A stretch of 64,000 bases of DNA, taken from contig OY970176.1 in assembly GCA_963707955.1 (NCBI GenBank), positions 544,001 through 608,000 of the forward strand, given 5' to 3'. The notes beneath the pieces were generated by a model, which was given only the letters and a program-made list of their open reading frames with translations, ran no database searches and had not been told where the DNA came from. Both the position numbers and the translations under genes were made by a program. This DNA is from Candidatus Bathyarchaeota archaeon. GTDB lineage: Archaea; Thermoproteota; Bathyarchaeia; Bathyarchaeales; Bathycorpusculaceae. Of the stretch, positions 1-64,000 are shown one piece after another. How positions within the stretch are numbered: the first letter of the stretch is position 1; every line of letters starts with the position of its first letter.

Positions 1-1
1 G

Positions 2-1105
2 CTTAACCCTCAAGAACTCAGTGACCTGTTTCTGGCTCACAATAGCATATCTGGTCTTGAGGCTGCAGCAACACTTCTAGAATATGGCGAATTCGTGAAA
101 GAGAAGCGACTTGAGTCTGGTTCTGAGAGAATTTCAAGTTACAATTATCGAATTGGCACCTTCATGGAGAGCTTCTTCAAAAATGTTGGGCCGAAATATA
201 CGCACCTGATCGAAAGAGACCACAAGAACAGGATTGCTTTGGAGGTCAGATGCTTCGACGGAAGAGAAGTCGTTGATCCCGTTCTCAGAGGAGCACAAGG
301 AGCCATCCTCATGAGCGGCTTTCTGTCTCCTCCAACCGTTTACAGGGACTTGATGCTCTACGAGCCAGATAATGCTCGTCTGAAAGAGTTTGACCCTCCT
401 TTTCCAGCTGAGAACAGACTTATCCTAGCTGCTGAGGACGTGTCGTCAGAATTCAAGAGGAGAACCGACTTGATGCTTGAGAAGTGGAAAAGTTACGTTG
501 AAGCTATATCCGACGCCAGTCGAGGCAACATAGCCATCTTCTTCACGAGCTACAGACTAATGCATAAAGTCGTGTCACTGATAAAGACGAGCAGAAGGAC
601 AACTGTGGAAGAGCCGAATATGAAGAGAAACGAAGTGATTGAGAAGCTAGCAAGTTCGTCCAATAACATTCTGTACGGAGTCATGGGAGCCAAACTGAGC
701 GAGGGAATAGACTACCCTCACAACATCCTAAAGTGTGTCGTAGCCATTGGATTGCCGTATGCAACGTGGGACGCTTACCAAGAATCACTGATAGGTTATC
801 TTGAACAACAGTTCCCAGGAAACGGGAGAACTTATGCTTACTTGACACCGGCCATACTGCGGCTGGTTCAGGCCTGTGGACGCGTCCACAGATCAGCGGA
901 AGACAGAGGGTGCATAGTGATATTGGATGAACGGATTACTCAGCCTCACATCAAACGGCAACTTCCAAGCTATTACCAGAAAGAGATGATTGCAGTGAAA
1001 AGCCCGTCTGATTGTGCTGAGCGAATAAAGAGTTTTTGGAACATGCCTCACGCAAGGAAGCAGATTGGGCTATGTAACCAAGCGCGCGTAGATGACGCAG
1101 ACTAA
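2..1105 (+). CDS. XPD/Rad3/DinG-family SF2 helicase, C-terminal part (5' partial)
   Basis: Frame is open from the window start; motifs MSGFLSP, FFTSY, LSEGIDY, IGLPY and QACGRVHRSAEDRG match the helicase C2 domain. Confidence 0.88.
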   Translation, partial: LNPQELSDLFLAHNSISGLEAAATLLEYGEFVKEKRLESGSERISSYNYRIGTFMESFFKNVGPKYTHLIERDHKNRIALEVRCFDGREVVDPVLRGAQGAILMSGFLSPPTVYRDLMLYEPDNARLKEFDPPFPAENRLILAAEDVSSEFKRRTDLMLEKWKSYVEAISDASRGNIAIFFTSYRLMHKVVSLIKTSRRTTVEEPNMKRNEVIEKLASSSNNILYGVMGAKLSEGIDYPHNILKCVVAIGLPYATWDAYQESLIGYLEQQFPGNGRTYAYLTPAILRLVQACGRVHRSAEDRGCIVILDERITQPHIKRQLPSYYQKEMIAVKSPSDCAERIKSFWNMPHARKQIGLCNQARVDDAD

Positions 1106-1174
1106 CGATTACTGAAGATTCAGAAACGTTCCACCATTTATTAAGAGAAACTCCAAATATTCTTCGCATCAATA

Positions 1175-2215
1175 TTGGGCGAATCGAGTTCAATGGAAAT
1201 CGAGCAACTAATAAGAAAACTTCCGAAAGCAGAGCAGCACATTCACATCGTAGGCTCAACTAGACCCGAAACCCTACTGTGGCTTGCGGAAGATGGCGGC
1301 CTGGACAAACCCTTCAAAACTTCAAAGGATGTCCAAAACTTTTTCAGGTTCACGAGCTTTCCTCAGTTCATAAACGTATACTGCACCGTCGTTGATTGCA
1401 TCACAAAAGAGAATCAATTCGAACGCATCACCTACGAAATGCTGAAGTCAGAGACTCACTGCAACGTTCAATACGTGGAGGCCAGCTTCTCACCGCTTGA
1501 TCATGTGCTTCGGGGCCTTGATTACGGAAAAATGCTCAACGCCACAAACAGAGGCATAGACCGTGCAAGAATGGACTTCCAAATAGAATGCAATCTTAGA
1601 ATCGACCTCGTCCGAAACTATGGGCCAGAAAAGGGAATGGCGGTCCTAGACTGGGTAGAAAGCAAGGACGATAACATCATATCAGTTGACTTAGGAGGAA
1701 GTGAGGAAAGATTCCCTGCAAAGCCATACAAGTCGGTGTATCAAAGAGCAAGAAAGATGGGCCTCCATCTGGTTGCTCACGCAGGAGAGGCCGCTGGACC
1801 AGACAGCATCTGGCAAGCCGTTACCGAACTCGAAGTTGAACGCATAGGTCATGGAGTGACCGCAATTCACGAAGCAAAACTGATGGAACATCTCAAGAAG
1901 CGGAACATCACGATCGAAGCATGCCCCACAAGTAACGTAAGAACTCGAGTGGTCCATACAATCAAAAATCATCCCATTAAAGTCTTTAACGACCTCGGCT
2001 TAGCACTCACAGTGAACACGGATGATCCATCAATTTTCGCAACTGACATGAACAATGAATATCTGCAGCTTCACCGTCAACTCGGCTTCTCGCTCCAAGA
2101 ACTCTTCAAGTTCAGTCTCAACGCCGTAAACTCATCCTTTCTTCCAGAAAAATCCAAATCCAAGATGCGCAAATCTTTCACGAAGACTTACAATCGCATA
2201 TTGAACGAAGAATAG
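1175..2215 (+). CDS. add: Adenosine deaminase
   Basis: PKAEQHIH, HAGE, RIGHG, CPTSN and NTDDP motifs. Confidence 0.92.
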   Translation: MGESSSMEIEQLIRKLPKAEQHIHIVGSTRPETLLWLAEDGGLDKPFKTSKDVQNFFRFTSFPQFINVYCTVVDCITKENQFERITYEMLKSETHCNVQYVEASFSPLDHVLRGLDYGKMLNATNRGIDRARMDFQIECNLRIDLVRNYGPEKGMAVLDWVESKDDNIISVDLGGSEERFPAKPYKSVYQRARKMGLHLVAHAGEAAGPDSIWQAVTELEVERIGHGVTAIHEAKLMEHLKKRNITIEACPTSNVRTRVVHTIKNHPIKVFNDLGLALTVNTDDPSIFATDMNNEYLQLHRQLGFSLQELFKFSLNAVNSSFLPEKSKSKMRKSFTKTYNRILNEE

Positions 2216-2288
2216 CGCGCGCTTGAAAAATATCGAGATAGATGCTAAGAAGGTGTTTTCACGCACTATGTGGAAAGAAAAAAAGCAG

Positions 2289-2693
2289 TCATTCCGTGGT
2301 TTTGCCGTCGAATTCTTCTGGTTTCGCCAACGCGTCCGCTTTTGTCTTACGCACCGTACCATCTTGGTGTTCAGGGGGCGAGTATATAGTGTACAGCTTT
2401 AGTTCTGTAGTCTTCGACGTATTCATCACGTTGTGTCTCGCACCAGCAGGCACAATAACCGCATCCCCATCAGCGACCTTCTGCTTGACCCCGTCTATGG
2501 AGACTGTTCCCTCACCTTTCTCGAACCTGAAGAACTGGTCGATTTTCTTATGCACCTCTTCGCCTATTTCCTCTCCAGGCTTAAGGTTCATCAACACAAG
2601 CTGACTGTTTTTACCAGTGTAAAGTACCCGCCGGAAATCACTATTGCCCAAAGTATCCTTCTCGATATTCGATTTGAAACCTTTCATAGGCAA
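2289..2693 (-). CDS. Cupin-domain protein
   Basis: GEEIGEEVH...DQFF and VPAGARHNV cupin motifs. Confidence 0.9.
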   Translation of the reverse strand: MPMKGFKSNIEKDTLGNSDFRRVLYTGKNSQLVLMNLKPGEEIGEEVHKKIDQFFRFEKGEGTVSIDGVKQKVADGDAVIVPAGARHNVMNTSKTTELKLYTIYSPPEHQDGTVRKTKADALAKPEEFDGKTTE

Positions 2694-2859
2694 GACCTCA
2701 CTTACGATTCCGTAACCCTTTATTTAAGACTTCACCGCTTAGCGCGTGCACACGTTGAGAATGTAATGACGATTTCTCATATTAAAAAGGGGGTGGAGCT
2801 GTCTATTCCATGCGGCCTCCTTTGGGATAGCTTGCCTACATGACTATCATAAGTGTTAA

Positions 2860-3309
2860 ATGATCATGTTTTTTCATGTATGTTCTTGCATGCCAGTCAG
2901 TCAGGAAGTCAAGGGTAACGCGCTGAAGATTTACCTGTACTTGCTCAGGCACGGACCGTCTGAGCTCAGGGATGTTCAGCGTGGAGTCGGCTTGTCTTCA
3001 GCTTCTCTTGCTTCTTACCATCTGGGAAGGCTTTCAGAGGCGGGCTTCGTGAAGCAGGATGACCAGGGAAGGTATTCCGCGGTGAAGGAGGCGTCGGACA
3101 GGGTTCTTGAGGGCTACTCAAGGATGGGGCCCGCGATCGTACCGCAACTGTTCTTCTTCGCCTTGCTCTTCACCATTCTTGTGGCATTCTTTTCGTTCGA
3201 GGTTTTGAACGGGTCAGGTTTCACGGTGTACTTGGTGGCTGTTTGTTCGGCTATGGTTCTTGTTTTCTGGTATGAGACGGTGAGGCTCTGGCGCAGACTG
3301 GCAGTCTGA
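2860..3309 (+). CDS. Winged-HTH transcriptional regulator with two C-terminal transmembrane helices
   Basis: N-terminal HTH (LRDVQRGVGLSSASLASYHLGRL) followed by two hydrophobic segments; true start may be ATG 2890. Confidence 0.75.
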   Translation: MIMFFHVCSCMPVSQEVKGNALKIYLYLLRHGPSELRDVQRGVGLSSASLASYHLGRLSEAGFVKQDDQGRYSAVKEASDRVLEGYSRMGPAIVPQLFFFALLFTILVAFFSFEVLNGSGFTVYLVAVCSAMVLVFWYETVRLWRRLAV

Positions 3310-3446
3310 CCTGGGCCGTCGACAAGGGCACGGTTAAAGACTCTTGAACGTTTCTTTCAACAGTCTTTAAAGAACTTTCAAAAATGTAGGTTTTTATTCT
3401 CTCATTCCTACACGGAAGGAAAGGAAAATAAGGAGAGGAAACTAAA

Positions 3447-4586
3447 ATGTCAAGAAAATGGACTTTGAAGTACGGTTTGGCCGCGGTGCTCGTGGCGATT
3501 GTCGTCATTGCTGTCGTTTTGTACGCTAATCCGTTGTCATCTGTGACGCCTAGTCAGACTTCGGCTGCTGCGTCTTTTGTGGTTATGTTGACTGATCCTC
3601 CGACTGTGCCTGCTGGGACTACAGTGCTCAATTTGACGTACTCTAACGTTACGCTTCACGTGACTTATCCGAATGGGACTGCAGTGTGGCTTCCTGTCAA
3701 CGCTTCCGGGACCGTTAATCTTTTCTCGTTAGTCAACAACATGACGACGATTGCTTCCACTACGATTGCGAATGGTTCAGCGGTGGACAAGATTCAGTTT
3801 TCAATCGCTGGTGTTGAGGCTGAAGTTAACGGAACCGTGTATCCTGTGACTGCTTTGTCGAACACTTTTGTGGTGTCTGTAGCGAACCCTCAGGTAAATC
3901 AGACGCTTTCCGGCGTGTTGGTAGACTTCAATCCGACGCTGGTGCAGATACAGGCAACTGACGCCAATGGAACCATAGTGTATTATTACGTGCTTGTCCC
4001 AAGTGCGACTGCCACGATTGTTGGTGACTTGAGCAAGGAGCAGATAAAAGTAGGAACCATTGTTGAGCTAGGGCAAAACAACAGGGCAAAACTGGTGCAC
4101 GTTGTGGAGGAATTTTCGAACAACCTGACAATTGTTAACGCTTCGCTTTCGGTGAACGGCAATGTTACAACTCTTTCGGTGACTATAATAAATGAGGGCA
4201 ACTTCACCTTTAGAGTTTTCGGGCTGACACTGCACGGTGAATTCAACGCGACACGGACTTGGAAGAAAGGAAATGAAGAGACCAATGAGATTATCATTGA
4301 GAAGATTCATCCAGACACAATTCCCTTCAAGGTGAACGGTTCATCGCTGATTCCGCTTTTCGGTGACCAAGAGGACCTTAAGGATGATGACATGGAGCCT
4401 TCTTCGCTGGCTCTGCAACCTGGGCAGAACGTTACATTGAGTTTTAGTGGTGTCATTGCACTTCAGCCGGAAAAGGACAATATGATGAATCCGGCAATGG
4501 TTGTAACTCCGATAGTTGGCGGCAACTACACCGTGAGACTGACTGGCGAAGGCTTCATGATATTCAACGTCACGGCCACATCTTAG
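3447..4586 (+). CDS. Membrane-anchored surface protein, DUF4382-like
   Basis: N-terminal hydrophobic anchor, VMLTDPP motif, many N-x-S/T sequons. Confidence 0.65.
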   Translation: MSRKWTLKYGLAAVLVAIVVIAVVLYANPLSSVTPSQTSAAASFVVMLTDPPTVPAGTTVLNLTYSNVTLHVTYPNGTAVWLPVNASGTVNLFSLVNNMTTIASTTIANGSAVDKIQFSIAGVEAEVNGTVYPVTALSNTFVVSVANPQVNQTLSGVLVDFNPTLVQIQATDANGTIVYYYVLVPSATATIVGDLSKEQIKVGTIVELGQNNRAKLVHVVEEFSNNLTIVNASLSVNGNVTTLSVTIINEGNFTFRVFGLTLHGEFNATRTWKKGNEETNEIIIEKIHPDTIPFKVNGSSLIPLFGDQEDLKDDDMEPSSLALQPGQNVTLSFSGVIALQPEKDNMMNPAMVVTPIVGGNYTVRLTGEGFMIFNVTATS

Positions 4587-4605
4587 TCTTGGACGTTCGC
4601 CCCCC

Positions 4606-4628
4606 GCTTCTCTTTTTCTTCTTTTTTA
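4606..4628 (+). terminator. Pyrimidine/T-tract terminator
   Basis: T-rich run about 20 nt after the stop of the surface-protein gene. Confidence 0.5.
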
Positions 4629-5199
4629 CTCTGCTTGCAGTTGTCAAATCACAAGAATCCTAAAGCGGAAAGTTCCATTCTAGAACATTGGAAAGAGTCA
4701 AGGTTACTTGAAGGGTGGTCCTCGTTCAGTGGATTCAGAGCCCGCCATTACGTCTAGGCTGTGAAACCGGGTTCAAACCACATTTTGAGCGTTGGACCCG
4801 GACTAGGGTAAAAGTCCATACTTTTAACGATCATGGCCCTTGTTTTCTGCTGACTTAACTAGTAACGTGCGCGAGGAATGCCTATGCGATTTTGCCGATG
4901 TCCAAGTGTTCAGAAAGCGCAAATAATCAGAGACAAGAATGTGACCTCCGGTGTTTGTGGTGTGGTCATATAGGTTAGAGCCCATGTTTGAACCCTCGTG
5001 CAAGCGCTAGATCTGATCGATGCATCGAAATCTGAACCCGTGTTCTTAAAGGAACACTGAAAACGACATGCCTCACTCCAACACTACTGTAATTTACTGT
5101 CTTTTGAAAATGGCAAGCGTCACCGTTGTGCATGAGCAAGAGGTCAACCGCGAACTTAAATTTTCCCAACACTAATATCATATCCAATGGAGTGGATGA

Positions 5200-5739
5200 A
5201 TGGTTGGGAAAGTTGCGATGAGTAGGAAACGCTTGGACGAGGATTTGAAGCCGTTTGCCGAACTTGCCGTCCGAATGGGAGCGGTTGAAGCGAAAGCAAT
5301 TGACCCAAAAAACATCATTGTCAAAGACTGGGTTAGACTCAAATGCCAATATGGTTGCGGGAATTATGGCAAATCTCTGACCTGCCCGCCCTACAGCCCA
5401 ACGCCAGAACAGACGAGAAAGGTTCTGAAGGGTTATTCACGTGCCATCCTTATGAGGGTTCCAGATGAATCGGCAGCAGCACATGACATCATTGCCAAAT
5501 TGGAAAGACGCGTTTTCCTATCTGGATACCATTCTGCCTTTGGACTGGTCGCTGGACCCTGCGAGCGATGCGAGAAATGCAACCTGCAACAATGTGTTTA
5601 TCCGAGGTTGGCTAGACCTTCCTTGGAATCCTCTGGCATAGACGTTTATGCTACTGCAAGGAAGAACGGATTTCACATTGAGGTTTTGAAAACCCGAAGA
5701 CAAAAGCCCACGTATTTTGGATTGCTGCTTGTCCAGTAA
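5200..5739 (+). CDS. DUF2284-type Cys-rich metal-binding protein
   Basis: KCQYGCGNYGKSLTCPP, GPCERCEKC and RPSLESSGIDV motifs. Confidence 0.88.
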   Translation: MVGKVAMSRKRLDEDLKPFAELAVRMGAVEAKAIDPKNIIVKDWVRLKCQYGCGNYGKSLTCPPYSPTPEQTRKVLKGYSRAILMRVPDESAAAHDIIAKLERRVFLSGYHSAFGLVAGPCERCEKCNLQQCVYPRLARPSLESSGIDVYATARKNGFHIEVLKTRRQKPTYFGLLLVQ

Positions 5740-5790
5740 ATGTTGTCAAAAGCGCGCGCTTGTTTACGAGGCACGTTTGCCTTGAATCAG

Positions 5791-6291
5791 CTAGCGTGCG
5801 GTTTGCCCTTTGTATGTCGTATAGCTGATGTATGGCGGCTGGAAGTCGTGTTGCCAGTAGATGCACAGTATTTCTCCGCGGTGGTGGATCTCCTCTTCAA
5901 TCACGTGCATCAGGATGTCTTCGGTTTCATTTCGGTTAGTGTTTCCGTCTCTTCCTCTGTATTCGAACACGCTTTGGAGGTTTTGGTCTGTGAGTTTCTC
6001 CAAGTATTCGTTTGTCTCAGCCTCTACTTTGTCAGCGTATTCTTGGACGGAGTTGATGTCTGTGTATTTTGTGAACGGGGCGCCGTAGATCCCTTCTGTG
6101 TTTTTTCCGCTCAAGCGTCTGATCCAGAAGTACTCGGCCTGTAGACTGTGAACAAATATGTCTCGGATGGAGTCAAAGCTGGCTCCACTGCTTCCTATGA
6201 CTGTTTCCCAAGGGATTTCTGCCATGCTTTTCAACAGTCTGCGACGTGAATACCAGTTATATCCAAAAAGATCTTTAATGTTCAAAGGCAT
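5791..6291 (-). CDS. DinB-family protein
   Basis: SIRDIFVH...E..W and HVIEEEIHHRGE motifs. Confidence 0.88.
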   Translation of the reverse strand: MPLNIKDLFGYNWYSRRRLLKSMAEIPWETVIGSSGASFDSIRDIFVHSLQAEYFWIRRLSGKNTEGIYGAPFTKYTDINSVQEYADKVEAETNEYLEKLTDQNLQSVFEYRGRDGNTNRNETEDILMHVIEEEIHHRGEILCIYWQHDFQPPYISYTTYKGQTAR

Positions 6292-6537
6292 CTCCCCAAA
6301 AACGTAATGTGCTGGTTTCTAATAACGTTTGTCAGAACCGCTTTTCTGTTTGCCCAATGCTGAGGCGCGTTACTCCTTCCTTCTGAGGCATTGAACCTAA
6401 GGTTTTTCCTATTTCTCTGAAAATCTGTCCGAGTAAGAGCAGAGAGGACCATACCTTGCAAGAATAGAAACTGGCCGTTCCAGCACTGATTGCACAAAAA
6501 TCCGACTAGACTAGCTTTATTTCGCACAATACGCCAT

Positions 6538-6661
6538 TGGTGGGGTCGCTGGGATTTGAACCCAGGATCGCCAACGCCCCAGGTCTGGTATACTAAACCA
6601 CTCAAGGTAACGGTGGACCAGTATACTATACAGTCACCGTCACTAGCTATACGACGACCCC
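6538..6661 (-). tRNA. tRNA-Pro(GGG) with a 44-nt D-loop intron (6601-6644) and encoded CCA; one extra base in the anticodon stem
   Basis: Reverse complement reads GGGGTCG-TC-GTATAGCT-[intron]-TGGTTTAGTATA-CCA(G)AC-CTGGGGC-GTTGG-CGATC-CTGGG-TTCAAAT-CCCAG-CGACCCC-A-CCA; the intron ends pair as GTGACGGTG/CACCGTTAC. Confidence 0.85.
6581..6602 (+). repeat. attL of element I
   Basis: AGGTCTGGTATACTAAACCACT matches 12378-12398 except for one extra C. Confidence 0.85.
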
Positions 6662-7551
6662 AACCAGAGACACGATACCAAGAGCAGATAGATAAAACCA
6701 TCGAAAAAGCCACAATCGAAGGAAAAGCCAAGAACACAATCAACGCCTTCAGACACAGACTAATAGAACTAAGTAGAGTAGCCGACCTAATGAACCCCGA
6801 CGACGCTAAGAAAGCAATCGGATACTCAAAACTATCAAACTCTAGCAAATGCTCATTCGCCCTAGCATATGAATGGTTCACCAAAGCCAATGGCCTCAAA
6901 TGGGAAAGACCAAAATTCAAATGGAACCTAACCACGCCGATTATCCCAACCACTGACCAAGTGAACAAAATAATCTCAGCCACAACACTAAGATTTGCTA
7001 CCATATTCAAGTTAATGGCAGAAACAGCCGCAGAAGGCGAAGAATTACACCGAACACACCGAAATCAATTCGAGCAAACGCAAGGCATCATAAGCATAAA
7101 GGGACTCAAAGGACACGATTCAGCCAACTACAAACTGAAACCGCCGATAGCCGAAATGCTCAGAGAATACTTAGCCAAGAACCCCCAAAACTACCCATTC
7201 CCACGACCATACGTAATGTCAGTCATGTGGCGACGAGCAAGAGAAACAGCTTCGAAGAACAACAACGACCCAAGCCTCAAAGCTATACCCATGAAAAGCT
7301 TACGCAACTACTCAGGCGCACAATTCTGGTACAACTTCCCTGACCCGATCGGCGTAATGAGACACCTAAGACACAAGCGCATGGAAACAACAATGCACTA
7401 CCTAAGAGCAATAACCCTAGACGGAGACATCGAATACGACTGTAAAATAGTTGACAGTACAGACACAGAAGGAATCAAGAAGCTCATCGAACTAGGCTAC
7501 ACCAAACAAGACGAAGCAAACGGAAAACACTTCTACCGAAAACGCAAATAG
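6586..7551 (+). CDS. int: Tyrosine recombinase, C-terminal fragment int(C) of a split integrase
   Basis: GLKGH, KSLRNY and LRHKRMETTMHY motifs; the ORF upstream of 6586 (WWGRWDLNPGSPTPQ) is just antisense tRNA. Confidence 0.85.
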   Translation, partial: WYTKPLKVTVDQYTIQSPSLAIRRPQPETRYQEQIDKTIEKATIEGKAKNTINAFRHRLIELSRVADLMNPDDAKKAIGYSKLSNSSKCSFALAYEWFTKANGLKWERPKFKWNLTTPIIPTTDQVNKIISATTLRFATIFKLMAETAAEGEELHRTHRNQFEQTQGIISIKGLKGHDSANYKLKPPIAEMLREYLAKNPQNYPFPRPYVMSVMWRRARETASKNNNDPSLKAIPMKSLRNYSGAQFWYNFPDPIGVMRHLRHKRMETTMHYLRAITLDGDIEYDCKIVDSTDTEGIKKLIELGYTKQDEANGKHFYRKRK

Positions 7552-7727
7552 CCAATCTCCCCTTTTTTCTTCTAATCAGGCAGAAGCCTTCGTGTTCCTC
7601 GGCTTACGCCTCGTCACACTACAAAACACAAAAACCCAAACTAAAACAAAGCTACCGCTACCCATAGCGCACGCGCTCATTTGGTTGGAGTAAAATTTCG
7701 TTCCAAACCCAAACAGAACCTTAAATA

Positions 7728-8210
7728 GTGCTGGACATTAACAAATCTGTCATGGCAACCAACCAGAAAGCCCTCTTTAAGTTGCTAATCAAATACACTG
7801 TGAGCCCTGAAGAACCTGTAGCGGGTGAACGCGCGAATTTCACCATAAGAATAACAAACATAAGTGACTCAGCATTTCTTGGAGGTAAATTCGATTTCTT
7901 CAGGATCGAGGACGCTGGCGGTCTCGCCACGTCATCGGCACTAGAATCATCATTACCGACAATTCCAGAGATTAAGCCTAATGAATCTTATGAATGGTCC
8001 CATGGCATCAGAATTCCTGTTGATGGACTCGTATGGGTTGAAGCGAAGATTCGAACTAGTGATGGTCAAGAAGTACGGCATTTTCAAATTAGAGAATACG
8101 ATATGGGTACTGAATGGAAATCTCCGTTGCACGTTATTAGTAAGGAAAACAGCAGGATTATTTCACTTTTGAGCGAAATTGCCAAATCCTTGAAATCGAG
8201 TAAAGCTTAA
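7728..8210 (+). CDS. Hypothetical protein, possible Ig-like/CARDB-like fold (element I cargo)
   Basis: SPEEPVAGERANFTIRITN and IPEIKPNES patterns. Confidence 0.5.
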   Translation: MLDINKSVMATNQKALFKLLIKYTVSPEEPVAGERANFTIRITNISDSAFLGGKFDFFRIEDAGGLATSSALESSLPTIPEIKPNESYEWSHGIRIPVDGLVWVEAKIRTSDGQEVRHFQIREYDMGTEWKSPLHVISKENSRIISLLSEIAKSLKSSKA

Positions 8211-8231
8211 TATCTCTAAAAAATCTTTCAA

Positions 8232-8480
8232 TTGCTGATAGAAATGTTTGACCGAAGGGAGCGAGAGTTAGAAAGAGAAAGCGTAACCTACGGTGCTGAC
8301 CTAACACTCAAAACAATCTATGACCTGAAAAAAGAATTTCAGGAGTTCAAGGCTGTCGTACTAGAAAGAGAGAAAATGAGAGAGAAAATGTGGGGAGACC
8401 GTTTAGTCTTTCTTGGACTCCTAATAGCGTCTTGGGCCATTACAACAGGCATACTTTTACATTCGACTGGAACATTTTAG
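8232..8480 (+). CDS. Small coiled-coil protein with C-terminal transmembrane helix
   Basis: Charged helix followed by LVFLGLLIASWAITTGILL. Confidence 0.55.
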   Translation: MLIEMFDRRERELERESVTYGADLTLKTIYDLKKEFQEFKAVVLEREKMREKMWGDRLVFLGLLIASWAITTGILLHSTGTF

Positions 8481-8725
8481 CTACATTGAATCAGATTGCG
8501 CTCTTTGTTTCACGATTGCGATACTTGGAGTTCACGTCTCCTTTGCGAGCGCTACAACAAAAACAAAAGAAACACGCACATCTAATTATCAGGCTTAAGC
8601 CCTGTTGCTCTTCGTCTCACGCGTGCGCCAAAAGGCATAAAGACGTAGACATGAAGAAGAGCGCATGCTTTAAATAGAAACCAATTTAACTCGGAGTTTC
8701 CGACTATCATACAAAGCAGAATCGT

Positions 8726-9439
8726 ATGTCAGATATATTGCCAGACCAAATGTGGTGGCTCATAACTACAATTCTTGCAACGTTGACCATTATTGTACCG
8801 ATTGGTTTATACTGGAAAACTCGAAAGATTCGATTATTTTGTTATAATATTGTTCAACAGACGCCTTTGCTAAGGGTGAACAAAACGATAAAAGAGAAGC
8901 TACAGATAACCTTTGAAGGAAAACCAGTGCAGCAGTTTTACCTTGTCATAATCAGGCTCCTAAACGCAGGAAATACTCCGATAACGACACCTGATTTTGC
9001 GAGTCCAGTCCAAGTGAGTTTTGGCAACGATGCCGAAATACTTACAGCCGAAATCCAAAAAAAGCAACCTCAAGATTTGTTAACATCCTTCGCTATCGAA
9101 GGAAACAAAATCGTCCTCAGTCGCGACCTCCTAAATAAAGGCGAAGGCATTACACTTAAAGCACTTATCACAAAATTTGAGAAGGTGTCGGTAAGCGGAA
9201 GGATTACTGGATGTGAAATCCGTGAGTTTAAGGACCAAAGCCAATCCTATCTTACTAGAATAGCTATTGGTCTCATGGGAATCTCTCTCATCGGGACCAT
9301 TCTCGAGACTCTGACACCGACCTCCAATTTGTATCACTTCATTGCTACTTCTTCAGCAGCTGCACTTGTTGTCGTTATGGGCATGTACACTTACAAGCTT
9401 TGGAAAAAACAGCGCTTGCAAGCTTCGGAAAAAACGTAG
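8726..9439 (+). CDS. Membrane protein with three TM helices and a soluble beta domain (cargo)
   Basis: One N-terminal TM, NAGNTPI motif, two C-terminal TMs. Confidence 0.7.
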   Translation: MSDILPDQMWWLITTILATLTIIVPIGLYWKTRKIRLFCYNIVQQTPLLRVNKTIKEKLQITFEGKPVQQFYLVIIRLLNAGNTPITTPDFASPVQVSFGNDAEILTAEIQKKQPQDLLTSFAIEGNKIVLSRDLLNKGEGITLKALITKFEKVSVSGRITGCEIREFKDQSQSYLTRIAIGLMGISLIGTILETLTPTSNLYHFIATSSAAALVVVMGMYTYKLWKKQRLQASEKT

Positions 9440-9565
9440 TCACGCCTGAATTTTCACCTTTCCCTCTTTCATCAATCACTTTAACAAAAAAAGCAGAAAC
9501 AATGAGTGTCAACCACAAAGCAAGACACACGACAAACAAGGAAAACAACTGAAAACCCAATAGTC

Positions 9566-9757
9566 TTAACGACGATGCTCCCGCCGCCTTCGTGTTCTCC
9601 GCCATGGAATCAACATCCGACCAAACTCAAAAACAATCCTATCAGCACCCTCACGACAAAAACCATCAACACTCAGATGAGCCAAAAACTCAGCTTCAGA
9701 ATCAAAAACAGCCTTACAAGACCGACAACAACAGACACCGCCAACGACAGACCTCAC
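9566..9757 (-). CDS. Small C2H2-like zinc-finger protein
   Basis: CRSCKAVFDSEAEFLAH; abuts the Rep stop codon. Confidence 0.6.
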   Translation of the reverse strand: MRSVVGGVCCCRSCKAVFDSEAEFLAHLSVDGFCREGADRIVFEFGRMLIPWRRTRRRREHRR

Positions 9758-10803
9758 TAGAAATAACCTCTAACATCCATAGCCTCCGCTACCTCCTCCC
9801 AAACAGCAACACCATTCTCCACTAAATCCTCATGAGACTCAACCCTAAAATCAGGCGACTTCCTATCAACACACAAACACCTAGAACCAAGATAGCGAAC
9901 TTTTACCAACCGACGACCACAATACGGACAAACAGACTTCTTAGCAACATACTTAACCTTCAACTTACGATACGAACAAACACCAAACCAAGTCACAACA
10001 CCAGAACGCTTACGGTCAGTCCTCACCGAAGCATGTGAAAGCTGATACTTAGCTGTGTCAAAAATAGACCTACGCTCCCCCGCAACCCCGCGCCCCTCGT
10101 TGTCCACGGCAACCTTAACTATCCAACCGTCACGCTTGAAACACTCCCTTGTGCGACCCTCAAAACCGTGACACTCAGAACAAAACTGTTTCGTACAAGA
10201 ACGGCAGCGATAACCGCCCGCAACAAAACCTAAGATATGGAAATGAGGGCTGAAGAACCAATACCCCGTCGCCCTATTCAAACGAAAGGCATGGCGAATC
10301 ACGCAACCCCCGATGACGCCACGCCTGCCCAAGGCCTCAAAGAGCAACCTATACAACTCGTCAAGACTCAAACTATAACGCTCGGGCGGAACGGATGCAA
10401 CGATGTGTTCACACTTGCCAAACTGCTTTTCAGCCTCCAACGAACGAAACTCGATACTACGAGCCTCGCGATACAACGAACTCCTAAAGCATATGGGGCA
10501 CGTCAGCTTATGGCAACGATAGAAAACTGGATGCTGATAGACCTGCTCCCGCCATTTCTCACCCTGCAACTGCAGCGGTAGTTCATGCCCTTCGACATTG
10601 AGACAACCCCAACGACCCCGATACTTACCGCAGTTCTCGTTAGTCACAGGCCCATGACCGACGAGTTGGTTAACCCCACAATTACCGTAACTATCATTTA
10701 CAAACTTTTGATACTCTTCATCGTCAAACTCTTCATTATCAGGAAAATCCACATTGGCCAAGGACTGACGGTCAGTCACTAAGAACCCCTCCGTTTGAAG
10801 CAT
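9757..10803 (-). CDS. rep: Rolling-circle replication initiator (HUH endonuclease) with Zn-binding motifs
   Basis: Motif I EHIVASVP, motif II PHFHILG, motif III AKYQLSH; Cys clusters CHKLTCPIC, CRSC...CSEC and CPYC. Confidence 0.85.
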   Translation of the reverse strand: MLQTEGFLVTDRQSLANVDFPDNEEFDDEEYQKFVNDSYGNCGVNQLVGHGPVTNENCGKYRGRWGCLNVEGHELPLQLQGEKWREQVYQHPVFYRCHKLTCPICFRSSLYREARSIEFRSLEAEKQFGKCEHIVASVPPERYSLSLDELYRLLFEALGRRGVIGGCVIRHAFRLNRATGYWFFSPHFHILGFVAGGYRCRSCTKQFCSECHGFEGRTRECFKRDGWIVKVAVDNEGRGVAGERRSIFDTAKYQLSHASVRTDRKRSGVVTWFGVCSYRKLKVKYVAKKSVCPYCGRRLVKVRYLGSRCLCVDRKSPDFRVESHEDLVENGVAVWEEVAEAMDVRGYF

Positions 10804-10910
10804 GCACCAAACGGACAGCGATACACACCAATCTCAACAGTCAAAATCGCATGAGCACAGTAAGCACCAACAAAACAGGACGACCCCTGATTCCCCACCC
10901 GCTCAGCCAT
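10779..10910 (-). CDS. 43-aa Cys-rich protein upstream of rep (not in the ORF track)
   Basis: MAERVGNQGSSCFVGAYCAHAILTVEIGVYRCPFGACFKRRGS*, preceded by GGAGG; its stop overlaps a GTG of rep. Confidence 0.5.
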   Translation of the reverse strand: MAERVGNQGSSCFVGAYCAHAILTVEIGVYRCPFGACFKRRGS

Positions 10911-11150
10911 TCAAAAAGACCTCCAACGCAATCGGGAAAGGCTAAGAAAACAGCCAATCCCAACGCCCGCGAGCATTACGCGGAATATGCCATGGGCTAA
11001 CGCATCAAGCCTTTCAAACATCAATTGGTATGTTTTAGAGCTTAACACATCAACCACACCATCAAGCTCGCCGTTACCCTAATATAAATCTTGGGACACC
11101 TTAGTCATAGTGCCTTGCTACCCGATTTGCGCCGATAGAGGAATGGAAAC

Positions 11151-11984
11151 ATGAAGAACAGAGACATCACAAAAGACGAAATCAATAGAATAACAGAGGA
11201 ATGTCAACCCCGAGAAAAAGCATTCTTCACTGTCATGAGGCAGTCGGGACTAACACCACACGCTATAAAGCAACTCAAAATAGGAAACTTGGAAAGAATT
11301 ATGTATCCAAATACGCCGATACCATGCAAAGTAAGCATACCGTATGAAAAATCCCCAACTTTCATAGGAGAAGAGGCCACCAAATACCTCAAACAATACT
11401 TAGCAACCAGAACCCGCGCGAGAGAGAACCTGACATCACAAAGTCTACTATTCACGATACAAAATAACCCCAAAAAAGAAATCAACACAAAAGACGAAAG
11501 CAGAGCATTCAGACGAGCCGCACAAAAACTAAAAAAGAAAAGAAAAATCAACTACGAAATCAGAAGAGGAAAACCAAGCGAATTACGGCTTTACAGCCTC
11601 ATAGAATTCTACAAAAAAAACACCAACGACTACCGAAAGGAACTAGACAACGACACCATACGCAAGAACGATGAATTCTGCAGAAACCTATATGAAAAAT
11701 TAGCCATGCCTTCCTTAGAAATCGAACCGCCATCACCAATAGAAATACACCAACTAAGAAAGGAAAATCAAGAGCTGAAAGAACAATTTATAAAATTAGA
11801 AAAATCCATGGGACCAGTAACGGCACTGTATTATGAACTCGCAGGAATGATTCCTGCCACTATGTTTCCAGAATTAGAGCCCGTCCCAACAGAAAATGAG
11901 GACGAGACGCACATAGACCAACAACGACACACCGTAACACACAAAAGCGCGCGCGCTAAACCTAGTAAACCAATCCAACATTAA
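11151..11984 (+). CDS. Degenerate tyrosine-recombinase-fold protein, probably catalytically inactive
   Basis: Box I-like MRQSGLTPHAIKQLKIGNL lacks the Arg; the HxxR position reads YSLI; C-terminal coiled coil. Confidence 0.65.
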   Translation: MKNRDITKDEINRITEECQPREKAFFTVMRQSGLTPHAIKQLKIGNLERIMYPNTPIPCKVSIPYEKSPTFIGEEATKYLKQYLATRTRARENLTSQSLLFTIQNNPKKEINTKDESRAFRRAAQKLKKKRKINYEIRRGKPSELRLYSLIEFYKKNTNDYRKELDNDTIRKNDEFCRNLYEKLAMPSLEIEPPSPIEIHQLRKENQELKEQFIKLEKSMGPVTALYYELAGMIPATMFPELEPVPTENEDETHIDQQRHTVTHKSARAKPSKPIQH

Positions 11985-12282
11985 AAAGAAACCAAGGTTT
12001 CTTTGCCCGCCAATCATCCTTTGTATGATGAAAAAATTTATTGTCTCGAAGAATCCCAAAGCATCTTGCCCGCCATTCGGCTCTCTCAACATAAATTTTT
12101 CGCTTTTCTCTCCCCTTGAAAAGCGTCTTACATGAAAAAACGACCCCAACGAAATCATGAAGCATCATGAACATAAAGGAACGCAAGAAAATGAAAACAC
12201 TAAAAAGAACCCAACAAGAAATAAGGAATGCCCAACTCTGGGCAGAAATTCAGCTCCCAAAACTTTTAGGAGAAAAGAAAGC

Positions 12283-12696
12283 ATGAACACCAACAAAGAC
12301 ACGACAGAAAACAATGAACAATCAACAACAACAACTAACAATAAAACAACCTCCGTAGAATTACTAAGGTTGAGCGAAGGTTGGTATACTAAACCACTAC
12401 AGCCACCGTTTTCCCGATATAACCACCAAATCGAGACACAAGTGGAAGCTATACGACGACCCCAACCACCTGTCAACTACCTAGACCTCATAATAAACAC
12501 TTGCATCAAAGCAACCAACGAAGGAAAAGCAGAAAACACCATTTCAGCCTTTTTCCACAGACTAAGGCAACTAAGCAGAGAAGCAGACCTAATGAAGTCC
12601 GAAGAAGTGAAGACCGCAATAGCAAAGGCAAAGAACAACAAAACAAAGAAACAAACGAAAAACAACTCAACGCCCGTTGGCTTGTCCCTAAATTAA
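12283..12696 (+). pseudogene. int(N) of element I fused in frame to a truncated paralogous integrase
   Basis: ATG 12283 after AGGAGA; WYTKPL...AIRRPQP...KATNEGKAENTISAFFHRLRQLSREADLM aligns with the 6586 integrase, then breaks off near 12670. Confidence 0.8.
12378..12463 (-). tRNA. 5' half of tRNA-Pro with a different 50-nt D-loop intron (12397-12446); includes attR
   Basis: Reverse complement GGGGTCGTCGTATAGCT-[50 nt]-TGGTTTAGTATACCAACCT; helix ATAG/CTGT and intron stems CCACT/GGTGG and TCTCGAT/ATCGGGA. Confidence 0.8.
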
Positions 12697-12830
12697 CCGC
12701 ACGTGCAATGTTTGACTGCAACATCACACTAACGCATTTTTATAAACCGCAGTTATCTGTTAGTGAAGAGAGGTAGGTTTATGAGATTTTATGCTTGCGC
12801 TAATTTAAAAAGCCAATCGCGGAAAATATC

Positions 12831-13505
12831 ATGAGTTCTCAAATAGACTTGTACCGAGACATCCACAAGGGCCAACGCCGTAGGTTCTTCAACATTGCAA
12901 CTCAAGCGGGAATCCTCGACTACACCGACCCGAAAGCCCTTGATTCACTGTACGATGAACTCTATTCCTTCAGGGAACACATGCGCCTTCACGCTCATTT
13001 GGAAGAGAAATTCATTCACACTGTTCTGTCTCAAAGAGTTCCAGGCGGCGCCACGCAACTTGAAGAGGATCACCGCGTTATTCGTCAAGAATTCGATGAC
13101 CTAATCGCGCATTTCGATGGCATGAGAACCAAACCTGTTGATTTCGAAAAACGTGGAGAGCTCGCCCTCGAATTCTACCGAGCGTGGAGCCGCTTCATTG
13201 CATTCTACTTTATGCACATCAACAGAGAAGAAGAACAGATCATGCCCGTCCTGTGGAAGCTCTGCACAGTCGAAGAGCTTGCTGAAACACATAAATTGAT
13301 GATCACTGACCAAAAACAGGAAGAACTCGTCGAAGACTTCGAGATGATACTTCCAAACGCGAATTTGCAGGAACGAGTTGAGATTCTCGGAACACTTCAA
13401 GTTTTAACGTCACCTGAGGCATACCAAGAGTTCCTCAAGCTTGCGGAACGCATTCTCGAACCAAACGATTGGGCAAATCTGAAGACAGAACTCGGACTTA
13501 CATAG
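12831..13505 (+). CDS. Hemerythrin-domain protein
   Basis: IHKG, HAHLEE, EEDH and HINREE motifs. Confidence 0.88.
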   Translation: MSSQIDLYRDIHKGQRRRFFNIATQAGILDYTDPKALDSLYDELYSFREHMRLHAHLEEKFIHTVLSQRVPGGATQLEEDHRVIRQEFDDLIAHFDGMRTKPVDFEKRGELALEFYRAWSRFIAFYFMHINREEEQIMPVLWKLCTVEELAETHKLMITDQKQEELVEDFEMILPNANLQERVEILGTLQVLTSPEAYQEFLKLAERILEPNDWANLKTELGLT

Positions 13506-13582
13506 ATCTGCTTGTATAGCGTGCAGCTTTTCTCATCCGAGCACTATTTAGCGCGCGCCTAACGCTTGCCGTGATGAGAGCA

Positions 13583-14068
13583 TTAAGGTTTGAGCCTATT
13601 CATCATCTCGTTTGCGAAGGCTCTTGCCCGCTCCAATCTTGCTGCATCGGGCTGACCTTGACTGGCTCGCACGGATGCACGGGCTTGTGGATGAATTCGC
13701 ACGAAAGTTTTGACCAGTCGAGAGGCTTGTACTTGGCAGTCAAAAATGCCAATAATATTAGCCCCCACAGCAGCGTCCTTGAATTTCTGAATCCATCCTT
13801 GCAAAGGCGGTGCATCCTCGGGCGCCATGTGAGTGAGAAAGAGCGCTATTGCTTTATCCTCGACATGTGTTTCTAAGAAGGCCTTAGCTTGTCTATTTGG
13901 ACCAGATGCATATATTGGAAACCCTAGAAATGAGAGGTCGTAGCCTTCAAGTGATGTGACGTTTTCGATTCGCCTAATCTCTTTTGGTTTAGGAATCGCA
14001 TCATAAATGGCTTCGGCAACTTTCTTTGTATTTCCAGTCCGAGGCATGTAAGCAACTAAGACTTTCAC
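13583..14068 (-). CDS. Flavodoxin-family protein
   Basis: VLVAYMPRTGNTKKVAEAI FMN-binding loop; GTG start at 14068 downstream of a TTTATAAA box. Confidence 0.85.
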   Translation of the reverse strand: MKVLVAYMPRTGNTKKVAEAIYDAIPKPKEIRRIENVTSLEGYDLSFLGFPIYASGPNRQAKAFLETHVEDKAIALFLTHMAPEDAPPLQGWIQKFKDAAVGANIIGIFDCQVQASRLVKTFVRIHPQARASVRASQGQPDAARLERARAFANEMMNRLKP

Positions 14069-14304
14069 GTATAATTCCCGATGCACTACTGATTGGGCAG
14101 TATTTATAAAGCTAGTAGCGCGCGCCACTACAAAATAACAGCTTACGGATTCGCTAAAGCGCGCGCGCTACCATGATGTGGCACTCGCTTACGCTCGTGC
14201 TCCGCTAAAACGCCTTCCAAAACCAACCAACCACGAAAGCGCGCGCGCTACACACCAAAAAAGGGGAAAGTAGAGGCAACTAAAAAGCCTAACTCGCGCG
14301 CTTA

Positions 14305-14796
14305 TCAGCTTCTCTTCACTAACTCTTTTGCTAAATTTGAGAATGAAAGAAAACCAGAATCTTCATTAAGATTCACTAAGAAACTTGCCGAATACGTCAC
14401 TTCCCAAAACTCATTCTTTTCAAGTTTTCTTTTAAATTCTGCATAAGAAGAGTAGTCTTCATGAAGCGAAACAACCAAGTGCGAAGACTTCAAGCCTAAC
14501 CCTCTTTCAAACATTAGAATATTTGAGAAAGTGCCTAGCGCCCTTCCAAACTCTTTCGAATCAGGTTCCTTAACCATGGCAAGAAAGGTTATAGCCAAGA
14601 TTTCAAACCCTAACTTGCGGAAGTCTGGAATTGCGGTATATTCTCTTATGACCTTTTCTTTTTCGAGTCTAGCCCTTAATCTTGTGACTGTCGGTTGGGA
14701 AACGCCTACAGACCTAGCTAGTTCTCTGTCACTTCTTCGACTGTCCTTCATAAGCTCACTGATTAGTTTTGATTCAACAGTTTTCAACGTAAGCAC
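14305..14796 (-). CDS. Lrp/AsnC-family transcriptional regulator
   Basis: DSRRSDRELARSVGVSQPTVTR HTH; YTAIPDFRKLG. Confidence 0.88.
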   Translation of the reverse strand: MLTLKTVESKLISELMKDSRRSDRELARSVGVSQPTVTRLRARLEKEKVIREYTAIPDFRKLGFEILAITFLAMVKEPDSKEFGRALGTFSNILMFERGLGLKSSHLVVSLHEDYSSYAEFKRKLEKNEFWEVTYSASFLVNLNEDSGFLSFSNLAKELVKRS

Positions 14797-15060
14797 GTTC
14801 CTAAGATAAACTCTTGAATAGAATATAACATTGTTTTTAAGAATTGTTGCAGAACTACGACGAACTTCAAAATTTATAAAAAAGAAGGGAAAATGGCTAG
14901 AGAGCGAAAACCAAAGGCCAGAAAATAAGGGTTAATACCCAGTTTTACACCGCCAATTGGAATTTCGCCTAGTCAATCAACGTGCCAACATGTTTTCCCT
15001 TGACGACCATCAAAACGTTTTCGATGTTGAACCCTGAATTCTCTCTTCTCATACTTCAAA

Positions 15061-15396
15061 TCAAAGTTCGTCAGCGTCTGTGACTGGCCTAGGGTTTTCT
15101 TCCGCAAAATGTGTGGGTGCCTTTTTACTGATCAAGCGTTTCTGTATAAACTCATAGCCGCACTCACACTTGAACCCGACGGTCTCGTTCTTTATCGTCA
15201 GCAGACTGTTGATGCGTGATGCTTTGCATCCTGTCTCTAGTTTGTGCATCCTCCACGTCAAAGCAAGATCGTCCAGATTCATAGGGTGAAGCGTTTCCGC
15301 TTTAAACATGAACCAAACGGCATATGACACCAAGCCGACCCAGAAAATCAAAGCTAGCCATTCCAGCACTTTTTCACAACCATGCTTGCCACGCAT
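15061..15396 (-). CDS. Hypothetical membrane-anchored protein with a Zn-binding motif
   Basis: N-terminal TM; H...C and CECG. Confidence 0.6.
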   Translation of the reverse strand: MRGKHGCEKVLEWLALIFWVGLVSYAVWFMFKAETLHPMNLDDLALTWRMHKLETGCKASRINSLLTIKNETVGFKCECGYEFIQKRLISKKAPTHFAEENPRPVTDADEL

Positions 15397-15619
15397 AATC
15401 TAGATATTTCACCATTACGCACCTGATGTTTAAGACAAGCCTTAGATTAAACAATTGTGAACTAAGCATCATTAGTTCAAATCAAAGATTGCGACGTTAC
15501 ATATTTGGCTCCAAATATGCATGATACATTGAAACCGAGGAGGGGTACCAGACGGCTCTCCACGTTTAGACGCATGCAAAGAAGACTCTGCAGCATCGCG
15601 GACAAAATACAACGTCGAC

Positions 15620-15877
15620 ATGCGAAAAGTCAGGTTTGAACTCGTCCTCGAACTCAAAGCCCTCACCGAACAAGCCCAACAAAAAGCCATCGACACGCAC
15701 GCCTCCAAAGTTGAAACCAAACAAGGCTGGTCCCGCCTAGCAGCCTACATCAGCCAAGTCATCAACGGCATCGGCAAAACCTACGACGAAGCAAAAATAG
15801 ACGCTGACCTCCAAGAACTCAAACCTCATCCAAGAAATCAGCAAAAAAAACAGCAAACCCCAACACAACAACAATAA
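15620..15877 (+). CDS. Small helical protein resembling archaeal mobile-element ORFs (possible relic)
   Basis: WSRLAAYISQVINGIGKTYDE; A/C-rich composition like element I. Confidence 0.5.
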   Translation: MRKVRFELVLELKALTEQAQQKAIDTHASKVETKQGWSRLAAYISQVINGIGKTYDEAKIDADLQELKPHPRNQQKKQQTPTQQQ

Positions 15878-16040
15878 CAGGCCAGCGTGTTGGCCGTAAC
15901 ACCAGTGGAAGTGGAGATATCTCCCGCAAAACTCTTTATTTCATCTTTTTGGTCAGCGCGTGCTGTATGCCTCGGCGCATTCAAGCCAGGTTATAGAATC
16001 TGTTATAAGTGGTGCCGTTTTGAAGTTTGTCGTGAGGAAA

Positions 16041-17297
16041 ATGGTTGAGCTAAAGAGAACTCTGAATCTTTTGGATGCCACGGCAATTGGCGTCGGGGCG
16101 ATAATCGGTGCGGGAATCTTCGTTGTGCTGGGCATCGCCGTAGGCTATGCTGGGCCGGCGGTTATCGTATCAATGGTCATTGCAGGAACTGTTGCCTTGT
16201 TCACCGCACTCAGCTTCGCTGAACTGGGTTCTGCAATTCCAAAGCAGGGAGGCACATACGAGTTTGCTTACGAACTGATCTCTCCTTTCGTCGCATTTAT
16301 CTCTGGATGCTTGTGGCTTTTCGGCCAGACCGTGGCCGGAGCAGCTGTGAGCTTGGCGTTGGCAAGTTACGTTGTAGCGGTGTTCCCGTTTTTTCCTTTG
16401 AAAGTCATTGCGGTTTCAGCCGCACTGGTTTTCACGGGTTTAAACCTCGTCGGAACGAAGCATTCGGCCATGATCAACAACATTTTGGTTCTAGTGAAAA
16501 TCGTGATCCTCTGTCTGTTTGTTAGTTTCGGAGTTTTTCAAGTGAATTCGCAAAACTATTCACCGTTTGCGCCGTTTGGCATTGTTGGAATCCTTCAGGG
16601 AGCAGGGTTCATTTTCTTTGCATACATAGGTTTCGGAAGGATAGCAGCGCTCGGCGAAGAGGTAAAGAACCCGAGGAGAACGTTGCCGCTGGCCATCTTG
16701 CTTGCCCTGACCACCTCGGTGATTTTGTATGTTGCGACGGGTTTTGTCGCAACAGGTCTGCAAAACTATCGAATTTTGGCAGGGTCGGGGTCGCCACTTG
16801 TTAATGCTGCGAGAGCGACGGGAAACTTCACACTAATAGCGGCTATTTCTTTTGGGGCCATTGTGGCCACTGCGAGTGTTCTTTTGACCAACCTGATCGG
16901 CTTGTCCAGGGTCTCATTTGCGATGGCGAGAAACGGACAGCTTCCAAAGTCTCTGGCAACAATCCACTCTAGACTCGGAACCCCTTATGTTTCAATTCTT
17001 TTGACTGGCGCGCTGATGACTAGCTTGGCCTTTGTTACTGATCTAAGGGAAACTGCGGCAATAACGAGTTTGTCACTTCTGTCCACTCATATCATTCTGC
17101 ACGTTTCAGCGATAAGACTCAGAAAGAAAATGCCGAACTTGAAAAACTTTAGGGCTCCATTTTACCCGTTGATTCCTTCCTTTGGTTTGGTCAGTTGCGT
17201 CATTCTGATGTTTTCACTGCCTATAGAAGCATGGATCGTTTGGGCTGGGTTCGTGATAGCCATCTCAGTCTACTATCTGCTAAGAAACAGACCTTGA
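16041..17297 (+). CDS. APC-family amino acid permease
   Basis: GAIIGAGIF, FAELGSAIPKQGG and FFAYIGF...GEEVKNP motifs; about 12 TMs. Confidence 0.92.
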   Translation: MVELKRTLNLLDATAIGVGAIIGAGIFVVLGIAVGYAGPAVIVSMVIAGTVALFTALSFAELGSAIPKQGGTYEFAYELISPFVAFISGCLWLFGQTVAGAAVSLALASYVVAVFPFFPLKVIAVSAALVFTGLNLVGTKHSAMINNILVLVKIVILCLFVSFGVFQVNSQNYSPFAPFGIVGILQGAGFIFFAYIGFGRIAALGEEVKNPRRTLPLAILLALTTSVILYVATGFVATGLQNYRILAGSGSPLVNAARATGNFTLIAAISFGAIVATASVLLTNLIGLSRVSFAMARNGQLPKSLATIHSRLGTPYVSILLTGALMTSLAFVTDLRETAAITSLSLLSTHIILHVSAIRLRKKMPNLKNFRAPFYPLIPSFGLVSCVILMFSLPIEAWIVWAGFVIAISVYYLLRNRP

Positions 17298-17597
17298 CGT
17301 GCTTGTGCAGGACGTGCTTGTCTATTTGGTACACCAAGACGAACAGACTCTGATCTGAAGGGAAAAGCTGCAGATCTGGATCAGATACTTCCAAATGAGA
17401 TTCTTCTCCCTTGGGGGTTCAGCGAGAGAGCCCGCGCGCTCTTGACTCATACTTGAACTTGGTCAAACCGTAATCAGCGAAGACGCTGCCGGTTCGTGAA
17501 TGAGGCATTGATGAGAATTTCATTCCACGGTACAGGGAGGCTAGGGTTAAATAAACGTGGGTCCTCACCGATACTCGCTAGGTTCGCGGTGTTCATC

Positions 17598-19034
17598 GTG
17601 AAAGAATATGACTTTATAGTATTAGGCACAGGCTCGGCCATGGAAATAGTCAACGTGCTGATTGAAGATAATCCAAGCGTGAGAGCCGCAATAATAGACA
17701 AGGATGAGCCAGGCGGCATCTGTCTCACCCGTGGTTGCATTCCCTCCAAAATTCTCCTGTACTCTGCAGAATTAGTAAGGACAATAGAAAGAGCCAAGGA
17801 GTTCGGCATATCTACTGATATCAAGAACGTTGATTTTCAGAAAGTCATGCAGAGAATGAGAACACTGATCGACGAGGAAATCAACAATTTGAGGCAAGGG
17901 CTTTTTCATTCCAAGAACCTAGACTACTACAACAGCGTGGCCCAATTTGTCGCGCCCTACACGTTGAAGGTTGGCAACGAAACCATTACCTCAAAAATGA
18001 TTTTTCTATGCTGCGGGTCGAAACCAATTATACCTGCAATAGCCGGTCTCGAAAGCGTACCCTACCTCACAAGCGACACGATCCTCAAGCTTGATCGCCT
18101 CCCTAAGAGCATCGCAATCATCGGTGGCGGGTACATAGCTGCTGAGTACGGCCATTTCCTTTCAGCCATGGGGTCCAAGGTCACGATAATTGGCAGAAAT
18201 CCACAGTTCATTCCGGAGGAAGAGCCAGAAGTGTCCGCCTTGGCCAAGAGAGAACTGCAGAAGCACATGACCGTTATCACGAACCATGAAGTGCGCAGAG
18301 TCGAGAACGCTTCGGCGGGCAGGAGAAGGGTGATTGCAGTTGACAGAGAAACAGGAAAGGAAGCTGAGATATTGACAGACGAGATACTCGTCGCGTCGGG
18401 AAGAGGACCGAACTCGGACATACTACGTCCAGAAAGGGCCGGAATCAAAACCGACGAAAAAGGCTGGATCATCGTTAATGAGTATTTGGAGACATCTCAG
18501 CCTAACGTTTGGGCCTTCGGCGACGCGGACGGCAAATACTTGTTTAAGCACGTGGCAAACTACGAGGCTCTACTCGTATATTTCAACGCTGTACAAAAGA
18601 AGGGCGTCAAAGTCGACTATCACGCCGTCCCACATGCTATCTTCACTTATCCAGAAATCGCATTGGTGGGACTAAAGGAGAAGGAGGCAATAGAAAAGTA
18701 CGGCCAAGAAAACGTTCTGATCGGCTTTCACAGGTATGAAGACACGGCCAAAGGAGAAGCTATGGGCGTGAGAGACTATTTTGTAAAGGTAATACTTGAA
18801 AAAGACACGTTGAAAATCATAGGCGCACACATCATCGGGCCCTCCGCTTCAGTTCTCATCCAGGAGATAGTGAACGTGATGTACACCGATGAACAAACTG
18901 CAGAGCCGCTCATCAAGGCAATGCACATCCACCCGGCGTTAAGCGAGGTTGTGGCGAGAGCCTTCAGTCCGCTCATGACCCCCCAGCTGTACCACCACAC
19001 TATCGAAGAGCACTATGGCCTGTCCATCAAGTAA
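17598..19034 (+). CDS. lpdA: Dihydrolipoamide dehydrogenase-family flavoprotein
   Basis: GGICLTRGCIPSK redox disulfide, GGGYIAAE, HIHPALSE. Confidence 0.88.
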   Translation: MKEYDFIVLGTGSAMEIVNVLIEDNPSVRAAIIDKDEPGGICLTRGCIPSKILLYSAELVRTIERAKEFGISTDIKNVDFQKVMQRMRTLIDEEINNLRQGLFHSKNLDYYNSVAQFVAPYTLKVGNETITSKMIFLCCGSKPIIPAIAGLESVPYLTSDTILKLDRLPKSIAIIGGGYIAAEYGHFLSAMGSKVTIIGRNPQFIPEEEPEVSALAKRELQKHMTVITNHEVRRVENASAGRRRVIAVDRETGKEAEILTDEILVASGRGPNSDILRPERAGIKTDEKGWIIVNEYLETSQPNVWAFGDADGKYLFKHVANYEALLVYFNAVQKKGVKVDYHAVPHAIFTYPEIALVGLKEKEAIEKYGQENVLIGFHRYEDTAKGEAMGVRDYFVKVILEKDTLKIIGAHIIGPSASVLIQEIVNVMYTDEQTAEPLIKAMHIHPALSEVVARAFSPLMTPQLYHHTIEEHYGLSIK

Positions 19035-19198
19035 TGCATCGACGAGCATGCTAACGCTGCCTCACAGTGCCAGCGACCCTCCGTAAGAAGCTCCCCACGG
19101 CACGTGGAAATCCTTCCGAATTCTACAACAACCTTATATGTCCACATTTAATCAATGGCAAACAAGCGGTCGTCTCAAGCTGAAAAGAAGGAGTCGAT

Positions 19199-20404
19199 GT
19201 GATCAAAGACCTTTCAGCCTTTTACTCCAAGAATGCTCTCAACATGAAACGTTCCGAGATCCGCGAACTTTTGAAAGTGACCCGGCGACCCGACATGATC
19301 TCCTTCGCTGGCGGACTTCCCTCTCCAGACACTTTTCCCGTCAAAGACCTCGAAGACATAGCTTGCCATATACTGAGAGAAAAAGGAGCCACGGCCCTTC
19401 AGTATGGACCCACCGAGGGAGAATTGGCTCTGCGTGAAGAAATTGCCAAATGGATTTCACGCGAAAAACCCGGCATCAAACCCGAAAACATCCTTGTCAC
19501 ATCAGGGTCGCAACAGGGTTTAGACATCATCTCCAAAGTCTTCCTGGACCCGAAGGACACGGTAATAGTCGAGTTGCCAACGTACATCGGCGGTCTACAA
19601 GCCTTCACAGCATACAGGGCCAAGATGGTCGGTGTCCTCCAAGACGATCAAGGAATGCGGATGGACCTCCTGGAAAAAACTTTGACCAGACTGGCAAAGA
19701 GGAACAAGAAACAGAAATTCATCTACGTCGTCCCAGACTTTCAGAATCCTTCCGGAGTCACGATGAGCTTGGAAAGACGCAGGAGACTCTTGGAATTGGC
19801 TTACGAGTACGAGCTTCCTGTCATTGAAGACAGCCCATACAGAGACCTCAGATTCACAGGCGAAAGCGTTCCAGCCATTTTCAGCCTGGACAAAGAGAGT
19901 CAAGTCATAGTCGTAGGAACCTTCTCCAAGCTGCTCTGTCCAGGACTAAGGTTGGCTTGGATAATGGCCCCCGCCGAGTGGATGGACAGGATGGTCGTCG
20001 CCAAACAGAGCATGGACCTCTGCTCGCCCACGTTTACTCAGCTCATAGCGGCCGAGTACATGAAACGCGGGTTGCTGCCGAAGCAGGTTGAGAGTATCCG
20101 CAGACTGTATGCAAGAAAGCGTCAAGTGATGCTGGAAGCCCTGCAGAAATACATGCCAAAGGGTGTGGCATGGACCAAGCCGGAAGGCGGACTGTTTCTA
20201 TGGGTCAAACTTCCGAAGAGAATGAGCACTGACGACCTCTTTCCAAAGGCAATCGAAAATGGAGTGGTCTACGTAAAAGGCTCAGCCTTTCATTGCAACG
20301 GCAAAGGCCAAAACACCATGAGAATAAACTTCTCATACCCATCAGAACAGCAGATAGAAGAAGGCATCAAACGCCTGGCCAAAATGATCAAAGAGAACAA
20401 TTGA
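19199..20404 (+). CDS. PLP-dependent aminotransferase (2-aminoadipate/aromatic type)
   Basis: ISFAGGLP, FQNPSG, IEDSPY and GTFSKLLCPGLRL motifs. Confidence 0.92.
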   Translation: MIKDLSAFYSKNALNMKRSEIRELLKVTRRPDMISFAGGLPSPDTFPVKDLEDIACHILREKGATALQYGPTEGELALREEIAKWISREKPGIKPENILVTSGSQQGLDIISKVFLDPKDTVIVELPTYIGGLQAFTAYRAKMVGVLQDDQGMRMDLLEKTLTRLAKRNKKQKFIYVVPDFQNPSGVTMSLERRRRLLELAYEYELPVIEDSPYRDLRFTGESVPAIFSLDKESQVIVVGTFSKLLCPGLRLAWIMAPAEWMDRMVVAKQSMDLCSPTFTQLIAAEYMKRGLLPKQVESIRRLYARKRQVMLEALQKYMPKGVAWTKPEGGLFLWVKLPKRMSTDDLFPKAIENGVVYVKGSAFHCNGKGQNTMRINFSYPSEQQIEEGIKRLAKMIKENN

Positions 20405-20578
20405 GAAAAAAGAGGCAGAAATAGAGAACGCCCGCTTTCAAAATCTTGTCCAAACTCTAACCCAAATCTTCTTCAACCGCGCCGCCTTGTCCCTTTATCA
20501 TGCGTGCGCACTTGAACAGCCCGCACAGCTCCGCATCCAACCTCAAAATCTTCAATGTTTTCAACGATGCTTGTCGAC

Positions 20579-20617
20579 TGTATATGCAAAATGTATATGC
20601 TTTTTGTATATGCTTTT
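20579..20617. repeat. Three 13-bp tandem units with core TGTATATGC
   Basis: TGTATATGCAAAA TGTATATGCTTTT TGTATATGCTTTT. Confidence 0.8.
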
Positions 20618-20717
20618 ACACACGCGCTATCAGCGAATTTAGGGACAAGCCAGCGCGCTCTCCGCAAGCTGCATACTCACCGCCTCCGCCGCAGTACCCG
20701 CCACCCGGCTAAAACAG

Positions 20718-20957
20718 TCACGCAGAAGGCAAGACCTTCCCCTTTCTTTCCGCAGCTAACGACATCTGAGGCGCCAAGACCTCCACCTTCGAAGGAGGGA
20801 TAAGCAGTTTGCGGCCGCAATTCGGACACTTCCCTCCAATCTTGAGGACGACGCTCTGAAGGTACGTCTGACGCCTGTACGTTCCATCCTGCAAAACAGG
20901 CTTTAAGTCCTCGTACAACAATGACCCGCATCGGCCGCAGTAGAAGATGAATGGCAC
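20718..20957 (-). CDS. Small zinc-ribbon protein
   Basis: CGRCG...CPNCG. Confidence 0.75.
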   Translation of the reverse strand: MPFIFYCGRCGSLLYEDLKPVLQDGTYRRQTYLQSVVLKIGGKCPNCGRKLLIPPSKVEVLAPQMSLAAERKGKVLPSA

Positions 20958-21090
20958 CCGACGTCCTCCGTCAAGCTAAACGACTGACACTGAGCATATG
21001 GTATACCCGGTATACTTAATAAACTGTATCCACATATAATACCAAAAACAAAATATACACCAACAAACCAGAAGCAACGCGGGAAACAAG

Positions 21091-21525
21091 ATGAAGACCC
21101 TCAAGATCTCAGAGGACATCCACCAGAAGCTGACCGCACTGATGGGCGAATTGATGACTCAGACAAGCAAGATGCAGACGTACCAAGACGCAATAAACGC
21201 GCTGATAAACCAGTCAGTCATCCTTCCCGAAGAGCTGCTCACGCAGACACAGAGCTTCATAGAAGAGAACAGGCACCTAGGTTACACGACGAAGGAAGAG
21301 TTCATACGCGACGCCATAAGATTCCGATTAACATGGCTAAAACAAGAATACGAATACATAGAAATGCCCAAAGAACAGTACGACATGCTTGAAGAAGCAC
21401 TGCGGCAGATGAACATGCCGTACCGAAGCGTTGAAGACTTCATAACCAATCAGACAAAGGAAGTCCTGCAGAAACATGATGAATGGAAAAAGGCAAGCGC
21501 TCATAGGCGACTGAGAAAAGAGTAG
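21091..21525 (+). CDS. Tandem ribbon-helix-helix DNA-binding protein
   Basis: MKTLKISEDIH, GYTTKEEFIRDAIR and PYRSVEDFI repeats. Confidence 0.7.
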   Translation: MKTLKISEDIHQKLTALMGELMTQTSKMQTYQDAINALINQSVILPEELLTQTQSFIEENRHLGYTTKEEFIRDAIRFRLTWLKQEYEYIEMPKEQYDMLEEALRQMNMPYRSVEDFITNQTKEVLQKHDEWKKASAHRRLRKE

Positions 21526-21559
21526 AAAGAAGTAGAAAGCCTTCACTTCAGCTTGCTGC

Positions 21560-21890
21560 ACAGTTTTGGTCTCAAGTTCTCTGACACTCGTCTCGATAAC
21601 GCCCTAATTCTTTTCCGATTGAACCTACATTCTCCTCTTGCTTCCACAGCTAGTGTTTAATAATCGAAGAGAACCTTGGCTATGTCAAACGGCTTCAACA
21701 AATACGCGTGTGCATTCTTGTTAACAGTCTTGATCGCGTTCTGAACTGTTGAGTAACCAGTGATGATTATCTTCCGCGTTCTTGGCACGCTATCCTTGAT
21801 CTTTGTGAGAAGTCTCCGTCCCCTCCGTATCCGCGCAGGCGGGATAGAATAGACAGAGCTAAGTTATAGAGGATTCTTTCAAAAATGTTA
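21560..21890 (-). pseudogene. Degraded response-regulator receiver gene
   Basis: Minus strand reads TKIKDSVPRTRKIIITGYSTVQNAIKTVNKNAHAYLLKPFDIAKVL and later IETSVRELE, with frameshifts and stops. Confidence 0.7.
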
Positions 21891-22208
21891 TCTGCAAGAA
21901 CAGTGAAAGAACATTCTGGAGAAGGAGAAAGCCGAGACAAGCGGTTGTAAAGGACGAAACTGGAAGATGGAGAGATTGAAGGACTCATGATGTTGATTAT
22001 CTCTATGCCTATAGTTTTGGGCATTGTGGCAGTAGCGGGTGCAATGATCGGTGGAGCATTCATTCTCATTTTGGATGCCGAACTGATTCGACGAAGAAGA
22101 AAAAAGAAAGAAGAATCGCAAGCAATGCTCTCTCGACCGTCAAGTGCTCGAGAAAAGCGATAGCGACTCCGCTGAAGACGCTGGAAGCCTTGCCGTCACT
22201 GCCGAAAG

Positions 22209-22983
22209 CTAGACCAGTTCTTTCGGAACACGGTTCGGCATGTGAGATCGATAGTAGCTAAGGCCATTTCTACGCACTTTTGTTTGAACGCTCGGGTACA
22301 GGATGAGCTCCTCAGTTTCGAGCTCCTCGGCTAGTTTCGGATCGATCGCACGTATCCTTTCAACGAGTCTTTGCAGACTGTTTTCCTGAGAAAACGAAAC
22401 CATCACGGCTGGATGACACCGCACGTTCTCCTCAACTAAGTTTTGCAGAGCCTTCAGTTGCATGAGAAAGCCTTCCTGCTTTGCCCCAGTCAGACTGGAA
22501 AATTCTTCCTCACTGCACCCCTTGAGAGAGACGCGGACGTGAACAAACGGGAATTCTGAAAGTTCATGAGCGTAACTCTTGTCTTCTCCTATCAGTATGC
22601 CGTTGGTTTCAAGGATGAAGAGTAGGTTCTGCTTCTTCAAGCCTTCCAAGACGTGAAGAAGGTGGTCTCTGCCGATCGTGGGTTCCCCTCCGCTCAAACG
22701 AATTTGTCGGGTCGCCTTTTTTCCAGCCATTCTAACGAGGGTGTTCGCAACGGTTTCAGGGCCATAGAACTTCCCAGACCTCAGCTGGTTTCATCATGAT
22801 CTGGTCTGAAACCCAGCAAAACTTGCAGAGGAGGCCACACCCCACTGCGTCGGCCGTGACTATTCCGCCGTACCAGCGATCAATGCGGAACCGCCAATAC
22901 TTTCTTTCTTGCGCCTTACCAGTGCCCCGGGTGACAAGTTTCTCTACGGCTCTATGCCTGACGGTCGGGTCATAAAGGCTCAT
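22209..22983 (-). CDS. Radical SAM protein (one frameshift near 22778)
   Basis: GCGLLCKFCW in one frame and RLSGGEPT...LETNG in the next. Confidence 0.85.
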
Positions 22984-22991
22984 TGCCTGAC

Positions 22992-23402
22992 TCACTCGGA
23001 GACCACGGGCAACGGGTACAGTTCGCTCAATCTGACTTTCTTGAGTTTTCGGTCGACCTGAACAATCACGTTTGGGTCGCCGAATTCGCTTATGAACTGT
23101 CTGCACTTTCCACACGGCGGCAGGACACGCCCACCGTTCTTGTATGCAAACGCGACAATGGTCTCGATTTCTTCTTCTCCCTCAGAAACCATCGTTCCGA
23201 TCGCTGCGTACTCTGCGCAGATTGAACATGGAGCAGAACACTCTATCTCGACGTTGACACCGGAGAATATCCTGTTGTTCTTGGTCCGCAAGGCAGCTGC
23301 AACGGATGATCTTTTCGACTTTCGCTTTCCAATCAAGTCCTTTGCTTTCTCGACAAGTTCAAGATCCGGCTTCGTAAGATCTGCGAATTGCATGGGCATC
23401 AA
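22992..23402 (-). CDS. cdd: Cytidine deaminase
   Basis: CAE and PCGKC zinc motifs. Confidence 0.9.
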   Translation of the reverse strand: MMPMQFADLTKPDLELVEKAKDLIGKRKSKRSSVAAALRTKNNRIFSGVNVEIECSAPCSICAEYAAIGTMVSEGEEEIETIVAFAYKNGGRVLPPCGKCRQFISEFGDPNVIVQVDRKLKKVRLSELYPLPVVSE

Positions 23403-23779
23403 AAACAGAATACTTCTTAATGAACTTTCGTTTAAAATAGAATACCGGGCGATTAGGCCTCGCCGATTTCTGGATTCGCGCTTTTCATGGATGGGGAGCG
23501 CTACATCCCTGTATTCGCGTTTTTCCCCTTCTATTCCACCCGCCTCCCCCCTAGGGTACTAGTACTGCACGTAGCCATTGCGAAAGGCCCTACTGGATTT
23601 GTGTGGGCTTTAAGCTGAGCTTGTGTAGAAGGCTTGAAAGAGGGCTGGGCGAAGGTAGTAACTTTTCTATGCATTCAACCGTCACCGTTTTCTGGCTTCA
23701 TCTGCCCTGCTCCGAGCTTGCTAAAACGCCCGTCCTCCATGCTAGGGTGTCAGCCATACTTAGCCCGTCAAGCGTGTCT

Positions 23780-23953
23780 TCAGTCGAGTCTGTCGCCGCG
23801 GATTTGTTCAGTCATCAAGCCTAGGCTTTTTGCGTATTCCAAGAATGCGGTGCGCAGAGCCTCGCTTTCAGCCATTCCTAGGCTTATGCACATTCGGTCA
23901 AGAACCTTCTTCTGTGAAGGTGGCAGGTAGACCTTGACAACTTTTCTTGCCAA
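23780..23953 (-). CDS. 57-aa CopG/RHH-like regulator (not in the ORF track)
   Basis: MARKVVKVYLPPSQKKVLDRMCISLGMAESEALRTAFLEYAKSLGL...; GAGGTG upstream of a TTG start. Confidence 0.7.
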   Translation of the reverse strand: MARKVVKVYLPPSQKKVLDRMCISLGMAESEALRTAFLEYAKSLGLMTEQIRGDRLD

Positions 23954-24011
23954 AAAACATCACCTCTTTAGACATCTCACCGTCTTCGGTTCTGAACATA
24001 CGGAGGGTCCT

Positions 24012-24027
24012 AATTCATAAAAGAAAT
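24012..24027 (+). repeat. attL core of element II (AATTC-ATAAAA-GAAAT)
   Basis: 12-bp identity with 34478-34489; about 40 bp upstream of the integrase. Confidence 0.75.
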
Positions 24028-24066
24028 AGAGTAGATAATATACCATTTAGACTAATTCTTAAATAG

Positions 24067-25314
24067 ATGAATAGACTAGTACCTAGTAGGGAAAGAGCTA
24101 TGGTAGAAAGTAAGATGATCTTGGAATGGGCCAAAGCATCTTATAGGACCGAACAGAACCAGAAGGCAGCTATTAGAAAACTTAGAGACTTTCTAGCTTT
24201 CACTAAGATGGCCCCCGAAGAGCTTGTTAAGGAACAAAGAGCTAAGATAGATGAGAGAGCTGCACAGAGAAGGATCTTAGCTTTCTATAAGAAGATCATA
24301 GATGCTGGAAAGACTCCCACCGTGGCCTTTGACTATACTAAGTTTCTAAGAAGCTTCTATAACTACTATGGCCTTGTGTTGTCCTTTAGGCCTAATGAGT
24401 TAGAGATGCCTCTGCCTAAGATCAAAGACTTTCCCTTTGAGCTACAGCACATTCAAGGTATGATCTATGCTGCCAATGTTAAAGGTAAAGCGCTCATACT
24501 AACTCTTGAAAGCAGTGGTCTTAGGATAGGCGATATAGTCAAGCTACTCAGAAAAGACATTGAGCCTTTGCTAGAGAAAGAGCCCCCTGTAGAGCTTGAA
24601 GTGATTACAGAAAAGGAAAGAGTAAGGGCTAATTCTTTTCTCCATTCAGTAGCAATCAAGGCCTTAAAGGATTATCTAGCTTCTAGGACAGATGACTTTC
24701 CTTGGCTATTTACTACCGATTTAGGTAGTAATCTCTCTACGCCTGAAGCAGACCGAATGGTTAAGACAGCCTTTAAGAATGCTGGGTTTGACAGTGGAAA
24801 TCTTAGAGTCCGAACACACTGCATTAGAAAGTTTACTATAGGGCAGTTTCAGGACAGTGGCATAGAGGAAAACCTTTGGAAAGCTATTGTCGGTAAGAAA
24901 ACACCACAGGCTGCCTATAACTCTAACAAACTGAGAGAAGCATACATTTCAGCTCTGCCTAAGCTAAATCCAGAGGCACTTGTCAATAACCATGTGAAGA
25001 TGGATGATCTAGCTAACAAGGTCCAGACTCTTGAAAAGGAGAACCTAGAGCTTAGGCAGAAACTTACTGAGCTAGAGCAGAAGAAGGGTTTTGAGGTGTT
25101 AATGGAGATGTACCAAGACAGACAGAAAGAGATCAATAAAGATGCCTTCAATAAGGCTGCTCCAGCCAAGGCCAGTCTGAATGGTAAGAAACCTGCTCCT
25201 ACAGAACCTATAACAATCAATGGATCAGAGATTCTAAGTCTAAAGGCTCTAGCTCAAAGTCTACAGCTCTTCTATGATAAGAAGAAGAAAGAAGGACAGT
25301 CTAAGAATGAATGA
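24067..25314 (+). CDS. int: Tyrosine recombinase/integrase
   Basis: SGLRIGD, TEKE, THCIRKF and VGKKTPQAAY motifs; C-terminal coiled coil. Confidence 0.9.
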   Translation: MNRLVPSRERAMVESKMILEWAKASYRTEQNQKAAIRKLRDFLAFTKMAPEELVKEQRAKIDERAAQRRILAFYKKIIDAGKTPTVAFDYTKFLRSFYNYYGLVLSFRPNELEMPLPKIKDFPFELQHIQGMIYAANVKGKALILTLESSGLRIGDIVKLLRKDIEPLLEKEPPVELEVITEKERVRANSFLHSVAIKALKDYLASRTDDFPWLFTTDLGSNLSTPEADRMVKTAFKNAGFDSGNLRVRTHCIRKFTIGQFQDSGIEENLWKAIVGKKTPQAAYNSNKLREAYISALPKLNPEALVNNHVKMDDLANKVQTLEKENLELRQKLTELEQKKGFEVLMEMYQDRQKEINKDAFNKAAPAKASLNGKKPAPTEPITINGSEILSLKALAQSLQLFYDKKKKEGQSKNE

Positions 25315-25423
25315 TCAAGTATTCTATGCAACCTTGGCTATTCTTACCTTCATATTCTTTCTAGGGCTAGTTATTGTAATCAAAGAGACATTCAAGCTGC
25401 CTAGAAGTAAAAAGCCCCATTAG
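25307..25423 (+). CDS. 38-aa single-TM peptide (not in the ORF track)
   Basis: MNDQVFYATLAILTFIFFLGLVIVIKETFKLPRSKKPH*, overlapping the int stop and followed by a T-tract. Confidence 0.55.
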   Translation: MNDQVFYATLAILTFIFFLGLVIVIKETFKLPRSKKPH

Positions 25424-25475
25424 TCTCTCTTTTTTATTCTCCAAGTTTACCACATTAAGATTCTAGATAAAAATA

Positions 25476-25630
25476 TAGTGACCATCTCAGTCAAAGGTTC
25501 AGAGACGGCCACTAGCTGTTATGATGGTAAGAGGACGTTCCGAAAAGGAAGCGCCCGGTCTCCCATCAGTGTGGCCGTAGGCAGTAAAGCCCAAGTGAAT
25601 GACAATCAGTTCACTTGAACCGCGACTGAC
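25476..25630 (-). ncRNA. Candidate multi-stem structured RNA
   Basis: Nested complementary pairs TCAGTC/GACTGA, GGTTCA/TGAACC, ACGGCCAC/GTGGCCGT, TGATGG/CCATCA, CAAGTGAA/TTCACTTG; mismatches become G-U on the minus strand. Confidence 0.55.
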
Positions 25631-25649
25631 CGCCCTTAGCCTATCACTT

Positions 25650-25751
25650 CTAAGATAGTGCTTTTACTATCTTCTGCAATATCTCAACTATACCCGTTCC
25701 TGCTGATGGGTTGCTGAGAAGAATAACTACATCATCTAATGTGGCTGCCAT
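25650..25751 (-). CDS. 33-aa amphipathic peptide (not in the ORF track)
   Basis: MAATLDDVVILLSNPSAGTGIVEILQKIVKALS* with a GGTGA ribosome-binding site. Confidence 0.5.
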   Translation of the reverse strand: MAATLDDVVILLSNPSAGTGIVEILQKIVKALS

Positions 25752-25937
25752 TTGTTAATCACCTGCCTTTATCCTTAATTGGTGCTCTAGTGTAGAGCTC
25801 AAATTTACCGTCTTGAAGGGTTATTCTCAGTACAAAGCATTTGCCGAAGAGGTTTAACCATATCCCGCCCTTAGCCATATGCCGGGCCCGAATATAGTCT
25901 TCCTTAGTGTGTTTTATGTATTGTATACTGGTACCCT

Positions 25938-26072
25938 CTATGCTTCATTAAGCTTCTTCAAGATAGCAGCTAACTCGTCACTCGTGAGAATCTTGGAGAG
26001 GATCGTCTTTAGATCCTTATTGTCCTTCTCTGATAAGAGTTGAACGTCTCCAATGACTCTGTACTTTCCCAT
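25938..26072 (-). CDS. 44-aa helical peptide (not in the ORF track)
   Basis: MGKYRVIGDVQLLSEKDNKDLKTILSKILTSDELAAILKKLNEA* with a GGGGTGA ribosome-binding site. Confidence 0.55.
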   Translation of the reverse strand: MGKYRVIGDVQLLSEKDNKDLKTILSKILTSDELAAILKKLNEA

Positions 26073-26083
26073 ATGCTCACCCC

Positions 26084-26854
26084 TTAGTCGGTTTTCTCTT
26101 CTCTTACAACTCTCTGTACTTCTTTGCCCGTTAACGGATCTCTAGCCCATTCTATGTGTTCTTCATACTCGACCGGCTTAGGCTTAGGCTCTGCAATCTT
26201 TGGCTTCTTCGGTTGCTTTGGTTCTTCTTTGTCTAAGATCACAATGTCAAGCTCAACATGGAGAGTGCTTGGTGGATCTAGAACACCACTATTGTCAAGA
26301 ACATCTTTAGTCAACTTAATGGGGCACTTTGTGGTCTTGTCATATACGACTTTCCAATCACCTAAGCCTCTAGAAGCATATGGACCCTCGCAAGCTACAT
26401 AGCTACTACCGTCTTGTTGGGGCAATAGATTGATCATAGCAGGCCCATCAACAAAGATCAATACCGGTTTAGCTATGACTCTAAGTTTACCCAAGTTTAT
26501 CGGTGTATTGTTGTATGCTTGAAGAGTAGCGTCGTATTCAACCTGTAGATCTTTAACCCTCTTGCTAAAAGTCATACTAGTGTTAGAGCTTTCAATGGAT
26601 GCTATCTGCTTGGAGAGTAGTATCAATTTATCTCTAAGTTTACGGTGTGTCTCGTCCTCAAGGCCTGAAGCTACTTGCTGTCTACGGACCATAGCATTAT
26701 GCTGTTCAATCAATAGCTGACTGCGTTTCTTCTCTTCTTGTTCTTCTCTAGTTTGTCTTTGTCTCTCTTCATTAGCTGCTTGGATATTCTTCTTGCGTTC
26801 TTCTATATCACGTTTAATTTGATCATCTAATTGGTCTGATCTATCTAAACTCAT
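26084..26854 (-). CDS. Hypothetical coiled-coil protein of element II
   Basis: 256-aa ORF coupled to its neighbours, with a long charged N-terminal helix. Confidence 0.7.
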   Translation of the reverse strand: MSLDRSDQLDDQIKRDIEERKKNIQAANEERQRQTREEQEEKKRSQLLIEQHNAMVRRQQVASGLEDETHRKLRDKLILLSKQIASIESSNTSMTFSKRVKDLQVEYDATLQAYNNTPINLGKLRVIAKPVLIFVDGPAMINLLPQQDGSSYVACEGPYASRGLGDWKVVYDKTTKCPIKLTKDVLDNSGVLDPPSTLHVELDIVILDKEEPKQPKKPKIAEPKPKPVEYEEHIEWARDPLTGKEVQRVVREEKTD

Positions 26855-27036
26855 TTTTCATTCACCCCCATTTTAGACTTAATATCATCCTTTTCATTGG
26901 TGTATACGCCCGTTCTTCTGATACGGACTTCGATGATGGCACATCTTGGATTTTGACAAACCCACCCGCCATCCTTTTTATGGACTAAGATTCCCCCACA
27001 GAGAGGGCATTTCAATGTCCATTCACTGTTTACCAT
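26851..27036 (-). CDS. Small zinc-ribbon protein
   Basis: CPLCGG...WVCQNPRC. Confidence 0.7.
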   Translation of the reverse strand: MVNSEWTLKCPLCGGILVHKKDGGWVCQNPRCAIIEVRIRRTGVYTNEKDDIKSKMGVNEK

Positions 27037-27039
27037 ATT

Positions 27040-28449
27040 CTATTTTCCCTTCTTTCCAAATAGAAGATCAAAACACCGCTCACAGTAGACTTTTCTACCC
27101 TTCAAGTCTTCCTTAACTGTGACTATTCTTCCGCAGCGTTCGCAGCATAAACGGTTATTGCGTGTAGTAGTATTCCCAGTGAGACTATTGAAAACTTTAC
27201 CACTATTCATGTTCGCTATGACTACGGCTCTAGGAGTTTCTTTTACTTCTGGAATGATGTCCCAACATAGTGCTAAGCCTAAGGCATCTACTAGGTTATC
27301 ATTTCTGGTTTTACCCTTATGATAGTGGGACAGTTCAAAATACAATTCCTTAAAGTTCTGTGGGGCTTTAAAATGACCAAGATTGATGGTATTCTTAACC
27401 TCACCCAGAATCTTATCCTTATAGATCTGGGCCTCTATGTAATTTGGTTTCAGTCCATGTTGTTCTAAGAGACCGTGAAATTCAACGGGTTGGTTATCCA
27501 TTCGGATGCTTGTGACTCTATACTGCTTCATAAGAGTTGCAATGGCTTGGGGATCAAACTCTCTCATGTTTAGGGCATAGAGAACTTTGAATCTCTCCTT
27601 TTGCCTTTCAACAATGATTATACCGGTCGCATTGGTCTTGCCATAGCCCGGATCTATTCCCGCTTGTATCTTACTAGTAGAAATACCAGAAGCTATAGGT
27701 TCAATATCTTTACTGAAAGATCTACTTAGTGCTTCATTATCTAGAAACTCTTTCTCTTCGCTTGTTGGTATTCTAGCTAAGATCTCCCGGGCATATGCCG
27801 CTTCACTCAGTCTCATCTTTGATCCTTTGTTAGATTCTTGCTGCCATGGACAGACCTCTGAGCTAAACTGCTTAAGAGTAAAACCGTATTTCTCTGGATC
27901 TGTTATTAGATCCACAAAGAAACCAGAGGGCTCAGACGGTGTGCTTAGTACGACTAGCTTACAGATAGAACCGCTTAGAACCGGGGTTAAAGCTTTCCAC
28001 ACTGTGTCTTTGATCAAGCATGCCTCATCAACGAAGAGAATATCAGCTCTGAATCCCCTTATAGACTTAGATGTGGCCATGCATGTGTCAACAATGGAAC
28101 CGTTCTCAAGTTGAAACCCGTTCTCGGGGATCTCTTTAAACATTCCACCCTGAACGATCTTAGCTTTAATATCCGGGTTATCTCGGACAAAGTTGTTTAA
28201 GTGGAAGTACATTCTCTTCTGCCCTGAGACTAGGAGAATCTCAAGCGGTCTTTTGAGCTCATTAGAATATACATCAGCGTACCAGAGACTAGCTAGAGCA
28301 CAAAGCATAGTCTTTGAAAACCCTCTACCTGCACAAAGTGCTAAGTTTTTTATATCGAAGTTGGCTAAAGCTTCTAGGACTTCAATTTGTTCTGGTATTG
28401 GCTCTAGCTTTGTGATTCTACGGAAATAGCTAACTATGTCTTCATGCAT
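27040..28449 (-). CDS. terL: Terminase large subunit (ATPase plus RNase H-like nuclease) with a C-terminal Zn finger
   Basis: EQ motif, Walker A AGRGFSKT, IRG...Walker B LFVDEA, LSTP, nuclease AGIDPG and DNLVDA. Confidence 0.82.
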   Translation of the reverse strand: MHEDIVSYFRRITKLEPIPEQIEVLEALANFDIKNLALCAGRGFSKTMLCALASLWYADVYSNELKRPLEILLVSGQKRMYFHLNNFVRDNPDIKAKIVQGGMFKEIPENGFQLENGSIVDTCMATSKSIRGFRADILFVDEACLIKDTVWKALTPVLSGSICKLVVLSTPSEPSGFFVDLITDPEKYGFTLKQFSSEVCPWQQESNKGSKMRLSEAAYAREILARIPTSEEKEFLDNEALSRSFSKDIEPIASGISTSKIQAGIDPGYGKTNATGIIIVERQKERFKVLYALNMREFDPQAIATLMKQYRVTSIRMDNQPVEFHGLLEQHGLKPNYIEAQIYKDKILGEVKNTINLGHFKAPQNFKELYFELSHYHKGKTRNDNLVDALGLALCWDIIPEVKETPRAVVIANMNSGKVFNSLTGNTTTRNNRLCCERCGRIVTVKEDLKGRKVYCERCFDLLFGKKGK

Positions 28450-30541
28450 CTACAAACCCTCCTAAGTTCTCATCTTGTTCTGAGGTTCGAATCCTTATTC
28501 CCTGATAGAATCGAGTTCGTATGCCCTTAACCATAGGACGACTCTGTTTGAACAGAATGTATTTTCTTAGCTTCATTAGCAGTATTTGATCCGAGAGTGG
28601 AACCTGAGACCGCTTCTTACAGAACTCATTAAAGACTATAGAAAGTTGCTTTAGACTTATCTCAGACTGGAGATCTGGAACAAGCATACTCTCTGTGAAA
28701 TCTTTGACTATATCAACCGTCCATATGGCCTGAGTCTCATGGCTATCTGTTTCAATGGTGAATCCTTTGTTATCTAAGAGTCTCTTTAAGCCAACTAGAG
28801 CTTTGTTCAATAGGCCTGAAAGTTCTGTGTCCGTCGTTAGCTTGTCTAGAAGGTTGTTATCCCTTTTACCATTCTCTTTGCTAAAGACTCTGTCAAAATT
28901 GAAGATCTGTGGTCTTCGATAGAAAGCATAGCTAGTGTCTGTTGTTTCCGGAAGTTGGTTAGCAACGAAGAGTAGCTTGGCGTAGTTTACGAAATATATT
29001 GGATCTTGATGGAACTTTACGTCTCCCTTGATTCTGGATCTGCCGGTCATTTCCTTAAACTTAGAACTGTCTCTAAGCGCTTGGGTGCTAAGTTCGTCTG
29101 CTACGTTTGCCAGCTTACCATATGAGAGAGCTGTCTTGAAATTGTCCCCTAGCTCTTGCATTGGGACATGGCTAACGTTATCTTCTCCTAGGAATTTGAT
29201 TAATAGATTAAGGAAAGTGGTCTTACCGTTCTCGCCTTCTCCGACCAAGAAGAAAGCCTTTTCAAATAGATAGTTGCGATAAAGACAGAACCCGAAAAAC
29301 TCCAAGATTGTTTCTATGTGTTTATTGCTCTCAAGCCATTCAGAGAGAGCTTTGTCTATCAATGGGCAGGTTGCTTTAGGATCGTATCTTATTGGAAGCT
29401 TATTGAGAAAAGGTACGCTTGGTGTATGTGGCTGCAATTCAAGAGTGTTTATGTCTAGAATACCGTTTTGGAGACAGATTAAGTTTAGAGGTACGTTATC
29501 AAAGTAGCTTTCTGCTACCGGTACGCTAAGCTTGATTCTAGAGAGCACCTGTTCAAAGTCTATCCTTTGATAATCATCCCCGAACTCGTTTACTATGGCT
29601 AAGCCTATTGTCTGTTCAGGTAACCCCCGGGCTTTGTATATCCCATCCTCGTAGATGAAAAGCTGTTGATTTGGTAGACAGATAAAAACATGCTCTTGCA
29701 TAAGCTGTCTGAAAACTCTAGCTCTCTTTTCGATAGTAACGTCAGACTTCTTATAATATGGTATTCTAGTCTTGAAAGCGCTTGTTACTTTCTCTAGAAT
29801 AGTCTGATCTGGTAAAGGCGGTGTGTTCTTCAAATTCCAACTGAGGAGAATATCTCTAACCTCTTCAAAGGTCCTCTTCTGGGCTCTAAGTTTGCTTGCC
29901 AATAGAATGGCGGTATTATCCCGTTCACCCTCAGCTACTCCATGACTGAGAAGAGTCTCTATATCGAGAAACTTGGTATTTCTATTTGCTTTGGGTTTAA
30001 GATTATAATGCTGTATAATCTCTTTGAAAGTGATGGATGCATCTTGAATAGAAAGAATTGGCTTATCTACGACTAGATCTGAGTACATATTGGCTAGATG
30101 CTTGCTTGAGAGAAAGTCTACGTTCTCAAAGTTCTCATCTATCTGTACTTCTAGATCTGATAAAAGGAATACGTGATAACCATGGTTGGGTGTTTTCTCT
30201 ACGTAAGTCCCCATATCCTTAAAGTCTTCGTCTCTCCATAACCCTAACCCCTTCTTGTCATCAAAGTCTATACAAACTAGAAACTTACCAGATCTTGTCT
30301 TTCCGAGTATGACAGAGAACCCGTCAGCTTGGTCCCATCGCTGGCTCTCAAACTCACCCGGGGCCATAAGAGCTGTCTGGTATTGATCCCACTTCTCAAG
30401 TGGCTTATGGAAAGCTTTACTCTTTCTAATTTCTGTCTTGGTTGGGATTACGCTGAATCCTTGATCATACCAATACTTAGCTTTAGTCTTGATAGACTCA
30501 GACGTCAAGAGGATCTCTCCTTGGATAGAATGTTCGCCCAC
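28442..30541 (-). CDS. Primase-polymerase / PriCT / D5-like SF3 helicase fusion
   Basis: CIDFD and KTPNHGYH (prim-pol); EGERDN and WN..NTPPL (PriCT); GEGENGKTT, ADEL and FVAN (SF3). Confidence 0.9.
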   Translation of the reverse strand: MGEHSIQGEILLTSESIKTKAKYWYDQGFSVIPTKTEIRKSKAFHKPLEKWDQYQTALMAPGEFESQRWDQADGFSVILGKTRSGKFLVCIDFDDKKGLGLWRDEDFKDMGTYVEKTPNHGYHVFLLSDLEVQIDENFENVDFLSSKHLANMYSDLVVDKPILSIQDASITFKEIIQHYNLKPKANRNTKFLDIETLLSHGVAEGERDNTAILLASKLRAQKRTFEEVRDILLSWNLKNTPPLPDQTILEKVTSAFKTRIPYYKKSDVTIEKRARVFRQLMQEHVFICLPNQQLFIYEDGIYKARGLPEQTIGLAIVNEFGDDYQRIDFEQVLSRIKLSVPVAESYFDNVPLNLICLQNGILDINTLELQPHTPSVPFLNKLPIRYDPKATCPLIDKALSEWLESNKHIETILEFFGFCLYRNYLFEKAFFLVGEGENGKTTFLNLLIKFLGEDNVSHVPMQELGDNFKTALSYGKLANVADELSTQALRDSSKFKEMTGRSRIKGDVKFHQDPIYFVNYAKLLFVANQLPETTDTSYAFYRRPQIFNFDRVFSKENGKRDNNLLDKLTTDTELSGLLNKALVGLKRLLDNKGFTIETDSHETQAIWTVDIVKDFTESMLVPDLQSEISLKQLSIVFNEFCKKRSQVPLSDQILLMKLRKYILFKQSRPMVKGIRTRFYQGIRIRTSEQDENLGGFVDA

Positions 30542-30689
30542 AATTCTGGCATATGTACCGTTGAGTACGTCCGAACTTTCTTGTTACGAATGAACCGCCT
30601 AGGACAATATGATGGCTATGACAATCCGGGCACTCAAGACTAGAGCTGTCTGGCTTTCTTGGTCTGCCAACTTTATGCTTTTCCCGCAT
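30498..30689 (-). CDS. AT-hook plus zinc-ribbon protein
   Basis: VGRPRK, CPDC...QRYICQNCGRTF. Confidence 0.7.
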   Translation of the reverse strand: MREKHKVGRPRKPDSSSLECPDCHSHHIVLGGSFVTRKFGRTQRYICQNCGRTFYPRRDPLDV

Positions 30690-30844
30690 AGTTATACTCT
30701 CTATTACTTCACTAGGTATACTAGGGCACCAGAGAATTTAAACGTAGCTGTCACTCTTAGTGAATAAATATAAATTATTAGTCATTTCCTGAGTTTAATT
30801 CTGTAGATATACGAGCATGTTATACGGCTAGTTGTATTAATTGA

Positions 30845-31700
30845 AATTGTCTACCTAGATTGTCCTAGGGAGAGAATTTTAAGAGAGTAAAACTACAAAG
30901 ATAGAGGACCCGGGCTAGGGCTACAGATATATTATCATAATGATGAACTAGTTGGGTGCTTATAGAAAGTTACACTTTGCGGATGCCTATAAACGACGCT
31001 GATATTTGGTTTTCGGGTGCTGGCGGGGGTCGCATCAGTCAGTGACATTCTGGGCGACCGTAGTCGGTGCCGCTTTCTAATGCCTCTGGTGGCGTCAGCA
31101 TACTTTATCACTTCCAGCAGGCCTAAGCGGTGTAATTCCATATTTAGTGACACCGATAGCGACCGTAGACTGTTACTGTATGCTTGTAGAACACGTCCTT
31201 AGAATTTAACTTCTAGTGACGGGCTTATATATAATATGCTAGGAATTACACTATACAGTAAACTTAGTCAAATTGCGGTGTCACTACAAGCGGTCGCTCC
31301 CGGGGGTCGCCCGTAGCAAAACGATATCGTAGGTGTAACTGGCTAGGCGCGCTGATAAGGTCGTTAGGTAGGGGCACCGTAAGGTAGGCCCGAGATGCTG
31401 CTATAGTTTACTATATACTACTATTAGGAAACTTAGGGGGAACTCAAAGAGAGGAATGGGATTTGACTGACAGTATAGCAGATTGGATCTAGATCATCAT
31501 TGTTACCATATGAAGCTAGAGGTCGGGCAAAACAATGGTCTTTTGTCTACCCTGTCCTACCTCACTATTTATTCTCCCTATAATTACACTATATTAAATA
31601 TCTACACTCTTACAGATAAATAAGAGGGGAGGTAGGGTAAGCTAGACAGGTCGGGCAAATTACCATCAAAGACCATAAGGCGATTGCCCAGAGTAGCCAA
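30845..31700. promoter_or_regulatory. Putative replication origin or packaging region of element II
   Basis: Largely non-coding stretch between divergent operons, with repeated GGTCGC/GCGACC, GGTGT(A/C)A and AGGTCGGGCAAA motifs around an AT-rich core. Confidence 0.5.
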
Positions 31701-31873
31701 GGGCTCTCTATTAGCTCTCTACCCCCAATTGAAACTACCCGTGCATCCCTTTTAGTGAATAGAACTTAGATCTTACTCGGTACTTTAGCTATTCGCCAAC
31801 TATGCAACCAACAATGCATTATCTAACGTATTTCAAGTGAGGTATAAATAACAGTTGTCCCATGATCTAAACT

Positions 31874-32239
31874 GTGAGAATCTTGACAGTAAAGACATGG
31901 GGAGGACAGCCATACTTAGACACTAACCGCCATTCTAGTCCCAGAGAGATTTGCATAGCCCAAGATGATCTTTACTCTGAGCAGATGAAGATAGAGAACT
32001 TAGCTATTCGACATAACATGGCCCAAGAGTCTAGGCTAGAAGGGCAAGTTCTCCGAGACCAAGAAAACTTGGCTATTTCTAGATCTCTAAAGTGGGGCCA
32101 CAGGCTAGAAAGAGACTCTAAGATTTCTTCTTCCCTTCATAATCAGACCATTTCCAAAGATTCTCACATAGACTCTCAGAGTCTCCTAGCAACCTATAGA
32201 CAGTATCTAATAGACTACTTTGGAGGTGATACAGAATGA
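31874..32239 (+). CDS. Hypothetical protein (element II)
   Basis: ORF coupled by an ATGA overlap to the next gene; start uncertain. Confidence 0.5.
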   Translation: MRILTVKTWGGQPYLDTNRHSSPREICIAQDDLYSEQMKIENLAIRHNMAQESRLEGQVLRDQENLAISRSLKWGHRLERDSKISSSLHNQTISKDSHIDSQSLLATYRQYLIDYFGGDTE

Positions 32240-32487
32240 CAGAGAAAAGTAAGCCTAAGAAGAGAGAGATCTTTGGAGATCCTAAGCAGAGTCTAACATG
32301 CTCTATCTGTCATGAGACTAAGCCATTAACAACTGAGTTCTTCTGGATTTATAAAGACAAGAGAAACGGGCCTAAGATCTTAGATAACGTGTACTTCCAA
32401 GGTAAGACTAACGGTAAAGGCCCGGGCTGCAAAGCTTGTTATAAACTATATAGAAAGAGACTAGCTAGAAAGAAAGAGAATAACTAA
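32236..32487 (+). CDS. Small phage-type Zn-finger protein
   Basis: CSICHETKPLTTEFF...CKAC; GGAGGTG ribosome-binding site. Confidence 0.7.
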   Translation: MTEKSKPKKREIFGDPKQSLTCSICHETKPLTTEFFWIYKDKRNGPKILDNVYFQGKTNGKGPGCKACYKLYRKRLARKKENN

Positions 32488-32575
32488 GATCTCTTCTATC
32501 CTTTTTTTCTCATATTCTTGTTTCAGCTTGACTAAGGCTTTTTTTATGTCATGACTTAGACTAGAAAAAGAGTCA

Positions 32576-32926
32576 TTATGTTTTTGAGTTTAGAATATTA
32601 TTTAGAGCTTGCAGTTCTAAAAGTTCTTCTTCCGTGATATTTCGGTCTTTCAGTTTTTGTTCTAATTCATCTTTTCTTTCTCTCATTTTCAAGACTTCTA
32701 CTTCTTTCCTCAATCCTAGAATGTAGTCTCTCTTTTTCTCAAAATCAGCTCCAAGAGAGTCAAACTTTTTCCATGTTTCATGTTTGTCTTTATCAAGTTG
32801 GGCTTCTCTCGCTTCTGTCTCTTTTTCAGTTTCAAATGGGGTAGACTTATTCTTTAATCTTGCATACTCTTTGCTTAGTTTTCCAATTTCATTATTCAAT
32901 TCTTCAAATGCTTTATCATCTATCAT
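32576..32926 (-). CDS. Coiled-coil hypothetical protein (cargo)
   Basis: Highly charged heptad-rich ORF. Confidence 0.6.
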   Translation of the reverse strand: MIDDKAFEELNNEIGKLSKEYARLKNKSTPFETEKETEAREAQLDKDKHETWKKFDSLGADFEKKRDYILGLRKEVEVLKMRERKDELEQKLKDRNITEEELLELQALNNILNSKT

Positions 32927-33047
32927 TTTTAAACCCCTAATTTGTCTTATGTTGCTATGCAGATATAAAATCTTTCACAATTCATTGTAATTCTCGCAAA
33001 ACCTATATTGATAGATTTTCAATGAGAAAAGGGAGTGAGAACTGATA

Positions 33048-34418
33048 ATGAAGTTGAGTTGGATATTGGTTCTAGTGTTCTTTCTATCGCTAGGGATAGG
33101 TCTGGTTCCCAAAAGCACTTGCCAGAATACGGACAATGTTGACATCACTATTTATCCTAATATCAGTGACATAGACTTCAAAAACGGAATCGTTACTTTC
33201 TCAAATCTCTATTTGGAGATTGATGCAAATGAGAGTTTTGCTGTCGGCATTTTTACCACCGCATTACAATCTCCCTCTTGGATAGACAACCGAGCAACCT
33301 ACGATAATAAAACTGGACTATACTCACTAAACCAAGAAGAATTCCCGAATGGTCGCCAACTCAAGTTTAGTCTTAAAGAAGATTTGACGCACTGGACACT
33401 CATTAATGACAGACTTGAATGTGGAATAGCAATAGGACTAAACATAACATCCAGTTTGGGAGTGAAGAATGTTTACCCCGGTCTTAATTTTCCTTTGCAA
33501 GATAACTGGAATGTTACGGCAACTATTACCGAAGCCACGCCCGCAGAGGCATCCCAATATGCACTTTATGGTATGCATGCGATAAATCAATCAATTTCAT
33601 CTAGCAATTTGACACAGTTCTACGTGATTAAGATTGATGTCATTCGCATTTCCGTGGGGATAAACGTAGTCTACTGGATTCCGCTCCTCTTTATGCTTGC
33701 ACTTCTTTTTGCTTCACTTAAACTGGTTCGAGAGAGGGATTTGGAAAATTCTTTGTTAGTTTATATCTCCGTTGATATTTTTGGTTTTGGTTATCTTCTG
33801 ACTCTAATGAACATCACTCCCTCAGTTATTACTTCAATAGATATTCTCACACTTGTCGATGTTTCATTGAGTTTTGTTTTCTCTATATGGGCAATTTTCA
33901 GACATCCTGCAAAGGGAGACAAAAAGAAGATTAAAAGCGAAAAGGTCTATAGTGAGACACAAAACAAGAATGTGAAGCCAATGGGTGAGGAACAAACTAC
34001 TGATGAGATTCTGAAACTTATTCGATTGGTTGACAATCAAAAAGACAAGTTGTTTAGAGCCCGTGACCTTATTTACAGTTGGTCTTTTATCTTCTTAGCC
34101 ATATTTGTGCTATACCTTTTCGTAGAGCCTATTTTGCTTTTCAGCACGCCGTCATCAACTGATAAGGCTATATTGACTTTATCCTTCGTTACAGTGATCG
34201 TTGCAATCTTAGCTCTCATTGTACCATTTTCCAAAGAAACCATAATTTTGAAGAGTTTCAAGAGATTGGAAATGTGTGTCGAGGAAGACAAGAAACCTCT
34301 GCTTAAAGCGTTAATCAAGATAAAAAGCAAAAACAATGAATTTTGCCTAGAACAGATTTACAACATGGACAAAGGTATGTTCACGAAAGAAGAACTGATT
34401 AAAAGGCTATATGAGTAG
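33048..34418 (+). CDS. Multi-pass membrane protein with an extracellular N-terminal domain (cargo)
   Basis: Signal peptide, sequon-rich domain, about five TMs; may be a fusion of two genes. Confidence 0.65.
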   Translation: MKLSWILVLVFFLSLGIGLVPKSTCQNTDNVDITIYPNISDIDFKNGIVTFSNLYLEIDANESFAVGIFTTALQSPSWIDNRATYDNKTGLYSLNQEEFPNGRQLKFSLKEDLTHWTLINDRLECGIAIGLNITSSLGVKNVYPGLNFPLQDNWNVTATITEATPAEASQYALYGMHAINQSISSSNLTQFYVIKIDVIRISVGINVVYWIPLLFMLALLFASLKLVRERDLENSLLVYISVDIFGFGYLLTLMNITPSVITSIDILTLVDVSLSFVFSIWAIFRHPAKGDKKKIKSEKVYSETQNKNVKPMGEEQTTDEILKLIRLVDNQKDKLFRARDLIYSWSFIFLAIFVLYLFVEPILLFSTPSSTDKAILTLSFVTVIVAILALIVPFSKETIILKSFKRLEMCVEEDKKPLLKALIKIKSKNNEFCLEQIYNMDKGMFTKEELIKRLYE

Positions 34419-34475
34419 TTTCGCGCTAGAAGATCACTATCCTTGTACTTATAGAATTAGAATAGAAAGACTCTT

Positions 34476-34491
34476 ATTTCATAAAAGAATT
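34476..34491 (+). repeat. attR core of element II (ATTTC-ATAAAA-GAATT)
   Basis: Matches attL at 24012-24027. Confidence 0.75.
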
Positions 34492-34700
34492 GCCAACATG
34501 GAAGCTTCAAACCTTGCAGGGGGTTAAGCAGTGTTGATGCGTAAGTTGTCACAGGGAAAAGGCAAAGCAGAGAACGTTGTTCACAGACCATAGTTCCAAA
34601 TGAGCACGCGCGCTGGTCCGTTACTGGCCCAATGTTAACGTGCAGATGCACAAGCAGGGTCCACGACCTATAGAGTTAATTATTTTGCCATTGTTGTCGC

Positions 34701-35387
34701 TTGCAGAGGAGGATCAAAACTCGTTTCGCAGTCGGCCACATGGCGTTAGGGCATATCTTGGGCAAGACTTCGTCCAAACTCTTGAAAACAAACCTTAACA
34801 TTCCGCTCGTGCTGACCTTATCTATCATCCCAGACATAGATATCCTAGCAGAACACGTGCCTGCTTTGGCTCCGATCCTCCAGCACAGGGGCGCAACACA
34901 TTCGCTTGTGGTTTCGTTTATCATCTTCATTCCTTTCTTTGCAGTCTATCGGAAGACTGCGGTTCCGTATTTCATAGCCTTGATCCAGCACGCTCTGATA
35001 GGTGACTACTTAACTGGAGCGGGTTTGCAGCTCTTGTGGCCGATAAGCCAGCAACGTTTTGGATTAGCAGGGGCAAGCATAATGAGCGCAGAAAACGTGG
35101 CTTTAGAATTCAGTCTGTTCGTCCTGTCCATTGCGATCCTGCTAATTACTCGGGATATAGTCAGATTGTTTCAGGCTCATCGGTCCAACCTCATACTGAT
35201 GATCCCCCTTTTCACGGTGTTGCTGCCAATCTTCTTGAGCTACCCTTTGTCTGTGCCTGCTTGGTTAATCGTGCCGCATTTAGTGTACATGGTCCTTTTT
35301 GCAGCCAGTGTCATCTTAGAACTGCCAAGATTCTTCAGGTGTCAGCGTAGCCAGAAATCAGACCTTGTCCTGAGCAAGCAGGTGTGA
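34701..35387 (+). CDS. Membrane metal-dependent hydrolase (YdjM-like)
   Basis: GH, IPDID, HRGATHS and H.LIGD motifs. Confidence 0.85.
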   Translation: MQRRIKTRFAVGHMALGHILGKTSSKLLKTNLNIPLVLTLSIIPDIDILAEHVPALAPILQHRGATHSLVVSFIIFIPFFAVYRKTAVPYFIALIQHALIGDYLTGAGLQLLWPISQQRFGLAGASIMSAENVALEFSLFVLSIAILLITRDIVRLFQAHRSNLILMIPLFTVLLPIFLSYPLSVPAWLIVPHLVYMVLFAASVILELPRFFRCQRSQKSDLVLSKQV

Positions 35388-35393
35388 AAATTA

Positions 35394-36572
35394 CTAGGAC
35401 GGTGGCGGAGGCCTTGTTCCCAAGGTTAGTAGCAAATCGATATTTTGATTGTTCCTGACAAGGTTTAAGGTCACATTTTCGTTAGGCAGCGTGTTTTCTT
35501 CCAAGTAACTGGACATAGCGTCGCCGTTTATTATGCGAGTCTTATTGATCCCGACCAGTATGTCGTCGACGTGCACTCCTGCCTTGTCCGCCGGTCCTCC
35601 AGGGATCACTTCACCGATCCACCAGCCGTAGGTTACGTTTGTGTGCAGAGTTTGAGCTTCGAAGTAGTTCATGTCTCCTCCTCGGTCAGGCGTCGATCCT
35701 ACGCCCAGATATGAGTGGCCGTCGTAATGGCCAGTTGCAACCAAGGCTGCTATCTCCTTGAGTATCGTGTCCGAGGCAACGGCGAAAACTACTCCCTGAG
35801 CCGGCGTGCCCTGAGAAACCTCAGCTGTAGCTGCAGTTATCCCCACGACTTTGCCGTCGAGGTTCAGCAAGGGACCACCAGAGTTGCCCGGGTTTGCAGG
35901 AGTGCTCGTTTGTATGATGTCTGCTATCGCAAAACCCCCAGCATATTCGGTCTCAGGTATCGTCCTGCCGAGACCGCTTATCACGCCCGTGGTCATCGAC
36001 CCCGTTAAGCCGAAGGGGGCCCCTATCGCCACCACAGAGTCTCCAACCCTCAACGTTGAAGAACTCACAACATCAATCGGCTTGAATTCATCCTCGGGAG
36101 CGCCTACAACCGAGACCACTGCTAAATCTGAGTACGGGTCTGTCCCATTCACCGTAGCTGCGTAGCCGTCACCGTTTGAAAAAGTCACGCTTAAGCTCGT
36201 CGTTCCGGATACAACGTGGTTGTTTGTTACCACAAGCAATGACCCCGTCATGTTGTAGACAAAACCTGAACCCTGAACGGTTCCGTTGCTCGTCTGACCT
36301 TCAATCAGAACGATCGAGTCCTTGACCTTCTGGTACAATTCGTTTAACGCCGTTGTGTTCCAATTGAGATTAATCGTCTGGTAGAGGTTCGTCTGGTTGC
36401 CCGACATGCTCGAGACTATACTTGAAAGGTTTGAAACATCATTCTCAAGATTGTTGATCTTCTGCAAAAACACGTAAGATGTTATCAGTCCTCCCATTAT
36501 CAGTCCTGCAACGAGAACTAGAGCTATGACTGTTGCAGAAGAACCTACTCGGTGTTCGTTCATCTGTTTCAC
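35394..36572 (-). CDS. HtrA/DegP-like serine protease with PDZ domain
   Basis: GSGF, TNNHVV, DLAV and NPGNSGGPL motifs, C-terminal PDZ. Confidence 0.92.
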   Translation of the reverse strand: MKQMNEHRVGSSATVIALVLVAGLIMGGLITSYVFLQKINNLENDVSNLSSIVSSMSGNQTNLYQTINLNWNTTALNELYQKVKDSIVLIEGQTSNGTVQGSGFVYNMTGSLLVVTNNHVVSGTTSLSVTFSNGDGYAATVNGTDPYSDLAVVSVVGAPEDEFKPIDVVSSSTLRVGDSVVAIGAPFGLTGSMTTGVISGLGRTIPETEYAGGFAIADIIQTSTPANPGNSGGPLLNLDGKVVGITAATAEVSQGTPAQGVVFAVASDTILKEIAALVATGHYDGHSYLGVGSTPDRGGDMNYFEAQTLHTNVTYGWWIGEVIPGGPADKAGVHVDDILVGINKTRIINGDAMSSYLEENTLPNENVTLNLVRNNQNIDLLLTLGTRPPPPS

Positions 36573-36628
36573 CTTCCTCTAAGTGAGTCGAAAGACACCT
36601 CTTAAGAGTTACGGAAAACCTGCTCCAG

Positions 36629-37765
36629 TCAATCCCTGAAGAGTCTAACCGCCAAAAGAGCCAGGACCGGCATAACAACCGCTGCCACCACAAATGGATA
36701 CTCGGGCGAAAACGCGTAGAGAAGACCACCAAGGTACGGCGCGATGAAGGACGCAAACATGCTTACTGTCTGAGGCACTGCTACCCAACGTGCCCTGCAC
36801 GATTCTGGGGCCATAGGGCCTGCGATAGCACTCAACAAAGACCACGTTAAGTATGAACCGCCGATCAGAAGAAATGAGACTGCAAGAATGGCGAAACTGC
36901 CCGACAACAGCAACAGAACCGTTGATACACTGGTCAGAATGGCAGACAGTGCAAGAGGATACGATTTGCCTTTCTTGTCTCCGAGTCTGCCAAGAAGGAG
37001 ACTCAGTACCGCTGAGCTTGCAAAAGAAATTGAACCGAGAACACCCACTTCAAAATCGCCAAGCTTGTACACATCGGCAACGAACTCTGGAATGAAAGGT
37101 CGAAACATCGTCAAAACAAACATTAATACAGCGAAGAAAATCGTCATGACCAACAGTTTTTGAGTTTTCAGAAGTTCTTTAAATGAATAATCATTCTCCG
37201 TGCGGGTTTGAATGTTCTTTGCGCGTTGGCTCTTGATGAAGAAAAGTGTCAGACAGGCCAAAGAGTAAAGAATGAAGGCCATGTAGAAAACAGGTTTCAT
37301 GCCCATGTTTCCGGACAGAAATCCCCCCAGAGCAGGAGAAAAAATGTAACCGATTGACCATGCAGCGGACATCGTCGTGAAAGTCAACGTCAACATGCTG
37401 GGGTCGGCCGCGGTCACGATGTAAGCTGTTCCAGCGGGTTGTCCTAGCCAAAAACCCCACATTATCATTCCAGGAACCATTCCAATCCAGTTGCCGGCTA
37501 TCGAAAAGATCAACGGCACAGGCAGCCATGCAAGCCACCCGGCGATCATGATTTTCTTGCGGTCGTACCTGTCTGCAAGCGTTCCTGAGATTAGGAGAGT
37601 CAGGGCAGCGGATAGACTGAGCACTGCGTAAAGTATGCCTATCTGAACTGAGTCAGCGCCCAACGTGTTACTCATGTAAACTGGCAGAAGATACGCGTAG
37701 AGGCCATCGCCGAAAGAGCCCACCAAGTTACAAGTGAAGACCAATTTCAAATCTTTGCTCAGCAC
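36629..37765 (-). CDS. MFS transporter
   Basis: GTLADRYDRKK motif A; about 12 TMs. Confidence 0.9.
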   Translation of the reverse strand: MLSKDLKLVFTCNLVGSFGDGLYAYLLPVYMSNTLGADSVQIGILYAVLSLSAALTLLISGTLADRYDRKKIMIAGWLAWLPVPLIFSIAGNWIGMVPGMIMWGFWLGQPAGTAYIVTAADPSMLTLTFTTMSAAWSIGYIFSPALGGFLSGNMGMKPVFYMAFILYSLACLTLFFIKSQRAKNIQTRTENDYSFKELLKTQKLLVMTIFFAVLMFVLTMFRPFIPEFVADVYKLGDFEVGVLGSISFASSAVLSLLLGRLGDKKGKSYPLALSAILTSVSTVLLLLSGSFAILAVSFLLIGGSYLTWSLLSAIAGPMAPESCRARWVAVPQTVSMFASFIAPYLGGLLYAFSPEYPFVVAAVVMPVLALLAVRLFRD

Positions 37766-37849
37766 TGGCGAACCTCCTGCGCCACTATCGTGTTAGATTG
37801 TTGTTCTTACTTTTTTCGGCGATTGCTGAACAGTTAACGACTCTCTATG

Positions 37850-38872
37850 TCACGTCTTGTCGAGACTATTTCTCCTGTCAACAAGGTCTAAGGCGTCGGG
37901 TCCAGTCCCTATAAATGCAACTTGGACTCCTGTTTCTTTTTCAATTCTGCTCACGAATAGTCTTGCCTCTCTTGGAACTTCCTCGTATGACCTTGCACCC
38001 TTACACTCTGGGTACACGCAGTCTAGCTTAGTCAACGCAATCTGAGTTGCCCCATCGATCATCACAGACCTCTTGGCAATTTCAAAGTCGAAGGGTGCTG
38101 CGCGTCTGTCTCGTCCAGTTCCTGCCGCCGTCTCAAACCATCCTCGCTTCAACGCCTCCTCTTTTGATATCTCTCCTGGCAGAGGTCCTGTCCCCACGCG
38201 GGTCATGAAGGATTTCAGAACTAACAAGACATCATCGACTCTTGTTGGGCCTACACCCGCTTCTGAACATATCGCAGCAGCACTCGTATCTCTACTTGTG
38301 ACGTATGGGTATGTCCCATGGAACACAGAGAGCAACAGCCCTTGGGTTCCTTCGAGCAAAACCTTCTTCTGCTTGTTCAGTGCATCGTTGATTTCCGACG
38401 CCGCGTCTGCGAGGTAAGGCTTCAGTTCTGAAATATCTCTCGCAAGCTTGGCAGTCCTACGCACACGCTCTTCAACCGCCGGGCCGACACCCCAGCCCGT
38501 TGTGCCTAGACTCTTGAGGTGCGCGCTTGTCTTGTCCTGGGTCGAGTGCTTCTCCTCTATTATGGATCCTTGGCTGTCAACCCCTATGCGGTTCTTCACG
38601 TTGGTCTCTTCAACTTCTTTCAGAAACTGTTCAACGTGAATGTTTGCGCCTGGCCCTATTAGCAGCTGACATTTCTCGTTGACGAAACCTCCTGGAACCA
38701 TGTGTAACGCGTAGCGTTTGCCCTTGTACCAGATGGTGTGGGCAGCGTTCACCGATCCTGTTCTGACGCAGAAGTCAATCTTGTCTTTGAGTGCCAAATA
38801 AGATATTATTTTGCCTTTACCCTCATCTCCCCAGAAGCCGCCGGCTACAACTGTACAAGGCATTTTTTTCAC
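37850..38872 (-). CDS. purA: Adenylosuccinate synthetase (short archaeal form)
   Basis: WGDEGKGK, LEGTQG and GTYPYVTS motifs. Confidence 0.96.
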   Translation of the reverse strand: MKKMPCTVVAGGFWGDEGKGKIISYLALKDKIDFCVRTGSVNAAHTIWYKGKRYALHMVPGGFVNEKCQLLIGPGANIHVEQFLKEVEETNVKNRIGVDSQGSIIEEKHSTQDKTSAHLKSLGTTGWGVGPAVEERVRRTAKLARDISELKPYLADAASEINDALNKQKKVLLEGTQGLLLSVFHGTYPYVTSRDTSAAAICSEAGVGPTRVDDVLLVLKSFMTRVGTGPLPGEISKEEALKRGWFETAAGTGRDRRAAPFDFEIAKRSVMIDGATQIALTKLDCVYPECKGARSYEEVPREARLFVSRIEKETGVQVAFIGTGPDALDLVDRRNSLDKT

Positions 38873-38934
38873 CGATCAGAGAATTTGCGTGGCTTTATTT
38901 AACGTTGTTTGCCGGTTTGATGTTAAAAGAACAG

Positions 38935-39327
38935 CTATGATCCCTGGCGCTGTTTGCGACTTGCAGCTTCAAGGTCTATCCTTCGCAGAAGCTCACCAAC
39001 CTTCTCGCCTTTTCTTCTCAACTCCATCTTTGAAACGGTTCGGCCCATCGGGCACAGTTCATCCACGACCGCTACGTTTTCTTCGCTGTAGACCACAGGG
39101 TACACGCGGCACCCCAACGGCCTAGACTTATAGGTTTTGCAGCATCGCCTTTCAACATCATAGAAAACACAGTGGCCCCCGCGATTTCGAAGCATCGCAT
39201 AACCATGCCTGTCATATCGCACAAACCTTTCGCTGCTGTAACCTGCCTTCATCAAGAGCCGCACGTCCTCTTCAGAAAGCAACATTTGAGTTTCTTCGCA
39301 GCATATTCCACAGTACGAACAACGCAT
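38935..39327 (-). CDS. YkgJ-family Cys-cluster protein
   Basis: CSYCGICC...CVF...C..Y..RPLGCRVYP. Confidence 0.88.
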   Translation of the reverse strand: MRCSYCGICCEETQMLLSEEDVRLLMKAGYSSERFVRYDRHGYAMLRNRGGHCVFYDVERRCCKTYKSRPLGCRVYPVVYSEENVAVVDELCPMGRTVSKMELRRKGEKVGELLRRIDLEAASRKQRQGS

Positions 39328-39382
39328 GAAGGCTCTATAAGCCAGGCTTTTCTAATCTACGTTTCGACTACTTTCTGCTTCT

Positions 39383-39622
39383 CTAACCGCCAGTTAGGAT
39401 CAAGTTCAGGTTCAGCAATTCTGCCCATGCTATGTTTTTCATGGACACTCTCAAAGTGGTTCTGTTGCCATATGGAACGCACGTGACAAAGTTCTCTCTT
39501 CTGAATTCGTCCTTCATGATCCCTGCTAGCTGAACGTTTATTATGACAGAACCGTCTTTCAAGTGTAGGTTAACGTTTCTTCCGAGAAAAGACCTTGCCG
39601 TGTTCAGACTGAAACCTTCCAT
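39383..39622 (-). CDS. Small Sm-like hypothetical protein
   Basis: FLGRNVNLHLKDGSVIINV. Confidence 0.6.
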   Translation of the reverse strand: MEGFSLNTARSFLGRNVNLHLKDGSVIINVQLAGIMKDEFRRENFVTCVPYGNRTTLRVSMKNIAWAELLNLNLILTGG

Positions 39623-40129
39623 TTTCTCACCATTCGAAATCGCGCTCTGCCAGTTTGCTCCAGCAGCGCCGGCAAATCGGCAGCCTTTCTCCTTTGAAGA
39701 AAATGTAGACTTCAATGTCATGATTCCTGCACTCTCCATCCCAAGGGTTTTTGCAACGTTCCATGAGAGCACCTCTTCAGCATCTGGACACTCGCTGTTT
39801 TCGCTTTTAAGCTTCGCTTCGAAACAACACTAGCCGCCCGAAGAGAGATGAGTTAAAATGATGCCGTCTGAACTGCGTGGAAGCACATTGCATAACGGTT
39901 ACTGACCTGATTGAAGACTAACTTTGATTAAGGAGAAAACTGTGGAAAGTCAATTATTGTAGCGGCAGGTGCACGTTCCGATTTTTTTAGCAGAAAACTC
40001 GCTGCTGGGGTTACGGGTTTGATTATGCAGAAATCTTTTAAACAGTTGATTCCAGATTTGAACGTGGCAATGAGGTGAGAGAAGACAGTGTGCAAGTCTG
40101 CTAGCAGGACTTGGGAGGCTGAGTAGCAT

Positions 40130-40567
40130 ATGGGTTTGTTTAATCCGAACGCTTATTTTCTGTCTGACGTGAATTTGCTTCTCCAGTTGGCAATTTTGGT
40201 CGTCCTGATTCTGGCGGTCTTTTTCAAGGCTAGGCAGAGTTATCTGAGGCATGGTGCACTGATGGGAATTGCTGTTACCTTGCACACGGTTTTGATATTT
40301 TCCATAATGGTTCCCTCATTTGCGTCGCTTGTGGGCTCGTTTGGAAATCTGCTTTGGTCATCTGCGTTGGTGATCCTATTGCATGCGGTTCTCGGAAGTC
40401 TAGTGGAATTACTCGGGCTGTATCTGGTCCTAGCATGGGCGCTGAATCGCTGGAATGTCAAAGTCTGCTTTGGAAACAAGAGATTCATGAAGCCCACGAT
40501 CATCCTGTGGTTGATAGAAATAGCACTTGGCACGTATGTGTACGTCTTGCTTTACGTGCCATTGTAG
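40130..40567 (+). CDS. DUF420-like four-TM membrane protein
   Basis: Four TMs with conserved His residues. Confidence 0.65.
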   Translation: MGLFNPNAYFLSDVNLLLQLAILVVLILAVFFKARQSYLRHGALMGIAVTLHTVLIFSIMVPSFASLVGSFGNLLWSSALVILLHAVLGSLVELLGLYLVLAWALNRWNVKVCFGNKRFMKPTIILWLIEIALGTYVYVLLYVPL

Positions 40568-40607
40568 CACAGTTTAGGCTGAGGTGGGTTTCGAGTTGGT
40601 CTGTTCC

Positions 40608-41149
40608 CTAGATCTGGATTAGTTCGGGCACTATTCTTTCTTTTGTTACCCTTAGCAAGGCAACGCTGGGCTTAGCTATGAATGAAGGAAGAGGGTTCGT
40701 TGGGCTTCCAGGGTTTATGAACAAGATGTCGCCGTTCCATTTCATGCTTGAATTATGCGTGTGCCCATAGACCAGAACGTCGAAACCGTTCAGCTTGGCG
40801 ATTTCACGCGCTTTTCTGATCCCGAAAAGTGTGCCAGGGTCATGAATAACGCCGATCCTCCAGTTGAACACTTTGAAGGAGTTCAACTTCTGAAGCCCCC
40901 CACGAACTTCTGGCCCATCCATGTTGCCATAAACAGCCAAGACTGGAGCAAGCTTTCCAAGTCGTCAATGACTGGCAACTCAACAAGGTCGCCTGCGTGA
41001 ACGATGTAATCCACGTCTTCAAAAACCTTGAAGACCGCTTTGGGGATCTCTCGTGCCCGAACGGGCACGTGCGTGTCGGATATTAGGCCAACGACCTTGC
41101 CTGAGCTTTCCTGCAACTTGGGAAGAATTTGGTCTTGCTGGCTGACCAT
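40608..41149 (-). CDS. YfcE/MJ0936-type metallophosphoesterase (frameshift near 40955)
   Basis: ISDTH and HAGD in one frame; GN, GHTH and NPGS in the next. Confidence 0.88.
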
Positions 41150-41313
41150 TCACTTGCACTTCCATGTGGCCTCTGACAGCTCACCGGAACGAGTTTGAGT
41201 GTGAATTAAGCATTCAGAACTTGGATATTAAGGCTTGAGGCGCAACCCGATTTTTTGGCAAACTAATAAGTAACCTGAAAAGCTATGCCTTTAGCAACTG
41301 GTGCAACGGTCAG

Positions 41314-42675
41314 ATGTATGGCGCTGAATTGTTAGAAGAAACAAGAGAAGAAGTGACGGCTCTTCTTAGAGATCTGATCCGCATCGACACGACTAACCCG
41401 CCGGGAAACGAAATCAAAGCTGCAGAATATTTGGCCGGAACGCTGGAAGAGGACGGTTTCAAGTGTGAGCTCTTTGAGTCCAAACCAAGAAGAGGCAGCT
41501 TGATAACGCGTATGAAAGGAAGCGGCAAAGGACCGAGCCTTCTGCTTCTCTCACACTTGGATGTGGTTCCTGCAAATCCAAAGGAATGGAGTGTAGACCC
41601 CTTTGCCGGCATAGCCAAGGATGGCTTCGTCTGGGGACGCGGTGCACTGGACATGAAGTCCATGACTGCTGTCGAAGTTATGGTCATGAAGCTCCTGAAG
41701 AAAAAGCGCGCCCAGTTGAAGGGTGACATCATACTCGCTGCAACAGCAGATGAGGAAAAAGGCGGAGAAGAAGGAGTTGGCTGGCTGACGCGCAAACATC
41801 CAAAGAAAATTCGAGCAGACTACGTGATAAACGAGGGAGGAGGCCTAGCAATAACTGTGAACGGCAAAAGCGTTTACACAGTTCAAACAGCGGAGAAAGG
41901 AATCTTGTGGTTTAAGGTCAAGGCAAAAGGCACTCCGGGACACGGCTCGATACCAGGAGCATCGGACAACGCCATTGTACGAATGAATAGCGTCGTTGGT
42001 AAGCTTGAAAGATACCGCTCAAAAATCTCGTTAACGCCCACTGTTAGACAGTTCTTGGCCGAAATGGCAAAAGAGCACAAGACGGCAAGGAAGACTTATA
42101 CCAAGATTCTTGAGAATCCCGCTACTGCTGATTCCGTTTTGGATGAACTTGCTAAGAAAGACAGAATTTTGGCTGAAGAGATACGGGCAAAACTCAGGAT
42201 GACGGTGACTCCCACCATGATTCACGGCGGAGTCAAAGAAAACATAATCCCGTCAGAATGCGAAGCTGTCTTTGACTGCAGAGTCTTGCCAAGCCAGACC
42301 ACTGCAGACGCTATGGACAAAATCAGGATCTTGCTCAAGAGCGTGGGCCTTGAAAAGTTGGAGTTTGAGATAATCCAGGCCAATGAGCCCTCAGAGTCAC
42401 CTCTGGATACCGTGCTGTATCGAGAGATCGTGAGTGCTCTGCACGAATTCGACGCTGATTGCGCCGTTGCGCCAGACATGCTGACCGGTGGAACTGACTC
42501 TCGATTTCTCAGAAAGCTGGGTGCCGTGTGTTACGGTTTTCAGCCTATGCGCGCAGACATGTCCTACGGAGAAATGAAGAGTGGAATACACGGCGTTGAT
42601 GAGAGGATCTCGATCGATAACCTTGTGTTCGGAACGAGCGTCTTGTACACTGTAGTTAAGAGGTTCATGACCTAG
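41314..42675 (+). CDS. M20-family metallopeptidase/deacylase
   Basis: SHLDVV, GRGALDMK, ADEE, GGTD and HGVDE motifs. Confidence 0.92.
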   Translation: MYGAELLEETREEVTALLRDLIRIDTTNPPGNEIKAAEYLAGTLEEDGFKCELFESKPRRGSLITRMKGSGKGPSLLLLSHLDVVPANPKEWSVDPFAGIAKDGFVWGRGALDMKSMTAVEVMVMKLLKKKRAQLKGDIILAATADEEKGGEEGVGWLTRKHPKKIRADYVINEGGGLAITVNGKSVYTVQTAEKGILWFKVKAKGTPGHGSIPGASDNAIVRMNSVVGKLERYRSKISLTPTVRQFLAEMAKEHKTARKTYTKILENPATADSVLDELAKKDRILAEEIRAKLRMTVTPTMIHGGVKENIIPSECEAVFDCRVLPSQTTADAMDKIRILLKSVGLEKLEFEIIQANEPSESPLDTVLYREIVSALHEFDADCAVAPDMLTGGTDSRFLRKLGAVCYGFQPMRADMSYGEMKSGIHGVDERISIDNLVFGTSVLYTVVKRFMT

Positions 42676-42729
42676 AGTGAACACATAAATACGGTTCAGT
42701 GCCAATCATATGATTCTGTAGGAGAACCT

Positions 42730-43023
42730 GTGATGCCCGCGATAGAGGTTGGCAGAATATGCGTCAAGGTTTCGGGACGCGAGGCCGGAAGAAAATGTGT
42801 GATAGTTGACGTAGTTGACAAAAGTTTTGTGTTGATAACTGGACCGAAAAAAGTGACTGGGATCAGAAGGCGTCGGGCAAACGTCAACCACGTTGAACCT
42901 TTGCAGGACAGGGTGGAGATCAAGCGTGGAGCCTCCGATGAAGAGATTTCGGAAGCACTGAAAGCTTCTGACAAGCTAGACATGATGGCGAAAGAGGTAA
43001 AACCTCTCCTAACGCCGAAGTAG
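42730..43023 (+). CDS. rpl14e: 50S ribosomal protein L14e
   Basis: IEVGRICVKVSGREAGRKCVIVD. Confidence 0.96.
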   Translation: MMPAIEVGRICVKVSGREAGRKCVIVDVVDKSFVLITGPKKVTGIRRRRANVNHVEPLQDRVEIKRGASDEEISEALKASDKLDMMAKEVKPLLTPK

Positions 43024-43156
43024 ACTAAACGGCCGCAGCCTGTGGGCACTTTTCCACAGAAATCGAAAAGTGCGAGGCAGGCAAGAAGCTGTGTTTCGCA
43101 TCTAAGCTCAAATACTTCAAACACTTTTTCTGTGTGCAAGGAGTGATATTGCCACT

Positions 43157-44189
43157 ATGCCTAGGACTGCTGCTCCATGGGAAGTTAAGCATGAGCTGCT
43201 TGTCAAAGCTGAGGACGAAACTGACCCGCGTTTTGGATGTAAGCCCGAAGAAAGGTCGGCTGAGGATTTGATGAAATACGGTGTGATCAACGTTGACAAA
43301 CCGGCCGGTCCGAGCAGCCACGAGGTTGCGGCGTGGGTTAAGCGCATCTTGAAGCAGGAGCATGTTGGTCACGGCGGGACTCTAGAGGCGAAGGCTTAGC
43401 CAGAGAAATCCCAAAGTGACCGGCGTTCTGCCCGTGACTCTAGGGGACGCCACGAAAGTTGTTCAGGCATTGCTCCACAGCGGGAAAGAGTACGTCTGCG
43501 TGATGAAGCTTCATAAAGACGTAAGCATAGAACAAATCAAGAAAGTTCTAGGCGAGTTTGAGGACAACATCTATCAGCGACCGCCTCTAAGGGCTTCGGT
43601 CAAACGTCAACTTCGAACCCGACGCATCTATTACCTGGACCTCCTCGAAACAGACGGACGCAAAGTCCTCTTCAGAACCGGATGCGAAGGCGGCACGTAC
43701 ATACGCAAGCTATGCTTTGACATCGGCGAAGTCTTGGGCTGCGGCGCACACATGCAGGAGCTGCGAAGAACTAGAGCCGGGCCGTTCGTTGAAAGAGACA
43801 GCGTGATCTTGCATGATGCTGCCTACAGTTTCATGATGTGGCAGGAAAAGAACGATGAAACATATCTAAGACGGTTTATTCAGCCGATGGAGCGAGCCTT
43901 GGACATGATTCCAAAGGTTCATATTCGGGACTCAGCAGTGGACGCACTGTGTCACGGTGCAAACCTGACTGCTCCAGGGGTCTTATCGTTTGAGAGCAGT
44001 GTTAAAGCAGGTTCAATGATTGCTGTTCTAACCTTGAAAGATGAGGCCGTTTGCTTGAGCAGAGCTGTCGTCGACGGGAGCCAGGTCTTGAATATGGAGC
44101 ACGGATTTGTCGCGAAGACTGATAGAGTGCTCATGCCCAGAGGTACGTATCCAAAACGCTGGAAGAGCGGTTTGAAAAAAGATGAGTGA
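43157..44189 (+). CDS. cbf5: H/ACA pseudouridine synthase Cbf5; exons 43157-43385 and 43408-44189
   Basis: DKPAGPSSH; splicing restores GHGGTLDPKVTG; C-terminal PUA domain. Confidence 0.95.
43386..43407 (+). other. 22-nt BHB mRNA intron in cbf5
   Basis: GGGA-CTCT-AG^A-GGC...GCC-AGAG-AA^A-TCCC forms a perfect bulge-helix-bulge. Confidence 0.92.
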
Positions 44190-44799
44190 GGAGAACAAGA
44201 GTACAGAGCATTACTTTGTAGAACACCCAAGGTCAAGGGCAACGTTTGGGCTGGTCTGCACCTACCTGCGGGGAAGACCTTTCGAGTTCCTGACAGCCTC
44301 GGGCATATTTTCAAGGAGCCGAATCGACCTGGGTACAAGGCTGCTAATCGAATGCATGGTGCTTCCTGAAAACGGTTACGTGCTGGACATCGGATGTGGC
44401 TACGGACCCGTCGGCATTGCAGCAGCGGCTTTCAACCCAAAACTGCACGTGGTGCTGGCCGACGTTAACAGCCGAGCAGTATGGCTGGCAAGGCAGAACG
44501 TTGAGAAGAACCGTGTCGGCAATGCGGAGGTAAGGCGGGGCAACTTGTACGAACCTGTTCAGGAGCTGCTTTTCGACTGTGTGCTTTCGAACCCGCCTGT
44601 GAGTGCAGGACTGAAGACTGTTAGGGCGATAATCTGTGAAGCGCCAAAGCATATGCTGAACAAAGGCACTTTTCAAATGGTCGTCAGATCCAAGGTTGGC
44701 GGCAGACGATTCTGCAGCTTTTTCGAGGAGGCTTTTGGAAATGTTGAGGTTTCGGCACGCGAAAGCGGCTATCGGGTCTTAATGTCGCACAAACATTAA
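44182..44799 (+). CDS. RsmC-like class I methyltransferase
   Basis: IDLGTRLL, LDIGCGYG and SNPP motifs. Confidence 0.9.
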   Translation: MSEENKSTEHYFVEHPRSRATFGLVCTYLRGRPFEFLTASGIFSRSRIDLGTRLLIECMVLPENGYVLDIGCGYGPVGIAAAAFNPKLHVVLADVNSRAVWLARQNVEKNRVGNAEVRRGNLYEPVQELLFDCVLSNPPVSAGLKTVRAIICEAPKHMLNKGTFQMVVRSKVGGRRFCSFFEEAFGNVEVSARESGYRVLMSHKH

Positions 44800-45033
44800 G
44801 GTCGATCGTCTAAGCGACTAGAAAACCTATTATAAACTAGAAGCTTGAGTATGATTTGCTGGGTTTGAGTCGGGGTCTCTTAGCCAAGTATAGTGCGCGC
44901 GCTTATCTTAGGCTCTTTCCTCTGTTTCGTTTATCGTCATGCGCAGGAATTTGGGTCTAATTGTGGAAAATCCTTTAATCCTACTGAACCTTTATAGGCA
45001 AGACTTAGAATACTGGAAATAAAAGGTGTACTG

Positions 45034-46002
45034 ATGGATATCTGGAAGCTCCGTTTGTCCATGGCTGGGACGCTTGCCCTAATAATAGGTCTGTCAACGT
45101 TGTTTTTCACGGTTATTCTGAGCTTGACAGCATCCTTCGATCTCTTAACCTTGGGCGTATTGGTCGGGGTGTTTAACATTGTCATGTGGCTTATTTCACC
45201 CTATTTGATTGGTGCAATGTACCGCGTTCGTGCGATGTCTGCAACTGAGCAGCCACAACTTCACGAAGTTGTCGCTGATCTCAGCAAAAAATGCAACATA
45301 AAGACACCAAGGCTAATGCTGGCGCAGATCCCACTGCCGAACGCTTTTGCTTACGGTTCACCGATAGCGGGAACCCGGATTGCGGTCACGAGCGGACTTT
45401 TGACGACCTTGAATGACGGTGAAGTTGCAGCTGTGATTGGACACGAACTTGGACATTTGAGACACAGAGACGTGGAGATAATGATGTTCGTTTCATTGTT
45501 GCCCGCCGTAGCCTACTACATAGGTTTTTCCCTCATGCTCTCAGGCATGTTTGGAGGAAATCAAAAGAATTCAGGTAGCGGTGCGGCGCTGGGCATGGTC
45601 TTTATGGCTTTTTCGTTCATAATGAACCTGTTTATACTCAATCTCAGTAGACTCCGCGAGTACTACGCTGACAGAAACAGCGCATCAATCGTCGATGGGG
45701 GATCACAGAAACTCTCGACTGGACTGGCAAAAATAGTTAATGCAAGCAAAAACATGGGTAGGATGGGTAGGACGAGACAGCAAGCGAGGAACCAGAATGC
45801 ATTCAAGGCGTTGTTCATCACCGACCCTGACCACGCAAACGTCGACTCTGCTGAATTGTCCGCAATGTCAGCCGGAGACAGTCAAAAACTGGTCCAGGAG
45901 ATATTGTCAAAGAAGCTGACAACGGCCGATCGGATTCAAGAAGTTTTCTCGACGCATCCCAACATAATTAAGCGACTAAGAGCCTTGCAAGAACTTTCCT
46001 AA
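45034..46002 (+). CDS. htpX: Membrane zinc protease HtpX
   Basis: PNAFA, HELGH, SRLREYYAD and STHP motifs. Confidence 0.93.
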   Translation: MDIWKLRLSMAGTLALIIGLSTLFFTVILSLTASFDLLTLGVLVGVFNIVMWLISPYLIGAMYRVRAMSATEQPQLHEVVADLSKKCNIKTPRLMLAQIPLPNAFAYGSPIAGTRIAVTSGLLTTLNDGEVAAVIGHELGHLRHRDVEIMMFVSLLPAVAYYIGFSLMLSGMFGGNQKNSGSGAALGMVFMAFSFIMNLFILNLSRLREYYADRNSASIVDGGSQKLSTGLAKIVNASKNMGRMGRTRQQARNQNAFKALFITDPDHANVDSAELSAMSAGDSQKLVQEILSKKLTTADRIQEVFSTHPNIIKRLRALQELS

Positions 46003-46498
46003 ACACCCACGCTGATTCTCCACGTTATGCACAACCGTCGGACTCGAACCTCGTATTTCTGGCGCATGCCAATTTGGGAGTCATTATGGAAAACACCTAT
46101 ATGCCCTTCTAATCGCCTGTGAATGCGAGGCATACGTAAACTTCATTTGCAAGTAATGATGTGAAGGAAGGATGATGATGAAAGCCGGAAAGACTTTTAT
46201 CCCCAAACCATTCTACGCTTATCCCTTTACCGTTACTTCCCCTTCCTTCCCCTTCTCCTTCTCTCTCTTTGACTGTTAACTATTACACACAATTACAATT
46301 ACATACACACAGAGACAGACAGACACAGCGCGCACATACACACGTGTTTTGAAACACACGTGTTTTGAAGAAACCTTCGCTTGTGCGTGCGAAATTAGGT
46401 CTAATTCTGGTAAAAAGTTTTATATGTTGGCATAATTTCTTAGGGCGTGTGGAAAAACGTATGGACAAGTTGTACTGTGGCAGAAATTTGATTGTTCA

Positions 46499-47758
46499 AT
46501 GGAGAAGGTGAAAATGAAAAACGTGTCTGTAGTGATGATTGTGGGCATTCTGTGTTTGTCGATGTTTGGGGTGCTTACGTTGAACGTGAGAGCCCAGTCT
46601 GGCGTTGACTGGTGGACTGAATTTCATCATGATTCGACGCTCACTGGCGCTTCAAATTCAACTGCGCCTCTTACGAACCAAACAGCTTGGAGCTACGCGA
46701 CTGGTTCCTCTGTTTATTCTCCTCCTACCGTTGATAATGGCATCGTGTACGTGGGCTCAGAGAATGACAACGTTTATGCTTTAAACGCTTCAACGGGTAG
46801 CGGGATCTGGAGCTTTACGACAGGTTACACTGTGGAGTCTTCACCTGCTGTTGCAGGGGGCATGGTTTTTGTAGGCTCAGACGACTACTACGTGTATGCT
46901 TTGAACAGTTTAACTGGCGCGTCTGTGTGGACCTACCTAACACGGGGGGCGGTGGAGTCTTCACCTGCTGTTGCAGGGGGCATGGTTTTTGTAGGCTCTG
47001 TTGATGGCAACGTTTATGCTTTAAACGAGAACACGGGCACTCTGGTGTGGAATTTCACGACTGGCGGCGGGGTGTATTCTTCTCCAGCCGTTTCTGGCGG
47101 CGCGGTGTATGTGGGTTCGGCTGACTATAACGTTTATGCTTTGAACGAGACCACGGGCAGCGAGATGTGGAACTTTACGACGCAACAGCATGTGGAGTCT
47201 TCACCTGCTGTTGCAGGGGGCATGGTTTTTGTAGGCTCAGAGGATGGCAGGGTTTACGGTTTGAACGCTTCAACGGGCACTCTCGTGTGGAAGTACACGA
47301 CAGACGCTGGCGTATACTCTTCTCCAGCTGTTGCTAATGGCATCGTATACGTCGGCTCCCTTGATAGCAGCGTTTATGCTTTGAACGCTGCGACGGGCGC
47401 GTACCTGTGGAGTTTCATGACAGGCGGCCCTGTGTATTCTTCCCCAGCCGTTGCTGAGAACACGGTGTTCATAGGTTCAACGGACGACAATGTTTACGCC
47501 CTGGACGCTTCCACGGGCACGTACCTCTGGAGCTACACGACTGGTGACGCTGTATACTCTTCTCCCGCTGTCGCCAACGGCATCGTATACATCGGCTCCC
47601 TTGATGACAACGTGTACGCTTTCGGCCCTTCCAGTAGTAGCGGCTTCAATTGGAATTCTATAGAAGGATATGTGATTATCGCTGCAATAGCTATTATCCT
47701 AATAGCAGTAGTATTGTTAGTCATTTCTAGAATGGGTGGCAGAAAGGGCAAAATCTAG
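46499..47758 (+). CDS. PQQ-like beta-propeller repeat surface protein
   Basis: Signal peptide, about eight 40-aa SSPAV...GS.D..VYALNA.TG..W repeats, C-terminal TM. Confidence 0.9.
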   Translation: MEKVKMKNVSVVMIVGILCLSMFGVLTLNVRAQSGVDWWTEFHHDSTLTGASNSTAPLTNQTAWSYATGSSVYSPPTVDNGIVYVGSENDNVYALNASTGSGIWSFTTGYTVESSPAVAGGMVFVGSDDYYVYALNSLTGASVWTYLTRGAVESSPAVAGGMVFVGSVDGNVYALNENTGTLVWNFTTGGGVYSSPAVSGGAVYVGSADYNVYALNETTGSEMWNFTTQQHVESSPAVAGGMVFVGSEDGRVYGLNASTGTLVWKYTTDAGVYSSPAVANGIVYVGSLDSSVYALNAATGAYLWSFMTGGPVYSSPAVAENTVFIGSTDDNVYALDASTGTYLWSYTTGDAVYSSPAVANGIVYIGSLDDNVYAFGPSSSSGFNWNSIEGYVIIAAIAIILIAVVLLVISRMGGRKGKI

Positions 47759-48015
47759 CACGCGATGGAAGTCTACGTTTCTGTAAAGTTCGCTTCGCCA
47801 AGTGCACGATTCCAAATAGTCAAGCTCAAAATGGAACCGTTAGCTGAAACAGAAAGCGAGCCATTAAGCTTCGTGCAGATGCTGGCGCGTTGCATATACT
47901 TTTTGCATATGCGCTAGCGAGCGGTCTACTTGGTTAGGCAACACTGCAAGTGTGAGTTGACTCAGTGGACATGTTAAAACAAACGCTAGGCCTTCGGACC
48001 TTGGCTTGTAGAGCG

Positions 48016-48783
48016 CTAAACTTCTCTCCACCGTGCCTTGGTTTTTGCAACCATGAAAAGTATGACTGTTACAGCTATTAGGACACTCCAAGCGAGAACT
48101 ATCATCGCAAGTGGCAGCGACAGATAGCCAGCAGAACTCTGAGCTAACTCTGCTGCGTACGTGGTTGGGGAGAGGTAGGCCAGATATCTGAACGGAAGCG
48201 GGATGTAGGTAATGGGATAGTAAACAGGCGGTATCGTTGAGAAAAGCGTGGAAAGTAGCCGTGTGAACGCAAAGCTCTGGACTATGTCGCTGGAAAACGT
48301 TGAGAGCGTGTAGCCAACCGCCATTGAAGCAAAAAACATGAGGAGAAGCACTGCGATGAACTCTAGGACTCCAACGACGCTCAGTGCCACATAGTAGTGT
48401 GCTATCACGGCGAGCACGGTTAGCGCGGGAATGGAGTAGACGATCTCTGAGATGGCGATTCCAATCATGTAGGTCAGCCAAGTGGTTGGAGAACTGACCA
48501 CCATGTCTTGCAGCTTGAAATCGTTCTTCAGGTGCGAAAGGTCGGCTTGTAGGGACATGCCGCTTGAGAACATGCTCATTATGAACCCGCCTTCCACTGC
48601 CTCTCCTATGAGGCTACCGCGGCTTACGAACACTATGAGGACTAGGAACGAGAGGGGGGACAGAACCGTGTTGATTAGGACGATCGGGTAGTTCCTCATT
48701 TCATACAATGCGTTAACAAGTATCGCGGCCAGAAACTCGCTGAACCTACTCCTCTTCTGCATCGCGCTCTTCTTGAATGCCAA
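48016..48783 (-). CDS. ABC-2 transporter permease
   Basis: Six TMs, PVYYP...LSPTTY. Confidence 0.88.
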   Translation of the reverse strand: MAFKKSAMQKRSRFSEFLAAILVNALYEMRNYPIVLINTVLSPLSFLVLIVFVSRGSLIGEAVEGGFIMSMFSSGMSLQADLSHLKNDFKLQDMVVSSPTTWLTYMIGIAISEIVYSIPALTVLAVIAHYYVALSVVGVLEFIAVLLLMFFASMAVGYTLSTFSSDIVQSFAFTRLLSTLFSTIPPVYYPITYIPLPFRYLAYLSPTTYAAELAQSSAGYLSLPLAMIVLAWSVLIAVTVILFMVAKTKARWREV

Positions 48784-49720
48784 CTCCTTTGCCTCCTTCT
48801 TGATTCACAAGATAGAAGAATATGTCGTCCAGTGTTACCGGATTGATGGTAAACTTGTACCCGCCTTTGGAGAGTTCTCTTGAAATTCTGAAGGCCTCTT
48901 CCTCTGTCGTGAGTATTCTGACATAGCCATCCCTTCCAGTTACTATCTCGCCCTTCAAAAGCGTAAGAAAGTCAGGCGCCGGTTTTGAGAGCAGCTTCAT
49001 GCTATAGTTGTAATTTATGCTTTGTCTCAGATCCTCGAGGGTTCCGATGCGGATTAGTTTGCCGTGATCCAGGATGCCGATCTTATCAGCTAGCTGTTCC
49101 GCTTCTTCGAGATAATGTGTAGTAAGAAATGTGAAGCGGTCGTTTCCAATATCTTTGAGAATCTCCCAGAATTCTCTCCTTGAGATCGGGTCGAGTCCCG
49201 TTGTCGGCTCGTCTAAGAAGAGTATTTCGGCTTCTGAAGACAGGACAGTCGCAACCAAAACCTTTCTCTTCATTCCTCCTGAGAGCATGCGATTCAAAGT
49301 ATTGCGGTATTCGCTGAGTCCGAGCTTTTCAAGCGAATCGAAGGCCCTCTTTTTTGCTTCAACGTAGTCGAGTCCTCGCCAAAGAAGATATGATAGCACT
49401 GTTTGCATAGGCGTCATCCACGGTATTGGTCTCGCTTCTTGAGGTACTATAGCGATTTTTTCTCTGAGCCTACGGGGCTCCTTCACGACGTCTATACCGT
49501 TTATGGTGGCTCTTCCTGATGTTGGTTCAAGCTCGGTTGCAAGGATACGTACGAGCGTGGTCTTTCCAGAACCGTTTCGGCCTATCAGCACGAATACACC
49601 ATGCGTGGGAATAGAGAAGCTTGCCGAGTCAAGCGCCTTCGTCTTGCTCTTGCCATAGACCTTGGTTAGACGATCACATGTAATTAACTGAGAACTCTCC
49701 TCCATTCCCTCACCCAACAC
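48746..49720 (-). CDS. ABC transporter ATP-binding protein
   Basis: GRNGSGKT, LSGG, LDEPT and H-loop. Confidence 0.93.
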   Translation of the reverse strand: MLGEGMEESSQLITCDRLTKVYGKSKTKALDSASFSIPTHGVFVLIGRNGSGKTTLVRILATELEPTSGRATINGIDVVKEPRRLREKIAIVPQEARPIPWMTPMQTVLSYLLWRGLDYVEAKKRAFDSLEKLGLSEYRNTLNRMLSGGMKRKVLVATVLSSEAEILFLDEPTTGLDPISRREFWEILKDIGNDRFTFLTTHYLEEAEQLADKIGILDHGKLIRIGTLEDLRQSINYNYSMKLLSKPAPDFLTLLKGEIVTGRDGYVRILTTEEEAFRISRELSKGGYKFTINPVTLDDIFFYLVNQEGGKGVGIQEERDAEEE

Positions 49721-50047
49721 GACTGTTGAATTTTTGGCGGCGCTGTTAACCCTTTCGGTTCATGGAACAAAAGACAAGCACTTACTCCATCGGCACGCTA
49801 GGCTGCTTAGAAAGCGCGCTGACTCGTCCCGAAATTAGTCTAAAATAACTACAATTCTTGTTCTCGAGTTTGGGGGCACGTTTCAGGTGTCCATCTGTTT
49901 TTAGCCCGCTTGCGTGCCTTGAAGTCCAAACGGCTAGGTGCAGCCTCAACGGTTTATAGCGCGTGCGGCAGGCTGGAACAACGACTAACGAAAGGTCTGT
50001 AGTTTGGGAGACTTCGGCTCGGGATACGTTGAAATACGTGCGGTGAG

Positions 50048-51019
50048 ATGTCAGTACCTATGGATTACAGAAATCTCGGCAAGTCGGGTCTTAAAGTTTC
50101 ACGGATCTGTCTGGGAACAAATAATTTCGGTGGACAGGTCAATGAGGAAACTTCCATAAAGATAGTTGACAGGGCTCTCGACTGTGGGATAAACGTTGTA
50201 GACACAGCAAATGTGTACACGGGAGGCAAGTCGGAAGAGATAATTGGAAACGCCGTGAAGGGTCGCAGAGACGAAGTCATTATAGCGACAAAGGTGGGAT
50301 TCGGCACTGGTGAAGGACCAAACCGGACGGGCCTCTCGCGCAAACACATTCTTTCTCAGGTTGAGCATAGTTTGAATAGCTTACAGACAGACTTCATCGA
50401 CATTTATTATCTGCATCGCTTCGACCCTGAAACGCCTCTTGAGGAGACGCTTCGAACGTTCGATGACCTCGTACGCGGCGGAAAGGTGCGGTATGTGGCG
50501 TGCTCTAATTTTTCGGCGTGGCAGATAGCCCAAGCCCACGAGATCTGCGAGACGCATGATTTGGAGAAGGTCATCGCAGTTCAACCACCCTACAATCTGC
50601 TACAAAGAGACATTGAGAAAGACATTATCCCTTATTGCCAGCAAGAAGGATTAGGGATTCTAACATACACGCCGCTGATGGGAGGTTTTCTCACCGGAAA
50701 GTATTCGAAAGGTGCGCATCCGCCAACAGGCAGCAGGTTCGAGCACAATCCGAGACTATGGGAACGCGCGAACAAAGAATCGAATTTTGCAGTCCTGGAG
50801 CAGATTGAAAGTGTGGCTAACGATGTCGGCATATCCATATCAAGACTAGCCATTTCGTGGATACTGAAAAACCCCGCGATAACGGCGCCTATCGTCGGGG
50901 CTTCAAGCTCAGAACAAGTCGAGGAAAACTGCAAGATAGCCGAAATTAACCTCAACGACGAAACGTATCAGAGACTTAACGAGTTGACAAACGGCCTAAG
51001 TTTTTCTCTGTACTCTTAA
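50048..51019 (+). CDS. Aldo/keto reductase
   Basis: DTANVY, IATK, YYLH and YNLL motifs. Confidence 0.93.
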   Translation: MSVPMDYRNLGKSGLKVSRICLGTNNFGGQVNEETSIKIVDRALDCGINVVDTANVYTGGKSEEIIGNAVKGRRDEVIIATKVGFGTGEGPNRTGLSRKHILSQVEHSLNSLQTDFIDIYYLHRFDPETPLEETLRTFDDLVRGGKVRYVACSNFSAWQIAQAHEICETHDLEKVIAVQPPYNLLQRDIEKDIIPYCQQEGLGILTYTPLMGGFLTGKYSKGAHPPTGSRFEHNPRLWERANKESNFAVLEQIESVANDVGISISRLAISWILKNPAITAPIVGASSSEQVEENCKIAEINLNDETYQRLNELTNGLSFSLYS

Positions 51020-51140
51020 AGCGCGCGTTTATCTACTTTCCATAAAGCTTTAAGCTGTGCTTGGTCAGAGAAAGGGATGCGAACTATCTTCAGACCTATC
51101 CAAAAGTGTGGGATGTATAATCTGGGGTATAGTTCCCCGT

Positions 51141-51249
51141 GCCGGGGTCTCCTAGCTTAGGTATGGAGCAAGCCTGGAGACGATCAATTTCGCCTAACAG
51201 CTTGTGGCCTCTCGGGGCCACGTGGGTTCAAATCCCACTCCCGGCGCCA
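51141..51249 (+). tRNA. tRNA-Ser(GGA) with a canonical 37/38 intron (about 51180-51198)
   Basis: GCCGGGG acceptor, CAAGC-CTGGAG...A-GCTTG, long variable arm, TTCAAAT loop, encoded CCA. Confidence 0.9.
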
Positions 51250-51370
51250 ACAAACGATTGAGGAAGCATGAATCAGCATCGAGAGTCATAACTCTCATAA
51301 TTGTTCATCTCTCACGCGCGCGGCTTGTCAAATCTGGCTTCCTATTCTCATATATGCACGGTCAGACTTG

Positions 51371-51661
51371 TTATGATTTACAAGCGGACAATATCTCATC
51401 GACCTTTTCTAGGTTGATATCAGTAATCAAAACTCTCTTCTGTTTAGATGTAAAACCGGAAGTAATCTCAACTTTTCTCTTGAAAACCTTTGAGAGCTCC
51501 TTTATCAACTCTCTATTAACCTTACCTTTCACAGGAGACTCTTTACAGCGCACCACAAGTTCATCATCTTCGACCTCAATCTTGAATTCTCTCGAATCTA
51601 GCTTAACGTAGACATTCAAGACTACTCCTTGATCAGTTTCCAACAATTTCATTGTTGACAC
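51371..51661 (-). CDS. DUF167/YggU-family protein
   Basis: SPVKGKVNRELI and ITSGFTSKQK motifs. Confidence 0.88.
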   Translation of the reverse strand: MSTMKLLETDQGVVLNVYVKLDSREFKIEVEDDELVVRCKESPVKGKVNRELIKELSKVFKRKVEITSGFTSKQKRVLITDINLEKVDEILSACKS

Positions 51662-51766
51662 AGCTTTCTAGTTTCTGCTTTCTAAATTTAAAGAGGAAAT
51701 TAGTTTCTAATAATTTTGATTGTTTTATAAAGTAGAAATCAGAAACCTTGATGCCATGGAAGTAAC

Positions 51767-52315
51767 ATGAAGATGTGGGCTAAGGAGATCAGGACTCAAG
51801 CAGATCTATATTGTATGTTCAAGAAGATCATTGAAGAGAAGACTCGCTTTGATGGCATAGAATTTTGCAAGGTAGACTTGGAATATCGCGTGAAGCCGAG
51901 TGGAAGAAGAGCAGATCTGGTGGTTTTTATCAAGAATGGCGTTGGAGAAGAAAAAGCATTTTTGGTTATTGAGGTAAAGAGATCGAGGGAGCACGAAGAT
52001 GAAACGGATTATAGTCAGAAATTCCCGTTTCCGGGTCTTGGAGAAATAACGTTGCAGGAAGCAATGGATAAGGGTTTGTTGGACAAAGGCAGCTACAAGT
52101 ACCATATGGGTGCTTTGCAGCAGGCTAGAGAATATGCTCAGAGCATTGGCGCTCCTTTCTTTGCCGTATGCTATGGTGACTCTCTATTTATCCGCAGTTT
52201 CCGTGAGCAGTATGGTAAGTTCTATAAATGCAGGGATTTATCAGAGGAATTTGTTAAGAAACTATTGAATGAATTAGCGCAACTATACGGGATTGTCAAG
52301 AGCACGCAGCAATAG
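51767..52315 (+). CDS. Stand-alone HsdR-N-like PD-(D/E)xK nuclease
   Basis: RRADLVV...LVIEVK...ALQQAREYA. Confidence 0.75.
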   Translation: MKMWAKEIRTQADLYCMFKKIIEEKTRFDGIEFCKVDLEYRVKPSGRRADLVVFIKNGVGEEKAFLVIEVKRSREHEDETDYSQKFPFPGLGEITLQEAMDKGLLDKGSYKYHMGALQQAREYAQSIGAPFFAVCYGDSLFIRSFREQYGKFYKCRDLSEEFVKKLLNELAQLYGIVKSTQQ

Positions 52316-52464
52316 TCGTGCGTGCTAATCTAGTCTATAAATGCCTTCTTAGATTCAAAAGCGCGCGCAGAATTCTCCTCTTACGTGAACTGTGGTGTTG
52401 GACGGACTATTTCCGAAAGCTAGATCGCGAACGTATTGTTTCATTAAAGAAGGGTACGCACACT

Positions 52465-53594
52465 TTACTCAAGGACAAAGATGTTTCTCTTGCGGCCCAT
52501 GTCCTTAAGTATCTTGGGCCAAACGGTGACGCTTACCTCGCCAAGATGCGCTTTCTTGAGTATCACCATCTGTGTGCGCGATTGTCCGATGCCGCCTCCG
52601 ATGCTGAGTGGAATCTCATTCTTCATTATTGCCTGGTGGTACGGGTACTTGAGAAAGTCAGTCTGACCTGACATCTCTAGCTGTTTTTTAAGCGTTTCTG
52701 GGTTGACGCGTATGCCCATTGACGACAGTTCGTGGCGGCGCTTTGTCACAGGGTTCCAGACGAGTATGTCACCGTTGAGGCCGTGCATCGGTCTGCCGTC
52801 CTTTGACTTCGTTTCCGTGACCCAATCGTCGTAGTCTGCCGCCCTCATTTCGTGTGGGTAGCCGTCTTTGAGGGGCCATCCGATTCCGTAGATGAAGATC
52901 CCTGCGTACTCTTGCAGAATTCTTGTCTCCCGCTGCTTACGCGGTAGATTTGGGTACTTGTCAAGGATATCCTCAGCGTGGAGAAACGTGAGTTTGTCGG
53001 GGAGGTCTGGATACTTGTCCGTCTTCAGTTGGGGATAGAGTTTCTGGACGTGTTTCTCAGCGCCTTTGATGACTCTCCAGAGTTCTCAACTGTTTCGGTT
53101 AAGTACTTGAGGTTCCGCTCCTTCTCAGTTATCACTTTTTCCCAGTCCCACTGGTCCACGTATGCGCTGTGGTCGTGGTCGAGGAAGTAGTCCTTGCGCA
53201 CGGCGCGCATGTCGGTACACAATCCTTCTCCAGGCTTCATTCCGAACTCTTTCAGGGCCATTCGTTTCCACTTCGTAGCGGCTTGGACTATTTGAGCGTC
53301 AACCGGATGCTTATCATAATCGTTTGAAATGTGGAACTGGATCGGCGTACGCGAGCCATCGCGGTCTAAGAGGTCGTTGATGCCGCTTTCCACGTCCACG
53401 ATAAGAGGAACCTGAACCATTATCAGATTAAGCTCTTTGCACAGGTTTTCCTCAATGTAGGTCTTCACGGCAAAGATCGCTTTCTGCGTATCTTTCGGGT
53501 TCAAAATGGAGTGGTAGTCGTTTGGCAAAATCTTCTCCAACTCCTCGTAGGTGCCGATGCCTGGACCCGCTAAATCCGCTTTTTTGTCCGACAT
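52465..53594 (-). CDS. asnA: Aspartate-ammonia ligase AsnA (frameshift near 53083)
   Basis: TKWKR, DHSAYVDQWDWE, RAADYDDW, ELSSMGIRV and GGGIGQSR motifs. Confidence 0.9.
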
Positions 53595-53969
53595 GATAAT
53601 CACACACCGCACGGATATCTAAAACCGCAATATAAATTTTCAGTAAAAACGCCTGTTTATCTACTATTAACATCCAATAATGATGGCGACTGAACGCTGA
53701 GGTGACATCTCAGTTGCGGCGAAGAGTCAAATCCCTTCACTGATGCCAACAATACTATCTTTAGCGCGCTAGCGTGTTCCTGAATTCTTTCGGGAAGTGG
53801 CTTGCGCTGCGCATTTTGCTCTTCAACCATATTTGGATCATATAGGATACCCGGGGGGGGAGGGCGTGAGAGCGAGAGAGCACCCAGCCGAACCTTGACG
53901 GTGACCATCGAAAAACGTCATGCCTTCCTCTTGGACGCAATCTAGGAATTCAGGAACAAGCATGCGCGC

Positions 53970-54896
53970 TCAAACTGTCTTTTTCATTTCTGCTATCGCA
54001 TCTTTTATGATGGTGGCAGATTTTTCAAAGTTCTTCTTCGCTTCCGAATCCAGCTTAAGCTCCAGAATTCTTTCAACCCCATTCTTTCCAAGGACGCATG
54101 GAACACCAATCGAAAGATCTGAAAACCCGTACTCGCCCTGCAAATAGGTGGAAACACTCATCACTCTGTTTCTGCCTCTCAAGACAGCATCGGCCATTAT
54201 CGCAATGACAGCGGCAGGGGCGTAAACTGTAGACCCTTTAAGCTTTATCACGTCTGAACCTGAGGCCCGGGTTAAGTTTACTACCTTTTCGACCTGGTCC
54301 TCGTCAAGCAAGGTTGTTATCGGTATTCCTGAAACGGAAGCGAAGTTCACGAGGGGGACCATAGAGTCCCCGTGCTCTCCGATCACCAAAGCGCGGATGT
54401 CTTCCCGTGAGACGCCCAGTTCCGATGCGATGTAGGACCTGAAACGGAGAGTGTCAAGGATGTTTCCCATTCCGAAAACGCGGTTTCTTCTGAACCCTGA
54501 CTCCTCGTGGGCAACGTAGGTCATCACGTCGACCGGATTAGTGACCATCATCAGCATGCAGTCAGGAGCATACTTGACAACCTCTTTCACCACCGATTTG
54601 ACTATCTTCGCGTTCTTGTTCAAGAGGTCAATCCGGCTCATTCCAGGCTGTCTCGCCAAACCAGCAGTTACGATCACGAGCTCTGAACCTTTCATTTCGC
54701 TGTAATCACTGGTGCCCTCAATCTTCCCATCAAACTCGATCGCGGGGGCCGCCTGCATCATATCCAAAGCCTCGCCCCGAGCCATGTTCTCTGCGATGTC
54801 TATCAGAACAACGTCACTAATTCTGCGGCCTAGAATGTTGAAGGCGGCAGAACTTCCCACTTTTCCAGCGCCTATTATCGTGATCATAGCATACAT
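53970..54896 (-). CDS. mdh: Malate dehydrogenase (LDH-like)
   Basis: GAGKVG, RQPGMSR, NPVD and GEHGD motifs. Confidence 0.92.
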   Translation of the reverse strand: MYAMITIIGAGKVGSSAAFNILGRRISDVVLIDIAENMARGEALDMMQAAPAIEFDGKIEGTSDYSEMKGSELVIVTAGLARQPGMSRIDLLNKNAKIVKSVVKEVVKYAPDCMLMMVTNPVDVMTYVAHEESGFRRNRVFGMGNILDTLRFRSYIASELGVSREDIRALVIGEHGDSMVPLVNFASVSGIPITTLLDEDQVEKVVNLTRASGSDVIKLKGSTVYAPAAVIAIMADAVLRGRNRVMSVSTYLQGEYGFSDLSIGVPCVLGKNGVERILELKLDSEAKKNFEKSATIIKDAIAEMKKTV

Positions 54897-55006
54897 GTGA
54901 CGAACTGGTTTTACATAAACCTAACTAGAAATGCCGCAGAACAGGACCAAGAAAGCTTAATTAATCAAAATATTTCTTTAGTCACTACGGCGCCTACGCC
55001 ATGATA

Positions 55007-55114
55007 GCCCTGGTAGTATAGTCCGGTCACATTGATGAAAACAGCATCAATGTCGGAGTAGTATATGCGGCTGTCGCCCGCAGGACCCGGGTCCAAATCC
55101 CGGCCAGGGCGCCA
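55007..55114 (+). tRNA. tRNA-Asp(GTC) with a 30-nt D-loop intron (55029-55058)
   Basis: GCCCTGG/CCAGGGC acceptor, TGCGG-CTGTCGC-CCGCA; BHB-type helix CCGG/TCGG with intron stem CATTGATG/CATCAATG. Confidence 0.9.
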
Positions 55115-55117
55115 CTT

Positions 55118-55699
55118 CTACAGGAGACTTCCTCTGTAATGAATTGAGGTTGGGCATCCGAGGCATCTGTTGTTTGTGTAGAGAGTGCAGCTGCTGCAGT
55201 CGGTTTCGGTTTCGCATGGGATAGTCTTCTTTTTTTCCAGAATAGGTCTTAATGGAACGATGAAGGTTCTGATAGGTGTCACGATGAGATTGAACTCCAT
55301 GTCTTTTATGAGAGGGTCATTTCTCATGTGAGAGTCTACGCATGACATTATAGACCTCATGTTCTCTCCGACTAAAAGCACCGTTAGGTTATACTTTCCA
55401 GAAGTCAAGAAACTGTTCAGATAGAGAGGACACTTGTCGAGGAAGCTTATGACATCCTCGGTGCCGGTTGTAACGATGTCCATTTTGGCAAGAAAGAGCT
55501 GACTCTTCTTGATGTCCGTTCCAACCGAATAGGCCAGCACACCCATTTCTTTAAGCTTGTGCAGTCTTGCGCTGATTGCAGGCTGCGAGATTTTCAACCC
55601 TTCTGACAGTTCAACCTGGGAAAGCTCAGGGTTTTCTGACAACGATCGCAGAATCTTTTTGTCGATTTCATCGATTCCTTTCAACAAGAGGATTCTCAC
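55118..55699 (-). CDS. Lrp/AsnC-type regulator with a C-terminal Cys cluster
   Basis: HTH SQVELSEGLKISQPAIS; PC....DCSSC.......CLGCP. Confidence 0.85.
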   Translation of the reverse strand: MRILLLKGIDEIDKKILRSLSENPELSQVELSEGLKISQPAISARLHKLKEMGVLAYSVGTDIKKSQLFLAKMDIVTTGTEDVISFLDKCPLYLNSFLTSGKYNLTVLLVGENMRSIMSCVDSHMRNDPLIKDMEFNLIVTPIRTFIVPLRPILEKKKTIPCETETDCSSCTLYTNNRCLGCPTSIHYRGSLL

Positions 55700-55854
55700 C
55701 CTGCGGAGACAATTCGCTTATTATGACTTCTGCTTTTATAATGCGTTCATTGTAGTTAATAAGTAAATTGCCATAGATACTTCTCAGTGATAACAAAAAC
55801 GCTTATGAGCACCCAAGTAGCACGTGTACATAGAGGACTTCTGGAGGTTAGACA

Positions 55855-56226
55855 ATGCCCGAAGTTGAATCATGGGAGAGCAAATGCTGTCGATGTGAAG
55901 GCGAACCTAAAGTCGATCTGTATCCTGGAAAGAGAGCATGTCACGTAGCCTGCGGTTCTTGTCTCTACCCAGCAGATTGGTCTCGATGTCAATCATGCGA
56001 ACTCGTGACCCATTGCATGTACGCTGTGGAATATCTTAGGAACATGAAAATGAAAAGCTCCGAGAAAGGATGCCTATTCAAGGACCAGCTGAACGGAGAA
56101 GAGAGCTTATACCACGCATTGAACTTCGTCAATGCACAACAACAGCTTCTAAACACGCATGGTGAAAAGCGATACATAAAAGAACTGAGAGAAGAAAACG
56201 CTGGAAGCAGATGCTTGAAAAAGTAG
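55855..56226 (+). CDS. Cys-rich hypothetical protein
   Basis: GGAGG ribosome-binding site; about 11 Cys. Confidence 0.6.
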   Translation: MPEVESWESKCCRCEGEPKVDLYPGKRACHVACGSCLYPADWSRCQSCELVTHCMYAVEYLRNMKMKSSEKGCLFKDQLNGEESLYHALNFVNAQQQLLNTHGEKRYIKELREENAGSRCLKK

Positions 56227-56305
56227 CCTAATCTCATATGCTAATGAAATAGAAGTCGTAACTACACGCAGAAAATACGAGAGCTAAGTGATTTTTGGCA
56301 ATCGG

Positions 56306-56590
56306 CTAATCGTTCTTGCCGTCCTTTCTTTCCTGTTCGCCGACTAATTGCTTGAGCTTCTTCTCCATCTTCAGCTCGTATTCGTGTTCCTTCACAGGTG
56401 GAGGAAGGCTCTTGCTCTTGAAAAGCTGGTTTGGAGGAACGATTCGTTTCTCTCCTGTCCTGACCTTGGTCTTTTTGCCGTAAACTTCGTCTTCAAAAGG
56501 CTCCAGGGCCTCCACGACCCAGTTGCCACGACTTTCCGATAACACAGCGACCTTGTGCTTTCCCTTGTAGTAGCGAACTTCTCTGCGCAT
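56306..56590 (-). CDS. Hypothetical protein
   Basis: ORF with a GAGG ribosome-binding site and upstream TTTATAA. Confidence 0.65.
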   Translation of the reverse strand: MRREVRYYKGKHKVAVLSESRGNWVVEALEPFEDEVYGKKTKVRTGEKRIVPPNQLFKSKSLPPPVKEHEYELKMEKKLKQLVGEQERKDGKND

Positions 56591-56708
56591 GGCCTCTCAC
56601 GCTAAAATTTCTGACGCGATTGGATCTTATAAAACGCACGTTCTATAATAGCCTGCAGGCCCAGAAAACATATGAACACCTTTAGACCATCTTCTGGATC
56701 GAAAAGGG

Positions 56709-58064
56709 TTGACGCTTTCTCAAGTACGGAATGAAAAAAAGTATTCGGACACTTGGCTACACGATGTTCTCAAAAGCACCGGTGTAGGCCAGGATGAGAT
56801 TCCAACGATCACTGCCAAATCCTCGCGAAGTGGTTTGTGCGTCGTCTGCAAGGGTTCAAGACTCTTGTGCGGCAAGACACGATGCCCGATAATTGTGAAG
56901 GTCAACTATTACCTGAGAAGTGTGCCTTTGATGAGCAGCGAATACATCGCAGGCGCTTCACCGCCAAGCGTCTTCATCGGCAGAATGGGCTATCCAAACG
57001 TTTATGCAGGACCACTGGTCCCGCCCGTGCAAGACGACACGAGTATGTACGACCTGCCGGAACTCTGGTTTGGAAAATCAATAGACGAAATCGTGGCTTT
57101 CCGATCGATGCTCATTCGAGGCAAACAGAGAGTGCACGTTCAGAAGTTCAACGAAGCAGGAAAAATAATTCAGAAAACCCGCGAACTGGCCCTAGCTATT
57201 AAGCCAGTGGATGTTGAATTGTTCTTGACCAAGAAGCCTCATGGTTCCATATTCTTGAGCGACGAAGTCCAACCTTTTGGGCCCTCGGCTCCTATCAGAG
57301 ACCTGAACGTTGGCAATACAAGATGGGACCAGCATGTGGAAAAAGCGTACTCAGACACCGACCTCAAGGCTGTCCAAGCAGTGCTTGAACTCTATGGCAA
57401 GGGGGTGTTCGAAACGAAAATCCAGAGGGCCTTCAGCGTCGGAGCCTTCGGCATTGAGAAGAACCGGCGATTCGTGCCAACACGCTGGAGCATAACGGCT
57501 GTGGACGACATTATTTCGAAAAACCTCATGAGCCAAGTCAGAGAATTTCCTGAGATCAACGAGTACCGCGTTTATGAATCTCACTACCTTGACAACGTCT
57601 TCGAAGTCCTCATGATACCGCGGGAATGGTGTTATGAAGCGATCGAAGCGTGGTACCCTGGCACCGTTTGGAACCCAGATGGTGAACAGGTTGTGATGTT
57701 CGGTGATTGGGAAGGCCACGATGGTAGAACCTCCTATGCAGAGATAGGCGGATGTTACTACGCCGCACGCTTGGCGGTCTGCGAGCTGCTGGTGAAGGAA
57801 AGAAGGCAAGCGATGGTTATCGTTCTGCGGGAAACTCACCCTGGCTACATCATGCCAGTGGGAGTATGGCAGGTCAGAGAAAACGTGAGACATGCCATGG
57901 GCCAAAAGCCGTTAACCTACAACACGTTAAACGAGGCACTAGAAACGATTGCAAGCAGGTTTAAGATCCCTCTTCAGAGCTGGATAAAACAGAGCCAACT
58001 CATTCGCAACGCCTTGTTCCAAAAACGAATAACAGACTTTCTACGCAAACCCAAGCCTGGCTGA
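56709..58064 (+). CDS. nreA: Nre-family archaeal DNA repair protein
   Basis: CVVCKGSRLLCGKTRCP, SPPSVFIG, VPTRWSITAVD and a C-terminal PIP box QKRITDF. Confidence 0.92.
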   Translation: MTLSQVRNEKKYSDTWLHDVLKSTGVGQDEIPTITAKSSRSGLCVVCKGSRLLCGKTRCPIIVKVNYYLRSVPLMSSEYIAGASPPSVFIGRMGYPNVYAGPLVPPVQDDTSMYDLPELWFGKSIDEIVAFRSMLIRGKQRVHVQKFNEAGKIIQKTRELALAIKPVDVELFLTKKPHGSIFLSDEVQPFGPSAPIRDLNVGNTRWDQHVEKAYSDTDLKAVQAVLELYGKGVFETKIQRAFSVGAFGIEKNRRFVPTRWSITAVDDIISKNLMSQVREFPEINEYRVYESHYLDNVFEVLMIPREWCYEAIEAWYPGTVWNPDGEQVVMFGDWEGHDGRTSYAEIGGCYYAARLAVCELLVKERRQAMVIVLRETHPGYIMPVGVWQVRENVRHAMGQKPLTYNTLNEALETIASRFKIPLQSWIKQSQLIRNALFQKRITDFLRKPKPG

Positions 58065-58135
58065 CAAGGAAGACGGCGTACTTTTCTCGGCTGAAGCCTG
58101 TTCCAGCTAGCCTGCTGAGCTTCCTGTTTCATCCT

Positions 58136-58561
58136 CTAACTCTGTCTAACTCTGCCAAGGGCCCAGGTTGACACGGCCTTCCTGATCTCTTCTTCGTCCA
58201 TAAACTTTGACCCGCTCGCAACTTTTTCCGCCCTAGTCTGTTTGTTGTAATCTTCAACTCGCTTGTTCGTTGCGGTGACTAGCCTCTCAAGCCAGTGAAG
58301 TTTCTCCTCCACCCTGTCACGAGTGGTCACGAGCTTTATTGCTCTTCCCACAACTAGCACTTTCCTGTCCCAAAAGTCTAAGCTAGACCACAACTCTTGG
58401 TCAAACAATGTGTGCCAAACGTAGGAAGGATCGGAATCCAATGGCAAAGTTATGATGTAGGCTGTTGGATGGAACGGGTCCTTCTGTATGTCAACGTGCG
58501 TCGGGTCGACAGGATGTTTGATATTTACTTTTTCTGCTATTTCCGCCAACTCTGACCCCAC
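58136..58561 (-). CDS. Hypothetical protein
   Basis: ORF only. Confidence 0.6.
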   Translation of the reverse strand: MGSELAEIAEKVNIKHPVDPTHVDIQKDPFHPTAYIITLPLDSDPSYVWHTLFDQELWSSLDFWDRKVLVVGRAIKLVTTRDRVEEKLHWLERLVTATNKRVEDYNKQTRAEKVASGSKFMDEEEIRKAVSTWALGRVRQS

Positions 58562-58709
58562 GTTAGACTAAGCTAGTCTCAAAAAGTTAAAGCTTGCGTC
58601 CTGATAAGAAGATGGATCCACGAAAATACTTTCGAAAGCAATTCCTGATTTCAGAAAACACGTGATTCCGAGTTTCTCGTATCTTCACAACGGTCTGAAG
58701 TTGATACTG

Positions 58710-59261
58710 CTAATGGTGAAGCTCCGACATTTTTCTGTACCTGTCCATAGAAGAAGTCACTATTGCATATGCGTCTTTGACGTTCTTCCATTCTTTGAAC
58801 TTTACCCATTTGATCGGCTCTAGCCTCTTGTATGTTTCAAAGAACTCTTGAATCTCTCTGAGTCTTTGCGGATGCACGTCTGAAATGTCGCGGTAACCGT
58901 CGAATCTTGCGTCGTTAACGGGGACAGAGAGAATCTTTGCGTCCTCCCCTTTTTCGTCTTCAACGATCAATGCTCCTATCGTTCTCACCTTGACTACGCA
59001 GCCAACCTCAAGCGATTCATAGCTGAGAACCATTATGTCGAGCGGGTCATCATCCTCAGCCCAAGTCTGCGGTACAAAACCGTACTCCACTGGAAAAACC
59101 ACTGATGAAGGTATTACCCTGTCCAAAACGAACGCCTCCCACTCAGAGCGGAACTCGTACTTGTCTCTTGACCCGCTCGCAACTTCAATCACGACATTTA
59201 AAAGCGTCGGAGGCTTGTCACCTGGCGGAATATCCTTCCAGACATTCATTACGATCAGCAC
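58710..59261 (-). CDS. ppa: Family I inorganic pyrophosphatase
   Basis: YGFVPQT, DDDPLD and FFETYK motifs. Confidence 0.95.
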   Translation of the reverse strand: MLIVMNVWKDIPPGDKPPTLLNVVIEVASGSRDKYEFRSEWEAFVLDRVIPSSVVFPVEYGFVPQTWAEDDDPLDIMVLSYESLEVGCVVKVRTIGALIVEDEKGEDAKILSVPVNDARFDGYRDISDVHPQRLREIQEFFETYKRLEPIKWVKFKEWKNVKDAYAIVTSSMDRYRKMSELHH

Positions 59262-59428
59262 TTATGACAAAAAGTCACACCGACTAATCTGTTTTTCCCG
59301 AGAACGCGCTACACTGATTGAAAAGTTGACCTTTTTCTCATTTCTGCTTTGACAAAATCGACTTCACTCACGATGAATCCAATGGCCAAGAAGAGGGAAG
59401 GGAAGTATCGTAGAAGACTGTTGCTAAT

Positions 59429-60253
59429 TTAGGTTTCCTTGAAAAACTCGGCCAACTTCTTTGTCTCAGCTCGGGAAAGTACCTCGGCGCATTTTCTTGG
59501 ATCCAAGTGCCTAAACTCCAGGCCAAGAGTCGTGAGGATCCTTTGAACGTCTTTTGCGATGCTTGGTGCTACGAGTATTCCTCGCACGGCACGGTCTGCC
59601 CTCGTTCTTATCGCTTCAATGTATCTTGCAAGTTGTACAGCTGCGGCTTTCCCAGCTGTTTTGCGCTTGATTTCCACGACAACAAGCTTTCCGTCCTTGT
59701 CCATGCCATAAACATCCACGAAGCCTGGTTCAACCTTCTTTTCATATGTTATAGGTCTGAAGCCTTCCTCTAGCAGGTCAGGTCTGAGCAAAATGGCCTT
59801 TTGCATGTCCTCTTCACTTGCGTAGAGCGAAAACTCTCCCGAATCGGCCAAAGCAAGCGAGGCAACGAGCTGAATCGCGTCAAAGAAGACCATAACTGTC
59901 TCAACAGGTTTCTGCCTCAAGGCACGAATCTCCAAGATCTTGCCCTTGACGTGTACGTTGAAGACCACATCCCCACCAGGCATCCAGTTAACCGGTTCAT
60001 AACCTGCCGAACGATGAACAAGAAGCGAACCGTCTGCCTTCACGATCAGGATGCGTTCTCCCGGGCCGAGCTTAGACTTTGCCCTACCAAGATAGTGCAC
60101 CCAGCATCTGCCGATGACAAGCAGGGTGTTGTTACGTGACACGGCCTCCTTGACTAAGTTTTCGGCCTCTTCAACGCTGGGATCAACCAGCACCGTCGGA
60201 AGCTTTGAACCTGGCATTTTATCCTCGCCAATAGCTTTAGAAGACATGTGCAC
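59429..60253 (-). CDS. nucS: Mismatch endonuclease NucS/EndoMS
   Basis: YLGRAKS, KADGSLLVH, PVNW and VD...VVEIKR...QLARY motifs. Confidence 0.94.
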   Translation of the reverse strand: MHMSSKAIGEDKMPGSKLPTVLVDPSVEEAENLVKEAVSRNNTLLVIGRCWVHYLGRAKSKLGPGERILIVKADGSLLVHRSAGYEPVNWMPGGDVVFNVHVKGKILEIRALRQKPVETVMVFFDAIQLVASLALADSGEFSLYASEEDMQKAILLRPDLLEEGFRPITYEKKVEPGFVDVYGMDKDGKLVVVEIKRKTAGKAAAVQLARYIEAIRTRADRAVRGILVAPSIAKDVQRILTTLGLEFRHLDPRKCAEVLSRAETKKLAEFFKET

Positions 60254-60277
60254 TCATAAAATTTCTGAAGGCCTTGA

Positions 60278-60874
60278 ATGAGCGGTTGGCAGAAGAAACG
60301 TAGAGTCATGATTTGCTACGATACGACGGCAAGCATTTACGACAGGCGCTACGCTGGGGAGCAAGCAGCTAAGGTTGAAGCCGCATTGAAAAACGTGAGA
60401 ATCGAAAAAGAAGGGCTGATTTTGGACGTTGGCTGTGGAACCGGCATCCTCTTTGACCATGTCGCTGATAAGGCAGATGGGATTGTCGGCCTTGACTTTT
60501 CCAAGAAATGTCTTTTCCAAGCGAAGGAGCGTATACGCAATAAGAGCCTGCAAGACGTGCAGCTGATCCAAGCAGATGCAGACAACATGCCCTTTCACAA
60601 CGAAGTCTTCAACACGGTTTTTGCCATGACAATCCTGCAAAACACGCCTAGCCCCACCGAGACATTGGCGGAAATCAAACGCATCTCAAGAAATGACGTC
60701 CTTTTTGTGGTTTCTGGTTTAAAGAAAATCTTCACCAAGGAGAGTTTTGAATGGCTGTTGAAAAATTCTCAGTTACGCACTTTCATGCTTGATGATGATA
60801 AACTGAAGTGCTACGTTGCTGTTTGCACCAATCAGCCCATCGTTGGCCTTTCTGCGAACCAAAAAAAGATTTGA
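60278..60874 (+). CDS. Class I SAM-dependent methyltransferase
   Basis: LDVGCGTG and ADADNMPF motifs. Confidence 0.9.
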   Translation: MSGWQKKRRVMICYDTTASIYDRRYAGEQAAKVEAALKNVRIEKEGLILDVGCGTGILFDHVADKADGIVGLDFSKKCLFQAKERIRNKSLQDVQLIQADADNMPFHNEVFNTVFAMTILQNTPSPTETLAEIKRISRNDVLFVVSGLKKIFTKESFEWLLKNSQLRTFMLDDDKLKCYVAVCTNQPIVGLSANQKKI

Positions 60875-61072
60875 AAGGTCGCAGTGAGGGGGCGCTAATG
60901 AATTAGAATTGTAAGTTTTTCCAAAGAAGGGGTAATTGTGCTGGAGAAGTGGAGACTTCCACGAACAGGGCAAATAGCTTTTTTTGATTACTGTGAAAAT
61001 GAGCGTGGCGACATGATCGAGCTCATATGTCTTATATAGTCACTAATCAGTGTTTTAGAACAAGGCGCCTTC

Positions 61073-62188
61073 ATGAGGATCCGTGAGGCCATTACAAGAC
61101 ACAGATCGTTGGTGGAGATATGCAGCTTCTTCACTTCCACAAGGTTGCTAGTTCTTCTCATTGGCTGGCTGTCAAGTCTCGTAATTCTAAAATCAGAATA
61201 TTACGGCAATCCTCAATCCATAGTTGACCTGTTTGTCAGATGGGACTCAGGATGGTTTCTCTCAATAATCCAAAATGGCTACTCTTATGTGCCAGGAAAA
61301 CCGTCAAACGTGGCGTTCTTCCCTCTTTATCCCTCGCTCGTGAAGATTTTTTCATTTGGCTTTGCAGATGTAAGGATAACAGGAATCGTTCTGTCTAATG
61401 TTGCTCTACTCTTAGCGATGATCTACTTGTTCAGACTAGTCAAACTAGACTACCAAAATACGAAGATACCTTTGAATTCAGTTATCTTTGCCCTGATATT
61501 TCCGGCTTCTTTCTTCTTTTCGATATTTTACTCTGAAAGTCTTTTCCTTTTTCTAACCGTTGCGTGCTTCTACTATGCCAGAAAAAATCGTTGGTTCCTT
61601 TCATCACTGTTCGGATTTTTTGCTGCGTTAACGAGAGCGTTAGGGGTTTTCATATTCATACCCATCTTGATCGAATACTTGGCCCCAACTTCTATCAAGG
61701 ACCTCAAATTCAGCAAGATCAAGAAAGATATACTTTGCTTGCTGTTGATTCCCGCGGGCTTGCTCACCTACATGACCTACCTGTACATCAGATTTAATGA
61801 ACCTCTGGCGTTTCTGAAAGCAGAAACCGAATGGAGCAGAGGATTTGCACCAGGAATTTTGACATTAAAAAGCCTTCTTTCTTACGATCCCTTTTACAAA
61901 TTCACCTTTCTGGGTTTTGTGGTATTGTCAATTTTGATGCTAGCCTACCTGATCTATTCCAAGGTTAGAATAAGCTACATAGTGTACACTGCTGTCCAAT
62001 TGTTCCTCATCCTTTCTTCGAGTCTACTGGAGAGTCTGCCAAGGTACGTCAGCGTTTTGTTTCCAATATACATCGGTTTTGCCATAATGGCGAGAAACAG
62101 ATTCTGGGAAGACACTCTCAAATTCTTCTCCGTCTGTCTGTTGACGCTGTTTGTGATCTTGTTTGTGAACGGTTACTGGTTCACTTGA
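61073..62188 (+). CDS. GT-C mannosyltransferase (PIG-V-like)
   Basis: RWDSGWF, AFFPLYP and YSESLF motifs. Confidence 0.88.
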   Translation: MRIREAITRHRSLVEICSFFTSTRLLVLLIGWLSSLVILKSEYYGNPQSIVDLFVRWDSGWFLSIIQNGYSYVPGKPSNVAFFPLYPSLVKIFSFGFADVRITGIVLSNVALLLAMIYLFRLVKLDYQNTKIPLNSVIFALIFPASFFFSIFYSESLFLFLTVACFYYARKNRWFLSSLFGFFAALTRALGVFIFIPILIEYLAPTSIKDLKFSKIKKDILCLLLIPAGLLTYMTYLYIRFNEPLAFLKAETEWSRGFAPGILTLKSLLSYDPFYKFTFLGFVVLSILMLAYLIYSKVRISYIVYTAVQLFLILSSSLLESLPRYVSVLFPIYIGFAIMARNRFWEDTLKFFSVCLLTLFVILFVNGYWFT

Positions 62189-62277
62189 ACACGCTACCTC
62201 CACTTCAGACTTGTATAAACGTCTCAGTACTTTGCAGAGAAGCAGGGGTTTATTGGTTTTTCTAAGGTCTTTGCTTC

Positions 62278-63009
62278 TCAGTTTCCTCGGTTTCGAGAGT
62301 CTCCGTTCACCATCTGTGCGCAGAGCTTCAGAAAGCCTTTCCCATGAATGTAGATGTCTTTCGTCAGTCTCTTCAACGGTGTTCTGGTTCCGCGCCTTTC
62401 TATCCATTCAACTGGAAACTCAGCCAATTTGTAACCCTCATGCACGCTTCGTACCATGATTTCGGTGTCCCAAAACCAATCTGCGCTACTGCAACGGCTC
62501 AAAAGGTCTCCTACGACCCTGCTTGAAAACGCCTTAAACCCCAGTTGGTGATCGTGCACGTGTGTTCTGAAGACTGCTCGAATCAGCAAATTGTACATTT
62601 TTGACACGAGACCTCGCAGTGCAGGGCGCTGCACGATGGCCCCACTCATGTACCTCGAGCCAGTGGCGAGGTCATAACCATTTCTTATTGCCCCAATCAG
62701 CTGCGGATAATATTTCATGTCGGTGGCCAAATCACAGTCGACAAAGGCGTAGATATCTCCGTTAACCTTTTTCCAAGCGTTCTTAAGAGCCAAACCTCTC
62801 CCCAATTTCCTGTCCGCGTGAATGTGAGTGATGCGTGGGTTGTTCCTTGCCAAGCGCTCGGCAATCTCGTCAGATCCGTCAGTGCTTCCATCTTCAGCTA
62901 TGACTATGCAGTAATCGTCGCCTAGAGCAATGGTTTCCTGCAACAGTGTTCTCACGGCCCTTTCAAGGAACTTTGCCTCGTTGTGGGCAGGAATCGTTGC
63001 AACTATCAA
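62278..63009 (-). CDS. GT2 dolichyl-phosphate glycosyltransferase
   Basis: IPAHNE, EDGSTD, DCD, D.QLGFK and WFWDTE motifs. Confidence 0.9.
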   Translation of the reverse strand: MIVATIPAHNEAKFLERAVRTLLQETIALGDDYCIVIAEDGSTDGSDEIAERLARNNPRITHIHADRKLGRGLALKNAWKKVNGDIYAFVDCDLATDMKYYPQLIGAIRNGYDLATGSRYMSGAIVQRPALRGLVSKMYNLLIRAVFRTHVHDHQLGFKAFSSRVVGDLLSRCSSADWFWDTEIMVRSVHEGYKLAEFPVEWIERRGTRTPLKRLTKDIYIHGKGFLKLCAQMVNGDSRNRGN

Positions 63010-63426
63010 TTAGCCGCACCTGCAGGCCAGGTAGAGCACGCAACCTCAAGTGTCATCGCTGCTACGAAGACTCTCAAGCTGCAAAACGGGTACAAATGGG
63101 GAATTTCGATGCTGGCCATGCTTGTCTTGTATTGGCGGCTGATCTAATAAATCGAATGTAAGCGTTTCAATTATGAGAAAGCCAAATGGACAGTTCCAAT
63201 AGTACCCAAATCAGGGTCAGCACTTTCAGTCACTGCAGAAAATACGCTTTTTTGAAGCACGTAGCAATAGGTACTCTCAAGTGTGCGCGCGCTATTTAGA
63301 GTAAAAGACGGCATGTTAAACCTGCGAAACTAGGCACTTTCAAATCAAACTAAGTGAATTTGGAGACAGAGTCGAGTATTCCAAAAAGCTTAATAATCCA
63401 ACTACTTTCCTCGATGGTTAATCGAG

Positions 63427-63823
63427 GTGTTGAAATTGGTATCTGAGAAAGTGATGCGGTTTCAAGGGAAGAATAAGGATCTTAATCAGCTATCGCAGCA
63501 GATTGTTCAGCAACTGACGAGTGAAGGATACAAAACGCAGGCAACCACTGCACCTTTGGGACAAGTTATTCAAGCTAAGAAGGCTGGGATTTTGCGGGAC
63601 ATCATCACTGCGGATAGGGCGTTCAGCATTCTGGTAACGGGGCAGCCGAACGACTTTGCAATCCACATTGGCGTAGGCAAGTGGATTCAGAACATTGCAG
63701 TAGCAGCGGTCTGAGGCAATCCTTCTAACTTGGCTGTTCCTCGCCGTGGACGTCCCAGAAATGCTCTGGACTCAACACGTTGAGAAGGGAATCGCCAAAG
63801 AAATAACGCAGATCGTAGGCTAA
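63427..63823 (+). CDS. Hypothetical protein (frameshift near 63711)
   Basis: Removing one base continues the frame as AVEAILLTWLFLAVDVPEMLW... to TAA at 63821. Confidence 0.65.
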
Positions 63824-64000
63824 CCTAGAAGGTCAACACGCTTTTTCAACTCCCTTTTTTCCTCAAGAATTAAAATTAATATCTTTCTGACGTATTCGTG
63901 CTTGAGGACTTGAGGATGAGGTGAATTTGTGTACACACTTCTCAAGGCGCGCACGCGCCAATGTGAAATTTCTATTTATTCCTTTCCCTAATTTCGTCAC

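Follow-up and report, generated by a model that had tools for sequence, protein, structure and literature searches.

An integrase reading frame that holds the intron-bearing 5′ half of its target tRNA gene in Bathyarchaeia

Attachment sites in archaeal tRNA genes

In two accounts of suicidal SSV-type (type I) integrases (Badel, 2020, PMC7253208; Badel, 2021, PMC8371274), those of SSV1, pTN3 and pT26-2 carry PF16795 and form a single lineage, and their att sites correspond mostly to the 3′ part of a tRNA gene, with one 5′ exception; the word "intron" is absent from the 2020 paper. As portrayed there, these systems resemble the Bathyarchaeia family described below in that attP lies in the integrase ORF, antiparallel to the tRNA gene, integration parts int(N) from int(C), and hybrid integrase genes can be restored when elements insert in tandem. 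The Bathyarchaeia att site, in contrast, is the 5′ part of a tRNA together with its promoter and an intron, and the split takes only a short tail off a complete two-domain enzyme.

The closest precedent is the tRNA-Thr(GGU) gene of Caldiarchaeum subterraneum, where, according to Sugahara (2012, PMC3293823), attP contains the intron-bearing 5′ part of the tRNA and elements are proposed as vectors of tRNA introns. As in our family, integration at an intron-free site there adds an intron and leaves a 5′ fragment behind. The Caldiarchaeum case differs in being one locus in one population, with the intron at 24/25 and a recombinase that does not overlap the tRNA and was likened to the pNOB8 type; its intron codes for no protein, and it comes with no family-wide evidence. 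Rare cases of integration into the 5′-distal portion of tRNA genes have been described (Krupovic, 2019, PMC6563490). XerA and the classical tyrosine integrases acting at tRNA 5′ ends share the fold and Pfam family of the integrase studied here, but in the systems described there their genes are uninterrupted by att and deliver neither intron nor promoter. Within the literature searched, the proposal that tRNA introns are delivered by mobile elements depended until now on a single locus (Sugahara, 2012); the process can now be read in dozens of attL/attR pairs.

The tRNA-Pro(GGG) locus

The window, a 64,000-nt stretch of a Bathyarchaeota genome, contains one whole tRNA-Pro(GGG) gene and, 5.8 kb away, a further exon 1 that comes with an unlike intron and a D-arm:

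6661–6538, minus strand: tRNA-Pro(GGG), first copy, whole
6661–6645, minus strand: exon 1 of the first copy, 17 nt, tRNA positions 1–17; antisense to AIRRPQ of the integrase
6644–6601, minus strand: intron A, in the D-loop, 44 nt; antisense to KVTVDQYTIQSPSL of the integrase
6600–6538, minus strand: exon 2 (positions 17a–73), discriminator and CCA; chromosomal from about position 31–34 onward
6581–6600, minus strand: attL core, tRNA positions 17a–33; identical to attR, TGGTTTAGTATACCAGCCT, after base correction; putative region of strand exchange
6696–6689, minus strand: TATA-like box TTTATCTA, spanning −35 to −28 relative to the tRNA, within integrase codons QIDKTI
12463–12447, minus strand: displaced exon 1, second copy, from reading of the sequence
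12446–12397, minus strand: intron B, 50 nt, in the displaced 5′ half; antisense to QPPFSRYNHQIETQVE
12396–12378, minus strand: attR core (3′ part of the D-loop, 3′ strand of the D-stem, 5′ strand of the anticodon stem), from the sequence and the repeats
12497–12490, minus strand: TATA-like box TTTATTAT, second copy, at −34 to −27, in the int(C) remnant

Intronless tRNA-Pro(GGG) genes of relatives define the mature D-loop as AGCUUGGUUUA, which places the intron between positions 17 and 17a. A repeat search recovered two exact blocks, of 22 and 17 nt, whose copies are separated by 5802 and 5796 nt, respectively; unlike inserts lie between the blocks. Both copies lie antisense within ORFs (6490–7551 and 12157–12696) that show 54% identity over 80 aa and have in common the signature WYTKPL-x14/x16-AIRRPQ, which bears out the original observation of a second 5′ half with a different 50-nt intron antisense in a paralogous integrase ORF. 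The anticodon stem reads CCAG[A]CC at base 6584 and CCA[A]CC at base 12381. Base 6584 is absent from short-read contigs of two runs of one study (32.4/32.4 and 6.23/6.23 depth), base 12381 is a C in contigs of the same two runs, and CCAGCC occurs in all five same-genus genomes having the region; the extra base 6584 and the odd base 12381 are most likely assembly errors.

The tRNA-Pro(GGG) at 6661–6538 is the sole such gene in the 2.35-Mb genome. A blastn search with the pre-tRNA found no second tRNA-Pro(GGG) 3′ half in the genome, and the independent intact copy that was to be looked for according to the original prediction is found nowhere else in it by blastn or ARAGORN. The other Pro calls by ARAGORN are Pro(CGG), Pro(UGG) and one labelled Pro(agg); the last was rejected as a second Pro(GGG), as its printed sequence does not match the tRNA of the locus. 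The gene at 6661–6538 itself went undetected by ARAGORN and Rfam.

The integrase and its reading frame

The protein-coding parts that flank the two tRNA copies are as follows:

6667–7551, plus strand: int(C), XerA-like two-domain tyrosine recombinase body, 294 aa, assigned by Pfam, fold model and Foldseek
12283–12381, plus strand: int(N), 33 aa, ending in ELLRLSEG; probable ATG at 12283 behind AGGAG, in frame into the D-arm (WYTKPL)
12469–12696, plus strand: remnant of an older paralogous int(C), ~76 aa, fused in frame to the int(N) of the newer element

The called ORF (6490–7551) extends beyond the int(C) body through the tRNA antisense. All 14 family members compared match PF00589 (best E 8.4e-14); the integrase of the window scores 26.5 bits, just below the cut-off of 27.1. 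PF16795 matches 1 of 14, at an E of 0.044. An AF2 model (pLDDT 90.7) gave 69 Foldseek hits at E ≤ 0.001, with XerA at 3.9e-10; the best structural matches of the part downstream of exon 1 are XerA, IntI4, XerH and lambda Int 75–356. The SSV1 integrase chain appears neither among PDB sequence hits at E ≤ 1 nor among ranks 1–50 of the Foldseek matches listed. By profile match and predicted fold, the integrase is XerA-like (PF00589) and not of the SSV family (PF16795), which sets it apart from the SSV-type systems and corrects the original comparison with that type. Sequence comparison suggests that integration through an attP in the integrase ORF may have arisen outside the SSV lineage too. In a profile alignment to XerA, K148, R213, H236 and Y245 align; the first catalytic Arg of XerA corresponds to E123, an invariant Glu, and its first His to a Lys. 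Given the invariant Glu at the first-Arg position, activity of the integrase is not to be taken for granted.

We surveyed 114 copies of related integrases, drawn from Bathyarchaeia genomes as well as metagenomes; many of them share one sediment metagenome series and are not independent. As predicted from the window, integrase ORFs across the family contain the target tRNA's promoter and exon 1, with the intron and D-arm, in antisense orientation: a complete antisense tRNA adjoins the integrase in 97 copies, 93 of these tRNAs have an intron (72 distinct sequences), and the exons are canonical throughout the 93 loci. The remaining 17 copies include seven with too little upstream sequence to judge and five with the tRNA 5′ part only. 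Of 77 distinct upstream leaders, 45 have a TATA-like pentamer that begins at −35 or −34. In an extreme overlap of information, about 100 bp serve as protein code on one strand, as tRNA exon, intron and promoter on the other, and as recombination site.

Of the 72 distinct introns, 67 leave the integrase frame open all the way from exon 1 to the D-arm (a stop interrupts it in five), and the other two frames are blocked there by a stop in 66 and 70 of the 72. Insert lengths had been expected to be multiples of 3 only. That expectation failed: across the family the D-arm is read in two frames (WYTKP and GILNQ), and at the commonest intron position (n = 56) 43 lengths are divisible by 3, 10 leave a remainder of 2 and 3 leave a remainder of 1; the open frame behind it held. 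At the far end, int(N) is in the frame that int(C) dictates in 28 of 33 pairs, where chance would give about one-third, and out of it in five. In both frame classes a conserved ELLR / CTTAGTAAT motif stands ahead of the core, and locus L090 retains an intact hybrid integrase ORF behind GGAGGTGA and an ATG, its strong ribosome-binding site lying 15 codons ahead of the D-arm. The attP site accordingly lies inside the integrase ORF, and integration divides the gene, severing only a short N-terminal tail and leaving the two-domain enzyme body complete.

These observations also bear on a rival reading, that of an ordinary integrase gene which is not split and simply overlaps the tRNA at its 5′ end, with its start in or near the antisense tRNA and int(N) no part of the protein; a start inside or just beyond the antisense tRNA would mean that integration does not break the gene. 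Such a gene would suit the fold model, in which the part downstream of exon 1 already forms a complete two-domain recombinase, as well as the far-end ORFs of the family, in which int(N) has only ~15–80 codons, is of low complexity and is poorly conserved. It would also suit the 78 of 93 integrated loci in which the frame stays open past the tRNA 3′ end, and the practice of gene callers, which begin such ORFs at GTG or TTG in the antisense tRNA. The tRNA 3′ half, however, lies outside the element, so the free form would have no start codon there. The frame agreement in the 28 pairs, the motif kept ahead of the core in both frame classes, the L090 ORF and the AGGAG and ATG of int(N), conserved between the window and G001 (a relative whose integrase is 87% identical), likewise make an unsplit gene unlikely.

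Introns, their exchange and the element

After removal of a motif-compatible insert, ARAGORN accepted the product in all 93 loci. Among the 72 introns, a central helix H with at least three of four pairs is present in 90% (19% of shuffles), and an inner helix h′ with at least five contiguous pairs in 85% (1.4% of shuffles). In 18 sequences, both partners vary in nine of the 14 h′ pairs, and pairing holds in 90.9% of cells, vs. 36–47% with the partner columns slid. Intron A has two of four H pairs and an h′ of 9 bp; intron B has, by reading of its sequence, four of four. The hairpins originally proposed do form in single-sequence folds, but with energies no better than those of shuffles (z −0.09 and −0.89); support for the structure is comparative. 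The outer helix of a strict bulge-helix-bulge is absent from the sequence as read, and the introns have a predicted bulge-helix-bulge geometry in relaxed form only. Marck and Grosjean in 2003 and Fujishima in 2010 reportedly described non-canonical archaeal tRNA introns with such relaxed (HBh′) motifs. Ours resemble these in lying outside 37/38, in combining a 4-bp central helix with a 3-nt bulge and an inner helix, and in a host genome that encodes two EndA paralogues; splicing would presumably be the work of the host's two-subunit endonuclease. Unlike them, the Bathyarchaeia intron is also a recombinase antisense frame and part of an attachment site, and its sequence turns over with the element.

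Were the inserts unspliced, tRNA-Pro(GGG) would be inactivated, the hairpin would serve the recombination site or the protein, and CCU/CCC would be read by other tRNAs. The silence of ARAGORN and Rfam on this gene, the imperfect central helix of intron A and a motif at the intron centre that is complementary to the D-arm, a possible protein-binding site, could be read that way. We hold it to be extremely improbable: the genome has only this one Pro(GGG) gene, 72 unlike sequences keep exact register with bulge-helix-bulge cleavage geometry while compensatory changes maintain pairing, exons remain canonical, and the intron persists behind native promoters and beside decayed integrases, where no element function remains.

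Identity between attL and attR starts at exon-2 position 1 and spans 16 or 19 nt in most pairs, in agreement with the predicted crossover near the anticodon. For 35 elements both ends are available. In 22 the far end is an intronless 5′ fragment behind a native-type promoter, and in 13 it has a different intron, as the proposed exchange of introns implied. The 22 intronless far ends mean that integration crossed over at positions 17a–30/33, installing the element's promoter, exon 1 and intron: an intron-bearing attP and an intron-free attB gave an intron-bearing tRNA and a displaced intronless fragment. The att site as a whole covers tRNA positions 1–33. G001 holds the same element with intron A at attL, and its far end is intronless behind a native-type promoter.

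A crossover in exon 1, by which intron A would be the host's, intron B the element's and integration would move no introns, is hard to judge from the window by itself, in which exon 1 (22 nt) and the D-arm (17–20 nt) are both repeated. Introns do occur behind native-type promoters elsewhere (L094 and L106 against L093; L119; L103), which means that recombination takes place 5′ of the intron at times. For the window we nonetheless find an exon-1 crossover very unlikely, in view of G001 and of the 22 pairs, in which the crossover must be 3′ of the intron. In addition, integrases of 79–88% identity have a common insert peptide (KVTVDQYTIQSPSL or KVTVDQYTILSPSL), by which intron A is seen to travel with its int(C).

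The best explanation of the whole, in which we place high confidence, is that the element's integrase ORF holds the tRNA 5′ half and intron and swaps them in at integration. In the free element, presumably circular, this ORF would run from the int(N) tail (~33 aa) through D-arm, intron and exon 1 to the recombinase body, its middle being the reverse complement of tRNA-Pro(GGG) positions 1–33 with the D-loop intron, and the tRNA TATA box would fall within the first codons of the body. The integrase would recombine attP with the chromosomal tRNA gene, cleaving at putative sites within positions 17a–30/33. The chromosomal 3′ part would thereby acquire the element's promoter together with its exon 1 and intron, and the host's old promoter and 5′ part would remain as the far-end fragment. 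Pre-tRNA would then be transcribed from within the integrase gene, and the host's splicing endonuclease would excise the intron at the relaxed H-B-h′ motif. The window would record at least two such events, those of an older element (intron B), now decayed to a 300-bp stump, and of the present one (intron A), which displaced it.

Insertion thus gives the host's only tRNA-Pro(GGG) a new intron, promoter and exon 1, which bears on how archaeal tRNA genes gain introns at odd positions. One integrase family places unlike introns at an identical position in a tRNA that is both essential and single-copy. It swaps the tRNA promoter as well, and at times the intron stays behind. Intron-bearing targets are still invaded (13 of 35 pairs), an observation of relevance to the hypothesis that introns shield tRNA genes from integration. 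Tentatively, and with slightly more doubt than belief, we extend this to a view in which integrase elements create, diversify and spread introns in the D-loops of Bathyarchaeia tRNAs (Pro-GGG, Gly-GCC and Arg-GCG), attP has the intron as a functional component, and attP-in-ORF integration originated independently of the SSV lineage. The intron may then be an integrase-coding linker whose inverted D-arm copy binds the integrase. Integration may fall short of being suicidal in the strict sense, since it leaves the recombinase body intact, and the host tRNA would be permanently reliant on an integrase-derived promoter, exon and intron after decay or loss of the element.

The repeats and the integrase are best explained by an integrated plasmid-like element of ~5.8 kb (6601–12396), one of a Bathyarchaeia family with a XerA-like integrase. 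No relatives were found in viral_contigs, and neither a free circular form nor an empty site was found, the contigs of four DNA runs showing no joints such as the excised junction suggested earlier. Of the sequencing runs that contain the locus, none is listed as RNA. Its remaining coding regions are:

7728–9439, plus strand: three cargo ORFs of 160, 82 and 237 aa, from the ORF list
9757–10803, minus strand: Cys/His-rich protein, 348 aa, from a homologue search
11151–11984, plus strand: cargo ORF, 277 aa, without family match

The 237-aa ORF matches phrog_29378 (function unknown). Homologues of the 348-aa protein, which weak leads mark as a candidate rolling-circle Rep, occur in 41 of 112 sequences (111 fetched loci plus the window).

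A tRNA-Pro(GGG) gene with its 5′ half inside an integrase ORF

The tRNA-Pro(GGG) gene in the window was predicted to be chimeric, its 5′ half and intron lying antisense within an integrase ORF. Direct reading of the sequence, a repeat search and an ORF motif confirmed this placement of the tRNA half, and the original interpretation as a whole was supported in its main points. The near end of the element (attL) holds a complete tRNA and the far end (attR) a displaced 5′ fragment, with these features read from the sequence:

6689–6696: TATA box upstream of exon 1
Start of 6661–6538, minus strand: exon 1 of tRNA-Pro(GGG), GGGGTCGTCGTATAGCT
Within 6661–6538, minus strand: near-end insert of 44 nt after exon 1 (intron A, 6601–6644)
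Within 6661–6538, minus strand: exon 2, TGGTTTAGTATACCAG..CCTGGGGCGTTGG, then T-arm, acceptor 3′ strand, A and CCA
12463–12378, minus strand: second copy, with identical exon 1, an unlike insert of 50 nt (intron B, 12397–12446), identical D-arm, then unrelated sequence

The two copies share exact repeat blocks of 22 and 17 nt, and both lie antisense within ORFs that have WYTKPL, an insert and AIRRPQ in common. At this locus neither ARAGORN nor Rfam at its gathering threshold reported a tRNA, and Rfam at an E-value threshold returned only partial matches to the T-arm and acceptor. Because a D-loop intron lies outside the models of both tools, a script was used that applied the cleavage-motif geometry and then checked the product with ARAGORN. 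The genome (G000) is a single contig of 2.35 Mb, of which the window is G000:C1:544001-608000; a blastn search of all of it with the pre-tRNA found neither another Pro(GGG) 3′ half nor an intact tRNA-Pro(GGG) gene elsewhere. With introns allowed, the only proline tRNAs called by ARAGORN were Pro(CGG), Pro(UGG) and one “Pro(agg)”. The last of these, an intron-containing call at G000:C1:1126018-1126135, resembles a tRNA with a long variable arm and a canonical intron, and its label is probably wrong.

The anticodon stem reads CCAGACC in the window, with an extra base at 6584, and CCAGCC in all five same-genus genomes carrying the insert; the far-end copy of the core (the D-arm and anticodon-stem 5′ strand repeated at both ends) has A in place of G at 12381. 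Two short-read runs belonging to a single study gave contigs in which base 6584 is absent and C stands at 12381. Given the disagreement of these contigs and of the five genomes with the window, both bases are probably assembly errors. The extra base shifts the called N-terminus of ORF 6490–7551; its absence from the short-read contigs ruled it out as a recombination scar.

A search for exon 2 in G000 and 40 relatives gave a match in 39 of these 41 genomes. Most other genera, and also the same-genus genome G002, have an uninterrupted gene (...GTATAGCTTGGTTTAGTAT...), and by comparison with these continuous genes the insertion point falls between positions 17 and 17a. Inserts occupy 17/17a in five same-genus genomes: intron A in G001, a 54-nt intron in G004, G008 and G009, and a 48-nt intron in G007. 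The integrase body (window 6586–7551) has 204 relatives at E ≤ 0.001, all named ones being Bathyarchaeia MAGs. Their N-termini are tRNA-Pro(GGG) read antisense in one of two frames, VGSLGFEPRIANAPGWYTKP... or WWGRWDLNPGSPTPQAGILNQ..., each leading through a hypervariable insert to AIRRPQ; the remaining antisense frame meets a TAA within the D-arm.

From 31 genomic and 80 metagenomic loci that were fetched (L-numbers), tblastn recovered 114 integrase copies, the window's own included. The antisense tRNA half expected of homologues is present: 97 of the 114 copies are immediately preceded by a complete tRNA on the opposite strand, 93 of these tRNAs with an insert and four intronless. Among the remaining 17, seven have less than 125 nt of upstream sequence, five have exon 1, intron and D-arm followed by int(N) (the short N-terminal tail) of another element, and the last five have no tRNA-Pro part. 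The target is mostly Pro(GGG), with these others:

Gly(GCC): L058, L059, L065 and L066
Arg(GCG): L053 and L056 with intron, L054 without
tRNA with TCC anticodon, intronless: L051

In the distant members L053, L056, L058, L059, L065 and L066 (39–44% identity), D-loop introns again lie inside the ORF.

The inserts as introns and as protein code

The cleavage geometry applied was, on the 5′ side, a 4-nt strand of the central helix, 2 nt, the cut, 1 nt and the inner helix, and on the 3′ side the inner helix, a 4-nt strand, 2 nt and the cut. In 93 of 93 cases a compatible insert could be removed to leave a product accepted by ARAGORN. The best-scoring splice pair in an unconstrained run was sometimes off-register (labeled, e.g., “tRNA-Thr agt”), and distinct introns were defined by constraining position and mature length. 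This yielded 72 distinct introns of 35–99 nt, 56 of them at 17/17a. The central helix has at least three of its four pairs in 90.3% of the 72 vs. 19% of shuffles, and the inner helix (median 8) has at least five contiguous pairs in 84.7% vs. 1.4%. In the 18 distinct 48-nt introns both sides change in 9 of 14 inner-helix pairs, and 90.9% of pairing cells are paired, as against 36–47% with the partner columns slid. The outer helix is absent, and the motif is therefore of the relaxed H-B-h′ kind. G000 encodes two EndA paralogues, the type of enzyme that accepts relaxed motifs. Intron A has an inner helix of 9 bp and only two of four central pairs; intron B, in our own reading of its sequence, has four of four. 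When the window's two pre-tRNAs were scanned for a strict bulge-helix-bulge motif, no candidate stood out, and single-sequence folding did no better than shuffles. From the patterns of pairing and covariation across the family, we infer that the inserts are spliced; of the listed runs that contain the locus, none is recorded as RNA.

Read in the frame of the recombinase body, int(C), which lies downstream of exon 1, the first upstream stop falls beyond exon 1, intron and D-arm in 67 of the 72 distinct introns and inside the intron in five, whereas the two other frames have a stop in exon 1, intron or D-arm in 66 and 70 of the 72. The integrase frame is thus preserved in most introns, as originally predicted, but the accompanying test, whether insert lengths vary only in multiples of three, fails for 13 of the 56 introns at 17/17a: 43 are 0 mod 3, 10 are 2 mod 3 and 3 are 1 mod 3, a split that fits two usable D-arm frames and not a strict multiple-of-three rule. 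In 28 of 33 pairs of ends, the longest open frame upstream of the far-end core is the one imposed by int(C). In 78 of 93 loci no stop interrupts the integrase frame anywhere across the antisense tRNA, and one might speculate from this that the integrated integrase copy is still translated.

The CTTAGTAAT motif (ELLR) is conserved before the core in both frame classes. At window 12360–12369 and at other far ends it lies ∼5–12 nt past the core in the direction of int(N), resembles D-arm TTTAGTAT as a direct repeat, and could act as an arm site for the recombinase. The window and G001 have in common AGGAG-N10-ATG, 33 codons ahead of GWYTKPL. At L090 an intact ORF stands behind GGAGGTGA; this locus is a tandem array, a newer int(N) being fused to an older int(C), and was for that reason rejected as a free form of the element. 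Window ORF 12157–12696 is a hybrid like that of L090, but its old int(C) is truncated.

Many introns (e.g., at window 6615–6625 and in L142, L146 and L147) have GGTATACT or GGTATCCT at their center, the reverse complement of exon-2 AGTATACC or AGGATACC and co-varying with the D-arm type. A complement of at least 7 nt occurs in 31% of the 72 introns vs. 2.8% of shuffles. As the motif persists whichever of the two protein frames is used, the constraint is on nucleic acid, and it could be an integrase-binding site or serve in RNA pairing. The tRNA-Pro(GGG) genes of L099 and L101 hold two inserts, the D-loop intron in the integrase ORF and a second in the canonical position after the anticodon. 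In L057, L061, L068, L150 and L067, two copies of one piece of the D-loop/D-arm border the insert (e.g., TGGTCTAGGA on both sides); this leaves the intron position ambiguous (17/17a or 24–27), and the duplication hints at how such introns arise.

Site of exchange and movement of the introns

Downstream sequence of 1500 nt or more was available at 78 loci, and 35 of these have a second exon 1 (36 loci on rescanning, one without the D-arm core). At 22 of the 35 far ends, exon 1 is joined directly to the D-arm with no intron; the other 13 bear introns, none identical to that at the near end, although the one in L052 differs by a single base. Many of the intronless fragments stand behind AAAGAAAATAAG-type upstream regions, also found ahead of integrase-free genes in other genera. 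G001 carries the window's element type (integrase 87% identical, homologue of a 348-aa protein 90% identical), with intron A at its near end and an intronless far end. Counted from the first base of exon 2, the two ends are identical over 16 nt in 9 pairs and over 19 nt in 13. The intronless far ends, G001 and the end identity together place the exchange 3′ of the intron, within positions 17a–30/33, and bear out the proposal of a crossover near the anticodon in which the element brings promoter, exon 1 and intron.

Introns were also found behind native-type promoters, the same upstream regions occurring without an intron at other loci:

L094 and L106 with intron; L093 without
L119 with intron; L082, L126, L131 and L135 without
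L103 with intron; L129 without

G004 (L040) has kept its 54-nt intron and ∼50 nt of integrase-derived upstream sequence with a TATA box, with no detectable integrase, and G007 (L038) has kept its intron and an integrase reduced to 44 residues. From these native-type promoters and the two genomes, it follows that an intron can come to belong permanently to the host gene. The remnants in G004 and G007 look domesticated, now serving as tRNA promoter and 5′ part.

In G001 (L037, 7951 and 11180), a third 5′ fragment, cut after TTAGGA, lies 3.2 kb past the first far end behind another native-type promoter; a further, distinct element has apparently been integrated there in tandem. The native tRNA promoter stays at the far end after integration, antisense into int(N) (e.g., L037:7951+), and could drive antisense transcription across the element end. 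In four DNA runs of a single study, the contigs contained neither the 6603/12398 junction nor an empty site, which is not evidence against excision. None of 26 whole-contig loci proved circular when checked for terminal repeats, and no relative of the integrase was found in viral_contigs.

Integrase type, earlier accounts and cargo

PF00589 matches 14 of 14 family members and PF16795 one of 14 (E 0.044). Among solved structures, the top sequence matches are XerA 4a8e (2.5e-10) and 5hxy (2.3e-7), and the SSV1 integrase was not among PDB sequence matches at E ≤ 1. An AF2 model of the 294 residues after AIRRPQ (pLDDT 90.7) has a complete predicted core-binding and catalytic fold, nearest to XerA, IntI4, XerH, Tn1549 Int and lambda Int 75–356. 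With the recombinase body complete past AIRRPQ, the att site would cut off a short tail only. The XerA profile alignment sets the first catalytic Arg (GLRVSEL) opposite Glu E123 (EGEEL; about window 7033–7035, within 6667–7551), invariant in the 14 members, and the first His opposite Lys (KxxR). Sequence and model thus point to a XerA-like integrase, not one of the SSV family.

Sugahara 2012 (PMC3293823) describes one Caldiarchaeum locus and proposes that an intron-bearing attP delivered a tRNA intron; the recombinase there does not overlap the tRNA, whereas here the integrase ORF does. Badel 2021 (PMC8371274) cites this proposal and treats suicidal integrases as one PF16795 lineage. In Badel 2020 (PMC7253208), att sites are antiparallel and mostly the tRNA 3′ part, and the word “intron” is absent. 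No account of this integrase family was found in the literature searched; related integrases may be listed in the supplements of Badel 2020/2021 and Krupovic 2019. Three points go beyond what was found in print: one DNA segment put to three uses, evidence from across the family that elements deliver introns, and an integrase apparently XerA-like rather than SSV-family.

On the plus strand, segment 6601–12396 is strongly skewed toward A over T; its GC is below that of its flanks, and it contains five ORFs besides the integrase. One encodes a Cys/His-rich protein of 348 aa (9757–10803, minus strand) that has no Pfam or PDB sequence match; its AF2 model (pLDDT 77.3) gave no Foldseek match at E ≤ 0.001. 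A conserved SPHFHxLGF and an invariant Tyr, together with weak ESM-atlas neighbors with Rep_1 and weak HUH-type fold matches, are a lead only, toward a possible rolling-circle Rep or HUH-type replication initiator. Cys clusters are conserved as well, and homologues accompany the integrase in 41 of the 112 sequences of the search set, which includes the window.

What the first reader, a model, noticed from the sequence alone, without database searches (positions are those of the whole stretch)
24012..34491. Capsid-less ~10.5-kb element with integrase, primase-helicase and terminase large subunit: candidate archaeal virus satellite
Seen: both att ends are present and the large genes are intact. 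A tightly coupled minus-strand operon runs Zn-ribbon, prim-pol/SF3 helicase, TerL, Zn-ribbon, coiled-coil protein and micro-ORFs. No portal, HK97-type capsid or tail gene is recognisable. Established: bacterial PICIs have this size and an int + primase-helicase layout, but typically carry TerS, or TerL only together with a capsid module. Inference: this is a satellite that redirects a helper virus using its own TerL, or a TerL repurposed for another DNA-processing role.
Basis: partly seen in the sequence, partly recalled or inferred. Interest (0 to 1): 0.8.

Follow-up and report, generated by a model that had tools for sequence, protein, structure and literature searches.

The report
Capsid-less archaeal island carrying a terminase
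A 10.5-kb mobile island in an archaeal chromosome carries an integrase, a DNA replicase and an intact virus-type DNA-packaging enzyme but no capsid genes, so it may spread by borrowing the shells of another virus.

Summary
Window 24014-34489 is a discrete low-GC island (0.40 against 0.48). It is bounded by a 12-nt direct repeat, and two sister species plus one co-occurring strain have the empty site. It encodes a tyrosine integrase, a P4-family primase-helicase and a large terminase subunit (TerL). TerL is supported by PHROG profile, conserved catalytic motifs and predicted fold.

No capsid, portal or tail gene was found by Pfam, PHROGs, family-specific HMMs on six-frame translations (with positive controls), or a fold search of the 256-aa protein.

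The TerL sits inside a clade of TerLs from archaeal head-tailed virus contigs that do carry capsid and portal genes. Nothing else in the island is shared with them.

Three more low-GC TerL islands without detected capsid or portal genes lie in genomes of the same archaeal family. Two are about 10 kb; one has an intact TerL and one a broken TerL, and between them TerL dN/dS is 0.12. The third is a contig-end fragment with a truncated TerL.

A satellite lifestyle is my best reading (about 0.5) but is inferred. No helper, excision junction or packaging was seen.

The parts
24014..24025 (.). attL core, 12-nt direct repeat TTCATAAAAGAA (imperfect 18-nt version from 24008)
   Evidence: The left-flank match to the empty sites of G001 and G007 ends at 24025.
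24067..25314 (+). Tyrosine integrase, 415 aa, with a C-terminal coiled-coil tail. The att core lies 41 nt upstream of its start, so the gene is not split by integration.
   Evidence: PF00589 E 1.3e-6 at 28.8 bits, above the 27.1 cut-off. phrog_216 E 4.7e-13. XerA-like NF040815 E 7.5e-17, below the equivalog cut-off.
25650..26072 (-). Three micro-ORFs (33, 39 and 44 aa) at the end of the minus-strand gene row. Their coding status is unknown.
   Evidence: no family hit. No relatives to test conservation.
26084..26854 (-). 256-aa protein of unknown function: three long N-terminal helices, a beta-rich domain, a Lys/Pro-rich linker and a C-terminal beta hairpin
   Evidence: Only 1 homologue (P0016, 38% identity) among 1.84 billion representatives. 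AlphaFold pLDDT 69.7. 0 Foldseek matches at E<=0.001 in PDB or BFVD. The protein atlas search gave nothing usable.
26851..27036 (-). 61-aa four-cysteine zinc-ribbon protein. It lies in the same frame as TerL, separated from it by a TAG stop plus one codon.
   Evidence: (weak Zn-ribbon hits).
27040..28449 (-). Large terminase subunit (TerL), 469 aa: ATPase plus RNase H-like nuclease, with a C-terminal Cys4 zinc-ribbon extension (about residues 436-460) found only in this copy
   Evidence: phrog_2 E 7.6e-23. Invariant catalytic motifs. Model pLDDT 83.2; top PDB matches are all large terminases, with D6E 5oe8 at E 1e-17. Nested in a virus TerL clade.
28442..30541 (-). Primase-polymerase / superfamily-3 helicase replicase, 699 aa (P4 / D5 family). 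Its stop overlaps the TerL start by 8 nt.
   Evidence: TIGR01613 E 5.6e-48, above cut-off. DUF5906, D5_N and PriCT_1. phrog_864 E 4.8e-75. The DFDD and HGYH motifs in the N-terminal part were read and named from memory as primase motifs.
30498..30689 (-). 63-aa zinc-binding protein, first gene of the minus-strand row; a likely DNA-binding regulator
   Evidence: NF050000 IS1/IS1595 N-terminal Zn-binding domain, 29.7 bits against a cut-off of 28.
30690..31873 (.). 1.2-kb stretch without ORFs of 73 aa or more, between the two divergent gene groups. It is a candidate control region, replication origin or packaging site (inference).
   Evidence: only short scattered repeats. No Rfam match at E<=1.
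31874..32239 (+). 121-aa ORF with a GTG start; unknown, and its coding status is uncertain
   Evidence: Only sub-threshold Pfam hits. No hit in PHROGs, NCBIfam or PADLOC.
32236..32487 (+). 83-aa Cys-rich zinc-finger protein
   Evidence: Weak phrog_1035 (endonuclease VII) hit, E 0.0045.
32576..32926 (-). 116-aa charged protein, probably all-helical (read from the sequence; no structure was predicted)
   Evidence: no significant family.
33048..34418 (+). 456-aa membrane protein: hydrophobic N-terminus, an outer domain rich in N-x-S/T sites, and several hydrophobic segments. Not a capsid candidate.
   Evidence: Sequence. No family in 4 libraries. Its C-terminal third is 33% identical to an ORF in another low-GC island, L134.
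34478..34489 (.). attR core, second copy of the 12-nt repeat
   Evidence: The right-flank match to the empty sites begins at 34478.

Best explanation
This is an integrated, recently mobile, capsid-less genetic element of an archaeon. It joins a plasmid-type backbone to a catalytically intact large terminase captured from head-tailed archaeal viruses. The backbone is a XerA-like tyrosine integrase acting on a 12-nt att core, plus a P4-family primase-helicase.

Most likely lifestyle, which is inferred: a satellite or 'hitcher'.
1. The integrase excises the element.
2. The primase-helicase replicates it.
3. Its own TerL is co-transcribed with and overlaps the replicase gene. It may get its DNA specificity from the C-terminal zinc ribbon or the adjacent 61-aa zinc-ribbon protein instead of a TerS. 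It cuts the element's DNA and pumps it into procapsids made by a co-infecting head-tailed virus of the group the TerL came from.

Shown here: the boundaries and recent insertion, the gene identities, the lack of detectable capsid and portal genes, the viral ancestry of TerL, and the recurrence of such islands with purifying selection on TerL. Inferred: excision, the helper, the role of the zinc ribbons, and packaging.
For: - Precise insertion: 12-nt direct repeats, and empty sites in 2 of 10 same-genus genomes and in a co-occurring strain.
- TerL is real and looks active: phrog_2 E 7.6e-23; Walker A, Walker B, C-motif and four nuclease Asp residues invariant in 13 of 13 family members; the fold matches solved terminases at E 1e-17, and the first 33 ranks (27 listed rows) are all large terminases. 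Its tree branch is of ordinary length, 0.83 against a median of 0.63.
- TerL is nested (100/99 support) in a clade with virus contigs. Most of the nine close IMG/VR contigs (L014-L022) also carry a capsid-protein homologue (7 of 9) and several a portal-like protein (5 of 9).
- No capsid or portal. Pfam, PHROGs, NCBIfam and PADLOC found none in 10 proteins. HMMs of that virus group's capsid and portal proteins gave a best E of 2.9 and 1.5 on six-frame translations. The same HMMs found the resident provirus's capsid protein at 4e-8 and its portal at 0.0034. The only unassigned soluble protein above 230 aa has no capsid-like fold match.
- The kind recurs. G496 and G495 carry low-GC islands of 10.2-10.4 kb at different loci, each with an integrase and TerL but no capsid or portal. 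Their replication or partition genes differ: a mini-Topo-VI-like pair in one, ParB-domain proteins in the other.
- Between those two islands TerL dN/dS is 0.12 (dN 0.05, dS 0.41). The G496 motifs are intact. It belongs to another TerL subclade, so it is a second capture.
- The three complete islands are all 10.2-10.5 kb.
Against: - No helper was identified. The genome's only head-tailed provirus (C1 about 2,054,300-2,075,000) has a TerL whose only BLAST link to the window TerL's clade is 21-26% identity to virus-contig members; a direct comparison with the window TerL gave no hit at E<=1. It shares no gene or DNA with the island.
- Contigs of 4 runs from 1 study show only the integrated form plus an empty site. 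There is no attP joint, and depth inside the island equals the flanks (27.4 against 29.7-31.2 in X1). Contigs cannot show rare forms.
- No TerS, capsid-size or regulator genes typical of satellites were recognised.
- No relative with the same replicase-TerL pairing. 0 of 29 replicase loci from 401 class genomes had a TerL within 1.5 kb, and IMG/VR held no replicase relative.
- TerL decays in related islands: 2 stops and a frame break in G495, and only the nuclease half left in G444. So it is not needed for persistence.
- The dN/dS evidence comes from a different island lineage and is applied here by analogy.
- A foreign TerL must fit the helper's portal, which was not tested.
Confidence: 0.5

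Rival explanations
1. Chimeric cryptic integrated element with a passenger TerL. A plasmid-like integrative element picked up a terminase gene by recombination with a virus. The gene is recent and still intact but has no role in the element's spread.
For: - This is the published reading of the closest archaeal precedent, NitKor-E1, where terminase is called 'likely a relic' (PMC6563490, passages).
- TerL is decaying in G495 and G444.
- No helper, TerS or excision signal was found.
- The window element has no close relatives, so selection on its own TerL cannot be measured.
Against: - TerL dN/dS is 0.12 between two capsid-less islands at different loci.
- There were two independent captures by elements of the same size class.
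- TerL is embedded in the replicase gene row with an 8-nt overlap and shows no debris of other virus genes.
- All catalytic motifs are kept.
Confidence: 0.2
2. Repurposed TerL. The ATPase-nuclease serves the element or its host inside the cell. One option is interference with packaging by incoming related viruses, through cutting their concatemers or poisoning their motors. Another is resolution of the element's own replication concatemers.
For: - Purifying selection acts without any structural genes.
- TerL is coupled to the replicase gene.
- The C-terminal zinc ribbon is unique to this copy.
- The G496 TerL branch is very long, 2.3 against a median of 0.63, which fits a changed function.
- Bacterial satellites are known to interfere with helper packaging. 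This rests on my own knowledge plus passages in PMC9618062.
Against: - No known defence family is present: 0 of 10 proteins hit PADLOC.
- I know of no precedent for a TerL acting outside capsid packaging. PMC6563490 states that terminase had not been found in non-viral elements.
- The window TerL shows no accelerated evolution.
Confidence: 0.2
3. A very small complete virus, or a provirus whose capsid protein is too divergent to recognise (for example the 256-aa or the 456-aa protein).
For: - Five to seven ORFs have no assigned function.
- The 256-aa model is only of moderate confidence, pLDDT 69.7.
- The capsid protein of the related virus contigs is itself only weakly recognised by PHROGs, at E 1e-5 to 4e-4.
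Against: - The family-specific capsid and portal HMMs find nothing, although they detect even a distant provirus capsid protein.
- The 256-aa model is a helical bundle plus a small beta domain, with 0 matches at E<=0.001.
- The 456-aa protein is a multi-pass membrane protein by its sequence.
- A TerL-using virus needs at least a portal and a capsid protein, and 10.5 kb with 4.7 kb taken up by integrase, replicase and TerL leaves little room.
Confidence: 0.05

Closest known systems
NitKor-E1, a cryptic integrated element of Ca. Nitrosopumilus koreensis AR1 (PMC6563490, passages read)
   Same: It is an archaeal integrated element with a tyrosine integrase and a terminase gene but no other head-tailed-virus genes. 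The authors called its terminase function enigmatic.
   Different: NitKor-E1 has TerS immediately upstream of TerL, plus a VapBC pair and a restriction endonuclease. No replicase-TerL coupling is described. Here there is no recognisable TerS; TerL overlaps a primase-helicase gene and carries a zinc-ribbon tail. I did not compare the sequences, because the record is not among my loci.
Bacterial phage satellites: PICI, cfPICI and P4-like (PMC10085698, passages)
   Same: The size is about 10 kb. There is an integrase at one end with att repeats, a P4-family primase-helicase, and no full structural module.
   Different: In those families terL is a core gene only of cfPICI, together with capsid, portal and head-tail connector genes. 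PICIs carry TerS or other redirecting proteins. Here TerL stands alone, and no AlpA, Stl, Sid or Cpm homologues were found. The host and the putative helpers are archaeal.
Archaeal virus satellites: pSSVx and pSSVi, SRCE elements of halo- and nanohaloarchaeal spindle viruses, and NMV2S of an Asgard siphovirus (bioRxiv 10.1101/2025.02.15.638363 and 10.64898/2026.08.12.739948, passages)
   Same: They combine a plasmid-derived replication module (helicase-primase in NMV2S) with an incomplete virus morphogenesis module. pSSVx and SRCE carry a virus-type ATPase without a capsid gene.
   Different: Those elements are small episomes (3.8 kb for NMV2S). Most relate to spindle-shaped viruses and carry a fusellovirus-type AAA+ ATPase, not a terminase. 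In the passages I read, none is described as an integrated island with TerL.
The G496, G495 and G444 islands found here (same archaeal family, other genera)
   Same: They are low-GC integrated islands with a tyrosine integrase, a TerL of the same virus clade, and no detected capsid or portal (G444 checked by BLAST only). G496 and G495 are 10.2-10.4 kb. A 224-245-aa protein with a coiled-coil N-terminus lies next to TerL.
   Different: TerL is only 29-30% identical and belongs to another subclade. The replication or partition genes differ: a mini-Topo-VI-like pair or ParB-domain proteins instead of a primase-helicase. Homology of the 224-aa and 256-aa proteins is not supported (hhalign E 0.082). 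TerL is broken in G495 and truncated in G444.

Membership tests
Large terminase subunit (TerL) of head-tailed viruses | N-terminal ASCE ATPase with Walker A, Walker B and a coupling (C) motif | tested here: met
   GRGFSKT, VDE (D141 E142) and STP (S169 T170) are invariant in 13 of 13 aligned family members and conserved against virus-contig TerLs. The motif names are from my own knowledge.
Large terminase subunit (TerL) of head-tailed viruses | C-terminal RNase H-like nuclease domain with conserved acidic residues | tested here: met
   D266, D318, D384 and D388 are invariant. Nuclease-only structures match the model: G20c 5m1q with TM 0.70 by target, and P22 4dkw.
Large terminase subunit (TerL) of head-tailed viruses | Profile and fold membership | tested here: met
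   phrog_2 E 7.6e-23. Foldseek against PDB gave 83 matches at E<=0.001, with ranks 1-33 all large terminases. Pfam Terminase_6N alone was just under its cut-off, 21.2 against 22 bits.
Large terminase subunit (TerL) of head-tailed viruses | Encoded beside portal and capsid genes of the same genome | tested here: not met
   No portal or capsid was found in the island. This concerns genomic context, not the protein family.
Head-tailed provirus (Caudoviricetes) | HK97-fold major capsid protein, portal and tail genes | tested here: not met
   The best six-frame HMM hits were E 2.9 (capsid) and 1.5 (portal), against controls of 4e-8 and 0.0034. There were no structural PHROG or Pfam hits. The 256-aa model has no capsid-like match.
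Phage-inducible chromosomal island (PICI) type satellite | Integrase with att sites, a primase/replicase and a size of about 10-15 kb | tested here: met
Phage-inducible chromosomal island (PICI) type satellite | Packaging-redirection gene (TerS, Ppi or Rpp) and a master repressor or AlpA-type regulator | tested here: not met
   No TerS or regulator family hit in 10 proteins across 4 libraries. The small zinc-ribbon proteins remain unassigned.
Phage-inducible chromosomal island (PICI) type satellite | Helper-dependent induction and packaging into helper-made particles | not testable with these tools
   Only assembled contigs were available. They showed the integrated form and an empty site but no circular joint.
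Capsid-forming PICI (cfPICI) | terL together with capsid, portal, protease and head-tail connector genes | tested here: not met
   TerL is present. The other core genes are absent. The core list is from PMC10085698 passages.
Archaeal cryptic integrated element (as defined in PMC6563490) | Integrase-bearing integrated element without a full set of virus or conjugation signature genes | tested here: met
   The definition is from passages.

The most novel reading that the evidence does not exclude
These islands are a new class of archaeal virus satellites that pirate helper procapsids with their own packaging motor instead of redirecting the helper's. On this reading they carry a virus-derived TerL, and zinc-ribbon DNA-binding parts take the place of TerS. 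TerL was captured at least twice by unrelated integrative backbones in one archaeal family, and the common genome size of about 10.3 kb reflects a packaging unit.
Probability: 0.4. Interest if true: 0.8.

Novelty: new variant of a known kind. Interest (0 to 1): 0.65.

Why it matters
Terminase is regarded as a hallmark of true head-tailed viruses. The one published archaeal case of a terminase in a non-viral element was set aside as a probable relic (PMC6563490).

TerL was captured at least twice, and between two such islands it evolved under purifying selection. That turns an oddity into a testable question: what does a terminase do for an element that makes no capsid?

If the answer is packaging piracy, it would be the first satellite system of head-tailed archaeal viruses with a defined hijacking gene, and a mode (own motor, borrowed shell) that is not among the bacterial satellite families I read about. 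It also matters in practice: virus-mining pipelines that count TerL as a hallmark gene will score such islands as incomplete proviruses.

Tried and rejected
Tried without result:
- No tRNA and no Rfam family in the window. No Rfam match at E<=1 in the island.
- The sigma-70 promoter and terminator scan was at shuffle level, 27 found against 23.1 expected, and does not apply to archaea anyway.
- The genome-contig scan gave only 1 distant bacterial hit among 599 stretches.
It returned short contigs only, and the long contigs of P0002 and P0007 were not recovered.
- No replicase relative and no 256-aa relative in IMG/VR.
- The protein atlas gave nothing usable for the 256-aa protein.
- hhalign of the 256-aa protein against the G496/G495 224-aa protein: E 0.082, probability 0.69, not supported.
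- An HMM of the virus contigs' 228-aa PD-(D/E)XK nuclease found nothing in the islands.
- My naive repeat scan found no CRISPR array in the genome. Both candidates are coding tandem repeats, so no spacer link to any virus could be made.
- TAG read-through or pyrrolysine as an explanation for the in-frame TerL/zinc-ribbon pair: rejected. TAG ends 448 of 1296 long ORFs and aragorn found no tRNA-Pyl.
- The short DNA matches of window 32493-32567 in G009, G003 and G008 lie in other low-GC islands that are not related elements.
- Resident provirus as helper: no shared gene or DNA, and its TerL belongs to a different, distant branch. This neither supports nor excludes it.
- No RNA holder was listed among the sequencing runs. 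No attP joint appeared in contigs. Both are blanks, not evidence.
- I did not run complex prediction, because no binding claim rests on it.
- Supplementary files of the papers were not opened. The tables of PMC6563490 and of the two satellite preprints may list further terminase-bearing elements.
- Literature searches returned no paper describing TerL-encoding capsid-less archaeal satellites. That covers only the held library.

Full report
**The observation**

The window lies in a closed 2.35-Mb genome. Its SSU rRNA fits the archaeal Rfam model best, at 1474 bits. Between 24.0 and 34.5 kb the GC content drops from about 0.50 to about 0.40. The island is 0.403 and the genome 0.479.

An exact 12-nt direct repeat lies at 24014-24025 and 34478-34489. 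I searched 41 related genomes with a 16.8-kb stretch spanning the island. In two of the ten same-genus genomes (G001, G007) the left and right flanks abut with a 12-nt overlap exactly at that repeat.

- Empty site: TCCTGATTCATAAAAGAA
- attL: TCCTAATTCATAAAAGAA
- attR: TCTTATTTCATAAAAGAA

The core occurs 3 times in the genome. Apart from hits of 75 nt or less, the island's DNA matched none of the other 40 genomes.

Four freshwater-sediment runs from one study hold the island; one of them may be the source sample.

- Their contigs bridge attL and attR.
- Depth inside the island equals the flanks.
- There is no circular joint.
- In run X4, a contig end joins left-flank-like letters of a diverged strain to position 34472, which is another empty site.

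So the insertion is real, precisely bounded and recent on the scale of species divergence. The target is intergenic, between a ribbon-helix-helix gene and a YdjM-family membrane protein gene. It is not a tRNA.

**Gene content**

- *Integrase* (24067-25314): PF00589 above its cut-off, phrog_216, XerA-like.
- *Minus-strand row:*
  - a 63-aa IS1/IS1595-type zinc-binding protein;
  - a 699-aa primase-helicase: TIGR01613 E 5.6e-48, DUF5906, D5_N, PriCT_1, phrog_864 E 4.8e-75;
  - TerL, whose start overlaps the replicase stop by 8 nt;
  - a 61-aa zinc ribbon;
  - a 256-aa unknown protein;
  - three micro-ORFs.
- *Right arm:* a 121-aa and an 83-aa ORF, a 116-aa charged protein and a 456-aa membrane protein, none with a family.

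The replicase family is common on plasmids and phages of both domains and says nothing about lifestyle.

**Is it really a terminase?**

Pfam alone would not have called it: 21.2 bits against a cut-off of 22. Other evidence is clear.

- PHROG phrog_2 gives E 7.6e-23 over residues 14-401.
- Thirteen metagenomic homologues at 42-55% identity keep the Walker A, Walker B and C motifs and four nuclease aspartates invariant.
- An AlphaFold model built on that alignment has pLDDT 83.2, good for residues 1-400 and poor for 401-469. Its Foldseek matches in the PDB are large terminases down to rank 33: D6E at E 1e-17, T4 gp17, Sf6 gp2 and HK97. Separate ATPase-only and nuclease-only hits also appear.

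A C-terminal Cys4 extension exists only in the window copy. The TerL stop (TAG), one codon and the ATG of the 61-aa zinc ribbon are in one frame. TAG is an ordinary stop in this genome, so I read this as a curiosity or an old fission.

**Where the TerL comes from**

IMG/VR holds nine contigs with TerLs 30-42% identical.

- In seven of the nine (L014-L019, L021, L022) a homologue of the 278-425-aa protein lies near TerL. PHROGs recognise the two tested members (L014, L015) weakly as major head protein, at E 1e-5 and 4e-4.
- Five of the nine (L014, L015, L016, L021, L022) carry a 425-536-aa protein. An HMM of that protein picks out the portal of an unrelated provirus.
- L014's TerL is identical to metagenome homologue P0013.

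In maximum-likelihood trees the window TerL sits inside this virus clade (100/99 support) in a subclade with L014 and L015 (98/96). Its branch length is ordinary.

No other island protein has a homologue on those contigs. The island is therefore a chimera of a non-viral backbone and a viral TerL, not a shrunken copy of such a virus.

**No capsid**

- Four profile libraries gave no structural hit in 10 proteins.
- HMMs built from the virus group's capsid, portal-like and 319-aa proteins were run with filters off against all six frames of the island. The best E-values were 7.3, 3.3 and 0.3. Over all three islands tested they were 2.9, 1.5 and 0.3.
- The same capsid HMM found the distant capsid protein of the genome's own provirus at 4e-8, and the portal HMM ranked that provirus's portal first at 0.0034.
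- The only unassigned soluble protein long enough to be an HK97-type capsid protein is the 256-aa one.
  - It has a single homologue among 1.84 billion representatives.
  - Its model (pLDDT 69.7) is three long helices plus a small beta domain.
  - It has 0 matches at E<=0.001 in the PDB or BFVD.

**Relatives of the kind**

The replicase has relatives in 34 of 401 genomes of the class, at 40% identity or less. None of the 29 loci I could read has a TerL within 1.5 kb.

Two searches of the 332 genomes of the family, one with the TerL profile and one with the G496 TerL, found the clade in five genomes including this one.

- *G532:* a 14.7-kb virus-like contig with capsid- and portal-like genes.
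- *G496 and G495* (another genus): low-GC islands of about 10.2 and 10.4 kb, at unrelated chromosomal loci.
  - They are syntenic with each other: integrase 65% identical, small ORFs 76-85%, a 224/245-aa protein 72%, TerL 92-93%.
  - They have no capsid or portal hit.
  - Their accessory genes differ. G496 has a mini-topoisomerase-VI-like pair (phrog_6247 E 3e-44 plus a GHKL ATPase). G495 has ParB-domain proteins.
- *G444:* a contig-end island with an integrase and only the nuclease half of TerL.

The G496 TerL keeps all catalytic motifs. It falls in the other subclade of the virus TerL clade, on a long branch of 2.3. That makes it a second, independent capture.

Between G496 and G495, TerL has dN 0.05, dS 0.41 and dN/dS 0.12. 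The 224-aa protein has 0.33 and the integrase 0.05, though its dS is saturated. The G495 copy has since acquired two TAA stops and a frame break. Neither genome has a second close TerL.

**Reading**

Taken together, the evidence is:

- a precise, recently inserted element;
- an active-looking TerL welded to the replication genes;
- no detectable capsid or portal;
- a second lineage of same-sized capsid-less islands in which TerL was under purifying selection while the islands moved between loci and swapped other modules.

This is hard to reconcile with a mere relic. It is what one expects if TerL contributes to the element's spread. The most economical mechanism is packaging of the element's own DNA into procapsids of a co-infecting virus of the TerL's source group. 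In other words, a satellite that brings its own motor. I put this at about 0.5.

Against it:

- The only head-tailed provirus in the genome has TerL phrog_2 E 1.9e-38, portal E 3.6e-26, capsid protein E 5e-14 and a tape-measure protein. Its TerL lies on a different, distant branch, and it shares nothing with the island.
- No excised form was seen.
- No TerS or size-redirection gene was recognised.
- Two of the four islands show TerL decay.
- The selection evidence is by analogy from a different lineage.

Rivals:

- a passenger gene with no role (0.2);
- a repurposed ATPase-nuclease acting in interference or concatemer resolution (0.2);
- an unrecognised capsid (0.05).

**Comparison with the literature**

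The held library was searched. Only passages were read, and supplements were closed.

- The nearest precedent is NitKor-E1 in Thaumarchaeota. It has TerS and TerL in an integrase-bearing element, and its authors judged the terminase 'enigmatic' and 'likely a relic' (PMC6563490).
- Archaeal satellites proposed so far are pSSVx and pSSVi, the SRCE elements and NMV2S. None carries a terminase in the passages I read.
- In bacterial satellites terL is a core gene only of capsid-forming PICIs (PMC10085698).
- Marine particle-borne elements carry TerS and are presumed to use the helper's TerL (PMC9618062).

I therefore file this as a new variant of a known kind, a satellite-like integrative element, and not as a member of any named satellite family.

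Noticed in passing
window 23496-23735: A repeat of about 190-240 nt lies just left of the island's target site. It occurs many times in this genome (for example C1:378382, 719481, 729060, 2331185) and in other genomes of the genus at 77-87% identity. In the sequencing runs, contigs break here with many loose ends, and depth is 77 against about 30. It looks like a MITE-type or other dispersed repeat.
   Followed up: partly
G000:C1 about 2,054,300-2,075,000 (outside the window; loci L138, L139): A head-tailed provirus: TerL (phrog_2 E 1.9e-38), portal (E 3.6e-26), major head protein (E 5e-14) and tape-measure protein. Its GC (0.477) is like the host's. Its left edge adjoins a paralogue (74% nt identity) of window gene 21091-21525.
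   Followed up: partly
G000:C1:1286663-1288138 (locus L002 / L136): A third TerL-like gene (491 aa, GC 0.54) stands among host-like genes, with a GH57 glycosidase downstream and an aspartyl-protease-like ORF upstream. It is related at 33-40% identity to TerLs scattered through the class. It is probably a provirus remnant.
   Followed up: partly
window 27034-27042: The TerL stop codon TAG, one codon and the ATG of the 61-aa zinc-ribbon ORF are in the same frame. Together with TerL's own C-terminal zinc ribbon, the pair resembles the N-terminus of a 162-aa double-zinc-ribbon protein on virus contig L019 (tblastn E 1e-4 on a small database). TAG is a normal stop in this genome.
   Followed up: partly
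window 24845, 24847, 24967, 25191, 31442, 31734, 31951, 32049, 34778: The short-read contigs that cover these positions, including those of the likely source sample, differ from the window only by A>G or T>C changes. Most sit at the last A of an A-run before C or T (GAAAC, CAAAC, TAAAT). This looks like systematic consensus error or a base-modification effect in the assembly. Four of the positions fall in the integrase gene.
   Followed up: partly
L130, L131, L133, L134 (G009:C1, G003:C117, G004:C7, G019:C91): Other small low-GC islands occur in related genomes, one with a tyrosine integrase (24% identical). An ORF in L134 is 33% identical to the C-terminal third of the island's 456-aa membrane protein. 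So the genus carries several unrelated small islands.
   Followed up: partly
window 7728-9439, 11151-12696, 14305-14796, 51204-52315, 61073-62188: Further genes in the window have GC of 0.39-0.43, against about 0.48-0.50 for their neighbours. They may be small acquired segments.
   Followed up: no
L080 1-796 and L079 183-386: On the two short metagenome contigs that gave context for close TerL relatives (L080 and L079), a small helical protein (85 and 67 aa) ends right at the TerL start, which is the usual place of a TerS. In L080 it is preceded by the C-terminus of a protein with a weak MCM-type winged-helix hit, E 0.0023. The window island has the replicase in that position and no such small protein.
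   Followed up: partly
G000:C1:2287681-2288467: A 66-69-nt tandem repeat looked like a CRISPR array in a naive scan. It is a coding repeat: the units are conserved throughout, with no spacers.
   Followed up: yes
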